Positions 1-64,000 of a DNA stretch of 64,000 bases are shown in pieces. Where the stretch lies: IMG/VR virus record IMGVR_UViG_3300045988_179151. The stretch is one strand, 5' to 3'. How positions within the stretch are numbered: position 1 is the stretch's first letter; the number at the start of each line of letters is the position of its first letter. This DNA comes from a virus. The position numbers and the translations under genes were made by a program. Below the pieces are notes generated by a model. The model worked only from the letters and a program-made list of their open reading frames with translations. It did not search any database and had not been told where the DNA came from.

Positions 1-70
1 ACGAGCCTAAGAAGGACGAGCCTAAGAAGGACGAGCCTAAGAAGGACGAGCCTAAGAAGGACGAGCCTAA
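1..70 (+). repeat. 15-bp tandem repeat (acgagcctaagaagg x4 plus a partial copy) encoding a (D)EPKK peptide repeat
   Basis: Direct reading: four perfect 15-nt copies at 1-60, with a degenerate fifth; frame 3 translates to EPKKD repeats. Confidence 0.85.
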
Positions 71-208
71 AACTCCAAACATCAAAGAACCAGGCCGTCA
101 AACACAACAACTTCCAAAAACAGGTACCACTACAAGCATCTTAAGCTTGATCGGTGTAGTCTTATTCGGATTGATCGGCTTTGTGTCGCTCAAAAAGAAA
201 AATAACTA
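3..208 (+). CDS. C-terminal end (5'-truncated by the window edge) of an LPXTG cell-wall-anchored surface protein
   Basis: Frame 3 reads ...EPKKDEPKTPNIKEPGRQTQQLPKTGTTTSILSLIGVVLFGLIGFVSLKKKNN*. LPKTG sortase motif, then a hydrophobic span, then a basic tail. Confidence 0.75.
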
Positions 209-220
209 GTGAAAAAAAAC

Positions 221-250
221 AACCCTGCCTAAACAAATAGGCGGGGTTTA
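221..250 (+). terminator. Rho-independent terminator-like hairpin after the LPXTG gene
   Basis: ccctgcc ... ggcgggg stem (one G.U pair) followed by tttataa. Confidence 0.45.
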
Positions 251-254
251 TAAC

Positions 255-345
255 TAAAAACACTTCAAGAACTGCACAAATAGTGATAGTTCTCCCACAA
301 ACTAGCAAATAAGACCCCGCAACGGGGTCTTGTGTTGATAAAATC
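255..345 (+). mobile_element. Noncoding remnant homologous to the 3' end / right-end region of the IS607-like TnpB at 41762-41860 (omega-RNA-scaffold-like)
   Basis: By-eye alignment: taaaaacacttcaagaactgcacaaatagtgatagttctcccacaaactagcaa-ataagaccccgcaacggggtcttgtgttgataaaatcaa versus ataaaaacacttcaagaactacacaaatggtggtagttcttccacgaattagcaacgattatccagcaacgtggtcttgtgttgataaaaagtcaa, about 85% identity over about 95 nt. No ORF here. Contains a perfect hairpin ccccg-caa-cgggg. Confidence 0.55.
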
Positions 346-363
346 AACACGTTATGTTATAAT
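335..363 (+). promoter_or_regulatory. Sigma-70-like promoter (TTGATA-17-TATAAT) for the giant surface protein gene. The -35 lies inside the IS-end-like remnant
   Basis: ttgata at 335-340, 17-nt spacer, tataat at 358-363, about 100 nt upstream of the ATG at 463. Confidence 0.5.
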
Positions 364-462
364 ACACTTATGTTCAAATCAAATGAAATAATTTTGAACT
401 TTTTACTAAAATTTATTAGAAAGGCCATAAAATATACATTATATTTTATGCGATAGGCTTCC

Positions 463-3400
463 ATGAAGTTTAAAGACAAGAAAGAATATTATTCTTTAAG
501 AAAATTTAAAGGTATCGGCCTCGCATCCGCACTTGTAGGTTTAGCATTCCTCACAGCGCCGAGTGTCTTAGCTGATGAAACCGCTGCAAATTCAAATAAC
601 AGCAACATCAGCGCAATTGCGCAGGCAGATACCGAATCTAATCAACCTACATTAGAATCAATTGCATCAACCGCATCTAAAACCCCTGTCGAACCTAAAG
701 AAGAGACTTCTAATATTGCAACAGAAAATAAATCTCAAGAGAACGTAGTCACTACTTCTACTACTAAGACGACTTCAGAAGAAACACACACTTCTGCACC
801 AACAGAAGAATCTTCAAAAGCGCCAGAAAATAAACCATCCGAAGCTTCAGAACAACCCACTACAACACAACCTGTGCGTTCTCGGTCTAAACGCGATACA
901 TCTTCACAAGAATCACCATATGTATCCGATAAAGCTAAAGAAGTTTCAAAAGAACTTAGTAATACCTTAGTCATGACTAAAGAAGATACAGCGTCTACAT
1001 CAAAGACTCTATTCAAATTAGATGCAGGTATTACACCAACTGACGATGAAAAAGCGTATAATCAAAAACTGGCACAAGCATTCGATGAATATCCAGAACT
1101 TGTTCGGTCGCAAGTACATAGTTTGACCTTCGTCCGCGAACCAAACGGTATGTACGGTTTCACTTATTCGAAATCCGGCGATGTTAATATTAATATGCAA
1201 TATTACCATCCCGAACTAACTGGTAATGAACCGGGTTCGATCAATCAATATCTCGGTGTCTTAGGGCATGAACTTGGGCACATCATGAACGCTCGTTCTT
1301 TTAGAGACAACGATACTTGGTCTTATTCTAGAGATCCTAAATACGCTGAGTTAGCAAAAGAAGTGTACGGCTCTGATGAAAATCGTTTCTTAATTAGTCG
1401 CTGGGCTTCTGATTTTGCAGATTATGTATCATATCTGAGAGGTGACTATAAACCACAAGGTTCTGCTCAAAAAATTATGACCTACATGGACGATCTCTTC
1501 AAAGGTATTTTGACGCCTCGAGAAGATCGTATTACACCTGGATTGAAGGCCGCCGTTGATTCTGTAAATGCAAGTTCAAGCAAGAAACTGGTATATGACG
1601 GTCATGTTGAATTAGTTGCCGACTATAGAAACCTTGATGAAGTTAAACAAACGGTTCAAACTCTTAATTCAAATGAAATAACTAAAGTTTCTTCTAAGTC
1701 TAGTACCCATTACAAGACGTATGGCTACAAAACATTAGTAACAACTAAGTATACTTCTGGCGGTGCCAATATTGCAGAAACTACGATAACCGATCAAGGA
1801 TCTGTTCAACAAGATTTGCCAGGTTATAACTTCGTAGACAAAGAAGTAACTCATGACGGTTTGCTCGTAGAATATAAGTATTCTCCTAAAAATACATACT
1901 CTTTAGATAATGAAAAGCTCTCAGCCGATTTAGATATCCAAACGGGCGACTCATATATTGGAGATCGCAATAAAGCTAATCTTCGCTTTACTCTAAAAGA
2001 ACAAGCGAATAATTTAAGCGTATCTTATAAGATTCAAAACTTAACAACAGGTGTTTGGCAAACACTTGACGGAACCGACAGTGAAGCGTCAGTAGATAGT
2101 ACAAATCTAAAAAATCAAGCAAAAAGATCCAACTCAGCACATAATTTAGGTTCTGTCGAAACCGGATATCATGCTACTGCCGACCTCACCTATACGCTCT
2201 TCACAGGAGCTCACGGTAATAATGTCTATCGAATGACAGCTACATTCTTTGATGGCGCTACCGAACTAGGTTCAGTATCAAAAGATTTCGTAGGTAAAGT
2301 TGCCGCTTCTAAAGAAGACGATTTACAAGATATCGAACTCAAGAGTCAAGTAGATCTACACGATGGTAAAACTATCGGCGCTATTATTAAAAATGGTAAC
2401 GTATATCGTCCCTATATCGGCGCTATCGGTCATTTAAACCCTGAAACAAAACTTGCTAACTTGGATATAGCCAAAGCTCGAGATGAAGTCTATACAAATC
2501 ACGGCGAAGTTGCAAGTGGTTCTCAAGATAATCGAGTTCGTTACACAATTCTAAACGAAAATTATCGTCTGAATGACATAGCTGCACATATTACGCCAAT
2601 ATTCAAAGATATGAAAGACGAAACAACAAATCGACCATTTGGATCTCAAGACTTAGATACTAGTGCGTCTAAAAAAGATGCATTAGGGTATACGGTAGCT
2701 ACATATAATATAAACAATCTAGGTGTAACCGGTATTACAGACACTTGGGGTACATTTTCTTATGTCGGTAACGACAAAACCTCTCGAACTGACAACGTTT
2801 CAATCAAAATAGAAATCCTTAAAGTGCTCAACGGAAAAGAAACAGTAATTGACTCTAAGATCGTTACAAAAAATGTAGAAATCGTTAATTACGACGAAAG
2901 CTTAAAACCGTTCTTCGCAGAAGACTATCAAATCGATAGACGTGCAAGCTTAGGATTGGCGACTAAAAGTGGAGATCAATATAACATCTATTATGGTACT
3001 TATGGCACTAATCTAGAATATGTTCGTGCTTGGAGTTTTGATAAGTGGAACGAGGCTTCATTCGATTCTGTCGAACGTTATCGATTATCTGAGATTGATC
3101 CAAACAAACATATCTTCTTAGAAAATATGATAAGTTTGAATATCAAGAATCCTAATGACGCAATCTTTTCTGACGCAGATTATACGGTTCATTTTGATGT
3201 ATTTAAACGTAGTGATGGAAAACCTTTAAATTTTGCAGAAATTGATCTAACATCATACGTCAATAGAACACCAATTCTAACTCCAAAAGAATACAAAGAA
3301 ACTGTTTATTGGTTAGATGAATCGGGTACACGTCATGAGATTGGCCTTGAAGTATCTAAAGCAGGTGAAGTATTTAAGACTCGTTACGCAATTCCAACAA

Positions 3401-4155
3401 ATGCTAAATCAATAGAAATTGATATTTCTGGTAAAGTTCCTGTTGACTACGGTCCAAGTTATTTAGTTCAATATATCACTGATGATACATTTGAAAAAGT
3501 TAAAAATGAGAATAGATATTTAAACTCTAACGATCCTCTAACTTATGATTCTAGGGCATACACTGTAACAGCCAGTCTTACAGATAAGATTCTCAATAAA
3601 AAACGAGACTTTACAAATCATACAATCGTTAGAAACAGTGACGTTTTAGCCCTACAAGTCAATCCTGCTGTCGCTGGAGCAAACAAAAATAATATCAGCT
3701 TGAATCAACCTTTTAGATTAACTAGTGATCAAATAGCAATGGCTAGTTCGAATGGACAATTAACAACAAATAATCTGTTAAATACAACCGATCTTCTAGA
3801 TGAGTACCCTGCTAAACGATTCATGCTTTTAGAAGACGGCGTTAAAATCTCAGACGCTGGTTGGATTAAACAATCGTCATTTGACTTTGCCGGCAAAACA
3901 TACGCCCTATATACGAGACCGTGGACCGAAAGCAAAGATCTTAATGAATCAGATTTTACTACAAATATCATTATTTCTCCGTCTTCTTCGAACTTGATTA
4001 CAAACAAGAACTATGATGCTTACACAGGTGTGATTTACAAGCTAAAAGAGGGTGTCTCACTCTCACCGACTCTCCAACCAATGTCAGCGCAACTAGTTTC
4101 TGATGCCGTCGAACGTAAGAGACTCGATCAAAAAAATCCTTTCAGTGCTCGGTGA
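463..4155 (+). CDS. N-terminal part of a giant secreted surface protein: YSIRK-type signal peptide, Ser/Thr/Glu-rich linker, HEXXH zinc-metallopeptidase-like motif. Ends prematurely at a frameshift
   Basis: MKFKDKKEYYSLRKFKGIGLASALVG...SVLA is a YSIRK-G/S signal. GVLGHELGHIMN is an HEXXH motif. No anchor in this ORF; it overlaps the next ORF in a different frame. Confidence 0.7.
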   Translation: MKFKDKKEYYSLRKFKGIGLASALVGLAFLTAPSVLADETAANSNNSNISAIAQADTESNQPTLESIASTASKTPVEPKEETSNIATENKSQENVVTTSTTKTTSEETHTSAPTEESSKAPENKPSEASEQPTTTQPVRSRSKRDTSSQESPYVSDKAKEVSKELSNTLVMTKEDTASTSKTLFKLDAGITPTDDEKAYNQKLAQAFDEYPELVRSQVHSLTFVREPNGMYGFTYSKSGDVNINMQYYHPELTGNEPGSINQYLGVLGHELGHIMNARSFRDNDTWSYSRDPKYAELAKEVYGSDENRFLISRWASDFADYVSYLRGDYKPQGSAQKIMTYMDDLFKGILTPREDRITPGLKAAVDSVNASSSKKLVYDGHVELVADYRNLDEVKQTVQTLNSNEITKVSSKSSTHYKTYGYKTLVTTKYTSGGANIAETTITDQGSVQQDLPGYNFVDKEVTHDGLLVEYKYSPKNTYSLDNEKLSADLDIQTGDSYIGDRNKANLRFTLKEQANNLSVSYKIQNLTTGVWQTLDGTDSEASVDSTNLKNQAKRSNSAHNLGSVETGYHATADLTYTLFTGAHGNNVYRMTATFFDGATELGSVSKDFVGKVAASKEDDLQDIELKSQVDLHDGKTIGAIIKNGNVYRPYIGAIGHLNPETKLANLDIAKARDEVYTNHGEVASGSQDNRVRYTILNENYRLNDIAAHITPIFKDMKDETTNRPFGSQDLDTSASKKDALGYTVATYNINNLGVTGITDTWGTFSYVGNDKTSRTDNVSIKIEILKVLNGKETVIDSKIVTKNVEIVNYDESLKPFFAEDYQIDRRASLGLATKSGDQYNIYYGTYGTNLEYVRAWSFDKWNEASFDSVERYRLSEIDPNKHIFLENMISLNIKNPNDAIFSDADYTVHFDVFKRSDGKPLNFAEIDLTSYVNRTPILTPKEYKETVYWLDESGTRHEIGLEVSKAGEVFKTRYAIPTNAKSIEIDISGKVPVDYGPSYLVQYITDDTFEKVKNENRYLNSNDPLTYDSRAYTVTASLTDKILNKKRDFTNHTIVRNSDVLALQVNPAVAGANKNNISLNQPFRLTSDQIAMASSNGQLTTNNLLNTTDLLDEYPAKRFMLLEDGVKISDAGWIKQSSFDFAGKTYALYTRPWTESKDLNESDFTTNIIISPSSSNLITNKNYDAYTGVIYKLKEGVSLSPTLQPMSAQLVSDAVERKRLDQKNPFSAR

Positions 4156-7100
4156 AACCTCTAACAACGATCAAACCGACACTGTCCGACTAAACGGTGT
4201 CAAATTAGATTTGAAAACTAAGAGAAGTCTTGAATTTACAGTAAATCAGACAGTCGAAGATTCTGAAATTGTTACACGAGATTATGCTAAATCTGCGGGC
4301 AAACAAGTAGATATTGTAACAACCCTATCAAACGGTGCTCAAACAACAAGTCCAACTCTTGAAGTTATTCAAAAACTACCAGTCGGTGATTTAAGTTACA
4401 CATTCGTAGATCCTAAAGAAAACAATAACTATAATATCTTCTACACCTCTGACACAGATGTTACTGCCTCTAGTAACTGGGTATCAGCTAAACCTACTAC
4501 AGTGACTGGTTTAAAATGGGTTCGTAAGTCTGCGCTAAATACGGGTACAATTGACAAAGTGGCTTACACAATCCAAGTTGCCAATGATAAATCTAAAGTT
4601 ACAAAATCCGTTGCATCTGCCACCATGCTGAATGGCGGATTAGTTGGTTCAATCAATGATGTGGTTATTAGAAATGATCAAGCATATCGTACTTTGAAAA
4701 TCCAAAAACAAACGTATACAGCTGGCGGACATTTAGTAGAGAATATCACTACAAATATTCTGTCTCTGCCAGTAGGAGAGGAAGTACCATATAGAGGTAC
4801 TGTTTTAGATTATCTCTTAAATTCGTATGTCGCAGGTTCTGCAACTCAAACGAGCACAGATTATACTTTACCTAAACCAAAAATTACTTGGGACGGTTTG
4901 ACATTTACAGTACCTGATAGAGATACCACTATGGTGTTTAAATTTGTTCAACCCGCCGAACCTCAAGAAGCGCGACGTACTTACACAACAACTTGGGAAA
5001 ACGGATATGTAGAACCAGACATCCAAGAACTTCAAAACCTATTTGGAAATGTTAGAAGTTACGAGTTCCTACCAAACGAATCAACACAAGCCGTTAAGAA
5101 GTTCAACTTAACTTACATTAGCGGTCAAAAAGGTATCGGATATGTAGATATTAAGATTGAACCAAAACGTGAAAAAGTTGTAGGTACCCATAAAGGTATT
5201 ACTTATCAAGGTGATGATTCCAAAGACCTTGGATATGAAACAACTATAAACGGCATTAACCCTTCTTATGAAAAAGTAACCAGTTATCCAGTAGATTCAA
5301 CTGGCACATTTAGCGAAGTTGTCTCAAAAGAAAACGAAGTAGCCGCAAAAGACGCCATTATCGTCCGTGGTACAAAACCAACAGTCAAGACGGATACGAT
5401 TCCAAAAGGCAAACGTTACGAAGCGGACCCTGATCAACCAGTTAAAGGTAAAGAAACTGTTATCGAGGGTCAAGATGGTGTTAAAACATCAACAACTCGT
5501 TATACCGTAAATCCAACTACGGGTGATATTACATCAAACACAACTGTTGAAAACACAGCTAAAGTTGATACCGTAGTCAAAGTAGGTAACAAAGAGATTC
5601 TTACTGAACCGATTTCGATTGTGACAAAATATAAAGCAGAACCAACTCTCGAAAAAGATGTTCAAGAAACTGAAACTACTGGTCAAGCTGGTAGTCGCGA
5701 AATCACAGTAACTTACGACGTAAACGCCGCGGATGGTACTCTATCGAATCCAACTAGAACAACTCGAGATGCTGAACCTATGGTTCCGACGATCGTCAAA
5801 GTTGGTTCTGTACATAAAGATGTCGTTGAAACTGCAATTACAACCAAGTATATTTCAGACGATACCAAAATCCATGACTCTCGTGAAGAGCTTGTTGCCG
5901 GTTCTAAAGGTGTTAAAACAACAACTACAACTTATGAAGTTGATGAAAATACAGGCGCTACACATTCACCTACAACGCAAGTAAACGACCAACCGATGGT
6001 CCAAAAAGTTGTCAAAATTGGTACAAAACCAACGGTAAATGTTCAAACAGTAGCCATTACGACAAAATACATCTTTGATGACAAACTAGCTTACGGTCAA
6101 CGTATTGTGGAAGAAAACGGTTCAGAAGGACGAATCGTAACAACAACGACTTACACAATGAATGAATCTGATGGTACAACAACCGCTGATACTCCAGATA
6201 TTCAAACGGTAGAAATGAAGCAACGTGTGATTCGCGTTGGTATCAAACCAACTGTAGAAGAAACGCCAATTAACTTCAATACATTCTATGAACCCGACCC
6301 AGAAGCTGAAAAAGACAGTCGAGTTGATAAGGTTGCCGGTAAAGTTGGTAAAGTTACAACAACTACAACTTACACCTACGATGAAACTACTGGCGTAGTT
6401 ACTCCAAACACACCAACTACGGTTAAAGAAGATGCCGTAGACAGAATCGTCAAAGTTGGCACTCGTCCAAACGTTGTTGAAACGCCAATTGACTTTACAA
6501 CGACTTATGAAGCTGATCCTGAGTCTCCAAGAGACATTAAGACAGACAAAGTTATTGGTAAAAAAGGTACAACTACTGTTACAACAACGTACTCAGTTGA
6601 TCCGAAAACGGGTGTTGTTACTGAAAATCCAGCAACAACTACGGTAAAAGACCCAGTGAACGCCATCATCAAGGTTGGTACAAAATCAACAGAAGTAGTT
6701 GAAGTATTACCATCACCTAAACGTTTTGTTAAAGATAGTACTCGTCCAAAAGATGAAGAACCTGTAACAGAACAAGGTAGACCTGGAAGCAAGACAACTG
6801 TTACAACATATACCGTTGATCCACGAACTGGCGTTACAACTCCAAATGAACAACCACCTGTAACTGTAGACCCTACAGACACTATTGTAAGAGTTCCTGC
6901 GGGCGACAAGATTGTAGAAGATAAAATTACAATCACAACTCGTTACATTGAAGATCCAACCAACAATCCAAGCTATGAAGAAGAAATCAGCAAGGGTTCT
7001 GAAGGTAAGATCGTAACAACGACAACTTACAATGTTGATGAACATACAGGCGTTGTAACAGAAAGTGGAACTAACAGAGTTCAGACTGATATGGTTCAAC

Positions 7101-8863
7101 GTGTTGTCAGAAAAGGCACAAAACCTAAAGTTGAAGAAACACCAATTCATTTCACAACTCGATATGAAAAAGACGGTACTAAACCTGAAGGTGAAAGAAC
7201 TGATTTCGTGATCGGTGTAAATGGTAAAGTAGTAACAACTACAACTTACACGCTAAATCCTACAACCGGTCAAATTACAGAAAACCCATCAACTTCTGAA
7301 ACCATCAACCCTACTACACACGTAGTAAAAGTCGGTGCCAAAGATAAAATTGAAGTAACACCAATTGAATTGGTTACTCGCTATGAGCGTGATGATGAAC
7401 TAGTCGTTGGTAAATCAACAATTGTAAATGCCGGTAAAGCGGGCTCTATCACAACAACTACTACTTATGACGTGAACCCTACAACAGGTAATGTGACTGA
7501 GTCTGGCAAGACTTCTGTGACAGATAAAATGATTGAAAAAGTAGTCAAAGTAGGTACAAAACCAACGGTTGATGTGGAAACCCGTCCAATTAATATTCGA
7601 TATGTTCCAAAAGAAGATGTTTCTTACGGTACACGAACCGTTAAATCAGAAGGTTCTGCAACCGTAATTACATCAACTACTAACTATACATTGAATCCAG
7701 ATGGTTCAACTACAGCAAATACTCCAATTGTAACAACAACAGATGGTAGCGATAGAGTTATCGAAGTAGGTGTTCAAACTTCAAGTACGACCATTGCATT
7801 GCCATATGATGTCGAAACGGAATACGATTCAAGTTTAGAAGCTGGCCAAACAGTTGTTGACCAAAATGGTGAAAATGGAAGTAAGACAATTACTACAACG
7901 TATTCATTGAATGAGTCAACTGGTGAAGTAACCTCAAACACGACTGAAACTTCGGTTAAACCAAAACCTAAGAAAATTCGTATCGGTACCGGGGTACGCT
8001 CTACAAATGTAAGAAATATTGTTCATGATGTACCATTTGAAACTGAAACTATCGAAGACCGATTCTTACCAAAAGGTAAAGAGATCGTAGAACATGAAGG
8101 AACGCTTGGTAAAGACATCGAAACAATCGTAGAACAATTGTTCAACGGTGAAGTCAAGTCTTCTGAAAGTTCTACTCGCCGCGTATTAGATCCCGTTAAA
8201 CGTGTAGTTCGAGTGGGTACTTATGAATTTGCAAAACCAACTGATGCTCCAATCGTAGAAATCCCTGAATTCAACGGTGGTGTCAACCCAGTTGATCCAC
8301 CAGTTGTAGAGATTCCTGAATATACGGATCCAATCGGAGGCAACGGTTTAGATGGTGAAGGAAATATTATCCCCGCGCCAATCGTAGAAATCCCTGAATT
8401 CAACGGTGGTGTCAACCCGATTGATGCACCCGTTGTAGATATCCCTGAATATACGGGTCAAATCGGGGGCAACGGCTTAGATGGGGAAGGTAACATCATC
8501 CCAGCTCCTATTGTAGAAATCCCTGAATTCAACGGTGGTGTCAATCCAATTGATCCACCAGTTGTAGAAGTTCCTGAATATACAGGTCCGATCAACAGTA
8601 ACGATTCAGATGGTAACGGCAACATCATTCCCGCTCCAATTGTAGATGTCCCTGAATTCACAGGAGATGTCAATCCAATTGATGCGCCAGTTGTAAAGAT
8701 CCCTGAATCCAACAATGATACTGAAAACAATTCTCTCGTTAAAGATGAAAAGAATACATTACCAAACACAGGTAGTCATGAATCATACATTCTTAGTCTT
8801 TTAGGTGGATTGTCATTAGCATCCTTACTAGGATTTATCTCTAAAAAACGTAAAAAACAATAA
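4103..8863 (+). CDS. C-terminal part of the same giant surface protein: many ~85-90 aa G5-like repeats (...VKVGTKPTV...TTTYT.NP.TG..T), 4 x 43-aa tandem repeats, LPNTG anchor
   Basis: No signal peptide. Ends ...LPNTGSHESYILSLLGGLSLASLLGFISKKRKKQ*. Deleting one A from the A7 run at 4130-4136 joins the upstream frame (..LDQK) to ILSVLGETS.., giving one ORF 463..8863. Confidence 0.7.
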   Translation: MPSNVRDSIKKILSVLGETSNNDQTDTVRLNGVKLDLKTKRSLEFTVNQTVEDSEIVTRDYAKSAGKQVDIVTTLSNGAQTTSPTLEVIQKLPVGDLSYTFVDPKENNNYNIFYTSDTDVTASSNWVSAKPTTVTGLKWVRKSALNTGTIDKVAYTIQVANDKSKVTKSVASATMLNGGLVGSINDVVIRNDQAYRTLKIQKQTYTAGGHLVENITTNILSLPVGEEVPYRGTVLDYLLNSYVAGSATQTSTDYTLPKPKITWDGLTFTVPDRDTTMVFKFVQPAEPQEARRTYTTTWENGYVEPDIQELQNLFGNVRSYEFLPNESTQAVKKFNLTYISGQKGIGYVDIKIEPKREKVVGTHKGITYQGDDSKDLGYETTINGINPSYEKVTSYPVDSTGTFSEVVSKENEVAAKDAIIVRGTKPTVKTDTIPKGKRYEADPDQPVKGKETVIEGQDGVKTSTTRYTVNPTTGDITSNTTVENTAKVDTVVKVGNKEILTEPISIVTKYKAEPTLEKDVQETETTGQAGSREITVTYDVNAADGTLSNPTRTTRDAEPMVPTIVKVGSVHKDVVETAITTKYISDDTKIHDSREELVAGSKGVKTTTTTYEVDENTGATHSPTTQVNDQPMVQKVVKIGTKPTVNVQTVAITTKYIFDDKLAYGQRIVEENGSEGRIVTTTTYTMNESDGTTTADTPDIQTVEMKQRVIRVGIKPTVEETPINFNTFYEPDPEAEKDSRVDKVAGKVGKVTTTTTYTYDETTGVVTPNTPTTVKEDAVDRIVKVGTRPNVVETPIDFTTTYEADPESPRDIKTDKVIGKKGTTTVTTTYSVDPKTGVVTENPATTTVKDPVNAIIKVGTKSTEVVEVLPSPKRFVKDSTRPKDEEPVTEQGRPGSKTTVTTYTVDPRTGVTTPNEQPPVTVDPTDTIVRVPAGDKIVEDKITITTRYIEDPTNNPSYEEEISKGSEGKIVTTTTYNVDEHTGVVTESGTNRVQTDMVQRVVRKGTKPKVEETPIHFTTRYEKDGTKPEGERTDFVIGVNGKVVTTTTYTLNPTTGQITENPSTSETINPTTHVVKVGAKDKIEVTPIELVTRYERDDELVVGKSTIVNAGKAGSITTTTTYDVNPTTGNVTESGKTSVTDKMIEKVVKVGTKPTVDVETRPINIRYVPKEDVSYGTRTVKSEGSATVITSTTNYTLNPDGSTTANTPIVTTTDGSDRVIEVGVQTSSTTIALPYDVETEYDSSLEAGQTVVDQNGENGSKTITTTYSLNESTGEVTSNTTETSVKPKPKKIRIGTGVRSTNVRNIVHDVPFETETIEDRFLPKGKEIVEHEGTLGKDIETIVEQLFNGEVKSSESSTRRVLDPVKRVVRVGTYEFAKPTDAPIVEIPEFNGGVNPVDPPVVEIPEYTDPIGGNGLDGEGNIIPAPIVEIPEFNGGVNPIDAPVVDIPEYTGQIGGNGLDGEGNIIPAPIVEIPEFNGGVNPIDPPVVEVPEYTGPINSNDSDGNGNIIPAPIVDVPEFTGDVNPIDAPVVKIPESNNDTENNSLVKDEKNTLPNTGSHESYILSLLGGLSLASLLGFISKKRKKQ
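8249..8715 (+). repeat. 129-bp tandem repeat (~3.6 copies) encoding PIVEIPEFNGGVNPIDPPVVEIPEYTGPIGGNGLDGEGNII units
   Basis: Copies start at 8249, 8378, 8507 and 8636 with near-identical DNA (ccaatcgtagaaatccctgaattcaacggtggtgtcaa...). Confidence 0.85.
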
Positions 8864-8869
8864 AATCAA

Positions 8870-8900
8870 AAAGGCTATCCAAACGGATAGCCTTTTTTTA
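8870..8900 (+). terminator. Rho-independent terminator
   Basis: aaaggctatcc-aaac-ggatagccttt followed by ttttta. Confidence 0.7.
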
Positions 8901-8908
8901 TAATCACT

Positions 8909-9298
8909 TTAGTCTTCAAAAATATGTGTTTGTGCGCCAACATATTTACTACCCTGAACAACCATTATTATGCTTGTTATAAGCGGGAAGAATACCGTTA
9001 AAATTGAAAAACCGTTTGTGCGTCCAAAAGATCTTGCAAATTTAATAACAGTATAAACACTGTAAAAACCTGGAATTGCTAGATTTAGAAACCAGAACCA
9101 TTTATTCTTTTCGCCAAATGCGATTTTATGATATGTGAACGATCCATAAAATGGAATAAATGATTTCCATACAGCTTCCCCAGCACGACTAAACAGAAAA
9201 CTACGAGCAATTGCCCCTGCAAAACCCAATAGACCAAATGCGACAATAACAAACAAGTACATTGTCAAAACAAAATAAACTTCAGCCATATTGTCCAT
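8909..9298 (-). CDS. Small multi-pass membrane protein, unknown function
   Basis: ORF with a likely ATG start (MDNMAEVYFVLTMYLFVIVAFGLLGF...) after a gaaagtaggg RBS. About 4 hydrophobic segments. Confidence 0.5.
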   Translation of the reverse strand: MDNMAEVYFVLTMYLFVIVAFGLLGFAGAIARSFLFSRAGEAVWKSFIPFYGSFTYHKIAFGEKNKWFWFLNLAIPGFYSVYTVIKFARSFGRTNGFSILTVFFPLITSIIMVVQGSKYVGAQTHIFED

Positions 9299-9442
9299 AA
9301 CGACCAAACCCTACTTTCTAATAATTTAATATATACAGTATAATAAATAAAACATATACTGTCAATACCAATCTAAAGAGCCGATTCAAATAATCGGCTC
9401 GCTTTAGAACATAACATAAGAACTTAAAAAGAAGGATATTTT

Positions 9443-9781
9443 ATGCAAATCATTAAACGTAACGGTTCACTCGTCGAGTTCGAACCCGACAAAATTTACA
9501 ACGCCATCGTAAAAGCCGCTAGTTCAGTATTCGTCATGACTGACGACTTACGCGAACGTCTTACAGATATTACCAAAAAAGTTGTAATCGACTTACATGA
9601 ATTAAAACTAAAAACAATCACGATCAGCATGATTCAATCTCAAGTCGAACAACGTCTACTTTCCGCCGGTTACACGCAAATCGCGGAACACTACATCTCA
9701 TACCGCCTGCAACGTGACCTAGAACGCTATGGTTACGGCGATCACCTCATCGTTCACTTAAAATTTGAACACATAAAATAA
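9443..9781 (+). CDS. Standalone ATP-cone domain protein (no zinc ribbon, no catalytic RNR domain)
   Basis: MQIIKRNGSLVEFEPDKIYNAIVKAAS... matches the ATP-cone pattern (KRdGs.e.Fd..KI..ai..A) seen at NrdR/RNR N-termini. RBS aaagaaggat upstream. Confidence 0.55.
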   Translation: MQIIKRNGSLVEFEPDKIYNAIVKAASSVFVMTDDLRERLTDITKKVVIDLHELKLKTITISMIQSQVEQRLLSAGYTQIAEHYISYRLQRDLERYGYGDHLIVHLKFEHIK

Positions 9782-10038
9782 ACCCTCGACCGAAATGTCG
9801 TTAAACTAGCCTCTTTCGATTCTCTATGGATGTGCCTCGTTGCTTCTTTCTTTAAAATCTTTTCATCGGCGCATTCATAGAGTTTTTTTATAGAAACACT
9901 CCAAAAACAACGTTTGTCAGCAGTTTCAAATTAGTCATAAATTGATGTAAACTTTTAGTGCTTGTTTGTGTTTTTCTTTTGAGATTCATTCGGTTTTATG
10001 ATATACTTGTTATATCAAAATAAACGAAAGGACGTCTT

Positions 10039-11376
10039 ATGCATAAACGCAAGTTTACGGTTTTCACCCAATTACATGAAGAAAACAATGCCGATTTAAT
10101 TGAATATTTTGATGATCGTCGTGAACGTCAGTCCCAAATTATGCGTAAGACGTTCCAAGTTATTAAAAACACGGAAACGTTTGAAAAATCTAAATATAAT
10201 ACGTATCTTCAAAATAAATATGGAATTACATGTCGAATGGCAAATTCTATTATTTCTGATGCTCAAGGTCGATTAAATGCTTTGAAAGAATTAAAGGTTT
10301 TCGAAAAAGCACAAATCGAACAAAAAATTGGACATTTAGAAAAGAAAGTGCTTCCGAAGCTTATTTCAAAACGTGACGATTGCATTGCTCAATTAAAGGT
10401 TAATCCAAAAGGTTCACCCATTCGACTTCGAAATATTCGACGTAAGATTGTCGCTAAAAAGAATAAACTAAATAGACTGAAACAAAAGCTAGATAATGTG
10501 ACCTATCAGATTGAAACAGGACGTTTAAAATTATGTTTCGGAACTAAATATTTATTGAAGCGTGATTATAGACGTTTTGTTGAACAACGAGATAGTCAAA
10601 TGTCTTTCGTTGGTTCAAAGTCAGAACCCGCTCAAAACCAAATGCTTCAATTAAGCTATAATCCGAAAAACAACCAGTTTAACATCAAATTACGAAAAGA
10701 CTTCGATGGTTATAAAAATGCTAATAAAGACGATAAATACATTTACGGACGCGTTTATTTCAGACATCATAAGTCTGAATTGGTTTCAATTTTACGTCAA
10801 GGTTATAGTCCTCTCAGCTACAAGATTATTAAAAAGGGAAATCGTTTTTATCTATATTGTACCTTTGAGATCCATGTCGAAGATGATGAATTCTTGACAC
10901 GCTCGTCTTATGGAACAATTGGGCTTGACTTTAACAAAGGTTTCGTGACGTTGTCAGAAACCAATGAGTATGGTCATCTTCTACGAACGCAAGTCTTACC
11001 TTATCGCTTTAAATCTGGTTCTAAGACAAGAACCGATCTTCAAAAGTTAGTGAATGATGTTGTCGATTTAGCACTTCAAACAGGTAAAGATATTTGTATT
11101 GAAGATTTGAATTTCAAAAAGAAAAAGGCTAAAACCGAATCAAGACAAGGTTGTAAATATAACGAAATGTTACATTCTTTAACCTATCGTCAGTTTAGCC
11201 ATTTTATCGAAGGCATTGCCTTTCGAAATCTAGTTTATGTAAGAAAAGTCAACCCCGCGTGGACGTCTTGGTTGGCGAAAGAACTTTATTGTCCACGAAT
11301 GAAACTCAATGTTCACGTCGGAGCTTCATTCGTTATTGCGAGACGTGGACAAGGTTTTAAAGACGCCTTTAAATGA
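10039..11376 (+). CDS. tnpB: TnpB-like protein (445 aa) with RuvC-I/II motifs, but catalytic Asp replaced in RuvC-III and zinc finger lost (putative nuclease-dead, TldR-like)
   Basis: IGLDFN is the RuvC-I Asp motif; CIEDLNF is the RuvC-II Glu motif. C-terminus NPAWTSWLAKELYCPRMKLNVHVGASFVIARRG aligns to the canonical NPAYTSQ.C..CG...DADVNAAINIARRG with D->H and no CxxC pairs. Confidence 0.6.
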   Translation: MHKRKFTVFTQLHEENNADLIEYFDDRRERQSQIMRKTFQVIKNTETFEKSKYNTYLQNKYGITCRMANSIISDAQGRLNALKELKVFEKAQIEQKIGHLEKKVLPKLISKRDDCIAQLKVNPKGSPIRLRNIRRKIVAKKNKLNRLKQKLDNVTYQIETGRLKLCFGTKYLLKRDYRRFVEQRDSQMSFVGSKSEPAQNQMLQLSYNPKNNQFNIKLRKDFDGYKNANKDDKYIYGRVYFRHHKSELVSILRQGYSPLSYKIIKKGNRFYLYCTFEIHVEDDEFLTRSSYGTIGLDFNKGFVTLSETNEYGHLLRTQVLPYRFKSGSKTRTDLQKLVNDVVDLALQTGKDICIEDLNFKKKKAKTESRQGCKYNEMLHSLTYRQFSHFIEGIAFRNLVYVRKVNPAWTSWLAKELYCPRMKLNVHVGASFVIARRGQGFKDAFK

Positions 11377-11600
11377 GTTCTTTAAACAATCAGCCTTATA
11401 AAGATGTATGAACGCAAGACAGTTTGGCATCTCCCTTTAAGGCCTTGTTCAATTAGAAACTTCAATGACAAATCTTATTGTATGGCATTTGTCGAAATGA
11501 GATGAATTGAAGCGGAATAGGTTAACGGTTAGACCTTGAATTAAAAAATTCTAAAATTGATCTCAAAGGTGACTATTACTTTTTAATACTTTTGAGTAAC
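11377..11600 (+). ncRNA. Putative omega-RNA (reRNA) scaffold of TnpB-like copy 1
   Basis: About 190 nt right after the stop are ~96% identical to the matching region of copy 2. This is more conserved than the proteins (~90%). Ends ...ctaaaattgatc and then diverges. Confidence 0.5.
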
Positions 11601-11801
11601 CGTTCTAAAAACGCTGTCGTTCTCGACCGAGCAATCCTTACGATTGTGAGTTGAAATATCCTTTCTATATTCGGTCTGACGCACTAACTACTCAACTCAG
11701 ACCTAAACACTACAGCGAAACTCGTTGTAGTGCTTTTTTTATGGGCAACGTTCCACGAACGTTGCCGAAATCTATCGAAATATCACTAGAAAGAAGACAC
11801 T

Positions 11802-12269
11802 ATGCAAACACCCATCACAACATCATTAGACCATCTAATTCCTATTCTTTCCGAAGAACATCAACAGTTCATCGATAGTATCGTGCAAAAAATTGAATCG
11901 AATCACGTCACCTACATCCTACCATCACAAGGCTTATCATCGGTACAGATCGCTGAGACCGCATCCCGCACCATTGAACTTGCAACAGACGGGCAAACTT
12001 ATGTAGCAAAACCACACTTGATTGAATCATTTGACGAATTTGATGCCAAAATGGTAGATCCACTCAAACAAAAACTATCAAATTCAAGCATTGTCATCAT
12101 TGAAGCCAACTATAACAACTATTTGGAAGTAATCCCTCAAATGTTTATTCTTGCCGATGAACTTGCAAGTACCGGTGCAAAAATTGTCATTCCCTGTACA
12201 AAAGACGAATTAACCGTTATTAAAGAAGTTGAGCGAGCGGTTCGTTCAATGTTAAAACCTGTAGACTAA
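11802..12269 (+). CDS. Hypothetical protein (155 aa)
   Basis: ORF with upstream RBS region. No motif recognised. Confidence 0.4.
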   Translation: MQTPITTSLDHLIPILSEEHQQFIDSIVQKIESNHVTYILPSQGLSSVQIAETASRTIELATDGQTYVAKPHLIESFDEFDAKMVDPLKQKLSNSSIVIIEANYNNYLEVIPQMFILADELASTGAKIVIPCTKDELTVIKEVERAVRSMLKPVD

Positions 12270-12485
12270 AAACTCAAAAAATAATATAATAGATGTAATA
12301 TCTAAACATAGAAAGAGTTTTCTCAAATGCACCCAAAAACATTTACATCGTTTATTCACAATAAAATTCTAGCTCAGGATCTCAAAGGTTATAAGCCTGC
12401 TATAAAATCATCCGATATGACCGATTATGCAAAAAAAACCTATCGTCAAATCGCAAAATCCTTTAAAAAATCTCGGAAATAGAAA

Positions 12486-14213
12486 GTGAGTAAACACATG
12501 CAAAGACTTGATTTTAATATTTCAGACCAAACCATTCTATCATTTGACGTCGATCATAAAACAAAAACGGCACGTCTTATTGAAACAACAGATGAATTCG
12601 CAGCACGAGTCTTATTGACTCCTGATGAGCGAACCTACAACGGTATTGAACGACGTTTGAACGAATTCCAACAATCAGATAAACCCTTAGTCGAACACTT
12701 GATGGATATTGAAAACGATGGTTTTCACGCGCCAATGCAACAAAACCTAAATATCAACAATAGCGATAACGCTATAAAAGAAACGAAGGCTCCAACAGAT
12801 GCATCTCTCATCGAATTGCCAAGTAATTTCGGAAATACAAATATCAACGGGCTTCAGCAAAAAGATAATATTCAAATTGAAAATGAATCTTATTTTGTAA
12901 AATTGGACTCATTATCGCCAATCGTCAATGGTTCGTGGGATAACAACTTCGATTCACAATATTCATCTGTCTCTGAAGCCATTACATCAATCCTACTCAA
13001 AAACATTAAAAACGCCGATCAACTAAACAGCGTTCTTTACGAATGGCGTGAATTTGACTTAAATGGGAAAAAAGTTACAGGTACGATCTCAAAAAACTTC
13101 TTACAAGAAAACGAAGAAGAACATGTCCTGTCCATTCAAAACAGATCCGATAAATACACACATATTTCTATCAAAGAATATGAAAAAAACATGTATGACG
13201 TCAATTCCGAAACCCGTATCAAGAATCTAATGACGGCTTTTGCATCCGCAAATGTCGATAAAAATGCGAGCCAAAACTTTCTCATACAACAAGCCGCATT
13301 TGATATGTTCATCGGTAACCAAGACCGCGTAAACAATCCGTCAAACTTTGTATTTGCCTACAATACAAAAGACCAAACAACACGATTAGTTAATTTGGAC
13401 TATGGCCGTGCATTACCAATGCTTTGGACTGCTACATCTGAAGCCAATTGCGACATTAAAGAATTATTAGACGAAGACCTTCCAGACTTTGCAGAAGACC
13501 TCAATCGTTCAAATGATTCCATTCTAAGTGGTATGCAAAAAAATCAAGCTATGGATTTTCTACACGACCATGGATTTGAGCCATTTGAAGTTAACATTCA
13601 ACAACTTCATACGGACCTTGACGAGTTGAAAGAGCGAATTCTCGCATCCGACGCGCCTTATAAGAAATTCGCTGAAATGAAGATTGAATCATTTAGAGAA
13701 ATGTTAAATAGTGATTTTTCAAAGAACTTCTATAAAGAAATCACTACCGAAAAACCAGAACCCGTTGTCTTTAAAAAATTCGATGTCGTTTTAGGTTATT
13801 TCCCAACTACCGAAGTTCCTAGTGACAACTACATCTCCCACGAAAGCCAACTTGAAGAAAACAAAACAGAAGGTGAATATCGACCACTTGTTCTATTAGC
13901 TGAGAAAAACGGTAAATACATAGCCGTTCAAGGACGTAGCGCCGAAAACCAACAAGAATGGCCCCACCACTATGCGCTTCAAAATGCAAAAGAAGCTGGA
14001 TTAGTTGAAGAAACCACATTAACTACAAATATCGAACAAATTCTTTACATTGAACCGGAAGCTCTTCAAGAAATGACGCCTCTAGGCCACCTGTCGCAAA
14101 ACGACAAAGAAGCTTTTCTAAAAGAATTCGCAAGAGAAAACCACGTTCAAAAACAAATAGAGCGACATCATGCGTCGCAATCAAAAGAAAAGGATCATGG
14201 ATTAGAACCCTAA
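12486..14213 (+). CDS. HipA-like / PI3-PI4-kinase-like protein kinase domain protein (575 aa)
   Basis: FIGNQDRVNNPSNFVF resembles the catalytic loop (GN.D.H.KN.S in HipA; DRHxxN in PI3K). NLDYG resembles the DFG-like Mg-binding motif. RBS aaagtgagtaaacac before the ATG. Confidence 0.45.
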   Translation: MSKHMQRLDFNISDQTILSFDVDHKTKTARLIETTDEFAARVLLTPDERTYNGIERRLNEFQQSDKPLVEHLMDIENDGFHAPMQQNLNINNSDNAIKETKAPTDASLIELPSNFGNTNINGLQQKDNIQIENESYFVKLDSLSPIVNGSWDNNFDSQYSSVSEAITSILLKNIKNADQLNSVLYEWREFDLNGKKVTGTISKNFLQENEEEHVLSIQNRSDKYTHISIKEYEKNMYDVNSETRIKNLMTAFASANVDKNASQNFLIQQAAFDMFIGNQDRVNNPSNFVFAYNTKDQTTRLVNLDYGRALPMLWTATSEANCDIKELLDEDLPDFAEDLNRSNDSILSGMQKNQAMDFLHDHGFEPFEVNIQQLHTDLDELKERILASDAPYKKFAEMKIESFREMLNSDFSKNFYKEITTEKPEPVVFKKFDVVLGYFPTTEVPSDNYISHESQLEENKTEGEYRPLVLLAEKNGKYIAVQGRSAENQQEWPHHYALQNAKEAGLVEETTLTTNIEQILYIEPEALQEMTPLGHLSQNDKEAFLKEFARENHVQKQIERHHASQSKEKDHGLEP

Positions 14214-14638
14214 TGACTCATAAAAAATATACAAATATCTTCGTTGACATTGAACTATTAAACGGTGATATCGTTAAATACCAAATACCAAATGACCTAC
14301 AAAAACCAATGAAACAAGCCTGGTTCGATAATAGTCTTAGCGAAGTTCTTTTAGACGCGCTCATCAATGTGCCAACATCACCATATAAAAAAGATGGTTC
14401 TGTGAAACTACATCTTGGTAGAATCGTCGCTATTCACTGTTTACACAAAAAGCAACAATTAAGAACGCGAGGTCAGTTCTTAACCAACGATGCATGGCAA
14501 GGAAAACTTGACAAAACACAAATTAAGTTCCTCTTACACGACCACTCGTTTTTGAACAAAGGCCGGATTCGATTTGACCTTTTTCGGTGGCAACGCAGAT
14601 TTTCCTCTAAAACGACGTCTAAGCGCTTAAAAAAATAA
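14213..14638 (+). CDS. Basic hypothetical protein (141 aa), translationally coupled to the kinase (TAATG overlap)
   Basis: ATGA/TAATG stop-start overlap at 14211-14215. Lys/Arg-rich. Confidence 0.4.
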   Translation: MTHKKYTNIFVDIELLNGDIVKYQIPNDLQKPMKQAWFDNSLSEVLLDALINVPTSPYKKDGSVKLHLGRIVAIHCLHKKQQLRTRGQFLTNDAWQGKLDKTQIKFLLHDHSFLNKGRIRFDLFRWQRRFSSKTTSKRLKK

Positions 14639-14781
14639 ATGGATAATTACATTACTCGCAAATAAAAATACAACAGAAGACAAAAGAGAGCCTCTGAGGA
14701 CTCTTTTGAATACAATCATGAACTATTAGCCAATATTTTAGCCTACGTTATGGATACTGACTTCATTCAAATTTTTAAACG

Positions 14782-15723
14782 ATGGAAATCCCTGATTTTA
14801 ATCGGGGGAAATCGTTCCTTTCTTTAAAATTTGTCAATGATTTGACTTTTTTGTGGAAACCGATTGAATTTAAACGTCCTCAAGTAGACTTAGTTCGTAA
14901 TCGCGATTATAGCTTCAAAAATGATATGTTGTCTATGAATACGATTAACGGACGTATTTTCGTTAAAGTTTATGGTCTTCCTGAAAATCATTATTTCGAT
15001 GGTTCGTGGAAACTTGGAATTGGAAAAGTAGTTCGAAGTGGAAAACATTGGTTTTTCCATATTTCCGTAACTAAAGAAGTTCCTGATTTCGAAATGAAAG
15101 ATTTGAAACACGTTGTTGGAATTGATCGTGGATTACGTCAAATCTTAACAACTTATGACGAAAAAGGTCAAACTCGTTTTGTGAATGGTGCGTTTATTTC
15201 GAAAAAACGCAAACATTATGCTAAATTGAGAGCACGTCTTCAAGCTAAAGGAACGAAATCAGCGAAACGTCGTTTACGTTCTTTAAGTGGACGAGAATCC
15301 CGTTGGATGAGTGATGTAAATCATCAGTTATCTAAGACACTCGTTCAAACTTATGGTAAACAAACGTTATTCGTTCTTGAAGATTTAACAGGCGTGACTT
15401 TTGAGACGGTTCATTCTCGTAAAAAAGAGAATCGTTATGAGCATCATTCTTGGTCATTTTATGATTTAGAACAAAAACTTCGGTATAAGGCTCACTTAAA
15501 TGAAAGTGAAGTTGTCTTAGTAGATGCTCATTATACGAGTCAACGTTGTCCTAAATGTGGAACGATTGATAAATCGAATCGTGATAAAGACATTCACCAA
15601 TATACATGTTCTAATTGTGGTTATTCGAGTAATGATGATCGAGTAGGTGCAATGAACATTTATGAACTTGGAAAATGGTTTGTCTCAGGCGTTGAAGAAC
15701 CAGCCTTTTCGATAAATGAATAA
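14782..15723 (+). CDS. tnpB: TnpB (IS605 OrfB family), compact or N-terminally truncated (313 aa), with intact RuvC and zinc finger
   Basis: VVGIDRGLRQ is RuvC-I; FVLEDL is RuvC-II; DAHYTSQRCPKCG...CSNCG...NDDRVGAMNI is the Zn finger plus RuvC-III. An in-frame stop lies 2 codons upstream of the ATG, so no longer N-terminus exists. Confidence 0.7.
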   Translation: MEIPDFNRGKSFLSLKFVNDLTFLWKPIEFKRPQVDLVRNRDYSFKNDMLSMNTINGRIFVKVYGLPENHYFDGSWKLGIGKVVRSGKHWFFHISVTKEVPDFEMKDLKHVVGIDRGLRQILTTYDEKGQTRFVNGAFISKKRKHYAKLRARLQAKGTKSAKRRLRSLSGRESRWMSDVNHQLSKTLVQTYGKQTLFVLEDLTGVTFETVHSRKKENRYEHHSWSFYDLEQKLRYKAHLNESEVVLVDAHYTSQRCPKCGTIDKSNRDKDIHQYTCSNCGYSSNDDRVGAMNIYELGKWFVSGVEEPAFSINE

Positions 15724-15960
15724 ATAGACATGCGTAAACGTATGTCATTGCCGTAGCCCATCAACCTGCGGATTTAGAAATACTTTTCTAAAAAGAAGTC
15801 TCAATTGTTTCGTTTGTTTAAACGAAGTGTGTGGGAGGAAGTTGCTTCTGCTTGACCACATTCAAATTAAGGACAAACCACCTACTTTAGTGGGTGGTAG
15901 TTGATCCCCCTTCAATATGATGGCACAAACACTACCGATGATGAGCTTCGACTTCGCGCA
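15724..15960 (+). ncRNA. Possible omega-RNA-like structured 3' region of TnpB 14782
   Basis: Structured noncoding stretch with hairpins (cgtttgtttaaacg; ccacctactttagtgggtgg) directly after the TnpB stop. By analogy only. Confidence 0.3.
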
Positions 15961-16075
15961 CGATACGACATCATTCACTTGGCCAACCAACTCTTACCAA
16001 AAGAAACACTAGCCGACTATTTTATTCCAAATTTGGATAAATCTAATAATCAATAAACGAAAGGATACAAAACTT

Positions 16076-18505
16076 ATGCGTACTTTACTACTACTCCGCG
16101 GTGCACCAGGCGCCGGAAAATCAACTTGGATTGAAGAAAACAATTTACAAAATTACACTCTTGAGGCGGATAAATTCCGACAACTCACATCAAATCCCGT
16201 TCTTGGATTAAACGGCGATCTCCACATTACGCAAGACAACGACCGACTAGCATGGGATTTACTGTTCCAAGCGCTTGAATCACGCATGCAACGCGGTGAT
16301 TTCACTATCGTTGACGCGACACACTCAAATGAAGCCATGTTCAACAAATATCGAGGGCTCATCGAAAAATATCGATATAAGATTTATTACAAAACTTTTG
16401 ACGTTGATCTCGAAGAACTTGAACGTCGCAATTTAACGCGCCCTGAGCACAAACGTGTTCCTCTTGACGCTGTCCGCCGTGTCAAAGCCTTAGTTGATAA
16501 CACAAAACCAACATCATCAGCAACAGAAATCAACGACATTTCTGAAATCATCAATTACTGGACAGACGATTTAACCAACAAATACGAAAACGTCAAAATC
16601 ATCGGTGACCTCCAAGGTTGTTACTCCGTGCTCAAAGAAGCAATTGGCTCTGAACTAAATCCAAACACCAAATATGTCTTCGCTGGGGATATTCTCGACC
16701 GAGGCATTGAAAACAAAGAAGTCTTAGATTTCATGCTATCCATCTATACAAAGCCAAACGTTGTCTTCGTCGAAGGAAACCACGACACACATTTGCGTAA
16801 TTGGGCAATGGACACATGGCCATTGAAGAAATCAGGTGAACCAAATATTCCTCGTGAATTCAACTTTAAAACTCTTCCTCAATTATTGGATCAAAAGAAA
16901 AAATCAGAATTTACGATTGGAACTCATGAGGTTGATGACGCTATCTATTACACTGTAAATGACAAACTAACAACCATCCCGGTTTGGACGTCCTACGATG
17001 AATCCATTGTCACAGAACCACATCTCAAATACAAAGATGGCACTCTCTGGCTAAAACCATATAAAACATCACGGACCGAAATCGACACCGGAATTCCGGT
17101 TAATCGAATCGATTCCGAACAACTAAAATCAAAAGTTCGACAATTCGTACGTCGATTCCGACTAGCTTACGCTTTTGAATTCCACGATCAAAAATACTTT
17201 GTCAACCATGGTGGTATTTCCGCTCTTCCAAACATGGTCACCATTTCAGGTGAACAACTCATCAAAGGTGTCGGAGCCTATGAATATCAAATCGATGAAG
17301 CTTGGGAACAAAGCTATCTCGCTAATAAAACGCAAGGATTTATCCAAGTGCACGGTCATCGCCACACAGAATCCACTGAACACTCTATCTGTCTTGAAGA
17401 TGATGTTGAATATGGCGGTAATCTCGTCATTCTTGAAATTTCAAAAGACGGTCATGAAGTTAAAAAATTCAAAAATAAAGTTTTCAAAGTACCAACTGAA
17501 GATGACTTTGAACGTGAACGTAAAGCCTGGATCGAAGACACACAAAACCCAATCACAAATAAAATGATCCACGATAAATACATCAAAGTCAAAGACCTTG
17601 ATGATAACCTTATGTCGTTGAACTTCAGCGAAAAAGCTTTCTACAAAAAGAAATGGACGGAAAACACCATTACAGCTCGTGGATTATTCGTCGACAAAAC
17701 GTCAGGTGATATCAAAATCCGTTCCTATAACAAATTCTTCAACCTCAACGAAAATGCAGAAACATCCGTCCGAGAATTGAAAAAGAAAGTCGCCTATCCA
17801 TTGATGGCTTATGAGAAGTATAACGGATTCTTAGGAATTGCCTCATCAGTAAACAGCGTGTTCACATTAGCTTCAAAATCAACAACAAGTGGACCTTTCG
17901 TAGAATACTTCCAAGAAATCTTTAACGATTTGACTGACTCTGAAAAAGAACAACTAAAACAATTATCTGAAAAATATCATTGTTCGTTCACATTTGAAGT
18001 GATGCACATTGATGACCGACATATCATTGACTTTAGTCAAAACAGACTCGTCATCCTAGATGCTATTCCTAATTCGTATAACATTAACGGAATCACTGTT
18101 GATGCCACATTCTCCGAAAACGTTCTCAGTCAATTAAACATTGAATCTGATTTCTTCTCACGCAAAGAACTCGTCAAAGAATTCACCTCAATGGAAGACC
18201 TCATGCGTTACATCAATGAACACAAGCATGACCGTACATCTGAAGGGTTGGTTATTGAGGATCAAAACGGTTATATGTTCAAAGTAAAATATGAATATTA
18301 CACAGAACTTAAACGATTGCGTGGTCTCCGAGACGTGGTGAAAGCGTATTACCATACAAAAAACGTTACGCAATACGCCAAAAATGCCACTCAAGTCGCA
18401 TTCGCGGCTTGGTGTAAACAACAACCGTTTGAAAAATTAAAAGAATGTCACATCATTGACTTATTTAAAGAATACGAAGAACAACTCGGCACGAAAGTGC
18501 TATAA
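16076..18505 (+). CDS. pnkp: Polynucleotide kinase-phosphatase (Pnkp-like RNA repair enzyme): P-loop kinase, calcineurin-like phosphoesterase and ligase-like nucleotidyltransferase domains
   Basis: GAPGAGKST is Walker A. IGDLQGC / AGDILDRG / EGNHD are metallophosphatase motifs (the first His is replaced by Gln). AYEKYNGFLG is a K-x-NG motif-I-like ligase element. 809 aa with the bacterial Pnkp architecture. RBS cgaaaggata. Confidence 0.6.
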   Translation: MRTLLLLRGAPGAGKSTWIEENNLQNYTLEADKFRQLTSNPVLGLNGDLHITQDNDRLAWDLLFQALESRMQRGDFTIVDATHSNEAMFNKYRGLIEKYRYKIYYKTFDVDLEELERRNLTRPEHKRVPLDAVRRVKALVDNTKPTSSATEINDISEIINYWTDDLTNKYENVKIIGDLQGCYSVLKEAIGSELNPNTKYVFAGDILDRGIENKEVLDFMLSIYTKPNVVFVEGNHDTHLRNWAMDTWPLKKSGEPNIPREFNFKTLPQLLDQKKKSEFTIGTHEVDDAIYYTVNDKLTTIPVWTSYDESIVTEPHLKYKDGTLWLKPYKTSRTEIDTGIPVNRIDSEQLKSKVRQFVRRFRLAYAFEFHDQKYFVNHGGISALPNMVTISGEQLIKGVGAYEYQIDEAWEQSYLANKTQGFIQVHGHRHTESTEHSICLEDDVEYGGNLVILEISKDGHEVKKFKNKVFKVPTEDDFERERKAWIEDTQNPITNKMIHDKYIKVKDLDDNLMSLNFSEKAFYKKKWTENTITARGLFVDKTSGDIKIRSYNKFFNLNENAETSVRELKKKVAYPLMAYEKYNGFLGIASSVNSVFTLASKSTTSGPFVEYFQEIFNDLTDSEKEQLKQLSEKYHCSFTFEVMHIDDRHIIDFSQNRLVILDAIPNSYNINGITVDATFSENVLSQLNIESDFFSRKELVKEFTSMEDLMRYINEHKHDRTSEGLVIEDQNGYMFKVKYEYYTELKRLRGLRDVVKAYYHTKNVTQYAKNATQVAFAAWCKQQPFEKLKECHIIDLFKEYEEQLGTKVL

Positions 18506-18518
18506 AAAGGAAGTTAAC

Positions 18519-18767
18519 ATGAAAATCAAACAAACTACCGTCCACCGTATTGACGTGCCCGAACGCTTCCAAACCAACTGGGAGCCTATCGTCCACTCAT
18601 GGATTGACACGCATAATGATGTGTTTCCCGACGACATCATCGAAAACATAGAGCCTCAAATTGAGTATTATACTCGCAACGACGGCGAATCCATGATGGA
18701 GGGCTATATCAACATTACGTTGAGTTACCTAGTAGACGCTACAAAAGCGCACGACTTCCCACATTAG
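18519..18767 (+). CDS. Small hypothetical protein
   Basis: Internal ATG (MKIKQTTVHRID...) with RBS aaaaaggaagttaac. The longer ORF-track start overlaps pnkp. Confidence 0.45.
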   Translation: MKIKQTTVHRIDVPERFQTNWEPIVHSWIDTHNDVFPDDIIENIEPQIEYYTRNDGESMMEGYINITLSYLVDATKAHDFPH

Positions 18768-18778
18768 AAAGAAAAACT

Positions 18779-19045
18779 ATGACTACTAAAAAGACAGAAC
18801 TCACATTTGAAGAATCAATCGATCAAGCCCTCGAGATTCTACAACAATTACGACAAAAAGAAAATAACAACGCAGCATTCATCCTGACAGCCTCACAAGA
18901 TGACCCGACAACCCCATCATCCATTCTTGTGTCATGCGTCGCGACAGGACCTATTACGAATCAACTAAACGGACTCGCGCAATATGTCGCAAGCGATTCA
19001 CGCATTATGCCCGTCTTAGAAAAATTCTATAAATTAACAAAATAG
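18779..19045 (+). CDS. Small hypothetical protein (88 aa)
   Basis: ORF with RBS gaaagaaaaactatg. Followed by a terminator. Confidence 0.45.
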   Translation: MTTKKTELTFEESIDQALEILQQLRQKENNNAAFILTASQDDPTTPSSILVSCVATGPITNQLNGLAQYVASDSRIMPVLEKFYKLTK

Positions 19046-19075
19046 AGTGCTTATTCAAGCACTCTATTTTTCTTT
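19043..19075 (+). terminator. Rho-independent terminator
   Basis: tagagtgctt-attc-aagcactcta followed by tttttcttt. Confidence 0.7.
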
Positions 19076-19099
19076 GTCCCGATTTAGCTTATCTTTTTG

Positions 19100-21180
19100 T
19101 CCCCGTTCATTTCTTATCTAGCAAAATTGACGTCCTCCCGGGGTTGAAACCCCGGGATTCCCGTTTACCTCATGGTAAACGGGCTCAGTTCTCGTCTCCA
19201 ACTCATGGATGAGTCAAAGGCGACTGCTAAACAGCAATGACCTGCTTCGGGTAAAGACCCGATCTCAGTATGTGTCTGAGCATTGGAAGTTTCACAAGAT
19301 GGAAGACACATATTAAAAATACGTATCGTTCGCCTCAAAACCTCTTTATACTGTGTAGAAAGAAGAGGTTCTGTCTTGTGCGGTAACGAAGGAGCGTCAG
19401 TCCCTCGGGTTTTATCGTCTTTTCCTTGACAAACATTTTATTTTAGATACCAAGCTAAACGCTCGGTTTCGATTGGTTCTTGAAGGAAGTCCTTCATTTG
19501 CTTATAGAAAGCAGGAAAATCCTGTTCTAATTGTTCTTGTTGGTAGTGACCGTTCTCAATATGTCCGATGAGAAAGGCTGAGTAGAGATCGCGTTGTACG
19601 TCTGGGTATTCACTGGACAGGTCATACACGCGAGTGGAAAGCGATTTTTTATCAAAGGTTTGAGTGATGTGGTTGTACTGGCTCGGTTTCACGTCTTTTG
19701 GTGAAATGACTTCGACGTCAATACCGAGTTGAGAAGCTCTTGTTTCAAGAGCGACTCTCAAAGCGCTTGGAGCGGCCCTAAAAATGGCTTTTCCAAAACG
19801 CTTCTTACTATAAGGTCGATTGGTCTTTGGATTGATGCGAATATCTCGACTTCGTCTTTGAAGTCCTTTGACACCCAATTCCTCAATCCGGATGCTCGAC
19901 GCTTGTGAAACAATTCGGCTAACTAGTTGACCTTGAATCTTTTTACGCTCTTCAGATAAAGAGCGGTAAACCTTGCGCCTGCGATTTCGCAAACGAACTT
20001 GTCGATTGGACGGGCGTTTAAATCGGGCGCCTTTCTTGATTTTACCCCGCTCATCATAGCACTCAGGGTTATTCACTCGTTGACTGCGCTCAATGTTTCG
20101 GTCGAGTTCTTTCAGGAGTTTTTCCTTCCGAGCGATGGTTGTAGGTACTAAATCAACCAAGGCAACTTCTGTTGGTGACGCAAAGGCCACCGTCGAAATA
20201 CCCGGGTCAATTCCAACCACTCCTTCACCTTTGGTAACCTTTGGCGGTGGAAATCCCTGACAGACAATCTGGAGGTAATAAACCTTCTTTCCTCGAATGG
20301 TTTTTCGAACGATTTGGACATATTTGATTTTCTCACTACGCATCAAGCTGATTTGTTGGTATTTGTTAAAAGCTTTAACTGGAATATCTACAAAAGTTGA
20401 AGCTTTGTGGATATAAAGTCGATAAGCAATACCTTCTTTATCTGACGGTTCGAGTCTAGTTCCTGTCGTGTTGACACGATTGCGGAAACTAACATCTAAA
20501 TCGAACTTACTTCTAAAATGCACTTTGTGCGGTTTGATTTGATAGAAGAGAACTTTTTCTAAAGTTTTATAAGCTTGAGCGGCAATCACCTGGATTTCAC
20601 CTGAGTTGAATTGCTGGTAAGGCGAACCCGGTTTTCTTCGTTGCTGAGCAAGAACTTTTTGAAGTTCCGATTCGGTCAAGCTATACGCTTTTCGTAATTC
20701 GAAAAGAGCGTTGTCATAGTCTTTGACTTGTTTGCTTAAAGCTTTGTCTTTTTTCTTAGTCTTTTTCAAAGCAGCTAATTTAGCAACAACAGGGCGTCGT
20801 GCTTCTAGCAATTCTTGATACTGGGAGTTTTGCTTGAGGGCTTCAAATCGTTTGAGTCCAAAGCTCAGTGCCTCATTATAAGCACTATTTGAAATACGCA
20901 AACTTTTTTCCAATCGTTTTGCAATTGACTCAGGAAACGGAACCTTTGTCGAAACCACATAACTTGAGGTTTGTGCTCGCATATGGGCACACTCCTTTCC
21001 ATTTACTTTTTATCAATAGTATATCATAAATGATATCAAACATCAAGTTTTACCGGTTCAGAAACCTGAGGATTTATTTGATGAGAAACGTAAATGAACG
21101 GCATTAAATGGTATATTTGAGAATATCGTCGGCCCGATTCATCCTGGGGTTGAAACCCCGGGCTTTCTCGGTCCATCTAT
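19100..21180 (-). mobile_element. TnpB-only IS-like element bounded by matching subterminal hairpins
   Basis: cccggggttgaaaccccggg at 19137-19156 and cctggggttgaaaccccggg at 21143-21162 flank the TnpB gene. About 340 nt of structured noncoding sequence lie 3' of the gene (19100-19437). Confidence 0.55.
19438..20982 (-). CDS. tnpB: Large TnpB-like RuvC nuclease (514 aa), no zinc finger
   Basis: GIDPGISTVAFA is RuvC-I; IRIEEL is RuvC-II; DVQRDLYSAFLIGHI is a RuvC-III-like D..(N/Y)(A/S)A..(N/L)I. No Cys pairs in the C-terminus. Confidence 0.55.
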   Translation of the reverse strand: MRAQTSSYVVSTKVPFPESIAKRLEKSLRISNSAYNEALSFGLKRFEALKQNSQYQELLEARRPVVAKLAALKKTKKKDKALSKQVKDYDNALFELRKAYSLTESELQKVLAQQRRKPGSPYQQFNSGEIQVIAAQAYKTLEKVLFYQIKPHKVHFRSKFDLDVSFRNRVNTTGTRLEPSDKEGIAYRLYIHKASTFVDIPVKAFNKYQQISLMRSEKIKYVQIVRKTIRGKKVYYLQIVCQGFPPPKVTKGEGVVGIDPGISTVAFASPTEVALVDLVPTTIARKEKLLKELDRNIERSQRVNNPECYDERGKIKKGARFKRPSNRQVRLRNRRRKVYRSLSEERKKIQGQLVSRIVSQASSIRIEELGVKGLQRRSRDIRINPKTNRPYSKKRFGKAIFRAAPSALRVALETRASQLGIDVEVISPKDVKPSQYNHITQTFDKKSLSTRVYDLSSEYPDVQRDLYSAFLIGHIENGHYQQEQLEQDFPAFYKQMKDFLQEPIETERLAWYLK

Positions 21181-21190
21181 GTAATAAATC

Positions 21191-22294
21191 TTAATTTTTT
21201 AACTTACATTTAAAGTAAATCTCAGTACACAACCATTGCACTGAACCGACAATGGCTCCTACTGCAAAGATAGACTCAAAACTCAATTGCAAATAATGCA
21301 AAAACAACCATAGTAATGTTGGGGTCATAACCGCTGTCGGTACGGCATAAATAAGCTGAGCAACACCGTTCAAATCATGACGATATGAACGACTAATTGC
21401 AAGCCACATATAATATCTTAGTTTGGTAACAATCTCAATTGGCAAGAAGAGCCAGATAACTGGAGAAATGATTCCTTGATAAATTGATTCAGGTAACCAA
21501 GTTAAACCGAAATAGGCAATGAAATACAGAGATACAATAGAAATCAATGCTCCGACTGCGGCTTTCCAAAAGACAAATTTATTGTCTTTATATGGAATAG
21601 CTTCATTCAAACCAACATTTCGAGATACATGACTGTTTAATAGTCCGGCCATGGAATCAACCCAACCTTCGGGTAACATCATAAGATTTGAAATCCAATA
21701 TTTGATACCGGCATAAATAGGATTAATTGTAATTGTTAGACCAACACCAATAATTGCTGATATACGTGGCGCAAGACGTCGAACCAACTCCCATTTTACA
21801 ATTATCCAATAAGACTTAATTTCTTTCCATGAAAACTCAAATCCTTTAGAAAAGAATTGTGGTATTGGTTTTGTCCATAAAAACCAATATAATGGTATTG
21901 CATTCGTTATTATGTTTACAATTAACGCTGTGTTCACACCCAACTTCAAAACATGAGTTGTGAAGAAGATACCAATCAACATAGACCAAGCTATAGTATG
22001 ATCTAAAACTGTAGCCTGTTTACTTCGACCTCGTGTTCTTAAATATGATGGAATAACTGTTGCCCACGGCGCCGCTATCAAAATTGATACAATTGACAGT
22101 TGAAAATAAGGAATATAGAATGGTAAGTCCGATGGTGCTACACCCAAAATTAATAGTAATTTAGGAAGAAACATGAAACTACCAATAGCCGATGGTAATA
22201 GCATGAGATAGAATAAATAGATATGGTTTTTAACTACTCTTGATTCTATACTTAATCCTTGTTTCTCTATTAACTTGGGCAATGTGGCCGTCAT
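21191..22294 (-). CDS. Polytopic membrane protein (367 aa, about 10 TM), unknown function
   Basis: Hydrophobic segments throughout. Start lies about 25-45 nt from the putative guide region of TnpB-like copy 2. Confidence 0.5.
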   Translation of the reverse strand: MTATLPKLIEKQGLSIESRVVKNHIYLFYLMLLPSAIGSFMFLPKLLLILGVAPSDLPFYIPYFQLSIVSILIAAPWATVIPSYLRTRGRSKQATVLDHTIAWSMLIGIFFTTHVLKLGVNTALIVNIITNAIPLYWFLWTKPIPQFFSKGFEFSWKEIKSYWIIVKWELVRRLAPRISAIIGVGLTITINPIYAGIKYWISNLMMLPEGWVDSMAGLLNSHVSRNVGLNEAIPYKDNKFVFWKAAVGALISIVSLYFIAYFGLTWLPESIYQGIISPVIWLFLPIEIVTKLRYYMWLAISRSYRHDLNGVAQLIYAVPTAVMTPTLLWLFLHYLQLSFESIFAVGAIVGSVQWLCTEIYFKCKLKN

Positions 22295-22337
22295 TGACGT
22301 TCTAGCGGTGTAATAGGTTGAAGATAATACTACCGTT

Positions 22338-22561
22338 ACTCAAAAGTACTAAAATGTAATAATAATAACTTTTAAGATCAATTTTAGAATTTTTCAATTC
22401 AAGGTCTAACGGTTAACCTATTCCACTTCAATTCATCTCATTTCGACTAATGCCAGGCAATAAGACTTGTCATTGAAGTTTCTAATTGAACAAGGCCTTA
22501 AAGGGAGATGCCAAACTGTCTTGCGTTCATACATCTTTATAAGGCTGATTGTTTAAAGAAC
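22338..22561 (-). ncRNA. Putative omega-RNA scaffold of TnpB-like copy 2
   Basis: The reverse complement of 22372-22561 matches 11377-11566 with about 7 mismatches. The sequence diverges beyond ...ctaaaattgatc. Confidence 0.5.
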
Positions 22562-23899
22562 TCATTTAAAGGCGTCTTTAAAACCTTGTCCACGTCTCGC
22601 AATAACGAATGAAGCTCCGACGTGAACATTGAGTTTCATTCGTGGACAATAATGTTTTTTCGCCAACCAAGACGTCCACGCAGGGTTGACTTTTCTTACA
22701 TAAACTAGATTTCGAAAAGCAATGTTTTCGACAACATTAGAAAATTGACGATAGGCTAAAGAGTGTAACATTTCGTTGTATTTACGACCTTGTCTTGATT
22801 CTGTTTTAGCCTTCTTCTTTTTAAAATTCAAATCTTCAATGCAAATATCTTTACCTGTTTGAAGAGCAAGTTCGACAATCTCATTCACTAACTTTTGAAG
22901 ATCCGTTGTTGTCTTAGAACCAGCTTTAAAACGATACGGCAAAACTTGCGTTCGTAGAAGATGACCATACTCATTGGTTTCTGACAAGGTGACGAAACCT
23001 TTGTTGAAATCAAGACCAATTGTTCCATAAGACGAACGTGTTAAAAAATCATCATCTTCGACATGAATCTCAAAAGTGCAATATAGATAAAAACGATTTC
23101 GCTTTTTAATAATTTTGTAACTAAGAGGGCTATAACCTTGTCGTAAAATTGAAACAAGTTTAGATTTGTGATGTCGGAAATAGACGCGCCCGTAAACGTA
23201 TTTATCTTCTTTACTAGCATTTTTGTAATCTCCGAAATCTTTTCGCAATTTAATGTCAAATTGATTGTTTTTCGGATTATAACTTAATTGGAGCATATGA
23301 TTTTGTGCTTTTTCGGATTTTGAACCAACGAAAGACATTTGACTGTCTCGTTGTTCAACAAAACGTTTATAATTGCGCTTCAATAAATATTTAGTGCCAA
23401 AACACAATTTTAAATGTCCAAACTCAATTTGATAAATTATGTTTTCTAATTTTTGTTTTAGTCGATTTAGTTTATTCTTTTTATAGACGATTTTGTGTCG
23501 AACATTTCGAAGTCGAACTGGTGAACCTTTTGAATTAGATTTTAACTGAGCAATGTAATCATCGCGTTTTAGAATAAGCTTTGGAAGCACTTTCTTTTCT
23601 AAATGTTCAATCTTTTGTTCAAGCTGCTTTTTTTCGAAAACCTTTAATTCTTTCAAAGCATTTAATCGACCTTGAGCATCAGAAATAATAGAATTTGCCA
23701 TTCGACATGTAATTCCATATTTATTTTGAAGATACGTATTATAACTTGATTTATCAAACTCATCTGCGTTTTTAATTAGATGAAACGTCTCACGCATGGA
23801 TTTCGCATAACATTCACGACGATCATCAAAATATTCAATTAAATCAGCATTGTTTTTCTCATGCAATTGAGTGAAAACCGTAAACTTACGTTTATGCAT
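22562..23899 (-). CDS. tnpB: TnpB-like protein, paralog of 10039..11376 (~90% aa identity), same D->H RuvC-III change and no zinc finger
   Basis: C-terminus NPAWTSWLAKKHYCPRMKLNVHVGASFVIARRGQGFKDAFK. Substitutions cluster in the N-terminal half. Confidence 0.6.
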   Translation of the reverse strand: MHKRKFTVFTQLHEKNNADLIEYFDDRRECYAKSMRETFHLIKNADEFDKSSYNTYLQNKYGITCRMANSIISDAQGRLNALKELKVFEKKQLEQKIEHLEKKVLPKLILKRDDYIAQLKSNSKGSPVRLRNVRHKIVYKKNKLNRLKQKLENIIYQIEFGHLKLCFGTKYLLKRNYKRFVEQRDSQMSFVGSKSEKAQNHMLQLSYNPKNNQFDIKLRKDFGDYKNASKEDKYVYGRVYFRHHKSKLVSILRQGYSPLSYKIIKKRNRFYLYCTFEIHVEDDDFLTRSSYGTIGLDFNKGFVTLSETNEYGHLLRTQVLPYRFKAGSKTTTDLQKLVNEIVELALQTGKDICIEDLNFKKKKAKTESRQGRKYNEMLHSLAYRQFSNVVENIAFRNLVYVRKVNPAWTSWLAKKHYCPRMKLNVHVGASFVIARRGQGFKDAFK

Positions 23900-23998
23900 T
23901 GATGTTCCTTTCTATGTATTTTCAATATACTAATTATATCACAAATCAGAAAGAACATCAAATAAAAAAAGTCAAAAATCATTACAACTATAAAAAAG

Positions 23999-24229
23999 TT
24001 ATTTCAATTTTGTACTATTTTGAAACTGCTGACAAACCCAAAAAGCATCATTAACTCCAAATAGAACCGTTATTCGTTCTACCAAACTTTTATCTGCTAA
24101 AAGACTAAAGCATAAGATCCAACCAATTTCAATAGCATTATCAGCTAGTGAACCTATAAAAGCATGATAAAGCATCTGTGTCAGCTTTTGACGGGACCAA
24201 GGCTTATTCGTTAACATTAGATACCTCAA
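23999..24229 (-). CDS. Small hypothetical protein (76 aa)
   Basis: ORF overlapping the 3' end of the next gene by 26 nt. Weak support. Confidence 0.25.
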   Translation of the reverse strand: MRYLMLTNKPWSRQKLTQMLYHAFIGSLADNAIEIGWILCFSLLADKSLVERITVLFGVNDAFWVCQQFQNSTKLK

Positions 24230-25067
24230 TCAAGTGTCGCAGACCTTTAAAATAGTTTAATATTTCATTTAATTTTTCAACATAAGGATTATCTAAATCT
24301 TGAACTTCTTTAGTTAGACTACCAAATGGAAGCATTGATTTGTGTATATCTGCATCATCCCTATTGTACATCGCTACTGACCAAGCATCATGAACCATTT
24401 CATCTGTAATGTCAGTATTTAATGATAAAGCAGTTAAAATAAGTTGAGTATAGAAAGGTATAAATATTTCCGAAAGTGAAGAATATTCAGTTCTAAATTC
24501 AGAGCTAACCTTTTCAGCAACTTTATGGACGTAAGTATCCCCTAATCTATTAGTTTGTCTCAAAATGACACCCGAAAATACAAGGTAATCACTTAGATAG
24601 TAAGGTTGGTCGAAAATCGCAACCTTAATATCGTTTCTATCTTTGTATAATTCAAGTGTCTTGTTATAAAAACCTTTTAGGTTTGTCCAATATTGAGCAT
24701 TGTTACCTCTTAGTTGACTACGTTCTTTATAGACAGACTCGTTATCTCCAACATCAACAACTACTATTTCTACTGAATACCCCTTGTTAATCAAATAGTT
24801 CAAGGAGTCTTGTTGCAACCAACCAGTCACAACATCATATTGACCTGAGTCAATGACTTCGCACCAGTCTGTCATGTAACGTTCAAACCAACCGTCATTT
24901 ATTTTGCGATTTGGAATACTTTTGAACTCTTCATTAGACAGATGTTCAAACCCTGTTTTATCATACTTATACTCCAAAGTATGTTTATCAAAGTCATAAA
25001 CGTTTGAATAAGTTTTGTCGAGATATGTTTTACCAACACAACCAACTGTCAAAATAATTCGCGTCAC
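24204..25067 (-). CDS. P-loop NTPase / kinase-like protein (287 aa)
   Basis: N-terminal ILTVGCVGKTYL is a Walker A-like motif. Confidence 0.4.
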   Translation of the reverse strand: MTRIILTVGCVGKTYLDKTYSNVYDFDKHTLEYKYDKTGFEHLSNEEFKSIPNRKINDGWFERYMTDWCEVIDSGQYDVVTGWLQQDSLNYLINKGYSVEIVVVDVGDNESVYKERSQLRGNNAQYWTNLKGFYNKTLELYKDRNDIKVAIFDQPYYLSDYLVFSGVILRQTNRLGDTYVHKVAEKVSSEFRTEYSSLSEIFIPFYTQLILTALSLNTDITDEMVHDAWSVAMYNRDDADIHKSMLPFGSLTKEVQDLDNPYVEKLNEILNYFKGLRHLIEVSNVNE

Positions 25068-25163
25068 GCCCTACCCTCATGAATCTTTCTTTGATGATAT
25101 CTTTATTATATCATATTTGACCACTTAAAGCCATATTAAAAAGATGGAAATTTTACATTCGGT

Positions 25164-26357
25164 TTAAAAATCATTCGGCACATCCCCTTCGAAATATGTT
25201 TCAATAACCACCACATCGTGTTGTTGGCGACTTCCTGTCACGCGCCATAACAATTGTCGATAATCATTATACTCGCCGTTCGAGGGTAGAACTGGGTCAA
25301 GCACCAATATCGCGTGGAATCGCGATTGTAATCCGTCAACACCTACGCCCATCACTTGCTGAGTAGCAACCATTATCGGTTGCCCGTTATCATCTCGACG
25401 CTCGCCACTCCAAAATGCAATATGTGAATTGCGTTCTTTAATGATTTCCGCTATCTGAACCGACTTCGTGACGATTAAGAGTCCGCCCGGCGCTTCTTTA
25501 ATCATGCGATCGACATAAAGCAAGGTTGGCGTGTCTACGTTCACGGCTTTTAGTTTCGGAAAATCAACCTCAACGCCAGTTTGACGAAGATATCGCATAA
25601 ATGACTTCCGACCGAAACTTTGACGAGCCATTGCCGATTGCTTATTAACACGTACTAGATTGTACTTCTTGAAATCTCGAATCAATTCAGGGTTCGCGTC
25701 TTCTAGCATGACTCTGTGGAACCTGAGCTCGTGACCATTGTTCTCAATCGCGTTTTCGATTGCTTCAATCTCTTCATAACTCATAAAGTTCATCAACTGA
25801 GAAACATATTGATTGTAATCTCGAAAATCGTGCCATTTTAGTCCACTTGCCGTCCACGGATCAGATACCATAATGCCCCAGTAGCTCTGCCACTCCCACT
25901 TGTTCGATGGATAAGCCCCGCCAAAAATCGTTTGTTCTAATCCAAAGAAGTTCGTTCCTTTTCGACGAATAGGCGTTGCTGATAAACCAACGGTGTAGTT
26001 ACGCTTTACTTTCTTATACGTAGCTAGATTGGCTTCTGAACACATATCTTGCCATTCATCGATAATGAAAACATCCACATTAAACTTAACACCTTTTGCC
26101 AGACGATTCTTCAATGTTTTATCTGTGATACATGTAACATCCGTAAAAGAATAATGTTTCAGTGCTTCTTTCCAACCATCTAAGATAGACAACTTTTTAT
26201 TCACAATTAAAATGGATTGAGCGCCTCTTGCGCGTGCAATCTCAAGCGCACACAGAGTTTTTCCTCGACCCCCAGCCGCTTCTAAAAATATTCCAGGTGC
26301 ACTTGTTAGACTTCGTCTAACCGCTTGTTCCTGCCATTTTCTAAGAGTTAATCCCAT
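25164..26357 (-). CDS. SF2 DEAD/DEAH-type helicase (397 aa)
   Basis: Motif I AAGGRGKT, motif II IDEWQ, motif III GLSATP, motif VI-like QQVMGVGVD. Confidence 0.6.
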   Translation of the reverse strand: MGLTLRKWQEQAVRRSLTSAPGIFLEAAGGRGKTLCALEIARARGAQSILIVNKKLSILDGWKEALKHYSFTDVTCITDKTLKNRLAKGVKFNVDVFIIDEWQDMCSEANLATYKKVKRNYTVGLSATPIRRKGTNFFGLEQTIFGGAYPSNKWEWQSYWGIMVSDPWTASGLKWHDFRDYNQYVSQLMNFMSYEEIEAIENAIENNGHELRFHRVMLEDANPELIRDFKKYNLVRVNKQSAMARQSFGRKSFMRYLRQTGVEVDFPKLKAVNVDTPTLLYVDRMIKEAPGGLLIVTKSVQIAEIIKERNSHIAFWSGERRDDNGQPIMVATQQVMGVGVDGLQSRFHAILVLDPVLPSNGEYNDYRQLLWRVTGSRQQHDVVVIETYFEGDVPNDF

Positions 26358-27397
26358 GGTTCTTCATCAATTCCTTCTGATATATTCTGAGAAAAACCGT
26401 TTAACTGAATAGGTCTTTCTGCTACTTTTTCTTTGAAACGTCGCCAACTGTGCATACCCAACACCATACAATCATCAAGAGAAGTGTTTATACTATCTTC
26501 ATCTGATAAGAATTCGCCTAAAAAAGCGTCCATCTCATGATCCTCTTGCAAACATAACTTACCAATTGTCTCCCACGATGATGATTTAAAAACATACTTC
26601 AATAATTGATTTCCAAGAATATCGATTAATGTATTGTTTTCATCATCCGATTCAATATACTTGTGAACCATCAAATTAATGTAATCCATATAGACATCCT
26701 CCGTTACAGGTATTTCATAGATATCAAATGGACGCATATAAGCTACATCTAAAACGATATAGTTGATTGTTGGTTCTTTATGCTTCGACCAAATGCCCAG
26801 TGTTGGAAAATCAGAATTTTTCACAATAGCATTACCTACAACAAAATAATCCTTCTGATTATAGAAACTATCCCATAAAAGCATCGTATACAATTGATCA
26901 TACGTCATACGATCTTTTCCAAAATAGTAATCTCGGAAATTCTTTCTATCGTCACAAATAACGTATCGAATGCCTTGGCCTAACGATGTTGCTAAAAATG
27001 ATAAGTCATAATCCAATAAGGATAATTCATGAAGGCTAATAAAACAATAAAACGGTTCTTTATCGGCTGACGTATCACTTAAACGATAATTTAACAACAC
27101 CTTTGCGTTAATCAATTCTTCAGCGGTTGATGCAACATTCAACTTCGATTTCAATAATTCAAAGATGTCAGCCGGAACAGAAATATGGCTATTATTGTTA
27201 AAAAAGTCATACTTGCGATCAGCTTGCGTTAAGATTTGCGCCATAGATAATGGCATGTTCTCAACTTTAGATTGACCATACGCATAGTTCTTTAACGTAC
27301 CATATTTAATCCCGGTCTGTTTTGATAATTCTTTCAAGTCAGACTTAACCAACAAAAGCTTAATTTGCTCTGGTGAAAAAATGTGCAATGTTTCCAT
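26348..27397 (-). CDS. Hypothetical protein (349 aa), co-directional and overlapping with the helicase gene
   Basis: 10-nt overlap with the helicase ORF. No motif recognised. Confidence 0.4.
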   Translation of the reverse strand: METLHIFSPEQIKLLLVKSDLKELSKQTGIKYGTLKNYAYGQSKVENMPLSMAQILTQADRKYDFFNNNSHISVPADIFELLKSKLNVASTAEELINAKVLLNYRLSDTSADKEPFYCFISLHELSLLDYDLSFLATSLGQGIRYVICDDRKNFRDYYFGKDRMTYDQLYTMLLWDSFYNQKDYFVVGNAIVKNSDFPTLGIWSKHKEPTINYIVLDVAYMRPFDIYEIPVTEDVYMDYINLMVHKYIESDDENNTLIDILGNQLLKYVFKSSSWETIGKLCLQEDHEMDAFLGEFLSDEDSINTSLDDCMVLGMHSWRRFKEKVAERPIQLNGFSQNISEGIDEEPWD

Positions 27398-27539
27398 ATA
27401 AGTATTACCTCAATTTCATATTCTTTCTTATATTATAGCACAACCATTTCTTAAAATCAAGAAAAATCTTCAAATAAATAACGAACCACGTTCGTTATCG
27501 TTTTAAACTGAACAAACTATCATAGAAAGAAGGAATTTC

Positions 27540-28271
27540 ATGACACCCGATTTACTCAACCAACCAATCACGATTCAAAACATTATTCGCGATCCATATT
27601 GCAAAGATGACTTTCTTTTCGAAAAAGATGAACTAACCTTAATTCACAAAATCATCGTCCTTGCAGGACCAAACGGTTATGGCAAAACAAGCTTGATTAC
27701 AATGCTAAAAGAATCACTCGAACAAGCAGGGGCTTTTTCTTTTGAAAATGACGCTCATTCTAGAAATCTATCTCAAGGCCTTGCTAAACTCTTCGACCAC
27801 GAAGAACTTGAACACGAAACATCTATCGGATTCATCTCTTACGATTCACATAATGACGACTATAGCAACGCGATATCATCCGCGTTACTAAATAAAAACC
27901 CAATCTTAACAGTCCTGCGTAAAGAATCCTCCGAAGGCGAAAACAATCTAATTTCACTGGGATTATTGTTTAATGAAGCTCAAGACGTCGTCAATGAGCA
28001 TCCTAATCTTAAACAATTAATCATCTTCGTTGATGGTATTGATTCAGGATTATCTGTTGATAAAATTAGTTTCATCATCGACACTCTACCGCTCAAAATC
28101 AAACAAATTGAAGAGTTACGCCCGGAGATTGAGGTCGCTCTAGTTTTCACAGCTAACAATTACGAATTCGTTCGAGACTTACCAACGATCGACCCTATCA
28201 CTTTCGAAAAACTTGACTATCATGATTATGAAGAGTTTCGAACAGACATGCTTCAAAAAGCAAAACGTTAA
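27540..28271 (+). CDS. Small P-loop ATPase (243 aa)
   Basis: VLAGPNGYGKTSL is Walker A; LIIFVDGIDSG is Walker B-like. Divergent from the helicase operon. Confidence 0.45.
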   Translation: MTPDLLNQPITIQNIIRDPYCKDDFLFEKDELTLIHKIIVLAGPNGYGKTSLITMLKESLEQAGAFSFENDAHSRNLSQGLAKLFDHEELEHETSIGFISYDSHNDDYSNAISSALLNKNPILTVLRKESSEGENNLISLGLLFNEAQDVVNEHPNLKQLIIFVDGIDSGLSVDKISFIIDTLPLKIKQIEELRPEIEVALVFTANNYEFVRDLPTIDPITFEKLDYHDYEEFRTDMLQKAKR

Positions 28272-28295
28272 TTTTATAATTAGAAAGGATACAAT

Positions 28296-28469
28296 ATGAT
28301 CTACGAATTTCTCTATATTGACAAACCAATCGACGTTTCCGTCACAATTATTTCAATCTGCACCACAATAATTTTCTACGGCACTTTCCTATTGCTATCC
28401 CACTTAAAAAATCAACAAAAACAAAATACAAACTATCAATCAACAATTACATTCACGCAATGGCATTAG
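28296..28469 (+). CDS. Possible small membrane protein (57 aa)
   Basis: RBS agaaaggatacaat before ATG 28296. One hydrophobic helix. Below the ORF-track cut-off. Confidence 0.3.
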   Translation: MIYEFLYIDKPIDVSVTIISICTTIIFYGTFLLLSHLKNQQKQNTNYQSTITFTQWH

Positions 28470-28732
28470 GCCTACTATTCGGAGCCTTAGCCCTAACAAT
28501 CTCAGTAATCAGTCTTTACGACAACGTAACGTCCCCAAGCAAAAACATCAAAACAACAGATATCTATCGTATTACTAAAGAAAAAGATTATCTCACTTTC
28601 ACAGCTAAAAAATCATACATCCATCTCTACAAAACGAAAACAGTAGAAATCACATATAGCAATTCAAGTGAATATGTCGTTATCATGAACAACCAAACCT
28701 ATAAAATTCCGAAAGAATCAATCAGCAAATAA
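28460..28732 (+). CDS. Small protein with N-terminal TM helix (90 aa)
   Basis: MALGLLFGALALTISVISLY... from the ORF track. Confidence 0.35.
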   Translation: MALGLLFGALALTISVISLYDNVTSPSKNIKTTDIYRITKEKDYLTFTAKKSYIHLYKTKTVEITYSNSSEYVVIMNNQTYKIPKESISK

Positions 28733-28748
28733 ATAGAAAGGAAACCTT

Positions 28749-29420
28749 ATGGATCATACCGAAACTGAATCACTCGACCAAATTCAGGACTACGTGCAAT
28801 CCTTATTATTTAAAGATAAAGTTTTAAGCGTCAACAAAGCATCACACACAAATAGTATTTACGTGCTGATTACTGACGATAAAACCCAATTATTTAAAAT
28901 CCTACGAATAAGTGATCACAAACGTGCTAGAGGTCGAGAAGTTGATTCAATCAATTCTACAAAAAATGAATTCGCCTTCAAAGCACAAATCCACAAAGCA
29001 CTGTATAACACAAACAACTGGTTCCACGTAGATAGACAACAATATTCTTGCCTAAATTTAATTCCATGGTTAAAAGCCAATAATTACCAATTAAATATCC
29101 AAAACACCGACGTTTATATTATTGATTTAAACGAAACCGCACATCCTCGCACGCGTATCTATTTGAAACCATCACTTCAAGACGAAATTAAAATGCTACT
29201 AAAAATGGGCTTGTTGATTACAAACCCAGACAAAAACGGCTATCAATTGCGATTAACAGGTCCTGCAAAAACCATCATGGATTTAAAACAGAAACAACCC
29301 AAGTACCGCAAACATTGGAGGAAATATTTCGAATCGCAAATCAATATTAATGATTTGTTCGATATCGAAACCGACCACATGTTTGACCGTCGTTATAAAT
29401 CATTCGAACAAAAATATTAG
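28749..29420 (+). CDS. Hypothetical protein (223 aa)
   Basis: ORF with RBS gaaaggaaacc. No motif recognised. Confidence 0.4.
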   Translation: MDHTETESLDQIQDYVQSLLFKDKVLSVNKASHTNSIYVLITDDKTQLFKILRISDHKRARGREVDSINSTKNEFAFKAQIHKALYNTNNWFHVDRQQYSCLNLIPWLKANNYQLNIQNTDVYIIDLNETAHPRTRIYLKPSLQDEIKMLLKMGLLITNPDKNGYQLRLTGPAKTIMDLKQKQPKYRKHWRKYFESQININDLFDIETDHMFDRRYKSFEQKY

Positions 29421-29432
29421 AAAGAAGTAACC

Positions 29433-30107
29433 ATGTCAAAACCCCAACTCATTCATCTATCAGAATCCTACATTAGCGATTATTTAAGACTTTACCACAG
29501 CGAATCGCTTGTAAATGGAAACATTAAAAAATATAATTTTGTCTCTAAACATGCAGGAATGTCTCAAGAACCAAACTTGTTAAGTGTACCATATCGCGCA
29601 GATGCTGTTTGTATTTTCGTTTACAACAAAAATAAAACAAAAATGTTACTTATCAAAGAATTCCGATATCCAGTCAACGATTTCATTATCGGAACCCCCG
29701 CAGGCTTTATCGATCCAAATGAAACTATCGAACAAGCAGCTCTACGTGAACTCTTCGAAGAAGTCGGCTATACAAAAGACCAAGTCACAATTGATTGTAT
29801 TCTCGAAGCATCTTATTCAGCCGTTGGTTTAAGTGACCAACAAGTTGCATCTGTTTTTATCACTGTTGACGATTCTGTCAAACCAAAACAACATCTCGAA
29901 GGCACTGAAACCATTCAATATTTTTGGATTACTCCGCACGATGCAGAATATTTCCTAAAATATAAACAATTCAACAAAGATATCATGCAACAATTAGACT
30001 TACCTGAAAAACCAATTGGAATTGCCGCTCGTACTCAACTAATGCTCAAACAATTCACAGACACCCTACCTAGCGAATCGTTTCGTGCACTTATTGACCA
30101 ACTATAA
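29433..30107 (+). CDS. Nudix hydrolase
   Basis: Perfect Nudix box GFIDPNETIEQAALRELFEEVGY (G-x5-E-x7-REUxEExGU). Confidence 0.7.
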   Translation: MSKPQLIHLSESYISDYLRLYHSESLVNGNIKKYNFVSKHAGMSQEPNLLSVPYRADAVCIFVYNKNKTKMLLIKEFRYPVNDFIIGTPAGFIDPNETIEQAALRELFEEVGYTKDQVTIDCILEASYSAVGLSDQQVASVFITVDDSVKPKQHLEGTETIQYFWITPHDAEYFLKYKQFNKDIMQQLDLPEKPIGIAARTQLMLKQFTDTLPSESFRALIDQL

Positions 30108-30293
30108 TTAGAAAACAGAAAATTATGCCAAAATATTACAGATTTATCTCAAAAGAAGAATGGCAACACATGGTTATCCACTTAAACGAAAATCGTTAAA
30201 CAAACATCAAATCTACTTGAAGCCGATTCTGTTCACGAAATCTCAAACGAAAACTCTTCGTGACCTGAACGAACATCTCAAAAGGACATTCCA

Positions 30294-30494
30294 ATGAAAC
30301 AACTTTTACGAGACATCTATTTATTTCTTTTACGAAAATTCTTGCCGAAATCAGATGAGAACTACTTGATAATTCCAACATCAAATTCATCTATCAAAAA
30401 CACAACAATCATTCAACCAGCTATCTGCGCCGATGATATTGATAGCGCCAATCCACCAAAACTTATCATAATCGACTCAAAAAAAAAGCTCTAA
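30294..30494 (+). CDS. Small hypothetical protein (66 aa)
   Basis: RBS aaaaggacattcca before the ATG. Followed by a terminator. Confidence 0.3.
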   Translation: MKQLLRDIYLFLLRKFLPKSDENYLIIPTSNSSIKNTTIIQPAICADDIDSANPPKLIIIDSKKKL

Positions 30495-30505
30495 ATGATA
30501 ACTAA

Positions 30506-30531
30506 AAAAGCACTTTTACGAGTGCTTTTTA
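30506..30531. terminator. Bidirectional hairpin terminator between convergent genes
   Basis: aaaagcact-tttacg-agtgctttt, with A/T runs on both sides. Confidence 0.6.
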
Positions 30532-30557
30532 TCGTATATCTGAAACGAAACCGACCA

Positions 30558-31037
30558 TTATTCGGGCAGAGTTTCCTGCTCATTATAAATACGGTCACCT
30601 ATTTCGTTCACTATATCTTGCATGTCCGTGCGCATGGCATAGAATAACGCCAAACGTGCCGCCGCCCGAACATCCTGATGGTGGCTCTTTTCAAAGGTCC
30701 ATAAACCACACGCTTTCAAGACACTATCAGGCACGTCAGTGCCGTAGCCCATATTCGATTGCTCAATAATTTCCGGTATAACGGACTTAATCGCCTCGAC
30801 AGTTTGCGTTACAGTATTGTCCCGACCGCCGTCACCATGTCGCACGATGAATTTCTCGACAATTGCGATATCGTATTCTAAATGGGAACCTGTATCGTGC
30901 CACCACTGTAGGAAATTGGTGACGCCGTATGGAACGACCCAGTAATCGATTAGTCGCGTGTTATTAAGAAGCACGATACCAGTGGTCGATGTAGTTTGTT
31001 TATTACTAGATGGATCTATAGATAAAATTCTTGTCAT
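30558..31037 (-). CDS. RuvC-like Holliday junction resolvase (159 aa)
   Basis: MTRILSIDPSSNKQTTSTTGIV matches the RuvC N-terminal catalytic-Asp motif (ILGIDPG...TG). Also DIAIVEKF and C-terminal HHQDVRAAARLALFYA. Confidence 0.55.
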   Translation of the reverse strand: MTRILSIDPSSNKQTTSTTGIVLLNNTRLIDYWVVPYGVTNFLQWWHDTGSHLEYDIAIVEKFIVRHGDGGRDNTVTQTVEAIKSVIPEIIEQSNMGYGTDVPDSVLKACGLWTFEKSHHQDVRAAARLALFYAMRTDMQDIVNEIGDRIYNEQETLPE

Positions 31038-31271
31038 AACTCTATTATACCACTAGTAAACGAAAATCTCAAAAAAAAGTCGCTACCAGATTAGGCTCTA
31101 AAATGCGTTTTAAACACTCTTAATAGAAATTGACATAATCATACGCGAGTCTCGCTAAAACGTCTTATACGTGCGCCTACGCGCTCGTAGACATATTCTA
31201 CTACAAAATCGAACCGTGACTCTATCACGGTTCGTTTTCGAACACGTATTAAAATAAAAGAAAGGATTCCC

Positions 31272-32771
31272 ATGGAAGAATCAATTGCACAAAGCGTCTC
31301 ATCGCTTATTCCCACAATTCTTATTGCACTTGTTGTAATCGGACTCATCTTGACAATTCTAGTTAAAGGCTACGTGAACGCTAAACCAAACGAAGTCGTC
31401 GTTATCACAGGTCTTCGTAAACAACGTCACTTACGAGGTAAAGCCGGATTTATGATTCCGTTCGTTGAACGACGCTCTTATCTTGACATCGAACAATTCT
31501 CAACTGACGTTCGAACCTCAGAAGCCGTTCCAACGCTTGATTTCATTAATGTTCGTGCCGATGCCGCGGTTAAGTTGAAAATCGGAACCACTGACGAAAT
31601 GATTGCCCGCGCTTCAGAAAACTTCTTGAACTGGAATACAAAAGATATTTCAAACTCCGTTCAAGACGTACTAGAAGGAAATCTTCGTGAAGTGATCGGT
31701 CAGATGGAACTTCGTAAGATGGTTAACGACCGTCAAGAATTCGCTTCAAAAGTACAAGACAACGTAGCACCTGACTTGGCTAAAATGGGTCTGGAAGTCA
31801 TCGCCTTTACCGTTCAATCTTTCTCTGATGAAGGTGGCGTTATCGATAACCTCGGTATTGAAAACGTTGAAACCATCAAGAAAGATGCATCTATCGCGAA
31901 AGCTCGAGCTGAACGTGAACGTAAAGAAGTTGAAGCAGAGCAAGACAAACTCGCTAACGACAAACGTGTTGAAGCGGATCTAGCTATTGCTCAAAAACAA
32001 AACGAACTAGCTCTTCGTAGAGCCGCTCTGAAACAAGAAGCTGACATTGCTCAAGCTAAAGCAGATGCTGCTCGTGGTATCGAAGCTGAAGTTCAACGTC
32101 GTGAACAAGAGCGCGTGGCCGCTGAAGCCAACATCATGAAACAAGAAAAAGAAGCTGAAGTTAAGGAACGTGAAGTTAAAGTCCGTGAACAAGAATTAGA
32201 CGCTAACGTCCGTAAGCAAGCGGAAGCTGAGAAATACGCTCGTCAACAAGCCGCAGAAGCTGAATTAATTGAACGTCAACGCAAGGCCGAAGCTGAGCTC
32301 TTTGAAACACAAAAAGAAGCAGAAGCTCGTAAAGCTCAAGCCGAAGCTGAGAAGTTTGCTCAATTGCAAGAAGCTGAAGCTATTGAGGCTAAAGGTCGTG
32401 CAGAAGCTGAAGCTATTCGTTTGAAACTAGAAGCCGAAGCCAAAGGTTTGGATCAAAAGGCAGAAGCGATGAAGAAAATGCAAGAAGCAGCCATTACCGA
32501 AATGGTTGTCGACAAATTGCCTGAAATTGCACGTGCCGTTGCAGCACCACTTAGCAAAGTTGACAAAATCACTATGTACGGGGAAGGTAACTCTGGTAAA
32601 CTCGTTGGTGATATCATGTCCAGCATGGACCAAATTACAAACGGAATGGGCTTGAACATTCAAGAACTCATCACCGCAACACTTACCGGTCGAGCTATGG
32701 GTCGTGCTCAAGCAGAAGCTATCGACGCACCAGTCGTTGAACCTTCAACTGACGACGAACCATTCACCTAA
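31272..32771 (+). CDS. Flotillin / SPFH (band-7) family membrane protein with a long EA-rich coiled coil
   Basis: N-terminal TM (LIPTILIALVVIGLILTILV), an SPFH-like region, then about 200 aa of AEAE/KQ-rich coiled coil. Confidence 0.6.
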   Translation: MEESIAQSVSSLIPTILIALVVIGLILTILVKGYVNAKPNEVVVITGLRKQRHLRGKAGFMIPFVERRSYLDIEQFSTDVRTSEAVPTLDFINVRADAAVKLKIGTTDEMIARASENFLNWNTKDISNSVQDVLEGNLREVIGQMELRKMVNDRQEFASKVQDNVAPDLAKMGLEVIAFTVQSFSDEGGVIDNLGIENVETIKKDASIAKARAERERKEVEAEQDKLANDKRVEADLAIAQKQNELALRRAALKQEADIAQAKADAARGIEAEVQRREQERVAAEANIMKQEKEAEVKEREVKVREQELDANVRKQAEAEKYARQQAAEAELIERQRKAEAELFETQKEAEARKAQAEAEKFAQLQEAEAIEAKGRAEAEAIRLKLEAEAKGLDQKAEAMKKMQEAAITEMVVDKLPEIARAVAAPLSKVDKITMYGEGNSGKLVGDIMSSMDQITNGMGLNIQELITATLTGRAMGRAQAEAIDAPVVEPSTDDEPFT

Positions 32772-32781
32772 TCACATTAAA

Positions 32782-32812
32782 AGACATTCCAAGTTGGAGT
32801 GTCTTTTTTTAT
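32782..32812 (+). terminator. Rho-independent terminator
   Basis: agacattcc-aagtt-ggagtgtct followed by ttttttt. Confidence 0.6.
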
Positions 32813-33243
32813 TTATAATTTAACATCTAATCTTTTTGTCTTTTTCATCGACTAACGTCGCTTCGCGCACTTATCCATATAATTCATTCTTCTTTTCATC
32901 TCGAAGCCAACCCAAGGTTGACTTCGTTTTAAATTTTGAATGAACTAAAGAGAATTGCGCTTTATAGTTAAAACCAAATGATAAACTCATTTGTTTTTAA
33001 TTTCTCTCTCTCCGCTACATTCGTAACTATTCTCAATCACATCTTAGAATTAAGATATTGAGAAAGACTTTGGCTCTGGCTTGCATTACCTTTTTCATAT
33101 ATTCGTTAAAACAATTGATACTCCTATGAAAATTTCCATATTGAAAATCAAAAACTTAAAAACAACAATCAATCGTTTTAACACCTCATTTAGCCAAGGT
33201 CTCTCCCAGTATCTTAATCGAACTCGTAGAAAGGATCTCACTC

Positions 33244-33948
33244 GTGTATATTGCAACTAACAAACCTTACGCTGTCTTCGTATTAGGCGCAGGCGGAACC
33301 GGTTCATGGTTATGTTCGTTCCTTGACAAAATGTCATTACACAATAATGTTATTGTCATGGACGGGGATATCGTTGAACCAAAAAATGTTCTCCGCCAAA
33401 ACTTCAAAATGCAGGACGTCAACGCTAACAAAGCAGAAGTCGTTGGAAAAAACAATATGATGAGCTACGTACATGGCTTCATCACAGACACAAGTATCTT
33501 CCATCAAATTCTTGAAGAATTCCCCAAAGATACCATTCCAATGCTCATCGGCTGTCTCGACAACAATGCATCTCGTAAAATTGCTCATGACTTCGTAAAC
33601 GAAGTTGACAACGCCGTTTGGATTGATGGCGGTAACGCTGAACGACACGGTCAAGCTTACGTCTGCATCAAAGAGAACGGACAAATTGTCGAAGGCTTCG
33701 AATCACCTATCGCTATCGAACCCGCTTTCCAAAACTTTGAAGGTGACGAACGTCGTCCAGACCAAATCTCCTGTGCGGAACATTCTGAAAGTGCTCCCCA
33801 GAACGTTACAGCAAACGTAACATCCGCTAACGTGCTTTTCAACATCATGACCATCTTCTTAAATGGCGGTGCTTTGATGACCAATAAATTCATCTTTGAC
33901 ACTCGAACCATCACTGTCACACCTATGATGGCTCAATCTAACGCATAA
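33244..33948 (+). CDS. E1-like (ThiF/MoeB-family) adenylation-domain protein (234 aa, GTG start)
   Basis: VFVLGAGGTGSWL is a GxGxxG Rossmann motif. MDGDIVEPKNVLRQNF matches the ThiF/E1 D.D.VE.SNLNRQ motif. RBS agaaaggat. Confidence 0.5.
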   Translation: MYIATNKPYAVFVLGAGGTGSWLCSFLDKMSLHNNVIVMDGDIVEPKNVLRQNFKMQDVNANKAEVVGKNNMMSYVHGFITDTSIFHQILEEFPKDTIPMLIGCLDNNASRKIAHDFVNEVDNAVWIDGGNAERHGQAYVCIKENGQIVEGFESPIAIEPAFQNFEGDERRPDQISCAEHSESAPQNVTANVTSANVLFNIMTIFLNGGALMTNKFIFDTRTITVTPMMAQSNA

Positions 33949-34039
33949 AAATAATCAACTTGACCGCTATGTCATTAAACTGGCAAAAAACATATTTAAA
34001 GAAAGGGCATAAGATAAATCTTATGCAGGTAATGCAAAA

Positions 34040-34693
34040 ATGGCATTCGAAAATATCCAAAAAATCAACATCATTGGCGCTCCCGAAATCGCTGTACCAT
34101 CAACAATGACTGTTGAACAAGTACTTCAAACTATGAACTATAACTTGTCTGACTACGAACAACGCGTAGAAGGCTCAACTCTTATCTTGTCAGCCGCGGC
34201 CGGCTCTAAAGGTGCGCTTGAAAACCGTATCGTTGACGGACGTCTCTTGCCTGTCGGAGGTTCTACGTTCCCAACAGACCAAGATATCGAACTTCTTGCA
34301 TCTCTTCCTCAATTCCAAGATGACAACTTCTTCGAAACAGTGGAAGACCCAGCTAAATTGCAAGAATACTATGACTACTTGACAACCAACGCAGAACAAA
34401 TCTTGCAAAATCAAGCCGCTGCACACCGTGCAAAACTTGAAGAAGACGCCAAAGAAGCTGTCGCTAAATTAACAGAAGTTCTTGACGCTGTCACATATTA
34501 CGCAACTAAAGTTGGAAACCCAATCCAACCAGCTATCACTAGTTTCGTAAAAGACTCTATTCAAAAATTTGAAAACTTTGCAGAATTGGCAAAAGCATCT
34601 GACATCGCAGCACTTCGTGCAGCTCGTGAAGAAGAAGCCGAAGCAACGCTTGTTGAAGAAGTTGAAGCGCAAATTGCAGCTGATCAAGACTAA
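34040..34693 (+). CDS. Acidic alpha-helical hypothetical protein (217 aa)
   Basis: Glu/Asp/Ala-rich. Ends ...EEVEAQIAADQD with no Gly-Gly terminus. Followed by a terminator. Confidence 0.4.
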   Translation: MAFENIQKINIIGAPEIAVPSTMTVEQVLQTMNYNLSDYEQRVEGSTLILSAAAGSKGALENRIVDGRLLPVGGSTFPTDQDIELLASLPQFQDDNFFETVEDPAKLQEYYDYLTTNAEQILQNQAAAHRAKLEEDAKEAVAKLTEVLDAVTYYATKVGNPIQPAITSFVKDSIQKFENFAELAKASDIAALRAAREEEAEATLVEEVEAQIAADQD

Positions 34694-34700
34694 TTCAGCT

Positions 34701-34730
34701 AAATAGGTGGTTCATTCGAGCCACCTATTT
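34701..34730 (+). terminator. Rho-independent terminator
   Basis: aaataggtgg-ttcattcgag-ccacctattt, a perfect 10-bp stem. Confidence 0.6.
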
Positions 34731-34814
34731 GCGCTTATGGCGAAACTGGCAGACGCGCAAGACTCAACGTCTTGTATCCTTTTGGACGTCTAGGTTCGAA
34801 TCCTAGTAAGCGCC
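34731..34814 (+). tRNA. tRNA-Leu (anticodon CAA), type II with a long variable arm
   Basis: Acceptor gcgctta/taagcgc; anticodon stem caaga/tcttg with loop ctCAAcg; T-arm ctagg-ttcgaat-cctag; long variable arm; no encoded CCA. Confidence 0.6.
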
Positions 34815-34836
34815 TTAATATAATAAAGTAAAGGAA

Positions 34837-36195
34837 ATGCAAATGACAAACTTTAGTAATACAGCATCCAAATTTGGATCTACCACTCGCACTATCAAAA
34901 TGGATAAAACATTTGATTTTAACAGTTTCTTATCTAAAACATTCTTAGAACCAAACCCTGAAAAATTTGAACCAACAAGTCTCGCACACATCAACGATGA
35001 GACAATCACCAAAGGTGTTCTTAAAACAATGATCGTTGCCGGAAACGGAGCTTTCAATTTAATTCCATCCAAATACGGATTCTCTATCCAAAGCAATAAC
35101 GAATCAGCCTTGGGCCCTGCATACCCATCACTCGCAAACGGATGTTTCATCACAGAAAACCCGGCTCCAAAACTACCACGAAAAGCTTTGGAAACTGTTA
35201 TGGAATGGTACCGTCGAATCACGTTCAAAAACGGTGAAGAAGCTCAAGTCGTATTCTACTGGAATCAATACAAATTTGAAACTATTAAAGACGACATGGG
35301 CGTAGAACACGTCATTAAAGACATTCCTGGCGTTCATTTTTGGACTGACGAATTATTCTCATACACTCCAAAACAATACAACCATGGAACTTTGACTGAA
35401 GTTGCTGAAGAAGATGAATGGTACGAAGTCTTTAACCGAAACTTCGGAATGTACGTCGAAACCCATTCTCATAACAAAATGGACGCATTCGCATCCGGAA
35501 CCGATGAAGATAACTCAGCTAATGACGGCTTCCAATTGGTCTTCGGTCGATTGGACACTGAAAACCCGATTATGTATTCGTGGATGACCATGAACCGTGT
35601 TCTTCGTCTTGGTATGCAAGAACATGAACTTGCAAAAATCATGGAAATGAACCCATCTAGTCACTACGACACAGCAACAGAAAAACTTGTCTATAAAGCA
35701 AATGATTTAACATTTGACGACTCTCTATTCGACGAATGGGACAAACAAGTTATTCCACGACCAGTACGCCCAGTTACAACAACCACTACCTACGGACAAA
35801 CCGGTAGATATGGCGGATATTGGGATAACTACTACGATGAATACTATGGTGGTTACTACGGATCATCAAACCGTTACGCTTATGGCAAAGGATACAAACA
35901 ACCTAAAAACCAATACGCCGCTCGTTCAAAAGAAGAAAAAGAAGATTTCATCCGTACAACTGTTGCTGACGTTCTCGATCAATCTGTTGTCTATCAAATC
36001 TTGCGCTCTCAAGACGAAGGCATCGACCTCGACATCGTTACAAGTCTTATTGAAGAAGCATTCGTTCGTGGATATAAAGCCCATGAAAAACAACCAACTG
36101 TTTTCTCTCAATTCAATGAAAAACGAATTGAAACAGCAATCCGAACAGAAGCTCGTGATATTCTAGAATCATGTTACGAAGTTAGCGACATCTAA
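34837..36195 (+). CDS. JAB/MPN (JAMM) metalloprotease-domain protein with a Tyr/Gly-rich low-complexity C-terminal region (452 aa)
   Basis: ETHSHNKMDAFASGTD matches the JAMM motif H-x-H-x7-S-x2-D exactly, with an upstream Glu. C-terminal ...GRYGGYWDNYYDEYYGGYYGSSNRYAYGKGY. Confidence 0.6.
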   Translation: MQMTNFSNTASKFGSTTRTIKMDKTFDFNSFLSKTFLEPNPEKFEPTSLAHINDETITKGVLKTMIVAGNGAFNLIPSKYGFSIQSNNESALGPAYPSLANGCFITENPAPKLPRKALETVMEWYRRITFKNGEEAQVVFYWNQYKFETIKDDMGVEHVIKDIPGVHFWTDELFSYTPKQYNHGTLTEVAEEDEWYEVFNRNFGMYVETHSHNKMDAFASGTDEDNSANDGFQLVFGRLDTENPIMYSWMTMNRVLRLGMQEHELAKIMEMNPSSHYDTATEKLVYKANDLTFDDSLFDEWDKQVIPRPVRPVTTTTTYGQTGRYGGYWDNYYDEYYGGYYGSSNRYAYGKGYKQPKNQYAARSKEEKEDFIRTTVADVLDQSVVYQILRSQDEGIDLDIVTSLIEEAFVRGYKAHEKQPTVFSQFNEKRIETAIRTEARDILESCYEVSDI

Positions 36196-36197
36196 TA

Positions 36198-36229
36198 AGT
36201 CGAGGTCGTATGACCTTGACTTATTTTTA
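36198..36229 (+). terminator. Rho-independent terminator
   Basis: aagtcgaggtc-gtat-gaccttgactt followed by atttttat. Confidence 0.6.
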
Positions 36230-36245
36230 TTAGAAAGGACCAAAC

Positions 36246-36494
36246 ATGCAACCTAAATTTGATATTGGCGATACAGTTCTCATTCTAGATTTAACCGACG
36301 AACAAAAAAGAAACTACGGGCCCTCATGGGTGCGTGGTATGAATGAATACATAAATCAACAAGCTGTAATCTTAGATAAAACTGAGGTAAGAAACCAATA
36401 CAGATATAAGATCAATTTGGACTCCGGCTTGTATTGGTGGGACTCCGTTAGTTTCCAAAAAGGAATCGCAAACAATCAACTACTATGGTTCTAG
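36246..36494 (+). CDS. Small protein, family A (C-terminal ...NNQLLWF)
   Basis: RBS aaaggaccaaac. C-terminus matches the shared NNQQLW[IFL] motif. Confidence 0.5.
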   Translation: MQPKFDIGDTVLILDLTDEQKRNYGPSWVRGMNEYINQQAVILDKTEVRNQYRYKINLDSGLYWWDSVSFQKGIANNQLLWF

Positions 36495-36506
36495 ACGGGA
36501 TAATAC

Positions 36507-36791
36507 ATGGACAAACCTCAACCAAAATTCAAACCAGGTGATACCGTTCGCATCAAAGATCTACCAGATTTCGAATTGCGCGCTCAATCACATGGTTGGC
36601 TCACAGAGATGGACCAATATATTGGACAAACCTTAACAATCAACCGCGCCATATATCGTCAGAATACAAACGCAACTATTAATCACCGAGACGAATACGT
36701 ATGGGTGTATATCGTCCATGAAAATAACTGGACTTTCGAGGAATACGTCCTCGAACCCTATACAGATAACTGCCAACTTGTTTGGATTTAA
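36507..36791 (+). CDS. Small protein, family A (C-terminal ...NCQLVWI)
   Basis: KFKPGDTVRIKDLPDFELRAQSHGW is shared with the next paralog. Confidence 0.5.
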   Translation: MDKPQPKFKPGDTVRIKDLPDFELRAQSHGWLTEMDQYIGQTLTINRAIYRQNTNATINHRDEYVWVYIVHENNWTFEEYVLEPYTDNCQLVWI

Positions 36792-36808
36792 CTATAAAAA
36801 GGATACCT

Positions 36809-37102
36809 ATGGATAAACCTCAACCAAAATTCAACAGAGGTGATAAGGTTCATATCAAAAATTTACCACATTCTGAACTAGAAACCCAATCACATGGTTG
36901 GAATCATCTTATGGACGGATATATTGGACGAACACTAACAATCAAAGATCCTTCATATCGTTGCAATACAAACATTGAACAAAATGGTCGAAATGAACAA
37001 GTGTGGATATATTTTGTTCGTGAAACCGGCTGGTCTTTCGAAGAACACGTCCTTGAACCACACATAGACAAGATAAACAATCACCAACTTGTTTGGATTT
37101 AA
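36809..37102 (+). CDS. Small protein, family A (C-terminal ...NNHQLVWI)
   Basis: Start MDKPQPKF after RBS aaaaaggatacct. Paralog of 36507. Confidence 0.5.
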   Translation: MDKPQPKFNRGDKVHIKNLPHSELETQSHGWNHLMDGYIGRTLTIKDPSYRCNTNIEQNGRNEQVWIYFVRETGWSFEEHVLEPHIDKINNHQLVWI

Positions 37103-37120
37103 CTATAGAAAGGAAAACCT

Positions 37121-37393
37121 ATGTTCGAAAAATTAATCGCAGTTGTTTCAATTGAAGAAAAACCTGTACCCGAAGAAACAACGCCAACTACAACAGAATT
37201 AGAACCTCAAACCGAACCCGCAACTGAAGACCAATCACTACCTGAACCAACAACTGAAAGTCAAGCTCATATTGACTGGCGACAAAAAAAAGAACAATTC
37301 ATTCAACAATTCTGCCACGGGGAAGAACCAACTGGCGGATTAGCTGAAATTATGGCTGCATCTATTGGCGCTGAACCTGAATTTTACGCATAG
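37121..37393 (+). CDS. Small acidic Pro/Glu/Thr-rich protein (90 aa)
   Basis: RBS agaaaggaaaacct. Low-complexity EPxTEP repeats. Confidence 0.4.
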   Translation: MFEKLIAVVSIEEKPVPEETTPTTTELEPQTEPATEDQSLPEPTTESQAHIDWRQKKEQFIQQFCHGEEPTGGLAEIMAASIGAEPEFYA

Positions 37394-37406
37394 AAAGGAC
37401 AAAATC

Positions 37407-38099
37407 GTGAATATTTTCGATAATTCTATCCGACGCTTCACAAACATCGTCACACCCATTACACGTAAAGAAAAAACAACTAAAGAATTACCTTTAGCTG
37501 TTGGTCTTTACACTCAAAATATCACAACAGAAGCATTCGACTTCTTACAAATGTACTATCACGGTGGCGGTGTTTACACCGCCGTATCGTTTGTTCTTGA
37601 CAACAAACAAGGACTCCGCGTATCCCATGGAAAATTAGTTGAAGACTTATTAAACTATCCGGAACAGCCCCGAAAAGTCAAAAAGTTAGAAGTCTTTGAA
37701 AACCCGATTAACGGAAAACCTGTTGCAACAAATCTACGAATCAAAACGATTGGAACATTTGCTGTAAATGACGATTCCGCATTAAAGGAACAATTAGTTA
37801 CAAACGGTATTGCCATCGCAACCTTTGATAATAAAACGTTCCAACTCATCGACGCTCGCCACAGTGATTATGAACACGAACTTGGCATTTGGTATTCACC
37901 AACAAGCCAATTCACCGAACTCCGCACTGAACCAAATGGGGATTTCATCAAGGCCGTACAAACTGTTCGTTCTCAAGCAAATCAAAACATCAACGTCGAA
38001 CCAGCACATATCGCACAAAAACTATTAACATACACATTCCCAATCCTACAAAAACAGCTCTTTTATGACATTATTCAACCATGTTTAGCGACACGTTAA
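37407..38099 (+). CDS. Hypothetical protein (about 230 aa, probable GTG start)
   Basis: RBS agaaaggacaaaatc before GTG. No motif recognised. Confidence 0.4.
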   Translation: MNIFDNSIRRFTNIVTPITRKEKTTKELPLAVGLYTQNITTEAFDFLQMYYHGGGVYTAVSFVLDNKQGLRVSHGKLVEDLLNYPEQPRKVKKLEVFENPINGKPVATNLRIKTIGTFAVNDDSALKEQLVTNGIAIATFDNKTFQLIDARHSDYEHELGIWYSPTSQFTELRTEPNGDFIKAVQTVRSQANQNINVEPAHIAQKLLTYTFPILQKQLFYDIIQPCLATR

Positions 38100-38114
38100 C
38101 GAAAGGATCTGTAT

Positions 38115-39050
38115 ATGTTTCTCGAAAAAAATACTATCCGAAAACCTGATTCACCAAGGTATCAAAGTACCAAACCTTGGTTATTCAACAACAGTCTTCG
38201 TAGTAAAAACCATTACGTTCCCGAATTCAAAACATTTAATAAAATTGACCATTTGTCATCACACGAAGATATCAAGCAGGGTTATATCTACGCATCCTAT
38301 GATAAATCCACAAAAACATTCACATTCGTGTTTAAACACGCTCCTGGTATTTATCGCGCATACGGTTTCCTAGAAGGGTCTGTTGATATTCCATTACCTG
38401 AACTCTATATTTACGGAAGCCTTAGCTTCGGTCAATCTGAAAACGGCACATTCTCAATTATTGGTGAAGAAATAGCCTTGGGTTCGCCTTGGCTCTCAGT
38501 TCTTCCGCTTAGCAATATTTATACGGATCGTGCAGAACCATGGCCACGCCCCACTACATCAAACGGTGAAACCATCTACTACGCTCCAATGTGTTCCGGT
38601 TCTATTTTATACAATCGAACACGAAACTCAACATCACCTCTTGAAATCATCAACAAATGTGCATCTTATTTCACGGCATTCTTATTGAATCATGGGAATA
38701 CGGACTTAAGCCTATATTCCTATGATACAGACAGTGAGTGTGACGAAGATGATGAAGAGTATCACCCTCGAACAATAACTGGCCGTGAAATCGGACGTAT
38801 TCTTGCAGATAGATCAACCGAAGACTTTACACGACAAGCTACAGCTGAAGCTTATCAAAATTATTGGCTGTTTCTCAATCAAATTAAAGATATGGATATG
38901 CCAAACAACATTTACGCTCGTATTCGAAAACATAATAACTTCGACGATGTCCTTGACGAATTTAATTTATCCATCATAGACGTTAGCGAATATTATGGCG
39001 ATTATCAATCATCAGAAACTCCGCTTATTATGCGACGTAATTACGACTAA
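38115..39050 (+). CDS. Family C protein (311 aa), paralog of 43434 and of the disrupted gene at 39065
   Basis: Shared N-terminus MF.E...PDSPR.QS..PW.FN..LR, plus IPLPELYI and LPLSNIY blocks. Confidence 0.5.
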   Translation: MFLEKNTIRKPDSPRYQSTKPWLFNNSLRSKNHYVPEFKTFNKIDHLSSHEDIKQGYIYASYDKSTKTFTFVFKHAPGIYRAYGFLEGSVDIPLPELYIYGSLSFGQSENGTFSIIGEEIALGSPWLSVLPLSNIYTDRAEPWPRPTTSNGETIYYAPMCSGSILYNRTRNSTSPLEIINKCASYFTAFLLNHGNTDLSLYSYDTDSECDEDDEEYHPRTITGREIGRILADRSTEDFTRQATAEAYQNYWLFLNQIKDMDMPNNIYARIRKHNNFDDVLDEFNLSIIDVSEYYGDYQSSETPLIMRRNYD

Positions 39051-39064
39051 AAGAAAGGAACAAT

Positions 39065-39642
39065 CATGTTCTTAGAAGAAAAAAACTATTAAACACGCAG
39101 ATTCACCTCGATTGATGAGTCTGCGTCCATGGTTGTTCTCAAAATCACTACGAACAACTAATAAATATACAAAAACTGTTAAAAAATCATATATCTACGT
39201 TGATGTTCGTTCTATTGAAGAATCAATAAGACACGGATACATTTATCTGAACCAAACCGGGGATCAATCATTTAATTTTGTTTTCAAAATTGGAAATGGA
39301 ATCTACCAACAATATGGATTTCACGATGGTTCTATCGCAATTCCACTCCCAGATATCTATATTGAAGGCGCTATTGATTTATATTACAGCGATGGCGCGT
39401 ACGAATGCAGACCAGACTTTATCACAATTGGCTCTCCGTTTCTACAACAAATCCCTCTTAGCAACATCTATTACGACTCAATTACTCCGTCATACGCGCC
39501 ACGAGAAAGCGACGGCTTCAAGATCAACTATTCAAACATCTGTTACGGTAATTCCTTCCGTAAGCTTGTTGGTCCGGTTCAAACACCACACGAAGCCATT
39601 AACAAAATTGCATCTATCATTGTTAACTGCTTCTATCAATAG
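39065..39642 (+). pseudogene. N-terminal portion of a family C gene, frameshifted in an A7 run (39080-39086) and truncated by the IS607-like insertion
   Basis: MFLEEKNY* as read. With A6 it reads MFLEEKTIKHADSPRLMSLRPWLF..., matching paralogs MFLEKNTIRKPDSPRYQSTKPWLF. The ORF stops at the IS boundary. Confidence 0.55.
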
Positions 39643-39728
39643 CCGTACATATTGAATTTTATCCATATTTATTGACATTCAATTCATCGTATGATATACT
39701 AAAATAACAAATAAAAAGGAGTACTGTT

Positions 39729-40346
39729 ATGCGAAAATATATGAAATTAAGTCAATATGCAAAAAATTTAGGAATTCACTATAAAACAGCGTGGCGACAC
39801 TGGCATGATAACAAGCTCAATGGATATCAAGATCCCGTAACAGGCACTATTTATGTGTTAGATCAAGATACGAATGTGCCAATAGGTTCTCAAATAAGAG
39901 CGATTTTATATGCACGTGTTTCAAGTACAACTAACAAAGCTTCTTTAGACGGTCAATTGGATAGAATGCGTCAATTTGCCGCTGCAAAAGGATACACTGT
40001 TGTCGATGAACGAAAAGAAATTGCATCTGGTTTAAATGAAAACAGAAAACAATTATTACCGCTTCTTTCTCGACAAGATTATGATGTTTTAATTGTAGAA
40101 CATAAAGACAGATTGAGTCGATTTGGTTCCACATATATTGAACAAGCTTTGATTAATAATGGTGTAAAATTAGAAATTATTAATAAAATTGAAAATAAAG
40201 ATAATGAACTTATTGACGATTTTATTTCTATTATTACAAGCTTTTGTGGTCGCATTTATGGACGCAATCGCAAGACTAAAACACAAGAAATCATAAACCA
40301 ACTAGAATTGACACCTGAAAGGACAAAAGATGAAACTAGCGTATAA
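39729..40346 (+). CDS. tnpA: IS607-family TnpA: MerR-like HTH plus serine recombinase/resolvase catalytic domain
   Basis: MKLSQYAKNLGIHYKTAWRHW is the HTH. AILYARVSSTTNKASLDGQLDRMRQFA is the Ser-recombinase active-site region. Confidence 0.7.
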   Translation: MRKYMKLSQYAKNLGIHYKTAWRHWHDNKLNGYQDPVTGTIYVLDQDTNVPIGSQIRAILYARVSSTTNKASLDGQLDRMRQFAAAKGYTVVDERKEIASGLNENRKQLLPLLSRQDYDVLIVEHKDRLSRFGSTYIEQALINNGVKLEIINKIENKDNELIDDFISIITSFCGRIYGRNRKTKTQEIINQLELTPERTKDETSV

Positions 40347-41931
40347 AATCGCATTTCCTGATGAGTTAATAGACACATATGATTTCTTACAAAAAGAATT
40401 CAATCGCGTCTTATCTGATGAATATATGCGTGAATCTATTTTATCAATTGACAATGAGCTTCATCCTGGCAAATATTGGCCACTATTGCGTGATCTCATA
40501 GGTCAAGATACTCAATATAAATGGAAAACAGATAAACGCTTTCCGTCACCATCTTGGTATTTTTGTGCGTTTGCTGAACAAATTCGTCAAATTCACAAAT
40601 CTCAAAAAGAACAACTAGCTCTTTATGACGCCTTACAACGCTTTGATAATAACGATAACGTCGAATTTTATCAATATTGTATGAATAATAGTATTCCATT
40701 TAATAAAGCAAAAGTTAAAAATCTAAAGCGGTGCGATGAACGCCCAGAATTACCGTATTCAGCTACCTTTGTCCTTGATTTTGCCTTTATCAACAGTCAA
40801 GCCGCTAAAATGGTAGATAATACATTCCACTATGCGATTTTCAACGAAAACAATAAACTCATATGGAATCAGTTACCAATTATCTTTCATCAATCAAGTA
40901 AATATCAACCAGGAATGCGTGTAAGTAAACCTAGATTTTCAAAAGATGAAGACGGTAATTATTACGGAGTAGTCTCTTTTGATTTTGAAGAAAGTGTCAC
41001 ATTTGGTGAAAATATTGCTGCTATTGATTTAGGTAAAATTAATTTATATACATTCGCATACATTCGTCCAGATGGTACTTATAGTGACAATTATTTCATT
41101 CATTCAAAAATGATTGAACGGTTAAAACAAAAACTTGAAACATTATATAATGAAAAAGCAATTTTAATCGAAAAAAATAAGCATGTTGACGAACTTTTCA
41201 AGTATTCTGACTATATTCCTGATGCAAGCCTTAAAAAATGGATACTGCGTCAAGGCAAAATAGAACGTTTATCAACAAAAATAACAGCAATTAAAGATGC
41301 TATCAGTGCTGAAATGAGTGCCGAAATAGTTGAATTGTGTCAAAAACACAATTGTTCTACTCTTTTTATGGAAAATCTTAGTTGGTTAGAATCCGTAGGA
41401 GGTAAGTGGAATCATAGTGTTCAACAAGATACCATTGCCTTAAAATGTGCACAAAACGGTATTGCTGTATATAAAGTAAACGCAAAAAATACCAGCAAAG
41501 CACATCCTATTACAGGCGAATTAGGCAAAGAATTAGGCCGAAATATCATTTGGTCAAATGGCGACATACTTGATAGAGATTTTGTTTCTTGTTTAAACCA
41601 AATTCAACGAAAAGGAAAACGTCGTACATCTCATCGACGAATTGAGACAAAACAAGGAATTCAATTAAAATCTCTCCGAGATAAACATCAGCCAACACCA
41701 AAACGCACTAAGCGACAAACTAGTCGACGTTATGAAAATCTAAAAAAACTAGAAAACTTAAAAAATAAAAACACTTCAAGAACTACACAAATGGTGGTAG
41801 TTCTTCCACGAATTAGCAACGATTATCCAGCAACGTGGTCTTGTGTTGATAAAAAGTCAATACAAGAGGGTAACAATTGCATGAGACGTACAGATGTCTA
41901 TAAAAAGTCATACATGTACATCTGCAATTGA
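40330..41931 (+). CDS. tnpB: IS607-family TnpB-like RuvC nuclease (533 aa), no zinc finger
   Basis: IAAIDLGKINLYTF is RuvC-I; TLFMENLSW is RuvC-II; GDILDRDFVSCLNQIQRKG is RuvC-III-like. Its 3' end is homologous to the noncoding region at 255-345. Confidence 0.6.
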   Translation: MKLAYKIAFPDELIDTYDFLQKEFNRVLSDEYMRESILSIDNELHPGKYWPLLRDLIGQDTQYKWKTDKRFPSPSWYFCAFAEQIRQIHKSQKEQLALYDALQRFDNNDNVEFYQYCMNNSIPFNKAKVKNLKRCDERPELPYSATFVLDFAFINSQAAKMVDNTFHYAIFNENNKLIWNQLPIIFHQSSKYQPGMRVSKPRFSKDEDGNYYGVVSFDFEESVTFGENIAAIDLGKINLYTFAYIRPDGTYSDNYFIHSKMIERLKQKLETLYNEKAILIEKNKHVDELFKYSDYIPDASLKKWILRQGKIERLSTKITAIKDAISAEMSAEIVELCQKHNCSTLFMENLSWLESVGGKWNHSVQQDTIALKCAQNGIAVYKVNAKNTSKAHPITGELGKELGRNIIWSNGDILDRDFVSCLNQIQRKGKRRTSHRRIETKQGIQLKSLRDKHQPTPKRTKRQTSRRYENLKKLENLKNKNTSRTTQMVVVLPRISNDYPATWSCVDKKSIQEGNNCMRRTDVYKKSYMYICN

Positions 41932-42222
41932 ACCATTCAACATTTAGATGTAAACGCTAATGTCTATAAAGAAGCATATGCTCAATATTGGTCACTATTG
42001 AATCTACTATCTCGAAATTATGCACCAAACGAATTGTACCAACAACTCGCCAATTGCAATGAACAACAAATACTCAGAAATCTTCTCAGTGATAACAATA
42101 TTACTCTAGAAGATATCACACAAAACTCAAAATGCATCAATAATAATTACGTATGGAAACCTGGTGATGATGATGACGATGAAGACGATTACGACGACGA
42201 AGATTATGATGATGAATGGTAA
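41932..42222 (+). pseudogene. C-terminal remnant of the IS-disrupted family C gene, ending in a poly-acidic tail
   Basis: In frame immediately after the tnpB stop: ...VYKEAYAQYWSLLNLL... aligns with paralogs (AYQNYWLFLNQI / HYTRYWILLNYL). Ends GDDDDDEDDYDDEDYDDEW. Confidence 0.5.
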
Positions 42223-42264
42223 CCAAAACAAATGGCACCACACTCAAAACCAAACCTAGAAAGG

Positions 42265-42921
42265 AACTACCTAATGACTGAAAAAGAACTCTTATATCAA
42301 ATCACCTCAACCACTATCGATCAGCTAATCGAATTAGAAACACCAACATGCACCTCAATTGTAGAAGCTACAGAGAACCAAAAAAGTCTTTATAATAAAA
42401 TCATTCCATTTCTAATTGAAAACAGCCATCTTGATGAAGTATTTGCGACAATCGTAGAAGGATCCACTGAAAAATTCATCTTGCCACATAATCTCAACGA
42501 TTTCATTAAGTTGTATGATGATACCTATCTACATCCAATCACCATCAACGGCGAAACCATTCTACCGCAAACGGCTCGAATGCTTAATAACAACCAAATT
42601 ATGGACGTTCGTGCCTACGAAGAAGAACGACTCGAACAACTTCTCCCACAAATGCTCGAAGCTTACCCATTGTTCATCATCAAATTATTGAACGACAAAC
42701 CAGACTTCGATCAACCCCAAATCAAAGAAGCAATTGATGCATATATTCAAAAATACTACATTAAACCGCTTCTCGACGTGATTCCTGATGCAATCGTCAC
42801 CTACGAAATCAACGACCTCGTTCATTTCACCGTCGATTTGTCAAAAGTAGAAAACCCAGAAATCGCTGCATTGTCTATTCCTAAAGGGAATTTCCACACA
42901 TATACTATTACAATTATTTGA
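42265..42921 (+). CDS. Hypothetical protein (about 218 aa)
   Basis: Start MTEKELLYQ after RBS ctagaaaggaacta. Confidence 0.4.
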   Translation, partial: NYLMTEKELLYQITSTTIDQLIELETPTCTSIVEATENQKSLYNKIIPFLIENSHLDEVFATIVEGSTEKFILPHNLNDFIKLYDDTYLHPITINGETILPQTARMLNNNQIMDVRAYEEERLEQLLPQMLEAYPLFIIKLLNDKPDFDQPQIKEAIDAYIQKYYIKPLLDVIPDAIVTYEINDLVHFTVDLSKVENPEIAALSIPKGNFHTYTITII

Positions 42922-42929
42922 GGTATTCC

Positions 42930-43397
42930 ATGTTAGATCAACTTAAAAATTTTAATCAAGCAACACGAAAACCAGGTGTCACTCATATATCACAAGAAAT
43001 CATGATTAGTGACCTTCCAACCATTTTCTCACAAAAACTCATCCTCTTGCCACTATCAGAGACATCGCTACTTTACTCCGCTGAAGATTTTCCAGAACAA
43101 TACGAGCCTGTCCACTATAATGAGACAAATAATGTTGTTACGCATTACATCCTTAAATCGGGTGATGAAGGTGACTCAACATCAATCACGTCATACCTTA
43201 TTGAATTCCTCGAAACTGGAAAAGTAACCCCTCGAAAATCAAACGGTTCAACGAACATTCACAACATTCCACTTCCAGCCTATCCAATTGAAGAATACAA
43301 TGGTGAATATGTTCCATGTGTTCTATTGAAAAACAATAAACGTGCGATTATCGAGCCAAACGGCAACATTATCGAAGGTGTAGAGTTCGCCCAATAG
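42930..43397 (+). CDS. Hypothetical protein (about 155 aa)
   Basis: Start MLDQLKNF after RBS tgaggtattcc. Confidence 0.4.
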   Translation: MLDQLKNFNQATRKPGVTHISQEIMISDLPTIFSQKLILLPLSETSLLYSAEDFPEQYEPVHYNETNNVVTHYILKSGDEGDSTSITSYLIEFLETGKVTPRKSNGSTNIHNIPLPAYPIEEYNGEYVPCVLLKNNKRAIIEPNGNIIEGVEFAQ

Positions 43398-43433
43398 GCG
43401 ACTCTCACCACTTTATATAGAAAGGATTCATTC

Positions 43434-44294
43434 ATGTTTTACGAACAACAATTTGTCCATAACCCAGACTCTCCTCGAAAACAATCACCAATCCCATGGG
43501 CTTTTAACAAAACACTGCGCACCGGTCACAAACATATCAACACACTTAAAAGCCAAATTCATATCGATCATCGAGATATTGAAGAAGAGATCGCGCAAGG
43601 ATTTGTTTATCTTCAAACGTCAGACAATAAATACATTGACTTCCTCTACAAAATTCCAGCGGGAACCTACACGATTTACGGATTTCGTCGAGGTTCTATT
43701 GACGTTCCACTACCTGAATTATACGTTGCAGGACGTTTGAAATTTAACAACAATTCCCTTGTATACCATAACATTCGTCTAGGCTCACAATATCTACCAC
43801 TACTACCTCTTTCAAATATTTATAACTACGATGATTCTGAATCTTTTGAAATTGATACCTCAAATGGTCAGCCAATCTATTATATGAAAATGTGTACAGG
43901 ATCTGCACTTCGAGATCTTATCGGCGAAGTCAACAATCTTATGGAAGCTGCTAACAAACTTCAAACTATCCTTATTCCGTTCTTCCTTCGATATGGAAAC
44001 AACGATTTACGATTATGTCCTTTAGAAGCAGACTCTTTAAATTCAATCACTGCTCGATCCATTTCATATTTCCTTCAAGACAAACTCACTATTGCATCCG
44101 ATCATTATACACGCTATTGGATTCTACTAAATTATCTACATCAAAAATATGACGCCAATACTATCTACCGAAAACTTGGCTCTATGAATCAGCGACATGA
44201 GGTTTTTGACGAATTTGGTATTACAGCATCTGAATTACAAGAACGTTATCGAGAATATCAATCATCTGCAAATAAAAATCGAATTATTAATTAG
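43434..44294 (+). CDS. Family C protein (286 aa)
   Basis: MFYEQQFVHNPDSPRKQSPIPWAFNKTLR... paralog of 38115. RBS agaaaggattcattc. Confidence 0.5.
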   Translation: MFYEQQFVHNPDSPRKQSPIPWAFNKTLRTGHKHINTLKSQIHIDHRDIEEEIAQGFVYLQTSDNKYIDFLYKIPAGTYTIYGFRRGSIDVPLPELYVAGRLKFNNNSLVYHNIRLGSQYLPLLPLSNIYNYDDSESFEIDTSNGQPIYYMKMCTGSALRDLIGEVNNLMEAANKLQTILIPFFLRYGNNDLRLCPLEADSLNSITARSISYFLQDKLTIASDHYTRYWILLNYLHQKYDANTIYRKLGSMNQRHEVFDEFGITASELQERYREYQSSANKNRIIN

Positions 44295-44422
44295 AAGCAC
44301 TGGATATTTATCTAGTGCTTTTTTACAAGTAACAGGCAAACGCAGTTATAAAGTAACGCGACGAAGTCTTCTTGCCTATTTATTTTCAAATATAGTAAAT
44401 TTCGGATAATATTTATGTTTTC

Positions 44423-44925
44423 TGACACCACTTTCAGAAAAACGGTGTCAAAAGTGGTGTCAGAGAAAAAGCTTTTAAATCAACGTTTTCGGCACATTCT
44501 TTATTTCTTGACACCACTTTTTTTAAAAGTGGTGTCAGGTATAAATGTAATAATATCAATAGTTTAGACGATTCTGACACCACTTTTTCAATATTTTGTA
44601 AAAAACTTTTTATTTTAAAATGCGAAAAAAAAATATAACTTGTGTTATAAAAAAATATAGCGTTTATATTTTGAACTGAAATCGCAAAAAATGCCAAAAA
44701 GTGGTGTCAGAAACCCCTTTTTCGAGCGCAAACCCGCATCGTTGAGCGATTTTCTCTGACACCACTTTTGACACCACTTTTTTTTCGACAGACACCAAAA
44801 ACGGTGTCGACCTAGTCCGAAACACAAGTAAACGCTTAGAGCCTCAACGCGTTTCACGATTTTCACGCGCATTTTTCTCTGACACCACTTTTGTCATTTC
44901 TGACACCACTTTTTTTCAGACTCAA
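44423..44925. repeat. Iteron cluster: about 12 copies of TGACACCACTTT(T) in both orientations, several as closely spaced inverted pairs
   Basis: Seen at 44423, 44449(rc), 44506, 44529(rc), 44574, 44699(rc), 44757, 44770, 44800(variant acggtgtc), 44880, 44903 and others. Confidence 0.8.
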
Positions 44926-44929
44926 AATT

Positions 44930-45160
44930 TGCACTTTTTCGCCCTTTTCATCGAAAACCCAAGAACTACAATCGATTGCGATAATTTTTTTTGACTTTAG
45001 CTTGAAATTATTATATAATAATTATATAAGATTTAGAAGAAAATCTCCAAAAATAGCCCTATATAAATGTGGTTTTTCATCTAATATTTATGCTTTTTAT
45101 ATAACGCGCATAAATAAATTTATACTATATTTAAAAATGTACAAAAAAAAAGAAAGAAGG
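44930..45160. promoter_or_regulatory. AT-rich region with AT palindrome (aattattatataataatt); putative DNA-unwinding element and promoter next to the iterons
   Basis: Very AT-rich. Lies between the iteron cluster and the RHH/primase genes. Confidence 0.4.
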
Positions 45161-45165
45161 ACTCT

Positions 45166-45345
45166 ATGCCACATCCATTACGAAATATCCACGGTGAACA
45201 CACATTCACACGTCTTCGCTTAGAAACCGCTATGAAGCGTGAACTAGACTCATTGGCGAAACAAGATAATCGTTCGACAACGTACATCATCAACGAAGCC
45301 ATTGCAGAATATTTAGAACGTCATTCTAATTATCAACGTAAATAA
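45166..45345 (+). CDS. Ribbon-helix-helix (CopG/Arc/MetJ-like) DNA-binding protein (59 aa)
   Basis: MPHPLRNIHGEHTFTRLRLETAMKRELDSLAKQDNRSTTYIINEAIAEYLERHSNYQRK has a beta-strand followed by two helices, typical of RHH. RBS agaaagaagg. Not in the ORF track because it is under 60 aa. Confidence 0.55.
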   Translation: MPHPLRNIHGEHTFTRLRLETAMKRELDSLAKQDNRSTTYIINEAIAEYLERHSNYQRK

Positions 45346-45356
45346 GGCGGTATCTC

Positions 45357-47066
45357 ATGGTAACAATTAAACCAAATAAAGCTTTTTTAGAGCGCATGGC
45401 GAGATTGTACGATCGTGAACTCGACCCGACTATTTTTGACTTTTTCGATTATATGCTCAACAACGAGATGAACTCTATCGACATCAATACACAAGAAGCC
45501 TTTCTCGAACATATCGTCGCACTTAAAAGTAATCTCACACGAATTCATATCACGAATGCCAACGTGCGAGCCGGGCGTATGACGACAACTTTAGACGCAT
45601 CTAAATTCAAAATGCAACAAAACGAGATCGCACTCATCGTACATACCTACCTGCCAATTGTTCGCTTAAAACTAACCAATGACGCAAAAACGAGTGATCT
45701 AGCCGTGTTCAACTATTTCGGCAATAACGCCGGTACTTATCAACTTGATACATCCCTTATCGATGACTTGATCTACATTTTGCAACCAAACGTGTCCGTC
45801 TCGGCACTGAAATCCTATCGCAACGCCATCGCGTCACTTGCCAAACACAAGACCGAAGACAAAAACAAAAACTTGATCGTCGTCGGAAACGGCATCTACA
45901 ACAAACTCACCCGCGAGCTCGTGCCCTTTGATCCGTCGTATATCACAACTACAAAAATTGCCACGAACTACAACCCCGACGCTCAACTGGTGACGATTCA
46001 TAATGACGATGACAACACCGATTGGGACGTTGAGTCCTGGTTAAAAGACTTGGCAGGAGCACTTAGTAATAATTTCGACAATGACACATATCAATTGTTC
46101 TGGCAAATCATCGCGGGCGTAACTAATCCGGATCAGGTCAACGCTAAAGCCGTGTTCTTTTACTCATCTGTTGGGAATAACGGTAAGGGAACCTATGGCC
46201 AACTTCTTAAAAATCTGGTCGGTCAAGATAATTACTCATCGCTACCCATACCCGCCTTTAAACATGAATACTTAAAAGAAAAACTGCTAGGAAAAACGTT
46301 AAATATTGCTGATGAGAATCCTGTCGATGTCTATGTCGATGACGTGCAAGATTTCAAGGCAATGATTACGGGCGATGATATTATGATTAACCGTAAACAT
46401 GAAAAACCAATCGTTGCTCGTATTAAAGCCATCAACATTCAAATGTTAAATGGACTACCTAAGACTCGTGACAAGTCTGATTCGTTTTATCGTCGATTAA
46501 TTATCGTTCCTTTTCTTTATTCTTTCACGAATAACGGAGAAAGACCCTATATCAAGCATGACTATATGTATCGTCCTGAAGTTCTTGAATATGTCTTGAA
46601 AAAAGCGTTAGAAATGCCGTCTTTCTCAGAATTTGTTACGCCTGCGCGTTCCGCACAAGCTTTACTGCAATATAAAGAAGATAACAATACGGCACTTGAA
46701 TTCTGGAACGAGTTTGAATGGCAATTCCAGTGGGACTTTATCCCACCCGCGTTCTTATACGACTTATATGTAGCATGGTTTCAAGAAGAACACGGTGGTG
46801 AACACGGTTCTTGTTTCTCTAAGAAGACATTTTTAGCGCACATTCAAAATCATCTACAAAATGACCCTATTTGGGAATTTAAAGCCACCCGAGCCACTTG
46901 CCCGAACCCCTTGCAAGTTTCCGGACGAATGGATGCGGACGAGCCACTCATCACGCAATACAATTTGACGCGCTTTATGGATAGCTCTTATAAAGGCTCA
47001 AACCCGTTACTGACGCGAGCATTCACCCGTATGGACAGAGGTCGTGGCATTATACGAAAAGCATAA
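45357..47066 (+). CDS. Phage/plasmid primase-helicase, D5/P4-type C-terminal NTPase domain (569 aa)
   Basis: VFFYSSVGNNGKGTYGQLL is Walker A; LNIADENP is Walker B-like. The architecture matches P4-alpha/D5-type replicative primase-helicases. Confidence 0.55.
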   Translation: MVTIKPNKAFLERMARLYDRELDPTIFDFFDYMLNNEMNSIDINTQEAFLEHIVALKSNLTRIHITNANVRAGRMTTTLDASKFKMQQNEIALIVHTYLPIVRLKLTNDAKTSDLAVFNYFGNNAGTYQLDTSLIDDLIYILQPNVSVSALKSYRNAIASLAKHKTEDKNKNLIVVGNGIYNKLTRELVPFDPSYITTTKIATNYNPDAQLVTIHNDDDNTDWDVESWLKDLAGALSNNFDNDTYQLFWQIIAGVTNPDQVNAKAVFFYSSVGNNGKGTYGQLLKNLVGQDNYSSLPIPAFKHEYLKEKLLGKTLNIADENPVDVYVDDVQDFKAMITGDDIMINRKHEKPIVARIKAINIQMLNGLPKTRDKSDSFYRRLIIVPFLYSFTNNGERPYIKHDYMYRPEVLEYVLKKALEMPSFSEFVTPARSAQALLQYKEDNNTALEFWNEFEWQFQWDFIPPAFLYDLYVAWFQEEHGGEHGSCFSKKTFLAHIQNHLQNDPIWEFKATRATCPNPLQVSGRMDADEPLITQYNLTRFMDSSYKGSNPLLTRAFTRMDRGRGIIRKA

Positions 47067-47067
47067 A

Positions 47068-47092
47068 AGGCACGAAATCGTGCCGTTTTTCT
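47068..47092 (+). terminator. Rho-independent terminator
   Basis: ggcacga-aat-cgtgcc followed by ttttt. Confidence 0.65.
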
Positions 47093-47153
47093 ATGCTCTT
47101 AAACTGTTCTCTTGAAGAGAACTCGTGAACGATAACTCTAGAAAGGACATCAA

Positions 47154-47570
47154 ATGGAAAACAACTTCGAAGATTTTATAAAATATCGCGCAGAATTGCG
47201 TTATAAACACTTCAACAACAATAAATATAAATCTTTAACTGAATTTTGTAACGAGACAGTGACTTGGAATCTATGGGACACTAATTTCTTTAGACTTCTT
47301 TTCAAAATACCCTGCACCACTCCCGATATGCAATCATCAAAATTTGAAGCATTTCTAGAAAATGAACTCGCCCACCCAACTGTTGATTGGATTAACATAT
47401 TCGATTACATCGCCGCCCTTGAAAAACATCCATATTTTAACGAATATCTTGATTCATACATAAACGATTCCGGCTCATTTATACGAGACCCACTTTTCTG
47501 GTCGATTTTGAATAAATATAAAGATGCACTGATCGGACAAATCTCAAATAATCAACAACTGTGGTTCTAG
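47154..47570 (+). CDS. Small protein, family B (138 aa, C-terminal ...NNQQLWF)
   Basis: RBS agaaaggacatcaa. Shares the EL RYK(H/Y)F...DWI..(Y/F)DY... blocks with 47586, 48683, 49491 and 49920. Confidence 0.5.
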   Translation: MENNFEDFIKYRAELRYKHFNNNKYKSLTEFCNETVTWNLWDTNFFRLLFKIPCTTPDMQSSKFEAFLENELAHPTVDWINIFDYIAALEKHPYFNEYLDSYINDSGSFIRDPLFWSILNKYKDALIGQISNNQQLWF

Positions 47571-47585
47571 AAAGGGCTTTATATA

Positions 47586-48035
47586 ATGACAACATTATCT
47601 TCTACGGACTATTTCGCTATTCGAAAAGAACTTCGTGAAAAATATTTCATGAACAACGACTTCACACAATTAACCGACATCCCCACATTTCAACGATGTC
47701 TAACGGCCCATGCCGATGCACATATAGGCGAACTGTCAGAACCTTATTTTATTATCAACTATATAGTTACGCCTGAACAAAAAGAAGCGCTAGATGTAAA
47801 AATACCATATACTAATCTCAAAAAACTAAGATTAATATTATCAAACCCAAATCAATACTTGAACCCAAAAATCAATATTCAAACCGTGTACGATTATCTT
47901 CAAGAATTAAATCAATATGATACCATCGATTGGCTTAGCAATCGAGCCGTCAATATTCTGACAGTATTTGATGAACATGGACGTGATTTATCAATATCAA
48001 CCAAACCTAACAACAATCAACTACTATGGCTCTAG
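47586..48035 (+). CDS. Small protein, family B (149 aa, C-terminal ...NNNQLLWL)
   Basis: Paralog. The stop TAG is followed directly by AAAGGA, the RBS of the next gene. Confidence 0.5.
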   Translation: MTTLSSTDYFAIRKELREKYFMNNDFTQLTDIPTFQRCLTAHADAHIGELSEPYFIINYIVTPEQKEALDVKIPYTNLKKLRLILSNPNQYLNPKINIQTVYDYLQELNQYDTIDWLSNRAVNILTVFDEHGRDLSISTKPNNNQLLWL

Positions 48036-48179
48036 AAAGGATATTATATGCCTAATAAAAAAATTATCAAATCAAACAAAGCCATTGTCGCATCCTATCG
48101 CGATGCATTCATATCTAAACAATGCACACGGTCACAAAACAATGATACTTAATCATGACATAAAAAGGAACCTGGAACT

Positions 48180-48671
48180 ATGTCTACAAATAAACAATTA
48201 CAACTCGCTTTAGAAATTGCAACAATGGCTCACAAAAATGTACAACGTCGAAACGGCGATCCTTATATCTTTCATGCCTTGCGCGTAGCTAACAACTCAA
48301 CATATATTCGCACAAAAACACAAAAAGCCGCAGGTATTTTGCACGACGTCATTGAAGATACGCCATTTAACGAAGAATTTTTGCGCCAACAAGGAATCGA
48401 TGAAACTATACTTAAAGTTTTACGCTTTTTAACGCACGATAAAGAATCAACTACCTACGAAGACTATATCGCTCACATCTGTCAAAACATTGATGCTATG
48501 CTTGTCAAACTTGCAGATTTAGCCGATAATTTAGATCAAGGGACCCTTCCTGTTTTAACTGAACGCGACATCGAACGATTCAGCATATATAAAAATGCAC
48601 AACAAACGATTATGCAAACACTCGCTCAAAAACACCCCACCATCTTCCAAGAAATTCTGCAAAAAATGTAA
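48180..48671 (+). CDS. HD-domain small alarmone hydrolase (RelA/SpoT-type (p)ppGpp hydrolase domain only, 163 aa)
   Basis: GDPYIFHALRVA...ILHDVIEDT...MLVKLADLADNL matches the RSH hydrolase-domain motifs (HD, ED, LVKLADRLHNM). Confidence 0.6.
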   Translation: MSTNKQLQLALEIATMAHKNVQRRNGDPYIFHALRVANNSTYIRTKTQKAAGILHDVIEDTPFNEEFLRQQGIDETILKVLRFLTHDKESTTYEDYIAHICQNIDAMLVKLADLADNLDQGTLPVLTERDIERFSIYKNAQQTIMQTLAQKHPTIFQEILQKM

Positions 48672-48682
48672 AGGACCATAAC

Positions 48683-49099
48683 ATGTCAATATTCGAAGAA
48701 CAAATTAGATTATCCGAACAGTTACGTTATCAATACTTTGACAGAGATGGTTTCACAAAAATATCTGATAATACTCGACCCGTCGAGTATATCGAAAGAT
48801 ATGACTCGATTGGATATTTAACCGAACTTACATTCTTCCATGCATATCTTGATTATAACTATAAAACAGATATGAGCCCCAATCATAAATCAACAGCGAG
48901 CGATATAATAAATCTAATCAAAACAAAAAAAGCAAATTCCCATATTGATTGGATAGCCCTCTATGATTACCTGGATAAATTAAAACAAACTCGATGGCGT
49001 AGAGTCATTGACAATGATATCAATGCCGCCCTTGAAGTGTTTGAACCGTTTCGGGGTGAATTAGCCAGCGTTAAAAATAACCAGTCACTTTGGATTTAA
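48683..49099 (+). CDS. Small protein, family B (138 aa, C-terminal ...NNQSLWI)
   Basis: Paralog (IDWIALYDYLDKLKQTRW...FEPFRGELA). Confidence 0.5.
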   Translation: MSIFEEQIRLSEQLRYQYFDRDGFTKISDNTRPVEYIERYDSIGYLTELTFFHAYLDYNYKTDMSPNHKSTASDIINLIKTKKANSHIDWIALYDYLDKLKQTRWRRVIDNDINAALEVFEPFRGELASVKNNQSLWI

Positions 49100-49126
49100 C
49101 AATAACTATAAAAAAGGATAATCAAC

Positions 49127-49474
49127 ATGAACACACAAACAAAACTACAACAATACCTCACAGGTCACGATACAAGTGTTCTTGAAGAACGACTTGAACT
49201 CACACCTGATCTCGGATTTAATTACAAAATCCATTCCGAAGAATCCCTCTATTTCTTAAAAACACCAAGTCTTCAATCCGTTAAACTAATCACAGAAACA
49301 AAAACTGAAAAGGTCACAAAATATTATATCAATATTTTCCAAAAGAATGGCGGTTATATTGCATTTATTGGCGAAACAGACGACCCAACCTCATCCAAAT
49401 TACAAACGACCGTTTACGAAGCCGATTCCTATAATACACTCATCAAAGAAATCTACTACTTAATTTACAAATAA
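49127..49474 (+). CDS. Hypothetical protein (115 aa)
   Basis: RBS aaaaaggataatcaac. No family motif. Confidence 0.4.
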   Translation: MNTQTKLQQYLTGHDTSVLEERLELTPDLGFNYKIHSEESLYFLKTPSLQSVKLITETKTEKVTKYYINIFQKNGGYIAFIGETDDPTSSKLQTTVYEADSYNTLIKEIYYLIYK

Positions 49475-49490
49475 AGAAAGGCGTTAAAAT

Positions 49491-49907
49491 ATGTTAACCT
49501 CCAATGATTATATTGAATTGTCTGACGAATTGCGCTATAAATATCTTGATGTAACTGGATTCGCAACCATATCCGATAATACTAAATTCACTGATTACAA
49601 TGAAGACGGTAACATAATTGGAAATATTACAGAGCGTGCATTCTTGTATTGTTATCTCAATTATGACTATGAAATCGATAAAGACGCCGATTATGACCCA
49701 ACCACAGACGAAGTTATAAGATTAATCAAAACTAGAAAAACAGATCCTTATATCAATTGGACAGCGCTCTATGACTACTTCGATGAGTTAAAACAAACGC
49801 AATGGAGCAAGGCCATTAGTGAGGATATCGACAACGCTCTTGAAGTATTTGAACCATTTCGAGGTGAATTAGCCGGCATTAAAAACAACCAACAACTATG
49901 GATTTAG
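49491..49907 (+). CDS. Small protein, family B (138 aa, C-terminal ...NNQQLWI)
   Basis: Closest paralog of 48683 (INWTALYDYFDELKQTQW...FEPFRGELAGIKNNQQLWI). Confidence 0.5.
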   Translation: MLTSNDYIELSDELRYKYLDVTGFATISDNTKFTDYNEDGNIIGNITERAFLYCYLNYDYEIDKDADYDPTTDEVIRLIKTRKTDPYINWTALYDYFDELKQTQWSKAISEDIDNALEVFEPFRGELAGIKNNQQLWI

Positions 49908-49919
49908 AAAAGGAAGCCT

Positions 49920-50318
49920 ATGTTCAATATTGAAACTACCTACGACCCCATACAAATTACCGAAAAATATAGAAAAATAAGAATCAAATATTTTTCAAAC
50001 CCTAACTATAAAACACTTGCCGATACTGGCTGGCACTTGGACAATCTCGAAAGTCTTTACGAATTCAATTTTTTAAGCGTTCTCATTTTCGGTGGATGGA
50101 ATACCGGTTTTGCGAGAACAACAGAAGAAGTCTGTCATGCTATCAAAAATCATAAAAACTATAAAAACATCAATTGGCGAGCCTACATCGAATATATCGA
50201 CGAAGTTCAAAAAACATTGCCCGTTCGTGAACCGTACGAACTTGAAATCTACAAAGCGGTTAATAGTATCCGTTCTGACTTCGGAATTATCTCAAACAGT
50301 CAACAACTTTGGATTTAG
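49920..50318 (+). CDS. Small protein, family B (132 aa, C-terminal ...NSQQLWI)
   Basis: Paralog (INWRAYIEYIDEVQKT...). Confidence 0.5.
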   Translation: MFNIETTYDPIQITEKYRKIRIKYFSNPNYKTLADTGWHLDNLESLYEFNFLSVLIFGGWNTGFARTTEEVCHAIKNHKNYKNINWRAYIEYIDEVQKTLPVREPYELEIYKAVNSIRSDFGIISNSQQLWI

Positions 50319-50335
50319 TAGAAAGGCGTACCATC

Positions 50336-50740
50336 ATGAACCTTAAAAACAAAATTATGTTCATCAACAGTTTATTTTCTATTAACCAACTACCAATATT
50401 TCTATTTTTCGATGACGAAGACGAAATGTTATTTTTAGCATCAAAAGACGCACGTTATGAAATCGATAGCCTATATCACAATAACGATGATAAAACACAA
50501 AAATGGCTTGATAGCCACAACCGATTAATCCCACTCTACAAACAAATCTATGAAGCCTATCCAAACGGATACGTACATCCGTCTATTATCGACAATAACA
50601 TCGTTATCTTACCAAGAGAAGATCAAGGTTATATCACAATTAAGCCATATGATAAAACTGTTGACATTGAATTTGACGACAAAGTTCACAAAAACATCAA
50701 CTGGTCTGATTTAAAGGACCAATTAGAGACCTTGTCATAA
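50336..50740 (+). CDS. Hypothetical protein (about 134 aa)
   Basis: Start MNLKNKIMF after RBS gtagaaaggcgtacc. Confidence 0.4.
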   Translation: MNLKNKIMFINSLFSINQLPIFLFFDDEDEMLFLASKDARYEIDSLYHNNDDKTQKWLDSHNRLIPLYKQIYEAYPNGYVHPSIIDNNIVILPREDQGYITIKPYDKTVDIEFDDKVHKNINWSDLKDQLETLS

Positions 50741-50871
50741 AACGTCTCTAAAATCGATTCTAAGCAATATTGACTCTCAACCATATAAATGACCATCACA
50801 CAATTAATCGTCGAAAATGAGCCATTTACGCCCCAATAAGACGATTTTAAAACCATTAGAAAGGAATCATT

Positions 50872-51366
50872 ATGGCATACCGTACAAAATACGAAATTGC
50901 GGATTACATCCACAACTACTACAAAGAACACAATAAAGAAGATGTTCTCGGGCATTTGCGACTACATGTCATTATGTATATTCTTTTCACAGAATATCTG
51001 TACGTTTTCAATGTCCAAGAAGAAGAAGGTATTATCGAAGCACCCGGCTTCTTCCCAAAATATCTATTTGATCCAAACTATACCGTTTGCCCCTACGGTG
51101 TGACCGACCCTGATTTCCGAGACTATGAATTTCAAAAATCAACCATTGACTTTCCAACAACATTCGATAAACAAATTCAACTATTCATCGACCATCTAGT
51201 TGATCAAACATTAGTCGTAGACGACTTCTCACTCGTCGACTATGTTTTAGAATGCCCCTGCCGTCAATATATGACTAACGGAGAGCCTCTCGATATAGCT
51301 CTTCTCGAGAATCACTATCGTTGTAATAGTCGCGTTTTTCAGACTCGTGATTTATTTTTCACCTAA
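50872..51366 (+). CDS. Hypothetical protein (164 aa)
   Basis: RBS agaaaggaatcatt. Followed by a terminator. Confidence 0.4.
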   Translation: MAYRTKYEIADYIHNYYKEHNKEDVLGHLRLHVIMYILFTEYLYVFNVQEEEGIIEAPGFFPKYLFDPNYTVCPYGVTDPDFRDYEFQKSTIDFPTTFDKQIQLFIDHLVDQTLVVDDFSLVDYVLECPCRQYMTNGEPLDIALLENHYRCNSRVFQTRDLFFT

Positions 51367-51369
51367 ACA

Positions 51370-51402
51370 GAACCACGGCTAAACCGTGGTTCGTTTTCTT
51401 TT
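51370..51402 (+). terminator. Rho-independent terminator
   Basis: gaaccacgg-ctaaa-ccgtggttc followed by gttttctttt. Confidence 0.7.
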
Positions 51403-51595
51403 AAGATACAAACTATGGCATAAAGGTGTTCCTTAATTAAATATTAGGACTTTGAAAAATTTACATCCCGCCATACACTCTAGCATAAAACGGTTCCTTA
51501 TTGTCGATATAAGCCTATAGTAATTTACCGTTCGCTATTTTATAAGGTTCTAAACGACGGTTTAGAACCTTTCTTTTTAGAAAGGATATTCAACC

Positions 51596-53374
51596 ATGAT
51601 TCAACCAATCAAACAACAATTCACAGCTAAATATCTTAAGAAAATCCTCGCAACTGAAGCTTCTAACTACAAATATACGGCTCGATGCCTCACGCGAGGA
51701 ATCGTCATCGATCCAATCCAACCCATCTCAAAAGAAACAGCCGAATTACTTATTCATCTATACGGTCTCGACTTAGCAAACGCTAACGCAACATTCTATA
51801 AGACATTCGCGGACCGTGAAAACAAAGATTGGGATGAAGTCGTACTTGACCGACTCATCCACTATGCAACCACTTACGGTGGATTGGCCGAATTCTTCGG
51901 AGGCGTTTATATTCCAAACTCGCCAGAACAAGACATGGTTGACGCATTTTCAACAGTGACACGAATTGAAGTCGTTTCACCTGAAACAATGAAAGAATCG
52001 CTTCAAAATCTTGTTAATCAACCAATCGCTTTCCCATCCGAAGACATCTCTCTACTAGCATCTTTCGTTCACGAACTAGAGCTAAACACGGATGCGATTC
52101 AAAACAAAGAACTTCTCATCTACTTAATCGCAAACTACAACCTTGTGCCTAAAACTCCACAGATGCTGTTACGAGCACTGGTCTTTTTATGCACAGATTC
52201 AACGCAATTGATCAAAAACAAACGATTACGTCGTCGACTATACTATGAGTTAGACGACATGGATTCTAAGACAAAACGTCGTATCCAACAAATTGTTCGA
52301 TCTTACATTGAAACACACGGTGCCCAATCTCTTGCTGACCACTATCGTCCTAACAAAAAACTGTGGTTGATCATTCGCAAAATGGGCTTGCAAAAAGAAA
52401 TCAACCGTATCAAACGTTTGTCAGACAAGAAGCATGTTTCACATGAAACATACACGATCTTGGAAAAAGAACAAGATTTGTCTTCTTTCTCTATCTATCA
52501 ATTGATTAAAGTCTACAATTACGTTTCTGAGCAAAAAGTATTACCTGACGAATATGTTCAAGCCTATCGAATTCGTGACGGTCGAGTTTTCGTTACACAA
52601 AAACAAAAACGATACTACTGGCCTGAACTGATTGAAAAAGCATTAACTGCTATTATAAATGAACTTCGCTCCCGTTTCTCTGAAAAAGAATTGAAGTTCT
52701 ACAATCCAAATACACACATCAATATCAAGATGCCAACATCTGCAAAATCATTCATCGGGCAATACCCAATGTACACATCTATCCAAACCGATAATGCCTT
52801 CCAAGTTGGAATCTACTGGAAAGAACAAACTGATTTGGACTTGCACGCGCACTCGGCCGATGGACGTCACTGTGGATACTACGAAGAATCACTTGAAGGT
52901 TGCGTTCATTCAGGAGACATGACTTGTTTGAACCAAAACAAGCAAGCCGCTGAAGCCATCAAAGTAACCGACGTACATGACGCAACGTTCTCTATCCAAT
53001 TGTATAGCGGAAACCCAACTCCATACAAACTATACATTGCAAAACAATTTGAAGGACACCCAACAAACATCTTGTCTGACGGTCAAGTCATTTTCCAAAC
53101 ACAGGCCATCGCTCAACGCACAGGTGACGTATTTGGGACATGTATCGACAATGAATTCATTCTGACCAGTCTAAAACTTGGTGGAAGAATTCCGAACCAC
53201 GAGCAATCTGAACTCATGATTGATGCTATTGCGCGTAAATCCGCAACTGCGCTCAATCTAGCAACATTTGCGACTATCGTTGGTGCAACTTTTGTCGATG
53301 ATCCTGCCGAAGCAACCCACAACTTCTCTCAAGAAAGTCTGTCATTAGACACCTTTATCGATCTGATGAAATAG
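51596..53374 (+). CDS. Large hypothetical protein (592 aa)
   Basis: RBS agaaaggatattcaacc. No motif recognised. Immediately upstream of the NAD module. Confidence 0.45.
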   Translation: MIQPIKQQFTAKYLKKILATEASNYKYTARCLTRGIVIDPIQPISKETAELLIHLYGLDLANANATFYKTFADRENKDWDEVVLDRLIHYATTYGGLAEFFGGVYIPNSPEQDMVDAFSTVTRIEVVSPETMKESLQNLVNQPIAFPSEDISLLASFVHELELNTDAIQNKELLIYLIANYNLVPKTPQMLLRALVFLCTDSTQLIKNKRLRRRLYYELDDMDSKTKRRIQQIVRSYIETHGAQSLADHYRPNKKLWLIIRKMGLQKEINRIKRLSDKKHVSHETYTILEKEQDLSSFSIYQLIKVYNYVSEQKVLPDEYVQAYRIRDGRVFVTQKQKRYYWPELIEKALTAIINELRSRFSEKELKFYNPNTHINIKMPTSAKSFIGQYPMYTSIQTDNAFQVGIYWKEQTDLDLHAHSADGRHCGYYEESLEGCVHSGDMTCLNQNKQAAEAIKVTDVHDATFSIQLYSGNPTPYKLYIAKQFEGHPTNILSDGQVIFQTQAIAQRTGDVFGTCIDNEFILTSLKLGGRIPNHEQSELMIDAIARKSATALNLATFATIVGATFVDDPAEATHNFSQESLSLDTFIDLMK

Positions 53375-53377
53375 AAA

Positions 53378-53406
53378 AGCTGGCCATTTCGGTCAGCTTT
53401 TTTTAT
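53378..53406 (+). terminator. Rho-independent terminator
   Basis: aagctggcc-atttc-ggtcagctt (1 mismatch) followed by ttttttt. Confidence 0.55.
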
Positions 53407-53498
53407 TTATTAGAAAAAAAAAGAAACTTTTATTTGCATCATCTTCTCATTTATGATATACTTTAATCATAAATAATAATCATGAATAAAAAGGAGAA

Positions 53499-54212
53499 AT
53501 GATTATGAAAAAATCATTAAAACTCTTCGCCACATCCAAGTGGTTTGACCTTTTAGGCGTCGCCCTTGTTGTCGGCATCGCCATCGCATCAGGCTATCTC
53601 AACTCACGCTTAGACCAATTTGTTAATTGGGGCCCTTGGACAGCCTTAGTGCCGTTCGGACTTATCTCCGTCACAAACGTCGGAATTTCCATGTTATCGA
53701 CACGATTTACAGGAAAACTCAGCAAATGGGGAAATTACCTCGGAATTCTAAACACCGTTCTTTCGGGGACCATCGACTACATCCTTGGTAACAAAGCCGC
53801 AATCATCACCTATCCCGTAACTTTCTTGATTTATACGGTTGCTATTCAAAAATGGCAAAAATCGCAAGAAGGTAAACCAAACCAACTTAATAAAACACAA
53901 ACAAAGCTCGTCGCAGTTTTCGCCACAATTTTAGCCTTTGCCTTTGCGTATGGCACTAACTATATCGGTTACGGTGGCAAAATGAACATTCTTGCTTACG
54001 TCACTACGATTGCCTTCGCCCTATCTCTTGTAGCAAATGTCTTTAACGCTTTAAAACTTACAACACAATGGAGCTTCTGGTTGGTCTACAACTTTGTTCA
54101 ACTTGCTAAAGCCAGCGTTCAAGGAAACTTCGCCAATGTCGGTAAATACATCTTCTATATCTTAAATGCGTTCGGTGCGTTATTCGTATGGAATGACAAA
54201 GAAAGGAATTAA
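53499..54212 (+). CDS. pnuC: PnuC-like nicotinamide riboside/NMN transporter (237 aa)
   Basis: About 7 TM segments and Trp-rich motifs (WFDLLG, NWGPW, WQKSQEG, W..YNF). The size and pattern match PnuC. RBS aaaaaggagaaatg. Confidence 0.45.
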   Translation: MIMKKSLKLFATSKWFDLLGVALVVGIAIASGYLNSRLDQFVNWGPWTALVPFGLISVTNVGISMLSTRFTGKLSKWGNYLGILNTVLSGTIDYILGNKAAIITYPVTFLIYTVAIQKWQKSQEGKPNQLNKTQTKLVAVFATILAFAFAYGTNYIGYGGKMNILAYVTTIAFALSLVANVFNALKLTTQWSFWLVYNFVQLAKASVQGNFANVGKYIFYILNAFGALFVWNDKERN

Positions 54213-54215
54213 AAC

Positions 54216-54863
54216 ATGTCATTAAACCCAACCCAAAATTTAGCTATTGACCTATTGATTCTAGCATTTGATAGAAAACATAATACAGTTAAAATCTTCA
54301 CACCTGTTCGTGAAGACTCTAAGAAAAAAGCCTTACCTGGCGTTCTCTTAAAACCTAATGAATCTATTTCAGAAGCGGTTCAACGAACACTGGATACCAA
54401 AACAAATCTCGCGCATCTACGTTACCGCCTTCAAGAACTGCCGGCTCAAACCAATCCAAATCGTGACCCGAGAGGACACGTTGTATCTGTTCCCATTTTA
54501 GTATTTATTTCAGAACCTTTTGAACTATCAAACGGTTGGTCTAACTTCGAACCAAATCTAGACCTCGATTTTGACCACACCGAAATGGTCAACAAGGCCT
54601 TTAACATTTTGGCTCAAAACTGGGACCGATATCCACTGCCGCTTCTTCTCGTAGGTGAACGTACCACTCTTGAGGAAACCAGAGATCTACTGGCGCATTT
54701 CCAACCATACTATTCTAAAACCTTGCCGTCAAACCTACGTCAAATGACCTTTTTCCAAAACTTTTTAGAAGAAACAGACGACTTCATGGCATCAAATAAG
54801 AAGGGCCGTCCGCCTAGATGCTATAACGTTTTAACTGACGAAATCAAACCACTATATACCTAA
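54216..54863 (+). CDS. Hypothetical protein, possibly a degenerate Nudix-fold (215 aa)
   Basis: LPGVLLKPNESISEAVQRTLDT only loosely matches a Nudix box. No NMNAT (H/T)xGH motif. Confidence 0.3.
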   Translation: MSLNPTQNLAIDLLILAFDRKHNTVKIFTPVREDSKKKALPGVLLKPNESISEAVQRTLDTKTNLAHLRYRLQELPAQTNPNRDPRGHVVSVPILVFISEPFELSNGWSNFEPNLDLDFDHTEMVNKAFNILAQNWDRYPLPLLLVGERTTLEETRDLLAHFQPYYSKTLPSNLRQMTFFQNFLEETDDFMASNKKGRPPRCYNVLTDEIKPLYT

Positions 54864-54877
54864 AGGAGAACGCCCCC

Positions 54878-55759
54878 ATGTTACTATTAAACAACGCGCA
54901 AGTACACTTCATCGATTTTCCTAACAAGGAACGCCGTCTTGACCTGCCAAGAGAGCTCGTGAACGATATGAATACCGTTATCTGGCATTATGACAATGAT
55001 GGTTCCATCTTTGAATTGCTTTTGCTCGAACAAGTTATGTTCCAATTACAAAAGCCATACGATCTTGTCATTGGATACATGCCCTATTCTCGTATGGACC
55101 GCGTTCAAGAAAACACTACGGCGTTTTCGTTAGAGTTACTATGCAAGCTTCTTGCGAATAACACGCTAATGCTCAACAAAGTCCTCGTATCAGATCCTCA
55201 TTCACCTGTTACGTTAGCGATATTCCATAAATATGGCATTCCAGCTGACGAATTAAACTATTCCCTTGCAGATACCATTATGGATTACGCTAACGTAAAC
55301 CTTGAAAATGCATGGATCGTATTCCCCGATAAAGGTGCGGCATTGCGTTATGATGAGAGCAAATATCCGAATGTCATCATTTGTGAAAAGACCCGTGACT
55401 TCACAACCGGACGTATCACAAACATGACTGCGCACATTCACAAACAAACGACAACGCCCGATAGTGATGCACCGCTTATTATCATTGACGATTTGTGCTC
55501 ATACGGTGGCACCTTCATCCGTGCAATTGATGCTGTTAAAGAACTAACTGACGTAGCATCTACAAATGCATGGCTCATCGTTACTCATGCAGAAAAAGCT
55601 ATCGACGAAGGTTCCGTCATGAATACATTTAACAAGGTATTCTGCACTGATTCAATTGCCACGCCACACGGAGCCGTGAATATGTCCGAATCATCATTCG
55701 ACAACACGCAACAAGTCTACGTCAAAGCCGTCCAAGATATCGTAAACGAAATCGTCTAA
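54878..55759 (+). CDS. Ribose-phosphate pyrophosphokinase (Prs) homolog; candidate ADPR-pyrophosphate synthetase (Adps) of a NARP1-type NAD+ reconstitution pathway
   Basis: IGYMPYSRMDRVQE...VSDPHS aligns with Prs (IPYYGYARQDRK...ALDLHA). IIIDDLCSYGGT is the PRPP-binding loop (cf. ILIDDIIDTAGT). Confidence 0.55.
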   Translation: MLLLNNAQVHFIDFPNKERRLDLPRELVNDMNTVIWHYDNDGSIFELLLLEQVMFQLQKPYDLVIGYMPYSRMDRVQENTTAFSLELLCKLLANNTLMLNKVLVSDPHSPVTLAIFHKYGIPADELNYSLADTIMDYANVNLENAWIVFPDKGAALRYDESKYPNVIICEKTRDFTTGRITNMTAHIHKQTTTPDSDAPLIIIDDLCSYGGTFIRAIDAVKELTDVASTNAWLIVTHAEKAIDEGSVMNTFNKVFCTDSIATPHGAVNMSESSFDNTQQVYVKAVQDIVNEIV

Positions 55760-55783
55760 TCAATTCGAAAAAGGAACAAACAC

Positions 55784-57313
55784 ATGATTACACCAATTTA
55801 TCTATCTACTGACTTTTACAAGCTTTCTCACCGCGAGCAATACCCAAAAGGCACAACTACTGTTTATTCAACATTAACGCCACGGTCTAATAAATACGCC
55901 CCCTGGTCAGATGAAATTGTATTCTTCGGTTTGCAATACTTCATCAAGGAATACTTGATTGAACGCTTCAATAAAGAATTCTTTGAAGTTCCAATTGAAG
56001 AAGTTGTAACGCTCTATACAAGCTTTATTCAAAATACACTCGGAAAAGAAACCGTAGACGTTGACCATCTCGTAAAACTTCACGAATTGGGTTATTTGCC
56101 ACTTAAAATCAAAGCTCTTCCTGAAGGAACACTCGCTCCGATGCGATGTCCTGTCATGACGATTGAAAACACGCATCCTGACTTCTTCTGGTTGACCAAC
56201 TTCATCGAAACTATTCTTTCGACAACTATCTGGCGACCAATTACATCAGCAACACTAGCGTATCAATACCGTAAAGTGCTTGATGACTATGCATTGAAGA
56301 CAACCGGCTCAACCGCGGGGGTTGAATTCCAAGGTCACGACTTCTCTCTTCGAGGAATGTCATCTGAACAATCCGGTATAACGTCAGGTATGGGGCACTT
56401 AACCTCATTCCAAGGAACGGATACAATTCCAGCCATCTTCGGTGCGCATAAATACTATAATGCCCCTCTTGATTTCACAACCGGTGCATCGATCTCTGCC
56501 ACAGAACATAGCGTTATGTGCGCTTACGGTAAAACCGATGAACTAGAACTCTTTAAACATCTTCTCGTAGACGTTTATCCAACAGGATTATTCTCAGTCG
56601 TATCCGACACATGGGATTTCTGGAAAGTTGTTACAGAATACTTGCCAGCTCTTAAAGATATTATCATGGCGCGTGACGGCAAACTGGTTATTCGTCCTGA
56701 CAGTGGTGATCCCGTGGCTATTGTTACAGGAACCGCTATCAACGGAACTACACCTGAAGAAAAAGGTCTTATCGAATGTCTTTGGGATATCTTTGGCGGA
56801 ACCGTTAATGAACAAGGCTATAAAGTTCTCGATCCGCATATCGGAGCTATCTATGGCGACTCTATCAACCTAGACCGCGCCAAAGCTATTTCAGAACGTC
56901 TTGAACAAAAAGGCTTCGCTACAACAAACATTGTTTTCGGAATTGGTTCTTTCTCTTACCAATACCATACCCGAGACACCTTCGGATTTGCCGTCAAAGC
57001 GACTGCCGCAACTGTTAATGAGGAAGAACGCATGCTCTTTAAAGATCCAAAAACTGACGATGGTACGAAACGCTCACAACGCGGACGCGTTGTTGTCGCA
57101 CAAAAATCAGATGTGTTACATGAAAACCCAGACTTTGATTTTACAACATTAACGGGTGATCAATCACAAAATGACTTGCTATGGAAAGATGGGCTTTACG
57201 AAGCTGAAGAACATTATTCAGAGTGGAATGCGTTACGACCTGTCTTTTTAGATGGACGAATTCTCGTCGACGAGTCACTTGAAACAATTCGTAAACGTAT
57301 TAAATCCGCTTAA
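55784..57313 (+). CDS. Nicotinamide phosphoribosyltransferase (NAMPT/NadV) homolog; candidate nicotinamide ADPR transferase (Namat) partner of the Prs-like gene
   Basis: N-terminal LSTDFYKLSHREQYP matches the NadV/NAMPT signature (TDSYK.SH..QYP). 509 aa is a typical NAMPT size. RBS aaaaggaacaaac. Confidence 0.6.
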   Translation: MITPIYLSTDFYKLSHREQYPKGTTTVYSTLTPRSNKYAPWSDEIVFFGLQYFIKEYLIERFNKEFFEVPIEEVVTLYTSFIQNTLGKETVDVDHLVKLHELGYLPLKIKALPEGTLAPMRCPVMTIENTHPDFFWLTNFIETILSTTIWRPITSATLAYQYRKVLDDYALKTTGSTAGVEFQGHDFSLRGMSSEQSGITSGMGHLTSFQGTDTIPAIFGAHKYYNAPLDFTTGASISATEHSVMCAYGKTDELELFKHLLVDVYPTGLFSVVSDTWDFWKVVTEYLPALKDIIMARDGKLVIRPDSGDPVAIVTGTAINGTTPEEKGLIECLWDIFGGTVNEQGYKVLDPHIGAIYGDSINLDRAKAISERLEQKGFATTNIVFGIGSFSYQYHTRDTFGFAVKATAATVNEEERMLFKDPKTDDGTKRSQRGRVVVAQKSDVLHENPDFDFTTLTGDQSQNDLLWKDGLYEAEEHYSEWNALRPVFLDGRILVDESLETIRKRIKSA

Positions 57314-57323
57314 CCATACAATA

Positions 57324-57355
57324 GACCATGAGCCTTGCTCATGGTCGTTTTTTCC
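57324..57355 (+). terminator. Rho-independent terminator
   Basis: gaccatgagc-cttg-ctcatggtc followed by gtttttt. Confidence 0.7.
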
Positions 57356-57409
57356 TTTTGAAACAATTTTTCGTCACTACCAAACAAACACAAAAGGAAG
57401 AACACCCCT

Positions 57410-57895
57410 ATGCTCACAATCACATTAACAAAAGAATCTATAAATTACGATAAACTAGTTGCCTATTTGGAAGAAAATAAAGAACATCGATTGAAAATGC
57501 TCAACGATAAAAACATCCGAGACCTTAGTTACGCCTTTGATGATGAAACCTTAATTGAAAACATTATTTATTGGGACGGAATGGTAGGAAAAGCTGAATA
57601 TAATCGCTTGACGTTTAAGAATGATTACGACATCAACTACCATATGTCTCTAGACGAATGTCTAAAACAACAAATTATCGATATGAAGTCTTACTTATAT
57701 ATCTTGTACGACACAGTCTGGGACGGTGACGAAACAAACGTCATTCTTCGAGGACTCGTTACAGGCCTTAACAAAGCAAAAGCTCGCGAAGAACACATAT
57801 TTGCAACTGTACCGGATAGAATATCAGAACTAACCATCTATACAGAAATCGACAATGATGACCCGTGGGGTGACGACTCATGGGACGAATATTAG
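57410..57895 (+). CDS. Acidic hypothetical protein (161 aa)
   Basis: ORF with RBS aaaaggaagaacacc. Confidence 0.4.
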   Translation: MLTITLTKESINYDKLVAYLEENKEHRLKMLNDKNIRDLSYAFDDETLIENIIYWDGMVGKAEYNRLTFKNDYDINYHMSLDECLKQQIIDMKSYLYILYDTVWDGDETNVILRGLVTGLNKAKAREEHIFATVPDRISELTIYTEIDNDDPWGDDSWDEY

Positions 57896-57910
57896 AAAGG
57901 AAAATATAAT

Positions 57911-58081
57911 ATGAACAACAAAAAAGAAATCAAAGAAAAATTACTCGAAGAATACAGTAATCTTTTAAAACCCAACGGGGTGACAGTAGATTCACCGTCA
58001 TCTGAATTCGTGAAATACATACTTACACCCAATGACCCAATTGATATCACACCTGATCATTTTAAATATAGTTCTAAATAA
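57911..58081 (+). CDS. Possible small protein (56 aa)
   Basis: RBS agaaaggaaaatataat before the ATG. Below the ORF-track cut-off. Confidence 0.3.
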   Translation: MNNKKEIKEKLLEEYSNLLKPNGVTVDSPSSEFVKYILTPNDPIDITPDHFKYSSK

Positions 58082-58156
58082 GAATATACTTTATAATGAA
58101 ATATAATATTTTCTTATCGATGAGGATCTTCAAAAAATTTTGAAGACAGAGTAGGC

Positions 58157-59777
58157 CTATAAACTACTCTTTGCAAGAGACTCTTGGTATGTCAATAGTC
58201 CATTATCATGACAATAACGACGATGACATTCTTCAGAAGCCTCCTGAACCTGACATCTAACAGTACAACTCGTACTGCTTTTTGTATATACTGGAAACTC
58301 CAACATCAGAGAACGTCTCTGATTAATAACTCTTCCAGCATTCACATCAGCATTACAAGAGAAATAACACTGCTGACAAACAAAATCTTTTTGAGATTTA
58401 CGATTATGTTTAGACACATAATGACAACGTGAACATTCTTGACTAGTATAAGCAGGATTAACCGCAACAATTTGAATCCCATATTGCTCTTCTAAACGAG
58501 CTAATTTAGCGTTAACAACAGAACGATAGGTACGACCAATTAAACGATTCATTTGTTTAGACAGTCCTGCTGCTCTAAAATCAAGTTTTTCAACCACAAA
58601 AACGCCAACATTCTTTTTCGCTAATTTGTTTAAAATGCGACAAATCTCATTTTTAAAATACGATTTGATACGTTGTTGCAATTGATTATAACGTTCATTT
58701 GTTGACAATTTAATAGACTGTTTTTGAAGCTCTTTAGTCAATTGCAAAAGCTCTTCATCCCAAATTTTTAATTTGATAAATGATGACAATCCATGGCGTT
58801 CACCGTCACTTGTTGTGAACATTGCAACCATGCCAAAATCAAGCCCAATACTTTCTGTTGAAGAACGTAACGGGGCTTTGTCATAACCAATAATAGCTGA
58901 AATTGTACATGTTTTATCAGTCAATCGAACTTGTACGAACGGTAATCGTTCACCTTTTTTAAGGCAATCATCCAAATAAGGATTACGTTTTAAAGGCAAG
59001 TAAATCGGTTTTCCTTTTTGCAAGGTTGATAATTTCAAAAAATAATCAAAATGTGAGGCGTTTTTTTGAAACTTCTAAAACCGCTACTTTTTCATCTAAT
59101 TTCAAAGTTTTGACACGTTTCAATTGTGGAAAACGAATACGTTTTCGGGCACGCTTAATCAATTTACGCATAAAAAAGAGAATATCTGATGAAACAGGTA
59201 ACGTTACATTTGCTTTATGCGCCTTAGATGGAATTAATAAGTCACCTTCTTTTGTCTGATGCCATGTTAAGTCAACAGACGAATGATGCCAAAGATGACA
59301 CTTATTAATACGATAACAAGTAGCCAAAAAAAGTTCATCAACAATAAATGAATGGCCTAAAAAAGAACGAACGACATCTTCAAGTTTTGTTAACCAGGAT
59401 AAATAAATCTCTAACGTTTGTTTATAACAGGCTTGAACATAACGCGCAGATAAAGGTGTTTGAACAGCATCTCTTTCAATTGCTTTCAATTGTTCTTCTA
59501 ATGACTGTTTAGGCGTTTGTCCTTTTTCAAGCTGATTTGCATAACGTTTTTTACATGACTCAAATAATCGAACATAATCTTCTTTTGTTTGATATGGTTT
59601 AGCGTTTGTAAAAGTTAACTGCTCATTGTCCCGAACAAATCGTAAATCAATATCTGATAAGAAATAAGCCATTAAATCAGAATAAGGAGTCAATAAATCA
59701 TTGGCAACATCAATTTTACCAGCATTAGCTAATGAAGGTGTCGGTATTGTTGCGATCCACTTTGTTGATTCGACCAT
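58157..59777 (-). pseudogene. tnpB: Large TnpB-like gene (about 540 aa) split into two ORFs by a +1 frameshift in an A7/T7 homopolymer (plus-strand T7 at 59060-59066). RuvC and zinc finger are intact
   Basis: C-part has IGLDFGMV (RuvC-I), VVEKLDF (RuvC-II), NPAYTSQECSRCHY...CQQCYFSCNADVNAGRVI (ZF plus RuvC-III). With A6 the N-part reads ...LEVSKNASHFDYFLKLSTLQKGK..., continuous into the C-part. Confidence 0.6.
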
Positions 59778-59954
59778 AATTATTAACTCCTTTCTAATTT
59801 AGTGTTTTCTATATTTATTATTATAATAAAATCAGACTAAATAAACAAGCAGAAACATTATAAAGATATATGTTTCTGTCTACTGGCTATAATACGAAGA
59901 CAAATATAGTCGATTGACTACTTAACTTAACAAAATTCCACAAGGAAGATCAAC

Positions 59955-60896
59955 ATGACAACAGAAACTTTACATTTTCAATATGACCCTATACAACTAG
60001 CAAGACAATTACTAATCATTTACTTTGAATCAGAATTGAAAGCATTTGATACTAGTTTGTTATCCCACGGAAATTACGAAATCAAATACAAAACTCCAGT
60101 ATTTATTCGCTCGGCTGTTTATGACACACTTGAAACTATTTCTGATGATCAACTAGAAAATTTTATGATTCAGATTGCTGAAGACTACGACATCAAAGAC
60201 GAATTCACATTCGATCAATACTTGCCGCAAATTTTCAAAAAGATTATAGAATCAGACTATTTCTCAGGCATCTTAAAGAAAAACTACAAAAAGCACCCCG
60301 TTTTTGATTCTTATGTTGAAGATAAAACCAATGGCAATATTTATCGAGCAAACTTTACAGGCCACTACGGCATTGTCGTAGCCGTTCTCAGCCAACACCC
60401 TGAATTAAATTCTACGGAAAAACAAGACGATTTCGTTATGAATCACTTAAAATTAGTTGGCGAATCCTATAACCAGGCATGGTACAAGCCAAAACATTTC
60501 GTAAGATACAACGATGATGATACAAAATTATATCAATATGACTACAGAGCAACATTTAATCAAGTTTACTATGACGCTCTTTCAGCGAACAACACCGAAA
60601 AACCTGAACCAAACTGGCATATCATCATTGATGATTACGAAAATGATGAACTAATCGATGAAATCATCAACGATAAACAAGAAACACTCCAATATCTCAT
60701 TTTATATAATCTTTTAGAAGAGGCCCCAGAACTCGTGCCTGAATTCTTCACAGATGATTTAGATCCAATTCTCAACTTCGTCCAAAATAGTAATGAACTA
60801 TTCAATATTAAATCAACAAATACGGAATTAATTGAACTAAAAACCACTCATGACACTATCCTAGATAGAGAAGAACTGATCATCTATAAAGACTAA
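59955..60896 (+). CDS. Hypothetical protein (313 aa)
   Basis: ORF with RBS aaggaagatcaac. No motif recognised. Confidence 0.4.
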   Translation: MTTETLHFQYDPIQLARQLLIIYFESELKAFDTSLLSHGNYEIKYKTPVFIRSAVYDTLETISDDQLENFMIQIAEDYDIKDEFTFDQYLPQIFKKIIESDYFSGILKKNYKKHPVFDSYVEDKTNGNIYRANFTGHYGIVVAVLSQHPELNSTEKQDDFVMNHLKLVGESYNQAWYKPKHFVRYNDDDTKLYQYDYRATFNQVYYDALSANNTEKPEPNWHIIIDDYENDELIDEIINDKQETLQYLILYNLLEEAPELVPEFFTDDLDPILNFVQNSNELFNIKSTNTELIELKTTHDTILDREELIIYKD

Positions 60897-61361
60897 AAAA
60901 TGGAAATCATTGAGGACTAATCATCTGCAACCAAAATACAAATATTTCATGGAAATCAAAACTTCATGACGACGATGACGATGTTGCGTTACTGTTAGGC
61001 GTCTTCGACACCATGGAAGCCGCTGAAAAAATAGCAAGCGAAACTTCAACCATCAACATCGTACAACAAAACGAACCATGCGAGCTTGCACTAGGATAAA
61101 GACTTAATATAACCTATACTCTTTCAAAGATTAACATCAAAAAGAAATTAAAAATAAAAATTGTCCAACAACGGCTCCAATATGGTACAATAATATTGTG
61201 AACGTCGAGAGACATCCACAACGATAGTAAAACAGACATACCGCCAACCTGATATATCATCACAAACAAAGAAACTTGGGACTGCATGCTTGTTTTACTG
61301 TCACCAACTAAAAACACTCGCGAAGGACAACCCGTATCCCGCGATAGAAAAGGAGTTAGCT

Positions 61362-62135
61362 ATGCTAACAAATATTGAAGTCGTCAAGAAAGACGGTCGT
61401 GTAGAACCGTTTCGAATGACAAAACTATTGACAGCTTTGCAAGCTGCCGCATTAGACATCCACTACACACTCACAGATGATGAACTCAAACAAATTGAGA
61501 ACGAAGTGTATAAATACATCGACGCTCAATCCGTTCTTCTTCCGCAAGACTTGCACTTTACCGCTATTGAAGCGGCTCGCAAAGTCAATGCTGATGTAGC
61601 AAAAGCTTACGAAGACTATCATAAGCAAAAACAATCGTTGAAGGTTTCTGACCTCAATCGATTGAAAGTTGTATCGAAGACCGGAATCGTGTCCGACTTC
61701 AACGCCAAACACATCGAAAACGCCTGTCAAAAGGCCGCAAAATCAATCGGTAAAGAATTGACCGATGAGCAATTGCACGATGTTTTGTCTGAAGTAGCTC
61801 ACTGGCTCGATACATCTAAATACCATGACACTGTTGCAACGAGTGATCTCCACCGTTTCGTCATGGGAGGCTTGAAAAAGGTTGATTTGCCGACCTATAC
61901 AGCCTATAAGCGTTACTGGCAAGCTCAACGTGACCGAGCGACCGCATTTCATGAATTGCAAAATGAGGCGGAAGGCTTGCGCTTCGGTTCATACAATGAA
62001 AATGCCAACAAAGATTCGCAAGTGATTTCAACTAAATCAGCGCTCATCAACGAAATGACCATGAAGAAACTCATGCGTCACGTCTTGAATCCTGAATGGT
62101 TGACGGCTCACGAAGAAGGATACATTTATATCCAT
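61362..62135 (+). CDS. nrdD: Anaerobic ribonucleotide reductase NrdD (class III), exon 1: ATP-cone plus start of catalytic domain
   Basis: RBS gaaaaggagttagct. MLTNIEVVKKDGRVEPF is an ATP-cone. ...YNENANKDSQV...LTAHEEGYIYIH aligns with T4 NrdD ...LNENANKDSRV...KAHESGIIHVH (recalled from memory). Confidence 0.7.
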
Positions 62136-62495
62136 GAACAGATTGTGGCCTAGTTCGGTAACGAACTATGGAAAAACCGCGTTAACCCGTGCCGAAAGGC
62201 TGAAGGGGTGTCGTTCCTACGGCACAGTAATTATAGGAAATGATAATGAAAGGAACGGCTAACAGGGAACGAAAGAATCCTGTGCGACTTATGATATTTC
62301 ATAAACGTTAATCGACTATCGAAAGGATATCTATGAATAATTGGTTCATAGAGAATAACTGAGTAGAGTAGCCCCTGGTGAAATAAACAGGTTCGTCATC
62401 GTCTGAGATTAGGACGAGATAAATCGTGTAATAGCCAAAATGCGGCATCCTATGTAACGACTAGGATGATGATATAGTCAGCTCACACCCAAGTG
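62136..62495 (+). ncRNA. Putative group I intron 1 (360 nt, no ORF)
   Basis: Stop codons in the nrdD frame. Upstream exon ends in U; intron ends in G. Shares the blocks ggaaatga.aa / ggctaacagggaac / aatcctgtg with intron 4. Confidence 0.55.
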
Positions 62496-62693
62496 GATTT
62501 GGGTGACCTCTACAAAGACACATTTAACTGTGACCTCTTCGACTTAGAACACTTGATGAAGGATAAAGAACACGAAGACGGGTTCTATGCCTTCCGAATC
62601 AACAACAAAACGACACATGAACCAAAACACGTGTCATCAGCATTTGATATTTTATCAAGCGTAACCATCGCAGCGTCTGGAAACCAATTTGGT
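62496..62693 (+). CDS. nrdD: nrdD exon 2
   Basis: DLGDLYKDTFNCDLFDLEHLMKD..GF..R..N......PKHVSSAFDILSSVTIAASGNQFG aligns with T4 DIDYSPALPFTNCCLVDLKGMLENGFKLGNAQIETPKSIGVATAIMAQITAQVASHQYG. Confidence 0.65.
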
Positions 62694-63096
62694 AAGAAAC
62701 GACCCGCGTATTCAGTAATGAGTGCGTGCTCCTACATTTAATGCTTGCAACACCCTAAAGTCTCAATCACCTAAACAGTAAGTGGAAACGCTAAGCTGAA
62801 TGGTTGTCAAAAGACGGAAAAAACTATTGAGAATGAGGTATGCTGAAATAAAAGCCACATATGTGGTGCTAACCCTCGCAAACAATGGGCATTTAGCAGG
62901 GACGTGACCTAAAGAGAAATCCATGGCACACCCCCAACGATTATCTCCTTGAGGGAGAGTAAATCCGTAAGTCACTGACGGAAGAAAAATGTAGCTCCTA
63001 TACATATAGGATGAAGATTTAATCTGAACTTGTCTGAAAGGACAAGCCGTGATTCGCTCACGCTAATAGATTGACGCTCTATTAGGAACATATTTG
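62694..63096 (+). ncRNA. Putative group I intron 2 (403 nt, no ORF)
   Basis: Lies between exons that align contiguously to T4 NrdD. Upstream exon ends ...ttggt (U); intron ends ...atatttg (G). Confidence 0.5.
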
Positions 63097-63300
63097 GGTT
63101 TTACGGTGAACCACATCGATAGTACTTTAGCACCGTATGCTGAAAAATCATATCAGCATTATTTAAACGATGCTAAAGAATACGGTATTGCAGATGCAGA
63201 ACGTTATGCAACCGATAAAACACTCAAAGAAATCAAACAAGGCGTTCAGAGCTATACATACGAATTAGCTCAAACGCAGAACGCACTTGGACAAACGCCT
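63097..63300 (+). CDS. nrdD: nrdD exon 3
   Basis: GFTVNHIDSTLAPYAEKSYQHYLNDAKEYGIADAERYATDKTLKEIKQGVQSYTYELAQTQNALGQTP aligns with T4 GTTFANVDKVLSPYVKRTYAKHIEDAEKWQIADALNYAQSKTEKDVYDAFQAYEYEVNTLFSSNGQTP. Confidence 0.65.
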
Positions 63301-63637
63301 TAAGTAAGGGGCCAACGAAAGTGAACCTATCAAGGGTGTCTTCGAAAAGAAGGCTAACGGGCAAAGCAGAAATAAGATAAAAATGTAACCTCAACCGAGG
63401 ACGAATATGCTGATAAGAGAGCCTACAACCAGAAATGGTCAAAGGTAATCCCGTGCGAAGCTCTTAATATCCAATAAGAGAACGTGTAACGACTATTCCC
63501 GTAGTGGGTGGTGAAAGTCCACAACAGAAGTACGGCTGCTATTGATACGCAGTGGGTGAGAATCCCTTAAATGGAAGCGCTCAGGTCACTGTACCTAAGA
63601 TATAGTCTATGCCTTTATGAAAATAAAGGACAACATG
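63301..63637 (+). ncRNA. Putative group I intron 3 (337 nt, no ORF)
   Basis: Starts taagtaagggg. A possible P1 pairs exon ...gccu with ggggc. Contains ggctaacgggcaa and aatcccgtgcg blocks like intron 1. Ends in G. Confidence 0.5.
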
Positions 63638-63862
63638 TTTACAACCATCAGCTTTGGGTTGGATACAAGTAAATGGGGACGTGAAATCACACGCGCCATC
63701 CTAGAAGACCGCATGTCACCAGACAACCGCGACGTCTTCCCGAAACTTGTCTTCATGTATCGAAGTGAAATTAACGGTGATCCAGATTCACCAAACTATG
63801 ACTTATACAAACTAAGTCTCGAATGTTCATCTAAGAAACTCTACCCTAAAATAATTGGGGCT
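63638..63862 (+). CDS. nrdD: nrdD exon 4
   Basis: FTTISFGLDTSKWGREITRAILEDRMSPDNRDVFPKLVFMYRSEINGDPDSPNYDLYKLSLECSSKKLYPKIIGA aligns with T4 FVTITFGTGTDWTERMIQKAILKNRIKGLGRDGITPIFPKLVMFVEEGVNLYKDDPNYDIKQLALECASKRMYPDIISA. Confidence 0.65.
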
Positions 63863-64000
63863 TAAGAGGGTGACCTCTTTCGAATAACTATGTGAACGGC
63901 TAACAACCGGTGTCTAATTACCGACAAGGAATTGTAGGAAATGACAACTAATAATTAGGCTAACAGGGGAACTACACTGTACAATCCTGTGGGAAGCCGT
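63863..64000 (+). ncRNA. Putative group I intron 4 (5' part; the window ends)
   Basis: Starts taagagggtgacc. Shares gtaggaaatgacaa...ggctaacaggggaac...aatcctgtggg with intron 1. In-frame stop right after exon 4. Confidence 0.45.

What the first reader, a model, noticed from the sequence alone, without database searches (positions are those of the whole stretch)
33244..36195. E1-like adenylation enzyme and JAB/JAMM isopeptidase flanking an acidic protein and a tRNA: a minimal ubiquitin-like conjugation/deconjugation pair
The E1-like protein (33244-33948) has the ThiF GxGxxG motif and the D.D.VE..N..RQ motif. It is compact, with no obvious E2, rhodanese or CxxC domain.

The JAB protein (34837-36195) carries an exact JAMM motif (E...HSH-x7-S-x2-D) plus an odd Tyr/Gly-rich tail.

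Between them lie a 217-aa acidic helical protein (no C-terminal Gly-Gly) and a tRNA-Leu. No Ubl with a GG terminus and no E2 are evident.

The pair could be a phage-encoded counter to Bil-type Ubl-conjugation defences, or an assembly-linked Ubl system of the kind predicted near phage tail genes. Either way it differs from described 4-gene Bil/6E operons.
Basis: partly seen in the sequence, partly recalled or inferred. Interest (0 to 1): 0.7.

Follow-up and report, generated by a model that had tools for sequence, protein, structure and literature searches.

The report
Phage-encoded ubiquitin-like protein system
A giant-phage-like element of a Gram-positive bacterium carries a three-gene unit for a ubiquitin-like protein, its activating enzyme and its trimming protease.

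Summary
33244-33948 encodes a compact E1/ThiF-type adenylating enzyme, and 34837-36195 a JAMM/MPN+ metalloprotease whose catalytic residues are invariant in 46 homologues. A tRNA-Leu lies between them.

The claim that no Ubl is present is wrong. Residues 1-58 of the 217-aa acidic protein (34040-34213) form a small beta-grasp-type domain ending in an invariant AG[ST]KG.

Related elements carry this domain in three forms:
- stand-alone 57-58-aa proteins that stop exactly at that Gly;
- head-to-tail polyproteins of 2-5 copies, which match Pfam Prok_Ub at E 3e-27;
- fusions to a C-terminal extension, as in this window.

These are the gene architectures known for ubiquitin.

E1, Ubl and JAB are adjacent in all three lineages where an E1 was found:
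- the window's uncultured lineage;
- a variant of it with a stand-alone Ubl;
- cultured Bacillus jumbo phages and phage-plasmids (vB_BceM_WH1, pBtic235).

The Bacillus versions also carry a Prok-E2_D protein. No E2 is detectable in the window.

The closest known class is the uncharacterised "6D"/PRTRC operon type, not Bil or CBASS.

The most likely mechanism is that JAB exposes Gly58, E1 adenylates it, and the Ubl is conjugated to protein targets, with JAB reversing the link. Targets and biological role are unknown. I rate it a new variant of a known kind.

The parts
32779..32807 (+). Terminator-like hairpin after the upstream SPFH/flotillin gene. It marks the 5' boundary of the E1-Ubl-JAB unit.
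   Evidence: 13-bp stem followed by a T-run.
33244..33948 (+). E1-like adenylating enzyme, 234 aa, a single ThiF-type domain. It has GAGGTG, D40/D42/E45/N48/R51, K63, D106/R111, and an invariant Cys177 in 'ISCAE' (codon 33772-33774).
   Evidence: Pfam ThiF 1.5e-14. Best NCBIfam model is PRTRC_ThiF, 9e-19, aligned end to end but below its cut-off. Residues are invariant in 39 homologues. The profile hits Ubl-activating E1s in the PDB at about 5e-15.
34040..34213 (+). Ubiquitin-like domain: residues 1-58 of the 'acidic protein', ending in the invariant AGSKG. Gly58 (codon 34211-34213) is the predicted mature C-terminus.
   Evidence: The AF2 model shows beta-beta-alpha-beta-beta followed by a loop with pLDDT below 50 at residues 54-60. 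G55, K57 and G58 are invariant in 21 homologues. Stand-alone homologues stop exactly at this Gly, and tandem polyproteins join there. hhalign against Bacillus phage poly-Ubl repeats gives Prob 95.9, E 5e-9. Those repeats match Pfam Prok_Ub at 3e-27.
34214..34693 (+). C-terminal extension of the Ubl fusion: residues 59-217, pI 4.2. It has a conserved hairpin and helices (R63, G67, P71, FPT77-79, D82-I83) followed by a variable coiled coil. It is predicted to be released by cleavage after Gly58.
   Evidence: In L005 this part is a separate gene next to a 64-aa Ubl gene.
34731..34814 (+). tRNA-Leu(CAA) embedded in the operon. It is not a conserved part of the system.
   Evidence: ARAGORN. Relatives have no tRNA at this position, but carry arrays of 6-12 tRNAs downstream of the module.
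34837..36195 (+). JAMM/MPN+ metalloprotease, 452 aa. It has an N-terminal beta-rich domain, then the JAB core with E135 (35239-35241) and HSH-x7-S-x2-D (35464-35505). A disordered Tyr/Gly-rich linker follows (residues 313-356, nt 35773-35904), then a helical C-terminal domain (residues 365-450).
   Evidence: Weak PRTRC_A hit over the JAMM motif, E 1e-3. The Bacillus orthologue hits PRTRC_A at 3e-8.
36194..36225 (+). Terminator-like hairpin directly after the JAB stop codon. It marks the 3' boundary of the three-gene unit.
   Evidence: 14-bp stem followed by a T-run.
37121..38099 (+). Two genes that always follow JAB in the window's lineage: a 90-aa protein (37121-37393) and a 244-aa protein (37365-38099). 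The 244-aa protein has many invariant polar residues (YYHGGG, NLRIKT, DxRH). Function unknown.
   Evidence: Synteny in L001, L003 and L013-L015. No family hits.
42232..44294 (+). The rest of the conserved module: a 229-aa protein (42232-42921), a 159-aa protein (42918-43397) and a 286-aa protein (43434-44294). The 286-aa family has invariant P125..N128 and C154-x-G156 and is a speculative candidate for a divergent E2.
   Evidence: Synteny. The motifs are collinear with Prok-E2_D, but hhalign gives E 0.11, which is not significant.
38115..42222 (+). Window-specific interruption of the module. It holds a 311-aa paralogue of the 286-aa family (38115-39050). A second paralogue is split by an IS607-type insertion: N-part 39112-39642, the IS with serine recombinase and TnpB-like gene at 39729-41931, and C-part 41998-42222.

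Best explanation
The three-gene unit between two terminator hairpins (33244-36195) is a phage-borne ubiquitin-like protein (Ubl) modification system.

Shown by computation:
- Gene 2 encodes a Ubl precursor: a 58-residue beta-grasp-type domain ending in AGSKG, fused to a 159-residue acidic helical protein.
- Gene 3 encodes a JAMM metalloprotease with a complete active site.
- Gene 1 encodes an E1-type adenylating enzyme with all adenylation residues and an invariant cysteine.

Inferred:
- The JAB protease cuts after Gly58. This frees the Ubl with a C-terminal glycine and releases the acidic protein in equal amounts, as happens with ubiquitin-ribosomal-protein fusions and polyubiquitin.
- The E1 dimer adenylates Gly58 with ATP, and probably takes the Ubl onto Cys177 as a thioester.
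- The Ubl is then transferred to lysines of target proteins. Transfer is either direct, as in archaeal SAMP/UbaA, or through a conjugating enzyme too divergent to recognise.
- JAB can also remove the Ubl from its targets.

Targets are unknown. They could be virion proteins or host proteins. In Bacillus jumbo-phage relatives the same trio sits with a Prok-E2_D enzyme and a 4-5-copy poly-Ubl gene.
For: Ubl identity:
- The AF2 model of residues 8-52 is beta-beta-alpha-beta-beta, followed by a low-confidence loop exactly over the invariant AGSKGAL.
- A profile of this domain, searched against 1.84 billion proteins, finds 57-58-aa proteins that end at ...GSKG (P0296, P0299, P0323), and 2x and 4x tandem polyproteins with AGTKG junctions (P0313, P0318, P0319; E 9e-8 to 5e-7). 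It also finds C-terminal fusions.
- In L016-L018 the stand-alone 58-aa gene sits between ThiF and the fusion gene, followed by JAB.
- In L005 the two halves of the fusion are separate genes.
- hhalign of the window domain against Bacillus phage poly-Ubl repeats gives Prob 95.9, E 5.4e-9.
- Those polyproteins match Pfam Prok_Ub at 3.4e-27 (5 repeats), 1.4e-16 and 1.4e-13.

JAB:
- The JAMM residues are invariant.
- The top fold matches are all Ub/Ubl-cleaving JAMM enzymes, including the bacterial BilC-type DUB 8tyx.

E1:
-.

Linkage:
- E1, Ubl and JAB are adjacent in the window, L001, L003, L013-L015 and L016-L018.
- In Bacillus, Cytobacillus and Sporosarcina jumbo phages and phage-plasmids (L007-L012), JAB and E1 are adjacent. 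The poly-Ubl lies 3 genes upstream in L007-L011. No Ubl was found in L012.
- These are the only genes those two loci sets share locally.

Precedent:
- BilC pre-processes BilA at a conserved Gly that is followed by up to 9 residues (PMC10557695).
- Iyer et al. predicted JAB release of fused Ubls (PMC1779556).
Against: - No biochemical data exist for this family or for the 6D/PRTRC class.
- The window's Ubl domain does not hit Pfam Prok_Ub or ThiS directly. Its link to them is transitive.
- The tail ends in Lys-Gly, not Gly-Gly.
- Strong conservation continues past Gly58 (R63, FPT, DI). That could mean the junction is a structural loop rather than a cleavage site.
- No E2 was found in the window.
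- In L005/L006 no E1 lies within 10 kb of JAB.
- Conjugation targets are entirely unknown.
Confidence: 0.62

Rival explanations
1. Sulfur-carrier pathway. The small beta-grasp protein would be a ThiS/MoaD/TtuB-type carrier. The E1 would adenylate its C-terminal Gly and convert it to a thiocarboxylate, for tRNA thiolation or cofactor synthesis. JAB would only mature the carrier.
For: - TtuB is the best beta-grasp structure among the (non-significant) Foldseek hits.
- P0318 shows a ThiS Pfam match at 9.7e-5.
- A tRNA gene lies inside the operon, and tRNA arrays lie next to the module in relatives.
- ThiF and MoeB are related to this E1.
Against: - Neither the E1 nor any gene scanned has a rhodanese domain.
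- Pfam and NCBIfam scans found no cysteine desulfurase, PP-loop thiouridylase (TtuA/NcsA), ThiG, MoaE or other sulfur acceptor among the neighbours.
- The E1 profile ranks Ubl-activating E1s above ThiF and MoeB.
- Poly-Ubl genes and an E2 in the sister lineage fit protein conjugation, not sulfur transfer.
Confidence: 0.1
2. Processing only, with no conjugation. The Ubl domain would be a folding or assembly chaperone, or a structural repeat. JAB would cut it off or cut it apart during morphogenesis, as proposed for lambda tail assembly proteins I and K. The E1 would have an unrelated adenylation role.
For: - The lambda/T1 TAPI (Ubl) and TAPK (JAB) precedent (PMC1779556).
- The WH1 poly-Ubl gp211 is annotated 'virion structural protein' in its GenBank record.
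- Conservation continues across the junction.
Against: - E1 is adjacent to JAB in every lineage where an E1 was found, across very divergent elements. It keeps all adenylation residues and an invariant Cys.
- Stand-alone Ubls that end exactly at Gly need no processing, yet they sit next to E1.
- The Bacillus relatives carry an E2.
Confidence: 0.13
3. Counter-defence. The JAB would strip host Bil-type Ubl or CBASS cGAS conjugates from phage or host proteins. The E1 and Ubl would act as decoys or competitors.
For: - The top fold matches include the BilC-type DUB.
- PADLOC E1-E2 (CBASS Cap2) models hit the E1 Rossmann region, E 5e-9 over about 65 residues only.
- The element carries other host-manipulation genes: NAD salvage, a NUDIX hydrolase, and a SpoT-like hydrolase.
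Against: - The system has its own cognate Ubl, in mono, poly and fusion forms, with a tail (AGSKG) matched to it.
- No PADLOC hit for JAB or the Ubl.
- E1, JAB and Ubl co-vary as one unit.
- Nothing links it specifically to Bil or CBASS.
Confidence: 0.07

Closest known systems
Operon type '6D' of Iyer, Burroughs & Aravind 2006, which I equate from memory with the TIGRFAM PRTRC system of plasmids and ICEs (ParB-related, ThiF-related cassette). Function uncharacterised.
   Same: - The best-scoring models for the E1 and JAB are PRTRC_ThiF and PRTRC_A.
- The E1 lacks a rhodanese domain.
- JAB carries an extra N-terminal domain.
- The Ubl is small and has a conserved C-terminal Gly.
- The system is carried on mobile elements.
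- The Bacillus jumbo-phage sister module has Prok_Ub, Prok-E2_D/PRTRC_B, PRTRC_A-like JAB and PRTRC-like ThiF.
   Different: - All scores are far below the curated cut-offs: 67.7 against 144.75, and 18.7 against 101.8.
- No ParB or PRTRC D/E/F proteins were found among the genes scanned.
- No E2 was found in the window.
- The Ubl is fused to a coiled-coil protein here, or is tandemly repeated in the Bacillus phages.
- The host element is a jumbo phage or phage-plasmid of Firmicutes, not a proteobacterial plasmid or ICE.
Archaeal SAMP / UbaA / HvJAMM1 sampylation and Thermus TtuB/TtuC (from my own knowledge of those systems)
   Same: The parts list is the same minimal set: a single-domain E1-like enzyme, a small beta-grasp Ubl with a C-terminal Gly, and a JAMM protease, with no E2 or E3. 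This is the precedent for E2-independent conjugation.
   Different: - SAMPs and TtuB end in Gly-Gly and double as sulfur carriers.
- UbaA-type E1s are MoeB-like. The NCBIfam UbaA model scores only 17 bits against a cut-off of 450.
- This system is phage-borne and has no sulfur-pathway context.
BilABCD (type I and II) antiphage ubiquitination systems
   Same: - A Ubl with a conserved Gly followed by extra residues is pre-processed by a JAMM DUB, which also deconjugates (PMC10557695).
- The structure of that DUB is among the top fold matches.
   Different: - The Bil E1 is a large multidomain enzyme with inactive adenylation, active adenylation and Cys domains. It works with a dedicated E2.
- This E1 is 234 aa with no detectable E2.
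- There are no PADLOC Bil hits.
- The system is encoded by the virus rather than the host.
Eukaryotic ubiquitin genes (polyubiquitin; UBA52/RPS27A fusions)
   Same: The same three gene architectures occur: stand-alone, head-to-tail polyprotein with a short C-terminal cap, and fusion to an unrelated protein. All require cleavage after the terminal Gly.
   Different: - The domain is much smaller, about 50-58 aa with four strands.
- The tail is AG(S/T)KG rather than LRLRGG.
- The predicted processing enzyme is a JAMM protease.
Lambda/T1 tail assembly proteins I (Ubl) and K (JAB + NlpC/P60)
   Same: A phage-encoded Ubl with a conserved Gly, linked to a C-terminal domain and paired with a JAB peptidase (PMC1779556).
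   Different: Lambda has no E1. Here there is no NlpC/P60 domain and no tail-gene context.

Membership tests
E1-like / ThiF superfamily (Pfam PF00899) | HMM score above the gathering threshold | tested here: met
   54.2 bits against a cut-off of 28.1, E 1.5e-14.
E1-like / ThiF superfamily (Pfam PF00899) | Adenylation residues: GxGxxG loop, DxD...N..RQ, the Lys, and the Mg-binding Asp in (C/V)xDN..(S/T)R | tested here: met
   G15-G20, D40, D42, E45, N48, R51, K63, D106 and R111 are invariant in 39 homologues.
E1-like / ThiF superfamily (Pfam PF00899) | A cysteine able to accept the Ubl (thioester or acyl-disulfide) | tested here: inconclusive
   Cys177 ('ISCAE') is invariant. Its equivalence to ThiF Cys184 or the E1 catalytic Cys is inferred from position only. 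The PDB alignments stop before it.
PRTRC system ThiF protein (TIGR03736) | Score at or above the curated cut-off of 144.75 | tested here: not met
   67.7 bits. It is the best NCBIfam model and aligns 6-229 to 9-242 of 245. This makes it a relative, not a member.
JAMM/MPN+ metalloprotease | Catalytic Glu plus H-x-H-x7-S-x2-D metal site | tested here: met
   E135, H210, H212, S220 and D223 are invariant in 46 homologues.
JAMM/MPN+ metalloprotease | MPN fold | tested here: met
   Foldseek against the PDB: Rpn11 at 1.8e-4, bacterial Ubl-DUB 8tyx at 2.1e-4, then AMSH. Prob 1.0. The model core has pLDDT above 90.
JAMM/MPN+ metalloprotease | Pfam JAB or Prok-JAB HMM hit | tested here: not met
   No Pfam family at E <= 0.1. 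Only PRTRC_A at 1e-3, over 50 residues.
Prok_Ub (PF14454) / ubiquitin-like beta-grasp | Direct HMM match | tested here: not met
   No Prok_Ub or ThiS hit for six N-terminal domains, even at E <= 10.
Prok_Ub (PF14454) / ubiquitin-like beta-grasp | Profile-level homology to bona fide members | tested here: met
   hhalign Prob 95.9, E 5.4e-9 against Bacillus phage repeats. Those repeats score 94.5 bits on Prok_Ub. The whole-library profile search finds them at E about 1e-7.
Prok_Ub (PF14454) / ubiquitin-like beta-grasp | Beta-grasp fold | tested here: inconclusive
Prok_Ub (PF14454) / ubiquitin-like beta-grasp | Conserved glycine at the functional C-terminus | tested here: met
   G58 is invariant. 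Stand-alone forms end at it, and tandem copies join at it.
6D / PRTRC operon type | E2 (Prok-E2_D / PRTRC_B) with a conserved Cys and a downstream His | tested here: not met
   An HMM built from five Bacillus E2_D proteins finds nothing in the window. The 286-aa family shares collinear motifs, but hhalign gives E 0.11 and it has no conserved downstream His. The feature is present in the sister lineage: Prok-E2_D 1e-6, PRTRC_B 7e-6.
6D / PRTRC operon type | ParB-related protein and PRTRC D/E/F proteins in the cassette | tested here: not met
   NCBIfam scans of 22 window ORFs found none. Not every ORF in the window was scanned.
BilABCD / CBASS Cap2-Cap3 | Multidomain E1 or E1-E2 fusion, dedicated E2, and a CD-NTase (for CBASS) | tested here: not met
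   The E1 is 234 aa with a single domain. PADLOC hits cover only about 65 residues of the Rossmann region. No CD-NTase or Bil proteins were found.

The most novel reading that the evidence does not exclude
Jumbo phages and phage-plasmids of Firmicutes encode their own ubiquitin-like conjugation machinery. Their Ubl genes have evolved the full set of ubiquitin gene architectures: mono, poly and fusion precursors. In the window's lineage the system works without any E2. It covalently tags virion or host proteins during infection. This would be a virus-encoded, minimal 'ubiquitin system' in prokaryotic viruses.
Probability: 0.4. Interest if true: 0.85.

Novelty: new variant of a known kind. Interest (0 to 1): 0.68.

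Why it matters
Bacterial Ubl conjugation has so far been shown experimentally only for host defence systems (CBASS Cap2, Bil). The 6D/PRTRC class predicted in 2006 has, as far as the searchable literature shows, no known function.

This finding places a relative of that class inside jumbo phages and phage-plasmids. These include cultured, tractable ones: pBtic235 of Bacillus thuringiensis israelensis, and phages vB_BceM_WH1, Edson and KLEB27-3.

It also identifies a Ubl that annotation had missed. The protein is labelled 'hypothetical' or 'virion structural protein' in database records.

The mono, poly and fusion precursor genes mirror ubiquitin genes. They give a clear and cheap biochemical test: cleavage after Gly58, then E1-dependent adenylation.

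If conjugation is confirmed, it would show that viruses of bacteria, and not only their hosts, use Ubl tagging. The E2-less version would be a minimal model for how E1-only conjugation works.

Tried and rejected
- blastn of 33000-37200 against the phage collection found no match.
- A sequence-profile search of the JAB family against the PDB gave nothing relevant. Structure was needed.
- Direct Pfam scans of the N-terminal domain were negative.
- E2 search:
  - phmmer and hmmsearch with the Bacillus E2_D proteins found nothing in the window lineage.
  - hhalign of E2_D against the 286-, 244- and 229-aa families was not significant.
  - PDB profile searches with both families were empty.
  - I therefore do not call the 286-aa family an E2.
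- The internal 'VGG' at residues 72-74 was considered as the Ubl terminus and rejected. It is not conserved: relatives have KGH, GR, GN or DN there.
- The small ORFs at 36246-37102 were considered as Ubls and rejected. They form a multicopy family with only sub-threshold SH3-type hits and a hydrophobic C-terminus.
- The giant multi-repeat 'hits' of the Ubl profile (P0301, P0306, P0326) are cadherin-like DxDGDxL repeats and are spurious.
- Host identification failed. Two genome-contig scans, one with the JAB profile and one with the TnpB-like protein, found nothing.
- No papers were found on vB_BceM_WH1, on KLEB27-3, or on phage-encoded E1/JAB/Ubl systems. The pBtic235 paper does not mention these genes.
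- No homology was found between the fusion's C-terminal part and the small or large proteins of the Bacillus module.

Full report
**1. What is in the sequence**

*E1-like enzyme.* 33244-33948 (GTG start, 234 aa) is a single-domain ThiF/E1-type enzyme.
- Pfam ThiF scores 1.5e-14, above the gathering threshold.
- The best NCBIfam model is PRTRC_ThiF. It aligns end to end at 9e-19 but falls well below its curated cut-off.
- In an alignment of 39 homologues down to 24% identity, these positions are invariant: the nucleotide loop GxGGTG, D40, D42, E45, N48, R51, K63, D106, R111 and one cysteine, C177 in 'ISCAE'.
- There is no CxxC zinc site and no rhodanese domain.

*JAB protein.* 34837-36195 (452 aa) has no Pfam hit.
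- E135, H210, S211, H212, S220 and D223 are invariant in 46 homologues.
- An AlphaFold model has mean pLDDT 82, with the core above 90.
- Its best PDB matches are Rpn11, a bacterial Ubl-deubiquitinase complex (8tyx) and AMSH, at E about 2e-4 and probability 1.0.
- The 'odd tail' is a disordered Tyr/Gly-rich linker (residues 313-356) followed by a helical domain.

*Boundaries.* Strong terminator-like hairpins lie at 32779-32807 and 36194-36225. E1, the acidic protein, tRNA-Leu and JAB therefore form one bracketed unit. The promoter scan was not above chance.

**2. The missed component: the acidic protein is a Ubl precursor**

The 217-aa protein (pI 4.2) has a strongly conserved N-terminus.
- In 21 homologues G55, K57 and G58 of 'AGSKG' are invariant. 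The internal 'VGG' at 72-74 is not conserved.
- The AlphaFold model gives beta(8-11), beta(17-18), alpha(25-31), beta(39-44) and beta(47-52). A loop with pLDDT below 50 follows at 54-60, exactly over the invariant motif. Then come a hairpin and long helices.

I searched a profile of residues 1-60 against 1.84 billion representative proteins. It found:
- proteins of 57-58 aa that end precisely at ...GSKG (P0296, P0299, P0323);
- polyproteins of two or four head-to-tail copies with '(K/V)AGTKG' at each junction and a short C-terminal cap (P0313, P0318, P0319);
- fusions with other C-terminal extensions (P0316, P0328).

The very large multi-repeat hits are cadherin-like repeats and are spurious.

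Context supports the domain boundary.
- In contigs L016-L018 the order is ThiF, stand-alone 58-aa Ubl (stop codon directly after the Gly), 210-aa Ubl fusion, JAB.
- In the distant element L005 the two halves of the fusion are separate neighbouring genes. The first ends '...TGSKGL'.

The link to a named family is transitive but solid.
- The window's domain family aligns to the repeats of Bacillus phage polyproteins with hhalign probability 95.9% and E 5.4e-9.
- Those polyproteins match Pfam Prok_Ub ('prokaryotic ubiquitin') at 3.4e-27 (five repeats), 1.4e-16 and 1.4e-13.

Direct Pfam scans of the window's domain were negative. Fold searches were not significant. TtuB, a ThiS-like Ubl, was the best beta-grasp among the Foldseek hits.

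**3. Conservation and context**

The window looks like part of a very large phage or phage-plasmid of a Gram-positive host.
- GC content is about 38%.
- It encodes an LPXTG/G5 surface protein, a Pnkp-like RNA repair enzyme, a D5-type primase-helicase, NAD-salvage genes and IS elements.
- Relatives in IMG/VR are classed as viral contigs of 55-222 kb.
- Relatives carry arrays of 6-12 tRNAs just downstream of the module.

In the window's lineage the gene order is conserved in L001, L003 and L013-L015:
- E1, Ubl fusion, JAB;
- a protein of about 90 aa, then one of about 240 aa;
- proteins of about 225 aa, 150 aa and 290 aa.

In the window this module is interrupted by two extra paralogues of the last gene. 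One of them is split by an IS607-type insertion.

A translated search found JAB homologues in cultured Bacillus jumbo phages (vB_BceM_WH1, Edson, vB_BauM_KLEB27-3). It also found them in 215-266-kb 'plasmids' of Bacillus, Cytobacillus and Sporosarcina. These include pBTHD789-2, which I identify with pBtic235, a circular jumbo prophage (PMC9700832).

There the module is:
- a poly-Ubl of 2-5 repeats;
- a small acidic protein;
- a protein of about 510-560 aa;
- an E2, then JAB, then ThiF.

The E2 hits Pfam Prok-E2_D at 1e-6, above threshold, and PRTRC_B at 7e-6. The JAB hits PRTRC_A at 3e-8. The ThiF hits PRTRC_ThiF at 1e-25 to 2e-29. NCBI already annotates one of these proteins as 'prokaryotic E2 ligase family D'.

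Between the two lineages, only E1, JAB and the Ubl are shared locally. That makes the trio the conserved functional core.

**4. Is there an E2 in the window?**

None is detectable.
- An HMM built from the Bacillus E2_D proteins finds nothing.
- The 286-aa family (43434-44294, with paralogues at 38115-39050 and 39112-39642) has invariant P125..N128, C154-x-G156 and a GNxDL motif. These are collinear with 'PFxN...ICWG...PFNxDL' of E2_D.
- However, hhalign gives only E 0.11, and the family lacks the conserved downstream His.

I leave this as an untested candidate.

**5. Mechanism**

*Shown by computation.* The parts are a Ubl-type domain with an invariant Gly at a flexible boundary, a catalytically intact JAMM protease, and a catalytically intact E1-type adenylase with an invariant Cys. 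All three are strictly linked.

*Inferred.*
- JAB cuts after Gly58. This frees the Ubl and releases the acidic helical protein, by analogy with BilC processing of BilA (PMC10557695) and with the prediction of Iyer et al. for fused Ubls (PMC1779556).
- E1 adenylates Gly58 and probably forms a thioester on Cys177.
- The Ubl is then conjugated to lysines. This happens either without an E2, as in archaeal SAMP/UbaA (my own knowledge), or through an unrecognised E2.
- JAB reverses the modification.

The E1 profile matches Ubl-activating E1s in the PDB better than ThiF or MoeB, and no sulfur-pathway partners are nearby.

The biological role is open. The WH1 poly-Ubl is labelled 'virion structural protein' in GenBank, but this is an annotation only and I could not verify it. 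In the Bacillus elements the module sits near RepA or ParM and replication genes.

**6. Comparison with known systems**

The closest known class is operon type 6D of Iyer et al. 2006: a small Ubl with a C-terminal Gly, a helical protein, an E2 with Cys and a downstream His, JAB with an N-terminal domain, and an E1. I equate it from memory with the PRTRC cassette of plasmids and ICEs. No experimental function for it turned up in the literature searches.

The window's system is not a member by the curated cut-offs. It also lacks the E2 and ParB.

It is not Bil, which has a multidomain E1 and a dedicated E2, and it is not CBASS Cap2/Cap3. In its parts list it most resembles E2-less sampylation.

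What is new:
- the Ubl is identified;
- the Ubl genes show ubiquitin-like architectures (mono, poly, fusion);
- the carrier is a phage;
- this lineage apparently lacks an E2.

**7. Verdict**

I rate the system a new variant of a known, bioinformatically predicted but uncharacterised kind. It can be tested directly in cultured relatives.

Confidence in the Ubl-E1-JAB mechanism is about 0.6. Confidence that it conjugates proteins in vivo is lower, about 0.4-0.5.

Noticed in passing
39112-42222: An IS607-type element (serine recombinase 39729-40346, TnpB-like 533-aa protein 40330-41931) has inserted into a paralogue of the 286-aa family. The N-terminal fragment is 39112-39642 and the C-terminal fragment is 41998-42222.
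   Followed up: partly
36246-37102; L001:6054-8180: Three tandem small paralogues of 82, 94 and 106 aa share a GD.V.I motif, sub-threshold SH3-type Pfam hits and a conserved hydrophobic C-terminus (..QL[LV]W[FI]). A relative carries eight tandem copies directly upstream of its E1. The family always lies close to the Ubl module, but its function is unknown.
   Followed up: partly
31272-32771; L007:15237-16310: An SPFH/flotillin protein is encoded immediately upstream of the E1 (Band_7 5e-24, Flot 5e-7). Bacillus phage vB_BceM_WH1 also has a Band_7 protein (3.9e-26) three genes downstream of its ThiF. This could be a recurrent association or a coincidence.
   Followed up: no
L016:4364-5314: One variant element carries both a stand-alone 58-aa Ubl gene, ending GSKG then stop, and the full 210-aa fusion gene. 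The two Ubl domains are almost identical, which points to a recent duplication truncated exactly at the Gly.
   Followed up: yes
L007:8158-9057; L008:5168-5917; L009:3147-3854; L010:3168-3905; L011:3538-3879: The poly-Ubl genes (2-5 repeats) of cultured Bacillus and Cytobacillus jumbo phages and phage-plasmids are annotated 'hypothetical' or 'virion structural protein'. They match Pfam Prok_Ub strongly. The small proteins that follow them end in a conserved D(V/I)D(Y/F)I motif.
   Followed up: partly
53499-57313 and 29433-30107: NAD-salvage cluster: NMN transporter 53499-54212, ribose-phosphate pyrophosphokinase 54878-55759, and NAMPT 55784-57313. A NUDIX hydrolase lies at 29433-30107. This set is typical of large phages that counter NAD-depleting defences.
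   Followed up: no
16076-18505: An 809-aa fusion of a P-loop kinase, a metallophosphatase and a T4-type RNA ligase (Pnkp-like RNA repair). KLEB27-3 has a separate RNA ligase and polynucleotide kinase near its Ubl module.
   Followed up: no
463-8863: Two very large ORFs of 1230 and 1586 aa. The second has six G5 domains and an LPXTG sortase anchor, which points to a Gram-positive host. This is unusual cargo for a phage.
   Followed up: no
48180-48671: A 163-aa protein matches the N-terminal HD hydrolase region of RelA/SpoT (TIGR00691, 2e-16). It may be a (p)ppGpp hydrolase.
   Followed up: no
L001:15389-20685; L013-L015; L003:15906-16679: Arrays of 6-12 tRNA genes lie 1-2 kb downstream of the Ubl module in relatives. 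The window instead has a single tRNA-Leu(CAA) inside the operon.
   Followed up: partly
L005:12604-17142: The distant element L005 has a duplicated four-gene cassette downstream of JAB (232/225, 118/115, 233/219 and 140/157 aa). Its 232/225-aa proteins are remote homologues of the window's 286-aa family (hhalign E 1.3e-3; hmmsearch 1.5e-6). No E1 lies within 10 kb of JAB.
   Followed up: partly

Follow-up and report, generated by a model that had tools for sequence, protein, structure and literature searches.

Eight small proteins belonging to two families of different predicted fold end in a common C-terminal peptide in the 64-kb window, the whole stretch of DNA from an uncultivated large phage that was analyzed (64,000 nucleotides). 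This tail is probably a short docking or targeting motif, read by one lineage-specific and presumably phage-encoded, putative receptor. In a six-frame scan covering every stop codon of the window, N-x-Q-x-[LV]-W-[IFL]-stop was found at the end of exactly 8 ORFs, all on the + strand, bearing out the common C-terminal peptide that the initial annotation had described. The tail was confined to families A (n=3) and B (n=5), where 8/8 members carried it (Table 1). The annotated formula had captured the tail itself but was slightly off in register; the correct consensus is N-[NSCH]-Q-[QLS]-[LV]-W-[IFL]. The only other [LV]W[IF]-stop ends in the window belonged to three short, non-genic ORFs (22-44 aa) without the N/Q positions. 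No published description or curated family was found for these tail-bearing proteins.

Table 1. Tail-bearing genes of the window and neighboring features.
Feature	Coordinates	Strand	Description
ThiF/E1-like gene	33244-33948	+	Pfam ThiF, E 1.5e-14; resembles PRTRC ThiF, E 9e-19, below curated cut-off
217-aa protein gene	34040-34693	+	Between ThiF and JAB genes
tRNA-Leu	34731-34814	+	Upstream of JAMM/JAB-like gene
JAMM/JAB-like protein gene	34837-36195	+	Resembles PRTRC protein A, E 1e-3, below curated cut-off
Terminator-like hairpin, JAB gene to family A array	36194-36225	+	14-bp stem, then T run; consensus scan only
Family A gene 1	36246-36494	+	82 aa; predicted SH3-like barrel + tail ANNQLLWF; tail codons 36471-36491; family A HMM, E 1.9e-31
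Family A gene 2	36507-36791	+	94 aa; predicted SH3-like barrel + tail DNCQLVWI
Family A gene 3	36809-37102	+	97 aa from ATG 36809; tail NNHQLVWI
Terminator-like hairpin, D5/P4-type primase gene to family B array	47069-47084	+	Consensus scan only
Family B gene 1	47154-47570	+	138 aa; predicted all-alpha domain + tail SNNQQLWF; family B HMM, E 3.4e-29
Family B gene 2	47586-48035	+	149 aa; tail NNNQLLWL; family B HMM
Family B gene 3	48683-49099	+	138 aa; tail KNNQSLWI; family B HMM
Family B gene 4	49491-49907	+	138 aa; tail KNNQQLWI; member used for structure model
Family B gene 5	49920-50318	+	132 aa; tail SNSQQLWI; family B HMM

Family A gene 3 almost certainly starts at the ATG, judging from sequence comparison, and not at the TTG 36782 of the ORF list (106 aa), because the length of 97 aa matches that of its homologues P0050 and P0051. 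The product is identical to P0051 (97 aa, N-terminus MDKPQPKF), a ribosome-binding site, AAAAAGGA, lies upstream, and the TTG start would make the gene overlap gene 2. The tail is neither limited to family B nor lost in relatives: family A homologues in related genomes keep it, and P0063 and P0064, homologues of gene 1, retain NNQLLWL. Identity of the other family B paralogues to the first member is just 20-24%, but the tail residues N, Q, L and W do not vary among them. In the wider family B (46 matches among 1.84 billion representatives), a short aromatic or hydrophobic C-terminal tail is nearly always present.

Across the unique tail proteins of the window's lineage (n=52), N(-7) is conserved in 51/52, Q(-5) in 52/52 and W(-2) in 52/52. 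At the same time, all degenerate codons of the tail vary synonymously (AAC/AAT, CAA/CAG, six Leu codons, ATT/ATC/ATA). Because these residues are near-invariant while synonymous codons vary, the tail is under purifying selection as a peptide, not as DNA. This disagrees with the initial proposal that a DNA cassette of ~25 nt is reused at every gene junction: AAAGG directly follows the stop codon in just 4/8 tail genes (a fifth, ending at 50318, has TAG-TAG-AAAGG). Moreover, TAR-A(1-3)-GG occurs upstream of 19/66 genes in this genome, most of the 19 without a preceding tail gene. Thus, stop plus AAAGGA is the ordinary ribosome-binding context of this genome.

The alternative that a junction cassette is selected for translational coupling or recombination, with the peptide as by-product, would draw on the enrichment of TAG among stop codons (41/52 tail genes versus 7/39 other genes), on AAAGG directly behind the stop in roughly 31/52 tail genes, and on the existence of chimeric paralogues. 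P0050 is a chimera of family A genes 2 and 3, and P0062 of genes 1 and 2, so the tandem paralogues do recombine. However, the crossovers fall within the coding regions and not at a gene junction, TAGAAAGGA is the generic ribosome-binding context and also precedes genes without an upstream tail gene, the amino acids are invariant although every degenerate tail codon varies synonymously, and sister lineages combine the same gene architecture with different tails. We therefore regard selection on the junction DNA as scarcely credible. The other option raised initially, a common C-terminal peptide tag, is strongly supported by protein-level selection, low model confidence of the tail, conservation in homologues and cross-lineage covariation over both folds.

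As suggested initially, the two families otherwise differ in fold. AlphaFold2 models predict an SH3-like barrel for family A and a six-helix all-alpha domain without known relative for family B. The modeled domains reached pLDDT values of 88.5 and 84.9, and the last residues of the same two models scored 55 and 38. In neither model is the tail confidently packed against the fold, and its low confidence in both families is consistent with a flexible tail. The structural matches were generic SH3-like folds. The proteins of both families are acidic (pI 4.1-6.4). Each of the eight would thus be a small, acidic protein in three parts: a folded domain, a short polar linker and a flexible C-terminal peptide. 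This seven-residue peptide, N-x-Q-x-hydrophobic-W-hydrophobic-COOH, would act as a short linear motif, its free hydrophobic C-terminus fitting the pocket of one putative receptor. All members of both families could in this way be brought to a common partner or place, whatever their domains do. In ~250 kb of related sequence examined, only these two families carry the tail, and it is therefore not a broadly used tag.

The decisive evidence comes from comparison: the sharing of one tail by families A and B recurs in three related lineages of uncultivated large phages, with a different tail in each. In L042 (285-kb contig), F[CV]LY ends 13 family B and 4 HMM-confirmed double-SH3 family A genes, as well as a fifth family A gene (2822-3208) assigned by BLASTP similarity to L042 5380-5772. 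The tail [YF]-x-A-F ends 10 family A and 5 family B genes in L095 (179-kb contig), and [YF]-x-[PAG]-[YF] ends 8 family A and 3 family B genes in L096. In a further lineage, L044, seen for family B only, Y-x-T-F ends 7 ORFs, 6 of them family B by HMM. L095_10001 (..VYDAF) is 72% identical to L096_10001 (..VYNPY), above its identity to any paralogue in its own genome; cross-lineage pairs of family A at 62% and 53% identity are likewise closer than own-genome paralogues and have different tails. Since orthologues up to 72% identical differ in their tails, the tail tracks the genome rather than gene orthology. By this comparison it evolves in concert over two folds and is replaced as a set between related phages.

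The uniformity of the tail within a genome and its wholesale replacement between related phages suggest a putative receptor that is specific to the lineage and, most likely, encoded by the phage; both its binding of the tail and its phage origin are what we infer from this pattern. A host receptor that varies between hosts may serve instead, if the lineages infect different hosts. The same pattern would also follow, with no receptor gene needed, if identical peptides paired with each other as a beta-zipper (NNQQ resembling GNNQQNY of Sup35) and the A and B proteins co-assembled without a separate receptor. The Q/N-rich and aromatic composition of the tail fits such pairing, but the tails of the other lineages have 4-5 residues and are not Q/N-rich, and the use of the extreme C-terminus alone is left unexplained, making homotypic assembly highly improbable. 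Known Gram-positive signaling peptides are cleaved from the C-terminus of a precursor, and lineage-specific, hydrophobic C-terminal peptides of 5-7 residues that diverge quickly between related phages could be released peptides of the arbitrium, Phr, PapR or XIP type, forming 'pherotypes'. However, the precursors would be folded domains of 80-150 aa that lack a signal peptide and are conserved as families in their own right, the surroundings of the arrays showed no recognizable TPR/RRNPP-type receptor gene, and a signal would not need many copies over two folds. There is next to no likelihood that the tails are such signals.

The family A array is immediately preceded by a + strand block (33244-36195) comprising the ThiF, 217-aa protein, tRNA-Leu and JAB genes, and a JAMM motif, HSHNKMDAFASGTD, is visible in the JAB-like protein. 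The three protein genes might tentatively be considered a candidate receptor module. The 217-aa/JAB pair is also found upstream of the A/B arrays in L095 (within ~0.7 kb) and L096 (within ~0.2 kb), and in relatives L003-L006 the ThiF and 217-aa genes are separated by a family B-like gene whose product ends in QSMWY. These arrangements favor the possibility that the A/B proteins are C-terminally activated and conjugated in the manner of CD-NTases with Cap2/Cap3, or that they dock as adaptors or substrates on this machinery or on its putative Ubl, which would be the domain at the N-terminus of the 217-aa protein. A similar flexible C-terminal handle on a non-beta-grasp protein (cGAS) is read by the E1-E2 enzyme Cap2 and the JAB enzyme Cap3 in CBASS type II (PMC10097602). 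However, E1 conjugation in that system needs a C-terminal Gly or Ala and is abolished by Ser, Val, Arg or Trp (PMC10097602), whereas the tails analyzed here end in I, L, F or Y. The eight proteins were rejected as E1 (ThiF)/JAB substrates on this defining feature, the terminal Gly/Ala. Unlike Cap2, the system here has no E2 domain, and its ThiF and JAB are PRTRC-like with scores under the family cut-offs. No E1 or JAB gene lies beside the L042 and L044 arrays or the window's own family B array. In addition, JAB is 57-58% identical overall, and much more so in its catalytic core, between lineages with completely different tails, and the Bacillus jumbo phage vB_BceM_WH1 has a JAB-ThiF pair but no family A/B genes in the surrounding 16.5-kb stretch. 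The adjacency may merely reflect inherited gene order, and involvement of the E1/JAB machinery is unlikely.

The surroundings of the arrays consist of replication and nucleotide-metabolism genes, not head genes. The hairpin downstream of the JAB gene suggests that the family A array may form its own or an attenuated transcription unit. A primase-helicase gene precedes the family B array, in line with recruitment to, or blocking of, the host DnaN or a phage clamp by a QL[SD]LF/PIP-box type sliding-clamp or replisome-hub motif. Such motifs (including PIP boxes and the T4 gp43, gp33 and gp55 tails that bind gp45) are short, often C-terminal and hydrophobic, and serve one hub; in T4, C-terminal clamp-binding tails are common to unrelated proteins. 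With Q(-5) and a terminal pair of hydrophobic residues, the tail is similar to the clamp-binding pentapeptide of bacteria, and QLLWF and QLVWI conform to Q-hydrophobic-x-hydrophobic-hydrophobic. However, motif position 2 is a non-hydrophobic Q in 41/52 tails, and the sister lineages lack any Q and have the small residues A, P or T at -2 (YDAF, YNPY, YTTF); on these features a host beta-clamp motif was rejected. The pocket of the host beta-clamp is highly conserved, and lineage-specific motifs are therefore not expected. Large arrays of 8 to >20 diverging paralogues are not a trait of clamp partners and would be unexpected for replisome parts, and Pfam and PHROG scans of the window's larger ORFs recognized no clamp gene. 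Clamp binding is thus very unlikely.

The tail, as a hydrophobic C-terminus exposed by small proteins of early type, could also be a degron or protease-docking peptide (for ClpXP, ClpCP, Lon, HslUV or a tail-specific protease) that times the removal of early proteins or makes them adaptors handing their targets over to a protease. We give this very little credence: known degrons tolerate much variation, whereas N, Q and W are invariant here in 51-52/52; the pockets of host AAA+ proteases are conserved, leaving the wholesale replacement of the tail between related phages unexplained; and the structural matches are generic SH3-like ones.

For a docking or targeting tail, the closest precedent is the capsid-targeting sequence (CTS) common to diverse internal proteins of phage T4. 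The CTS is a ~10-residue leader at the N-terminus, which attaches to the scaffolding core and is removed by the prohead protease. Like the proteins described here, the T4 internal proteins (IPI, IPII, IPIII and the hyperplastic IP locus) are small, unrelated or fast-diverging phage proteins with only one short terminal peptide in common. The CTS delivers them all to one phage-encoded receptor, and the cargo consists of anti-defence effectors (PMC3012670). The concrete version that we favor, at a probability well below even, is that the tail is a comparable address tag, loading small effectors of a diversified set into a single structure or machine of the phage, for instance the virion for co-injection. 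Counting against virion loading, which is hypothetical here, are the acidity of the proteins, the position of the arrays away from head genes, and the tag itself, a free C-terminus with no evident cleavage site as opposed to a cleaved N-terminal leader.

Encapsulin cargo-loading peptides are likewise short, disordered, C-terminal after a flexible linker and common to unrelated cargo, docking in a pocket inside a shell of the HK97 fold, the capsid fold of tailed phages. They differ in their G-S-L-type consensus and in that cargo genes adjoin the shell gene, whereas no shell or capsid gene was identified beside the arrays. In the poxvirus ankyrin/PRANC and BTB-Kelch families, the target-binding part diversifies and the C-terminal module, which docks on one common machine, stays constant. 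In these multigene families of eukaryotic viruses, docking on host Skp1 is through a folded F-box-like domain, as compared to a peptide of 5-7 residues and a putative receptor here.

The protein encoded within the B array that had been taken for an HD-domain alarmone hydrolase indeed resembles the RelA/SpoT hydrolase domain, matching TIGR00691 (E 2e-16) over the first 126 of 687 model positions only, with a score far under the full-length curated cut-off. Its position suggests that it may be functionally linked to the array, possibly under a theme of host takeover or anti-defence.

A six-frame scan of every stop codon in the 64-kb window found exactly eight ORFs ending in N-x-Q-x-[LV]-W-[IFL]-stop, all on the plus strand: the three family A and the five family B genes (see Table). 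The initial annotation had proposed a C-terminal peptide shared by two families; this is confirmed, and the case is much stronger than could be seen at first reading. For the third family A gene, the correct start should be ATG 36809 and not the overlapping TTG 36782; its product then has 97 aa, as the database homologues do. The family B proteins, although only 20-24% identical to their first member, have a tail with invariant N, Q, L and W, and the three family A proteins (30-35% identical to the first) keep the tail as well. Tail statistics were derived from 52 unique proteins of the window's lineage (lineage 1), taken from the window and related metagenomic loci. Counting from the C-terminus, Q(-5) and W(-2) are present in 52/52 tails and N(-7) in 51/52; position -3 is a conserved hydrophobic site (L or V in 49/52), position -4 is Q in 41 and L in just 8, and all 52 tails end in I, L, F, Y or V. 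In all loci read, the lineage-1 tail is limited to family A and B proteins (72 ORFs, with one chance exception of 47 aa).

The tail codons vary synonymously at each degenerate position (AAC/AAT, CAA/CAG, six Leu codons, ATT/ATC/ATA). Fixed amino acids combined with variable synonymous codons indicate that selection acts on the tail peptide. The junction of a stop codon with AAAGGA, noted earlier as a candidate for a selected and reused DNA cassette, does exist; TAG is the stop of 41/52 tail genes versus 7/39 other genes. However, the element TAR-A(1-3)-GG precedes 19 of 66 genes, most of them without a tail gene upstream, and is a general ribosome-binding context of the window genome. In view of this context and the synonymous variation, no DNA cassette is reused at the array junctions. 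Most neighbouring array genes are spaced by 12-18 nt, forming tightly packed operons. At three of five junctions the next gene is in frame across a single TAG (stop-to-next-ATG gap 12-15 nt), where read-through would join adjacent paralogues; this proportion is not above chance. TAG recoding of stop codons was rejected, long genes being intact under the standard code. Among the family A homologues, P0050 is a chimera of a gene-2 N-terminal half and a gene-3 C-terminal half (crossover at ..TLTI), P0062 joins a gene-1 N-terminus to a gene-2 C-terminus, and P0059 resembles gene 3 but has an internal deletion. The family A array is therefore still undergoing unequal recombination in the population.

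Table. Coordinates of the arrays, the neighbouring module and other features in the window and in further loci, mostly of related phages (L-numbers).
Feature	Sequence	Coordinates	Strand	Description
Family A array	window	36246-37102	+	3 genes, 82-97 aa
Family B array	window	47154-50318	+	5 genes, 132-149 aa
Tail-bearing array	L042			285-kb contig; unbroken run of ~18 genes, all ending F[CV]LY
Tail-bearing array	L095			179-kb contig; 10 family A and 5 family B genes interleaved, all ending [YF]-x-A-F
Tail-bearing array	L096			8 family A and 3 family B genes ending [YF]-x-[PAG]-[YF]
Tail-bearing array	L044			7 ORFs ending Y-x-T-F, 6/7 family B by HMM
In-frame TAG junctions	window	36494/36507; 47570/47586; 49907/49920		
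Tail-less family B member	L042	14217-14624		ends ..QFKTN
Tail-less family B member	L043	12523-12930		ends ..QFEAN
Tail-less family B member	L044	9588-9989		ends ..KKIIK
ThiF/217-aa/JAMM-JAB module	window	33244-36195		ThiF/E1-like gene 33244-33948; JAMM/JAB-like gene 34837-36195
Same module	L003	6264-9704		
Same module	L095	6085-8213		
Same module	L096	985-3076		
Same module	L094	7093-10187		
HD protein	window	48180-48671		inside family B array
Third paralogous family	window	38115-39050; 39112-39642; 43434-44294		
IS607-like pair	window	39729-40346; 40330-41931		serine recombinase; TnpB
Other TnpB/transposase copies	window	14782-15723		
	window	19438-20982	-	
	window	58157-59038	-	
Iteron-like repeats	window	44416-44917		
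Ribbon-helix-helix gene	window	45166-45345		
D5/P4-type primase-helicase	window	45357-47066		
NAD-salvage block	window	53499-57313		
NAD-salvage block	L044	14362-18259		
Pnkp-like fusion	window	16076-18505		809 aa
G5/LPXTG protein	window	4103-8863 (and 463-4155)		1586 aa
G5/MucBP protein	L096	16063-18627		854 aa
NrdD fragments	window	61290-62153		
NrdD fragments	L097	11408-16266		contig 61.3-66.2 kb

The two families had been described as different folds, and AlphaFold2 models agree. Family B was modeled as six helices (pLDDT 88.5, pTM 0.85) and family A as an SH3-like barrel (pLDDT 84.9). Confidence falls at the C-terminus of both, to a pLDDT of 55 in the last residue block of family B and below 50 in the last five residues (QLVWI) of family A (block mean 38). 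Thus, one tail is carried by two predicted, unrelated folds and is probably flexible in each. All family A and B proteins are acidic (pI 4.1-6.4); their N-termini differ, and only the extreme C-terminus is common to both. Family B had no significant profile or fold match in Pfam, PHROGs, NCBIfam, PADLOC or the PDB, and family A had merely weak SH3-like or unknown-function matches in Pfam, PHROGs, NCBIfam and PADLOC. A BFVD search with family B returned one look-alike, an uncharacterised gut-phage protein. No family B domain fusions hinting at function were found, just fragments and spurious repeat proteins. Family B is a widespread domain of large gut-type phages, without known structural or functional relative.

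An exhaustive profile search of 1.84 billion representatives yielded 46 family B relatives. Close relatives end in NNQQ[LVI]W[IL], and more distant ones have short aromatic tails of other kinds (FVLY, FCLY, Y[TVM]TF, YDAF, YNPY, YDMI or F[IV]G[FY]). A locus search with the FVLY subgroup gave only distant single-copy relatives with the ends NDFW or QDIF. What the loci around these relatives showed was decisive: each of four related large-phage lineages has an array with a tail of its own (L042, L044, L095 and L096; see Table). The L042 run comprises 13 family B genes, four HMM-confirmed double-SH3 family A members and a fifth family A member assigned by its BLASTP likeness to another of these; the L044 array is placed relative to PnuC and NAMPT like the family B array of the window. 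After trimming of the tails, many proteins were nearer to a gene of another lineage than to paralogues in their own genome. The proteins L095_10001 and L096_10001 are 72% identical, yet each carries the tail of its own genome, as do the members of two cross-lineage family A pairs (62% and 53% identity). The tail thus goes with the genome and not with the gene, and its replacement was concerted across two folds. Tail-less family B members occur at array edges or away from arrays; possibly these are decaying copies, or members freed from a shared receptor.

A tail that is uniform per genome, present on two unrelated folds and switched wholesale between sister genomes bears the hallmarks of a short linear docking or targeting motif with a single co-evolving receptor. 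We consider it probable, in general terms, that the tail docks to one receptor, which would read a free, probably disordered hydrophobic C-terminus and change together with it. A degron, a homotypic zipper, a signalling peptide and a DNA cassette are each less consistent with the pattern. Signalling propeptides of the RRNPP/arbitrium type are further opposed by the 82-149-aa folded domains of families A and B, which lack a hydrophobic N-terminal signal, and no TPR or RRNPP matches were found among the genes neighbouring the arrays. The tail might also be read as a bacterial beta-clamp binding motif (QL[SD]LF), whose position 1 Gln and hydrophobic end fit the Q(-5) found in 52/52 tails and the terminal residue. 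Position 2 of the clamp motif should, however, be hydrophobic (usually Leu) with position 3 variable, whereas 41/52 tails have Q at position 2 and the conserved hydrophobic residue is at -3; the register does not fit. Moreover, the clamp pocket is conserved and a constant motif would be expected, while the sister tails F[CV]LY, Y-x-A-F, Y-x-P-Y and Y-x-T-F lack the Gln. Conserved host hubs (the clamp, AAA+ proteases, SSB partners) would not require tail switches; we therefore infer that the putative receptor is phage-encoded, or at least strongly lineage-specific.

A phage-encoded candidate lies directly 5' of the family A array, where a ThiF/E1-like gene, a gene for a 217-aa protein and a JAMM/JAB-like gene form a module for which the tails could serve as handles, with JAB or ThiF as the receptor. 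The 217aa-JAB pair recurs upstream of the arrays in L095 and L096, and the cluster of the relatives L003-L006 encloses a family B-like gene that ends in QSMWY. This E1/JAB neighbourhood is present for the family A array of the window and in L003-L006, L095 and L096, but no E1 or JAB gene adjoins the family B array of the window or the arrays of L042 and L044. In the Bacillus jumbo phage vB_BceM_WH1, the 16.5 kb read around its JAB-ThiF pair contain neither family A nor family B genes. Lineages whose tails are unrelated have JAB proteins with 57-58% overall identity and far higher identity over the catalytic core. As to the tails being conjugated themselves, E1 conjugation requires a terminal Gly or Ala, and in CBASS a terminal Ser, Val, Arg or Trp abolishes conjugation (PMC10097602), whereas the tails end in I, L, F, Y or V. 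Nor is the beta-grasp fold of a modifier present in the SH3-like family A or the all-alpha family B. JAB or ThiF as the receptor was set aside, being weakened by the JAB conservation, the Gly/Ala requirement and vB_BceM_WH1.

The module is similar to the uncharacterised PRTRC cassette, with ThiF matching at E 9e-19 and protein A at E 1e-3, each score falling short of its curated cut-off. Within the 217-aa protein, conservation is high over the first ~58 residues (KINIIGAPE...LILSAAAGSKGAL), which could form a small ubiquitin-like domain that ends in or carries a Gly-rich processing site. JAB-ThiF pairs also occur in cultured Bacillus jumbo phages (vB_BceM_WH1 gp214-216, Edson and KLEB27-3), and that of vB_BceM_WH1 adjoins annotated virion structural proteins. 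Literature searches on phage E1/JAB systems, PRTRC function and PDB entries 9EGB-9EGD returned nothing relevant.

A more specific form of the docking explanation is that the tail is an address tag for the virion or its cargo, the concrete model that we favour, although only tentatively and at a low probability. Equally speculative is the full proposal, in which a private, fast-evolving C-terminal address peptide might link a diversifying set of small effectors built on two unrelated folds (8 to >20 genes per genome) to one phage-encoded machine, either the capsid interior or the PRTRC-like E1/Ubl/JAB module, tag and receptor switching together. The clade using it would be uncultivated large Gram-positive phages. 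In the capsid-interior version, anti-defence cargo would be co-injected by means of a C-terminal analogue of the T4 CTS. As with T4 cargo, one short terminal peptide is found on diverse small phage proteins, here of two folds; in contrast, the T4 CTS is an N-terminal leader removed by the prohead protease, whereas the tail is the extreme C-terminus. Encapsulin cargo-loading peptides are a C-terminal analogue of such address tags. The acidity of the proteins, their early-type gene neighbourhood and the C-terminal rather than N-terminal position count against the virion version. In the E1/Ubl/JAB version, a ubiquitin-like system would for the first time have a substrate-adaptor repertoire encoded by a phage, namely families A and B.

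The tail carriers are one SH3-like and one structurally novel family in an uncultivated large-phage clade. The feature appears not to have been described before and to present the principle of a shared terminal address peptide in a new form; a literature search on paralogue arrays with shared C-termini found nothing relevant. Concerted tail replacement on two folds, and even between orthologues sharing as much as 72% identity, would be an exceptionally clear viral case of motif-receptor co-evolution, and the receptor should be findable through covariation once complete genomes are compared. Were the tail a receptor-specific address tag, the co-targeted effectors of a phage could be listed from sequence alone, as all ORFs with the lineage tail. 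It would also offer a natural, portable tag of 5-7 residues for sending cargo to a phage structure or machine, with NNQQLWI, DTFCLY, VYDAF, VYNPY and NYTTF as orthogonal variants.

The window makes up the first 64 kb of an ENA metagenome contig of 105,864 bp (ERZ27263377 k119_39668); ~71 kb of its phage and ~20-kb pieces of relatives were read. The genes present suggest a large phage that infects an anaerobic Gram-positive host: they encode an LPXTG/G5 surface protein, a Pnkp-like protein, a D5/P4-type primase nearest to Streptococcus and Lactococcus elements, PnuC, NAMPT, a NUDIX protein, anaerobic NrdD and one tRNA. In NCBI nr the family A homologues carry the label 'Caudoviricetes sp.', and their contigs are 174-254 kb long. 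No close DNA relatives of the window were found in phage and plasmid collections, and tblastn with one family B protein against 50,697 phage records gave no matches. Searched as a degenerate DNA pattern (chance expectation ~2e-11 per site by our estimate), NNQ[QL][LV]W[IFLM]-stop had just 4 single matches in IMG/VR and 27 in GTDB genomes. These matches are at chance level, indicating that the window lineage is absent there, and no host was identified.

Several other features were observed. Enclosed by the family B array is the HD protein, a stand-alone small alarmone hydrolase-like protein that matches the RelA/SpoT N-terminal (p)ppGpp-hydrolase domain (TIGR00691, E 2e-16, residues 10-127) and has a Pfam HD_4 score 0.3 bits under the gathering threshold. 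Just 3' of this array lies an NAD-salvage block of PnuC, a 215-aa NtrR-like protein, a PRPP-synthase-like protein and NAMPT. It is conserved in the sister lineage L044 and resembles phage NAD-reconstitution (anti-depletion) pathways. Between the arrays, a third paralogous family, without the tail and with the N-terminal motif PDSPR.QS..PW.FN..LR, is broken up by an IS607-like pair; more TnpB/transposase copies lie elsewhere in the window. At least 12 copies of the iteron-like repeat TCTGACACCACTTTT, in both orientations, are located in a ~870-bp non-coding stretch 5' of the ribbon-helix-helix and primase-helicase genes, probably a replication origin or regulatory region. The Pnkp-like protein is a fusion of polynucleotide kinase, phosphatase and T4 Rnl1-type RNA ligase, likely a tRNA-repair counter-defence enzyme. 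The surface protein on this phage-like contig has six G5 domains and an LPXTG cell-wall anchor, and a G5/MucBP protein is found on the related phage contig L096; a sortase-anchored adhesin is unusual phage cargo. Finally, NrdD, the anaerobic ribonucleotide reductase, is broken up over ~5 kb into four or more separate ORF fragments, which suggests introns, inteins or homing elements; an NrdG-like radical SAM protein follows.

Follow-up and report, generated by a model that had tools for sequence, protein, structure and literature searches.

A probable SaPI-type replicon module with its own iteron array in a giant plasmid-like element of the human mouth

Introduction

Replicons built around a self-loading SF3 helicase are already known from staphylococcal pathogenicity islands (SaPIs), some phages and small plasmids. 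The alpha protein of satellite phage P4 uses its C-terminal domain to bind the iterons of ori and crr. A small ribbon-helix-helix (RHH) repressor gene is co-transcribed just before the initiator gene in the copG-repB operon of plasmid pMV158, and its operator lies at the operon's own promoter. For SaPIs, the C-terminal winged helix of Rep has been found to read the iterons, with binding and melting proceeding without ATP; the origins hold 6–12 iterons, which are split by an AT-rich center and point in opposite directions (PMC9371898). The 5.9-kb Streptococcus thermophilus plasmid p4147A (NZ_CP065505.1) has iterons, TTAGTACACTT / AAGTGTACTAA, in opposed sets around an A/T-rich center, and pri and rep are its only replication genes. 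Classical iteron plasmids (F, R6K, RK2 and pPS10) carry direct arrays of initiator sites at ~21–22-bp spacing, and their winged-helix Rep_3-type initiators recruit the DnaA and DnaB of the host (PMC4980987).

The setting of the present work is a group of uncultured, very large plasmid-like elements from the human mouth; GC skew has so far been the sole basis for conclusions about how they replicate (PMC12340149). The Inocles among them are circular, ~350–395 kb in size, human oral and rich in IS elements; they encode LPXTG proteins and InoC (~454 aa, PF13814), and one origin and one terminus per element were placed by GC skew (PMC12340149). We studied a stretch of 64,000 nucleotides (hereafter the window) from a source contig of 105.9 kb, for which an earlier note had proposed an iteron-regulated origin beside the gene of its own initiator. 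The whole analysis was computational. The relatives of the locus and the comparison with the SaPI Rep/ori support that core claim well, while three of its details had to be corrected: positions 44423–47092 probably make up a self-contained replicon module that follows the SaPI Rep/ori type and would replicate by the theta mode. The type is known, and the locus is a new variant of it.

Results

We found 12 iterons matching GACACCNNTTT and one half-site between 44423 and 44912, and a pattern scan of the 64 kb returned none elsewhere (Table 1). Ten of them are exact copies of TGACACCACTTT, which is likewise confined to the array within the window and did not occur in 100 shuffles (mean 0, maximum 0). 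With 12 sites and a half-site in ~490 bp, the initial description of about 12 copies in both orientations over some 500 bp proved accurate. So did the remark that the array contains no credible ORF: the gene calls of the source are blank at 44295–45165, and single-base indels relative to a 93% relative (L002) break the mechanical ORFs of the region. In the left set, the repeated unit is AAAAGTGGTGTCA(GA) or its complement, and the positions and orientations are identical in three relatives (L002, L018 and L061); in a 74% relative, L013, the spacing is preserved, though the iteron is one base shorter. The right set includes the palindrome GACACC-N6-GGTGTC, and the offsets of +59, +71 and +100 from its first site are the same in L013. 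DnaA boxes with at most one mismatch were absent from 44300–45200, and neither tblastn nor a k-mer cluster scan detected a second module in the window. The terminator-like hairpin on the upstream side of the array was missed by the terminator scan because its loop exceeds 8 nt; in L002, its stem is preserved and its loop is different.

The two sets flank an AT-rich core whose left border on the + strand is ...CACTTT and whose right border is AAAGTG..., with the flanking iterons opposed. An AT-rich block (at least 85% AT) between oppositely oriented iterons was present in 13 out of 13 representative modules of different iteron classes, and the core is our candidate for the DNA unwinding element. 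That element had earlier been placed after the array, in an AT-rich stretch with an AT palindrome. The stretch, 44960–45160, is indeed AT-rich (78.6% against 62.2% for the window) and contains a perfect palindrome, but as an unwinding element it did not stand: it consists mostly of a near-consensus promoter, the palindrome over the –10 box and a leader, L013 is without most of it, and the conserved core lies instead inside the array.

The many inverted pairs of repeats would be able to form hairpins, and IS elements are frequent in the window, which raises the alternative that the repeats are a structured noncoding RNA gene or an array of transposon ends. We consider this highly improbable. 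An Rfam search of 43800–45600 gave chance-level matches only, with no family near its gathering score (best 26.8 bits vs. 195), and in some iteron classes the sister modules have five to eight direct copies with a 21-bp period, which are unable to pair mutually. All copies change together between lineages, indicating a trans-acting reader. The array is also always tied to the RHH–helicase operon, whatever its other neighbors, and has neither a second end nor a transposase partner.

Table 1. Features of the locus, in window coordinates
Feature	Position	Strand	Basis or remark
Terminator-like hairpin closing the upstream operon, AGCACTG...CTAGTGCT then TTTTTT	44296–44329	+	Read from sequence
Exact iterons TGACACCACTTT	44423, 44509, 44575, 44757, 44769, 44880, 44901	+	Exact match
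Exact iterons TGACACCACTTT	44451, 44526, 44698	–	Exact match
Relaxed-only iterons, both GACACCGTTTT	44439, 44798	–	Added by pattern GACACCNNTTT
Half-site GACACC	44791	+	Pairs as palindrome with 44803–44808
Left iteron set, six sites	44423+, 44439–, 44451–, 44509+, 44526–, 44575+ (44423–44586)	Both	
Right iteron set	44698–, 44757+, 44769+, palindrome 44791–44808, 44880+, 44901+ (44698–44912)	Both	
Central AT-rich core, proposed DNA unwinding element	44587–44697 (111 bp)		81% AT, peak 88%
Sigma-70-type promoter of the RHH–helicase operon, TTGACT-17 nt-TATAAT	44991–45019	+	11/12 consensus matches
Operator-like palindrome TTATATAAT-A-ATTATATAA, overlapping the –10 box; proposed RHH site	45011–45029		Perfect palindrome
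59-aa RHH protein, proposed CopG-like autorepressor	45166–45345	+	Pfam RHH_1
569-aa SF3 (D5/P4-type) helicase, proposed self-loading initiator (Rep)	45357–47066	+	Profiles, PDB, fold
Intrinsic terminator ending the two-gene operon, GGCACGAAATCGTGCC then T run	47069–47092	+	Terminator scan

Nearly all modules examined have a promoter of the form TTGACA-17-TATAAT or TATCAT ~70–180 nt 5' of the RHH start; the exceptions are L040, where it is nearer to the ORF start used, and L012, where none was found. In the window, the palindrome over the –10 box is composed of two 8-bp palindromes, TTATATAA, with their centers 11 bp apart. The sequence at the –10 box varies with the type of RHH protein, being TGATATCA...GATAT in type B and a palindrome with 14-nt arms in L013. 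The 59-aa RHH gene had been recognized before, and its product matches Pfam RHH_1 (E 4.6e-6, 26.8 bits against a cut-off of 20.5), bearing out that identification, as well as the Arc-like and CopG-like repressor families of PHROG. The gene stands immediately 5' of the helicase gene in every 60–95% relative with an available intact upstream flank; more distant relatives have an HTH protein in its place, and arrays are still present.

The second gene of the operon encodes a helicase with the domain order N-terminal collar, ATPase and C-terminal winged helix. It matches the profiles D5_N, DUF5906 and Pox_D5, and across 111 homologues there is no variation in its Walker A, Walker B and arginine motifs. 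An hmmsearch of the PDB aligned it to SaPI5 PriRep5 (7OLA/7OM0) with E 1.9e-103, the alignment being confined to PriRep5 residues 320–756, and Foldseek matched it to 7OLA with E 1.3e-31 at 30% identity and a target-normalized TM-score of 0.80–0.87. The AF2 model (pLDDT 90.4) has helices at 464–479 and 489–499 and a beta-hairpin at 506–520 in its C-terminal part. The protein had been called a D5/P4-type primase-helicase with Walker A GNNGKGT, of which the helicase and the motif (aa 273–279) stand, while the primase had to be dropped: no primase domain was found in the protein, "primase" family profiles matching its helicase part only, and no gene for a primase or another replisome component was adjacent or recognized among the window ORFs scanned, an absence that weighs against the reading as an origin. 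The array lies 445–934 bp upstream of the helicase start, and the 3' side has only the terminator and then the next gene.

The closest characterized relatives of the helicase belong to SaPI5, Javan satellite phages, lactococcal P335-type phages and bIL310. With the SaPI/PICI Rep-ori systems (SaPI1 Rep1, SaPI5 PriRep5 and SaPIbov1 Rep; 7OLA/7OM0), the locus shares a homologue of the self-loading SF3 helicase with common collar, ATPase and winged-helix domains, short iterons in two opposed sets around an AT-rich center, and the lack of DnaA boxes. It differs in several respects. The SaPI origin is directly downstream of rep, whereas the origin here would be upstream of the operon; SaPIs have a pri gene or a fused primase, and neither is present here; the RHH gene is co-transcribed here, unlike in SaPI/PICI; and the iterons are 12–13 nt long rather than 5–6 nt. 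Furthermore, the module resides in a giant plasmid-like element and not in a phage-inducible island with integrase, Stl-type repressor and packaging genes, and its relatives occur, unlike SaPI/PICI modules, in several orthogonal copies per element.

The remaining systems are similar in fewer features. The Rep of p4147A is 29% identical over 75% of the query, the plasmid comes from the same genus as the likely host here, and the AAGTG half of its iterons is common with the window's iteron; p4147A, however, has a single module without an RHH gene; its rep gene follows a primase-like gene and is itself followed by the origin, whereas the origin here would be upstream. The helicase passes the cut-off of TIGR01613 ("phage/plasmid primase, P4 family"; 187.8 bits vs. 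108.7, aa 173–478), but it has no counterpart of P4 alpha's N-terminal primase domain, and P4 has two separated iteron clusters in place of one array. As in pMV158, the RHH gene precedes the initiator gene and an operator-like palindrome lies at the operon promoter, although RepB is an HUH nuclease of rolling-circle replication and not an SF3 helicase. The classical iteron plasmids resemble the locus and its relatives in having the array, in some iteron classes with direct copies at a 21-bp period, beside an AT-rich region and the initiator gene, but here the initiator would itself be the helicase and there is no DnaA box.

Altogether, ~70 metagenomic relatives retain the order of iteron array, consensus promoter, RHH gene and helicase gene, and their iterons have changed in concert, yielding 11 classes or more. 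Class membership goes with the wing of the winged helix in the helicase and not with the RHH protein. The wing (aa 505–522) is never common to two iteron classes, and the recognition helix is common only to classes whose iterons differ by 1–2 nt. Among near-identical helicases with different iterons, the substitutions concentrate at aa 2–62 and 503–519, and K517S and L519I accompany the iteron change from GGAGAGA to GGATAGA. Judged from this covariation, iteron specificity appears to lie in the C-terminal domain of the helicase. The N-terminal 60 aa differ between all iteron classes and may contribute; as the sole determinant, the N-terminal domain is disfavored, since L003 and L022 have one common iteron despite 53 differences in aa 1–166 of their helicases.

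A hybrid helicase, L014, goes with the window's iterons, although over the C-terminal 190 aa its identity to the other close (60–95%) relatives does not exceed 48%, against 70% to a distant paralogue. It is either a real counter-example to specificity in the winged helix or an assembly chimera. The chimera is as likely as a real recombinant because the junction falls where conservation is highest and the foreign half has 70% identity to a type of paralogue found on a related large contig, and we set L014 aside as proof that the C-terminal domain is irrelevant.

The RHH protein had been suggested either to bind the iterons or to autoregulate. We rejected it as the iteron reader on the basis of two discordant pairs: L003 and L065 have RHH proteins that are 98% identical (one residue), with the DNA-reading part identical, and the same promoter region, yet different iterons, whereas L003 and L022 have the same iteron and different RHH beta-strands. 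Consequently, the RHH protein probably does not read the iterons, and autoregulation fits better. Differences in RHH type go along with the palindromes over the –10 box and not with the iterons, which suggests that the protein is probably a CopG-like autorepressor.

RHH centromere-binding proteins such as ParG, ParR and omega bind short direct and inverted repeat arrays upstream of their own operons. The RHH gene here always adjoins the array, and the latter might then be a centromere-like partition site or a purely transcriptional RHH operator array with no role in initiation. The same discordant pairs, however, show the iteron class to be independent of the RHH protein, and the distant relatives with an HTH protein keep their arrays. 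The partner in the operon is an SF3 helicase rather than a ParA-, ParM- or TubZ-type NTPase, and an AT-rich core between opposed sites is a feature of origins. We therefore regard a partition or operator array as quite unlikely and retain the reading of the locus as a replicon module.

The relatives are found on contigs of 120–390 kb, and among these the related saliva contigs have between two and six modules, all in the same orientation and no two with the same iteron class. On a contig of 229,674 bp, six co-oriented Rep paralogues lie at 43.7, 67.2, 86.4, 122.0, 165.1 and 226.8 kb, at least five of the six with an iteron array of their own and of differing sequence; five further contigs have two modules each, which again differ in class. 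By identity, the helicases form four groups, one of which includes the window's module. The groups recur across contigs, and the module order and spacing are similar on the few multi-module contigs; we read the four groups as four conserved positions. The occurrence of several modules per element raises, against the reading as an origin, the question of whether each of them fires.

The relatives come from human oral metagenomes, and a 92% relative of the helicase is located on a saliva contig of 390,697 bp (BNJT01001543.1). The window contains several TnpB/IS genes and an LPXTG protein, and no PF13814 (InoC) gene was found among the window ORFs scanned. The related saliva contigs are probably Inocle-like elements, and the host genus is likely Streptococcus. 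Megablast gave no match either for the locus in phages or for 50 kb of the window in plasmids, and a GTDB genome scan found only relatives of 37–38% identity; with no close match in the phage, plasmid or GTDB collections, there is thus no cultured reference. In a PHROG scan of ten large window proteins, the matches were limited to a transposase family and a single family without known function; structural and packaging genes were absent, and the neighboring genes in relatives include PcfJ; the "viral" label of IMG/VR is therefore doubtful. The GC skew keeps the same sign across the locus and is negative on both sides (27–62 kb); a long-term signature of a dominant bidirectional origin is therefore lacking. 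We discarded GC skew as evidence for an origin; the lack of an inflection counts slightly against a dominant bidirectional one.

A working origin–initiator pair need not replicate the element that hosts it. The module could have been captured as a satellite- or phage-type replicon and be retained for some other function, such as interference with incoming phages or satellites using related Reps (by origin decoy or helicase titration) or replication restricted to a subregion or to transfer. The nearest characterized relatives are satellites and phages, several modules occur per element, the GC skew has no switch at the locus, and the Inocle study inferred a single origin and terminus per element (PMC12340149), all of which would fit such a capture. 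On the other hand, the genes flanking the module are unrelated, have no known function and include no integrase, packaging or satellite-type genes, and the nearest recombinase is part of an IS607-like insertion that the 93% relative lacks. The four identity groups, together with the similar order and spacing of modules, make the modules look like core architecture and not cargo. We consider a captured replicon unlikely, and favor a module that replicates its host element.

Discussion

In the replicon module proposed here, Rep would be initiator and replicative helicase in one. Its C-terminal winged helix would recognize the 12–13-nt iterons in the two sets around the central core; Rep would assemble on both sides of the core, melt it and load itself as a hexamer, needing neither DnaA nor a separate helicase loader, and replication would start at the locus. 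The RHH protein, expressed from the consensus promoter that it has in common with Rep, would bind the tandem palindromes over the –10 box and limit its own synthesis and that of Rep, like CopG in copG-repB of pMV158. Priming would be supplied by a primase encoded elsewhere or by the host.

Compared with the known replicons of self-loading SF3 helicases, the arrangement is new in having the putative origin upstream, an RHH gene instead of a primase gene, and bipartite iterons of 12–13 nt. Tentatively, the giant plasmid-like elements of oral streptococci (Inocle-like, 230–390 kb) might replicate from several origins, each with a self-loading SF3 helicase of private iteron specificity. If this is true, they would parallel, in bacteria, the Sulfolobus chromosomes with their several origins and initiators, and should all the orthogonal modules of an element fire, such multi-origin replication would be unusual for a bacterial replicon. 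The iteron specificities, at least 11 in number and paired with small changes of the wing, offer a ready system for studying how initiators read DNA, and the modules are candidate minimal replicons for vectors in oral streptococci.

Results

The sequence TGACACCACTTT occurs in 10 exact copies within 44423–44912 (7 on the + strand and 3 on the – strand), nowhere in the rest of the 64 kb and never in 100 dinucleotide-preserving shuffles; the cluster is genuine and greatly exceeds chance expectation. A relaxed pattern, GACACCNNTTT, matched 12 sites, every one within the same interval, and a 13th, a half-site, makes a palindrome GACACC-N6-GGTGTC at 44791–44808. The fuller iteron unit reads AAAAGTGGTGTCA(GA). 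Scanning the whole window for clustered 9-mers turned up no other non-coding array of the kind. The earlier note had placed the repeats in DNA lacking a credible ORF, and this held: the source record calls no gene in 44295–45165, and in L002, the 93% relative, indels of one base disrupt the mechanical ORFs of that stretch. The AT-rich unwinding element that it proposed probably lies elsewhere. All 13 representative modules (array, promoter, RHH gene and helicase gene) have a block of at least 85% AT within the array, between oppositely oriented sites, whereas the stretch originally flagged, 44960–45160, is mostly missing from L013, a 74% relative. In two related loci, L003 (4651–5557) and L004 (4666–5571), the whole array is tandemly duplicated as a 607-bp unit, 96–98% identical, placing two complete origin-like arrays ahead of a single RHH–helicase operon.

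Features of the origin-like locus and of other parts of the window
Feature	Position	Detail
Tandem repeat ACGAGCCTAAGAAGG	1–75	15-nt unit, ~5 copies, at contig end
Two very large ORFs	463–8863	1230 and 1586 aa
TnpB-like gene	14782–15723
809-aa protein	16076–18505	P-loop kinase (AAA_33), metallophosphoesterase and T4 Rnl1-type RNA ligase domain
NAD salvage genes	29433–30107, 53499–54212, 55784–57313	NUDIX hydrolase, NMN transporter, NAMPT/NAPRTase-type phosphoribosyltransferase
IS607-like unit	39729–41931	205-aa serine recombinase (Resolvase domain) and 533-aa TnpB-like protein; 2.5 kb upstream of the origin-like array
Terminator-like hairpin	44296–44329	end of upstream operon
Left iterons	44423–44586	n = 6
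Core	44587–44697	111 bp, 81% AT, peak 88%
Right iterons or half-sites	44698–44912	n = 7
Promoter TTGACT-17-TATAAT	44991–45019	near-consensus, 11/12 matches
Perfect palindrome TTATATAAT-A-ATTATATAA	45011–45029	over –10 box
AT-rich leader		between –10 box palindrome and RHH gene
RHH gene	45166–45345
Helicase gene	45357–47066	11 bases past RHH gene
Intrinsic terminator	47069–47092
Five paralogous ORFs	47154–50318	132–149 aa, directly 3' of helicase
TnpB-like gene	58157–59038(–)
ATP-cone/NrdD fragment	61290–62153

The 569-aa product of the helicase gene matches D5_N, DUF5906 and Pox_D5 and passes TIGR01613, which explains the database name "primase, P4 family". It had been described as a primase-helicase, and only the second half of that name stands: no primase domain was found in the protein, every "primase" profile aligning via the helicase part. 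A profile of 111 homologues retrieved a single solved structure, PriRep5, the primase-helicase of the staphylococcal island SaPI5 (7OLA/7OM0; E 1.9e-103, residues 320–756), and the AlphaFold model (pLDDT 90.4, pTM 0.86) superposed on the 7OLA chains with a target-normalised TM-score of 0.80–0.87 at 30% identity. Walker A (G273–T279), Walker B (D319, E320), N365 and R379/R380 show little or no variation, and the C-terminal winged helix comprises helices at 464–479 and 489–499 and a beta-hairpin at 506–520. On the PriRep5 homology, the model superposition and the ATPase motifs, we predict a Rep-type self-loading helicase consisting of collar, ATPase and C-terminal winged helix. Past the winged helix, the tail (aa 525–569, window 46929–47063) carries MDADEPLIT.Y.L and R.F.R....RG..R in 111/111 homologues, conserved even where the modules differ in iteron; the tail may serve to contact a host replisome protein or another subunit.

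The window makes up the first 64 kb of a 105,864-bp metagenome contig that encodes the exact helicase protein, and about 70 related modules were gathered from metagenome and IMG/VR contigs. Every 60–95% relative with an intact upstream flank in the data keeps the order of non-coding array, promoter, RHH gene and helicase, with the promoter reading TTGACA-17-TATAAT or TATCAT in nearly all and the RHH gene encoding 47–59 aa. The iteron sequence varies by lineage, the copies within one array having all changed together: besides the window's class, AAAGTGGTGTCA, we recorded AAAGTGGTGCCA, AAAGTGGTGCA, AAAGRGGTGCC, AAAATAGTGCCA, AAAGTGGAGAGA, AAAGTGGATAGA, AAAACGGAGACAT, AAAGAAATAGA and three classes of the GGGTA/GGGTC type. 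An AAA(A/G)TGG half is common to most classes and the other half varies. Spacing is conserved despite altered unit length, the offsets +59, +71 and +100 past the core being identical in the window and the 74% identical L013; some classes have 5–8 direct copies with a 21-bp period, then inverted sets.

The paralogues directly 3' of the helicase all end in NNQQLW[I/F/L], have the motifs ELRYKYF and INW..YDYLDEL in common and have no Pfam, PHROG or NCBIfam match. Six more are found in L002 (8233–11667) and three in L018, another related locus (4828–6628), and none beside the other module classes examined. Their C-terminal Qxx[L/W][I/F/L] is, we presume, akin to a sliding-clamp-binding motif.

Comparison of helicases across iteron classes bears on which protein reads the repeats. 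The wing of the winged helix (aa 505–522) is never common to two classes, and the recognition helix (aa 486–500) is common only to classes with iterons that differ at 1–2 bases. Where helicases are nearly identical but their iterons are not, the substitutions fall mainly at aa 2–62 and 503–519, and S507E, P516M, K517S and L519I, for example, go with the change from GGAGAGA to GGATAGA; the helicases of L003 and L022 differ by 53 substitutions in aa 1–166 and have their iteron in common. These patterns point to specificity in the C-terminal winged helix, as in the SaPI Reps (PMC9371898), though the first 60 residues may also contribute. The hybrid helicase of L014 (866–2569) has a foreign C-terminal part and keeps the window's iterons: aa 1–375 match the window-type helicase at 97% identity, and aa 371–567 match L148, a distant paralogue type that a related large contig carries, at 70%. 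Either recombination truly produced it or it is a chimera of short-read assembly, as could be suspected from the position of the junction, within the most conserved part of the ATPase, and from the likeness of the foreign part to a paralogue type.

The RHH gene and the helicase gene, with a promoter and a terminator of their own, constitute an operon, and their pairing recalls copG–repB of pMV158, in which an RHH gene accompanies the initiator gene. The 59-aa protein scores above the Pfam RHH_1 threshold and matches the Arc-like and CopG-like repressor families of PHROGs. The suggestion that it binds the iterons or autoregulates could be narrowed using discordant pairs. L003 and L065 have the promoter region in common and RHH proteins with a single difference, at a residue outside the beta-strand, but their iterons differ; between L003 and L022 the iteron is common, but the RHH beta-strand and the –10 box surroundings differ. 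The iterons thus do not track the RHH protein, which is probably not their reader. The –10 box sequence, in turn, tracks RHH type: the window type has TTATATAA repeats (the palindrome at 45011–45029 being two copies of this 8-bp palindrome, centres 11 bp apart), type B has TGATATCA...GATAT, and L013 has a palindrome whose arms are 14 nt long. Since the RHH gene adjoins the promoter, linkage may account for part of the pattern; even so, a CopG-like autorepressor appears the better fit.

The window contains one module and no second. On the 229,674-bp contig ERZ773008 NODE-8 (IMGVR_UViG_3300045988_183301; loci L102, L148, L104, L103, L097 and L106), six co-oriented Rep paralogues lie at 43.7, 67.2, 86.4, 122.0, 165.1 and 226.8 kb, and five or more of these have an array of their own, each of different sequence. 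Five other contigs (67–391 kb) carry two co-oriented modules each, 38–79 kb apart and never of the same iteron class. By helicase identity, the close modules form four groups (the window's module falls in one), which we read as four conserved positions. GC skew, proposed earlier as a check on the origin, showed no switch at the locus: C outnumbers G on the + (coding) strand almost throughout, and the cumulative curve falls steadily to –6.8. This uniformly negative skew argues against a dominant bidirectional origin there. Gene orientation flips only at 19.4–27.4 kb and 58.2–59.8 kb.

No phage structural or packaging genes were found among the window proteins scanned, and the window had no matches in phage, plasmid and GTDB collections. 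Its cargo includes an LPXTG/G5 surface protein, several TnpB/IS genes, a Pnkp-like RNA repair enzyme (so assigned to the 809-aa protein by domain architecture), NAD salvage genes and NrdD. The IS607-like unit is probably a recent insertion, its genes being absent at that position in L002. The 1586-aa ORF has six G5 domains together with an LPXTG cell-wall anchor, which indicates a Gram-positive coccus-type host and agrees with the surface proteins described for Inocles. The relatives come from human oral metagenomes; one, which is 92% identical and has the window's iterons, comes from a long-read study of saliva, on a contig of 390,697 bp. These features fit the Inocles, giant plasmid-like elements of oral streptococci; no InoC marker gene was recognised among the window ORFs scanned. 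The Inocle origin was predicted from GC skew only, with no initiator or iterons described (PMC12340149).

Discussion

In SaPIs, Rep is both the initiator and a self-loading helicase, and it binds 5–6-nt iterons through its C-terminal winged helix; 6–12 such iterons follow directly after rep, arranged around an AT-rich centre with two or more sites per side in opposite directions, and binding and melting proceed without ATP (PMC9371898). The window has the helicase family and origin architecture in common with the SaPI replicons and departs in origin position, primase presence and island context. Ecologically closer is p4147A, a 5.9-kb Streptococcus thermophilus plasmid in which the replication genes are limited to a primase-like gene and a homologue of rep (29% identical). 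Downstream of rep it has ~8 TTAGTACACTT sites, an A/T-rich centre and ~7 AAGTGTACTAA sites, the same geometry as in the window, with the AAGTG half facing the centre. A classical Rep_3/DnaA-dependent iteron origin does not match, because the probable initiator is a helicase and the locus has no DnaA boxes.

The locus is a genuine origin-like module with its probable initiator, best described, on a reading that is computational throughout, as a variant of the SaPI/plasmid-type self-loading-helicase replicon with a putative RHH autoregulator. Of most interest is the possibility that one giant bacterial replicon uses several orthogonal origins.
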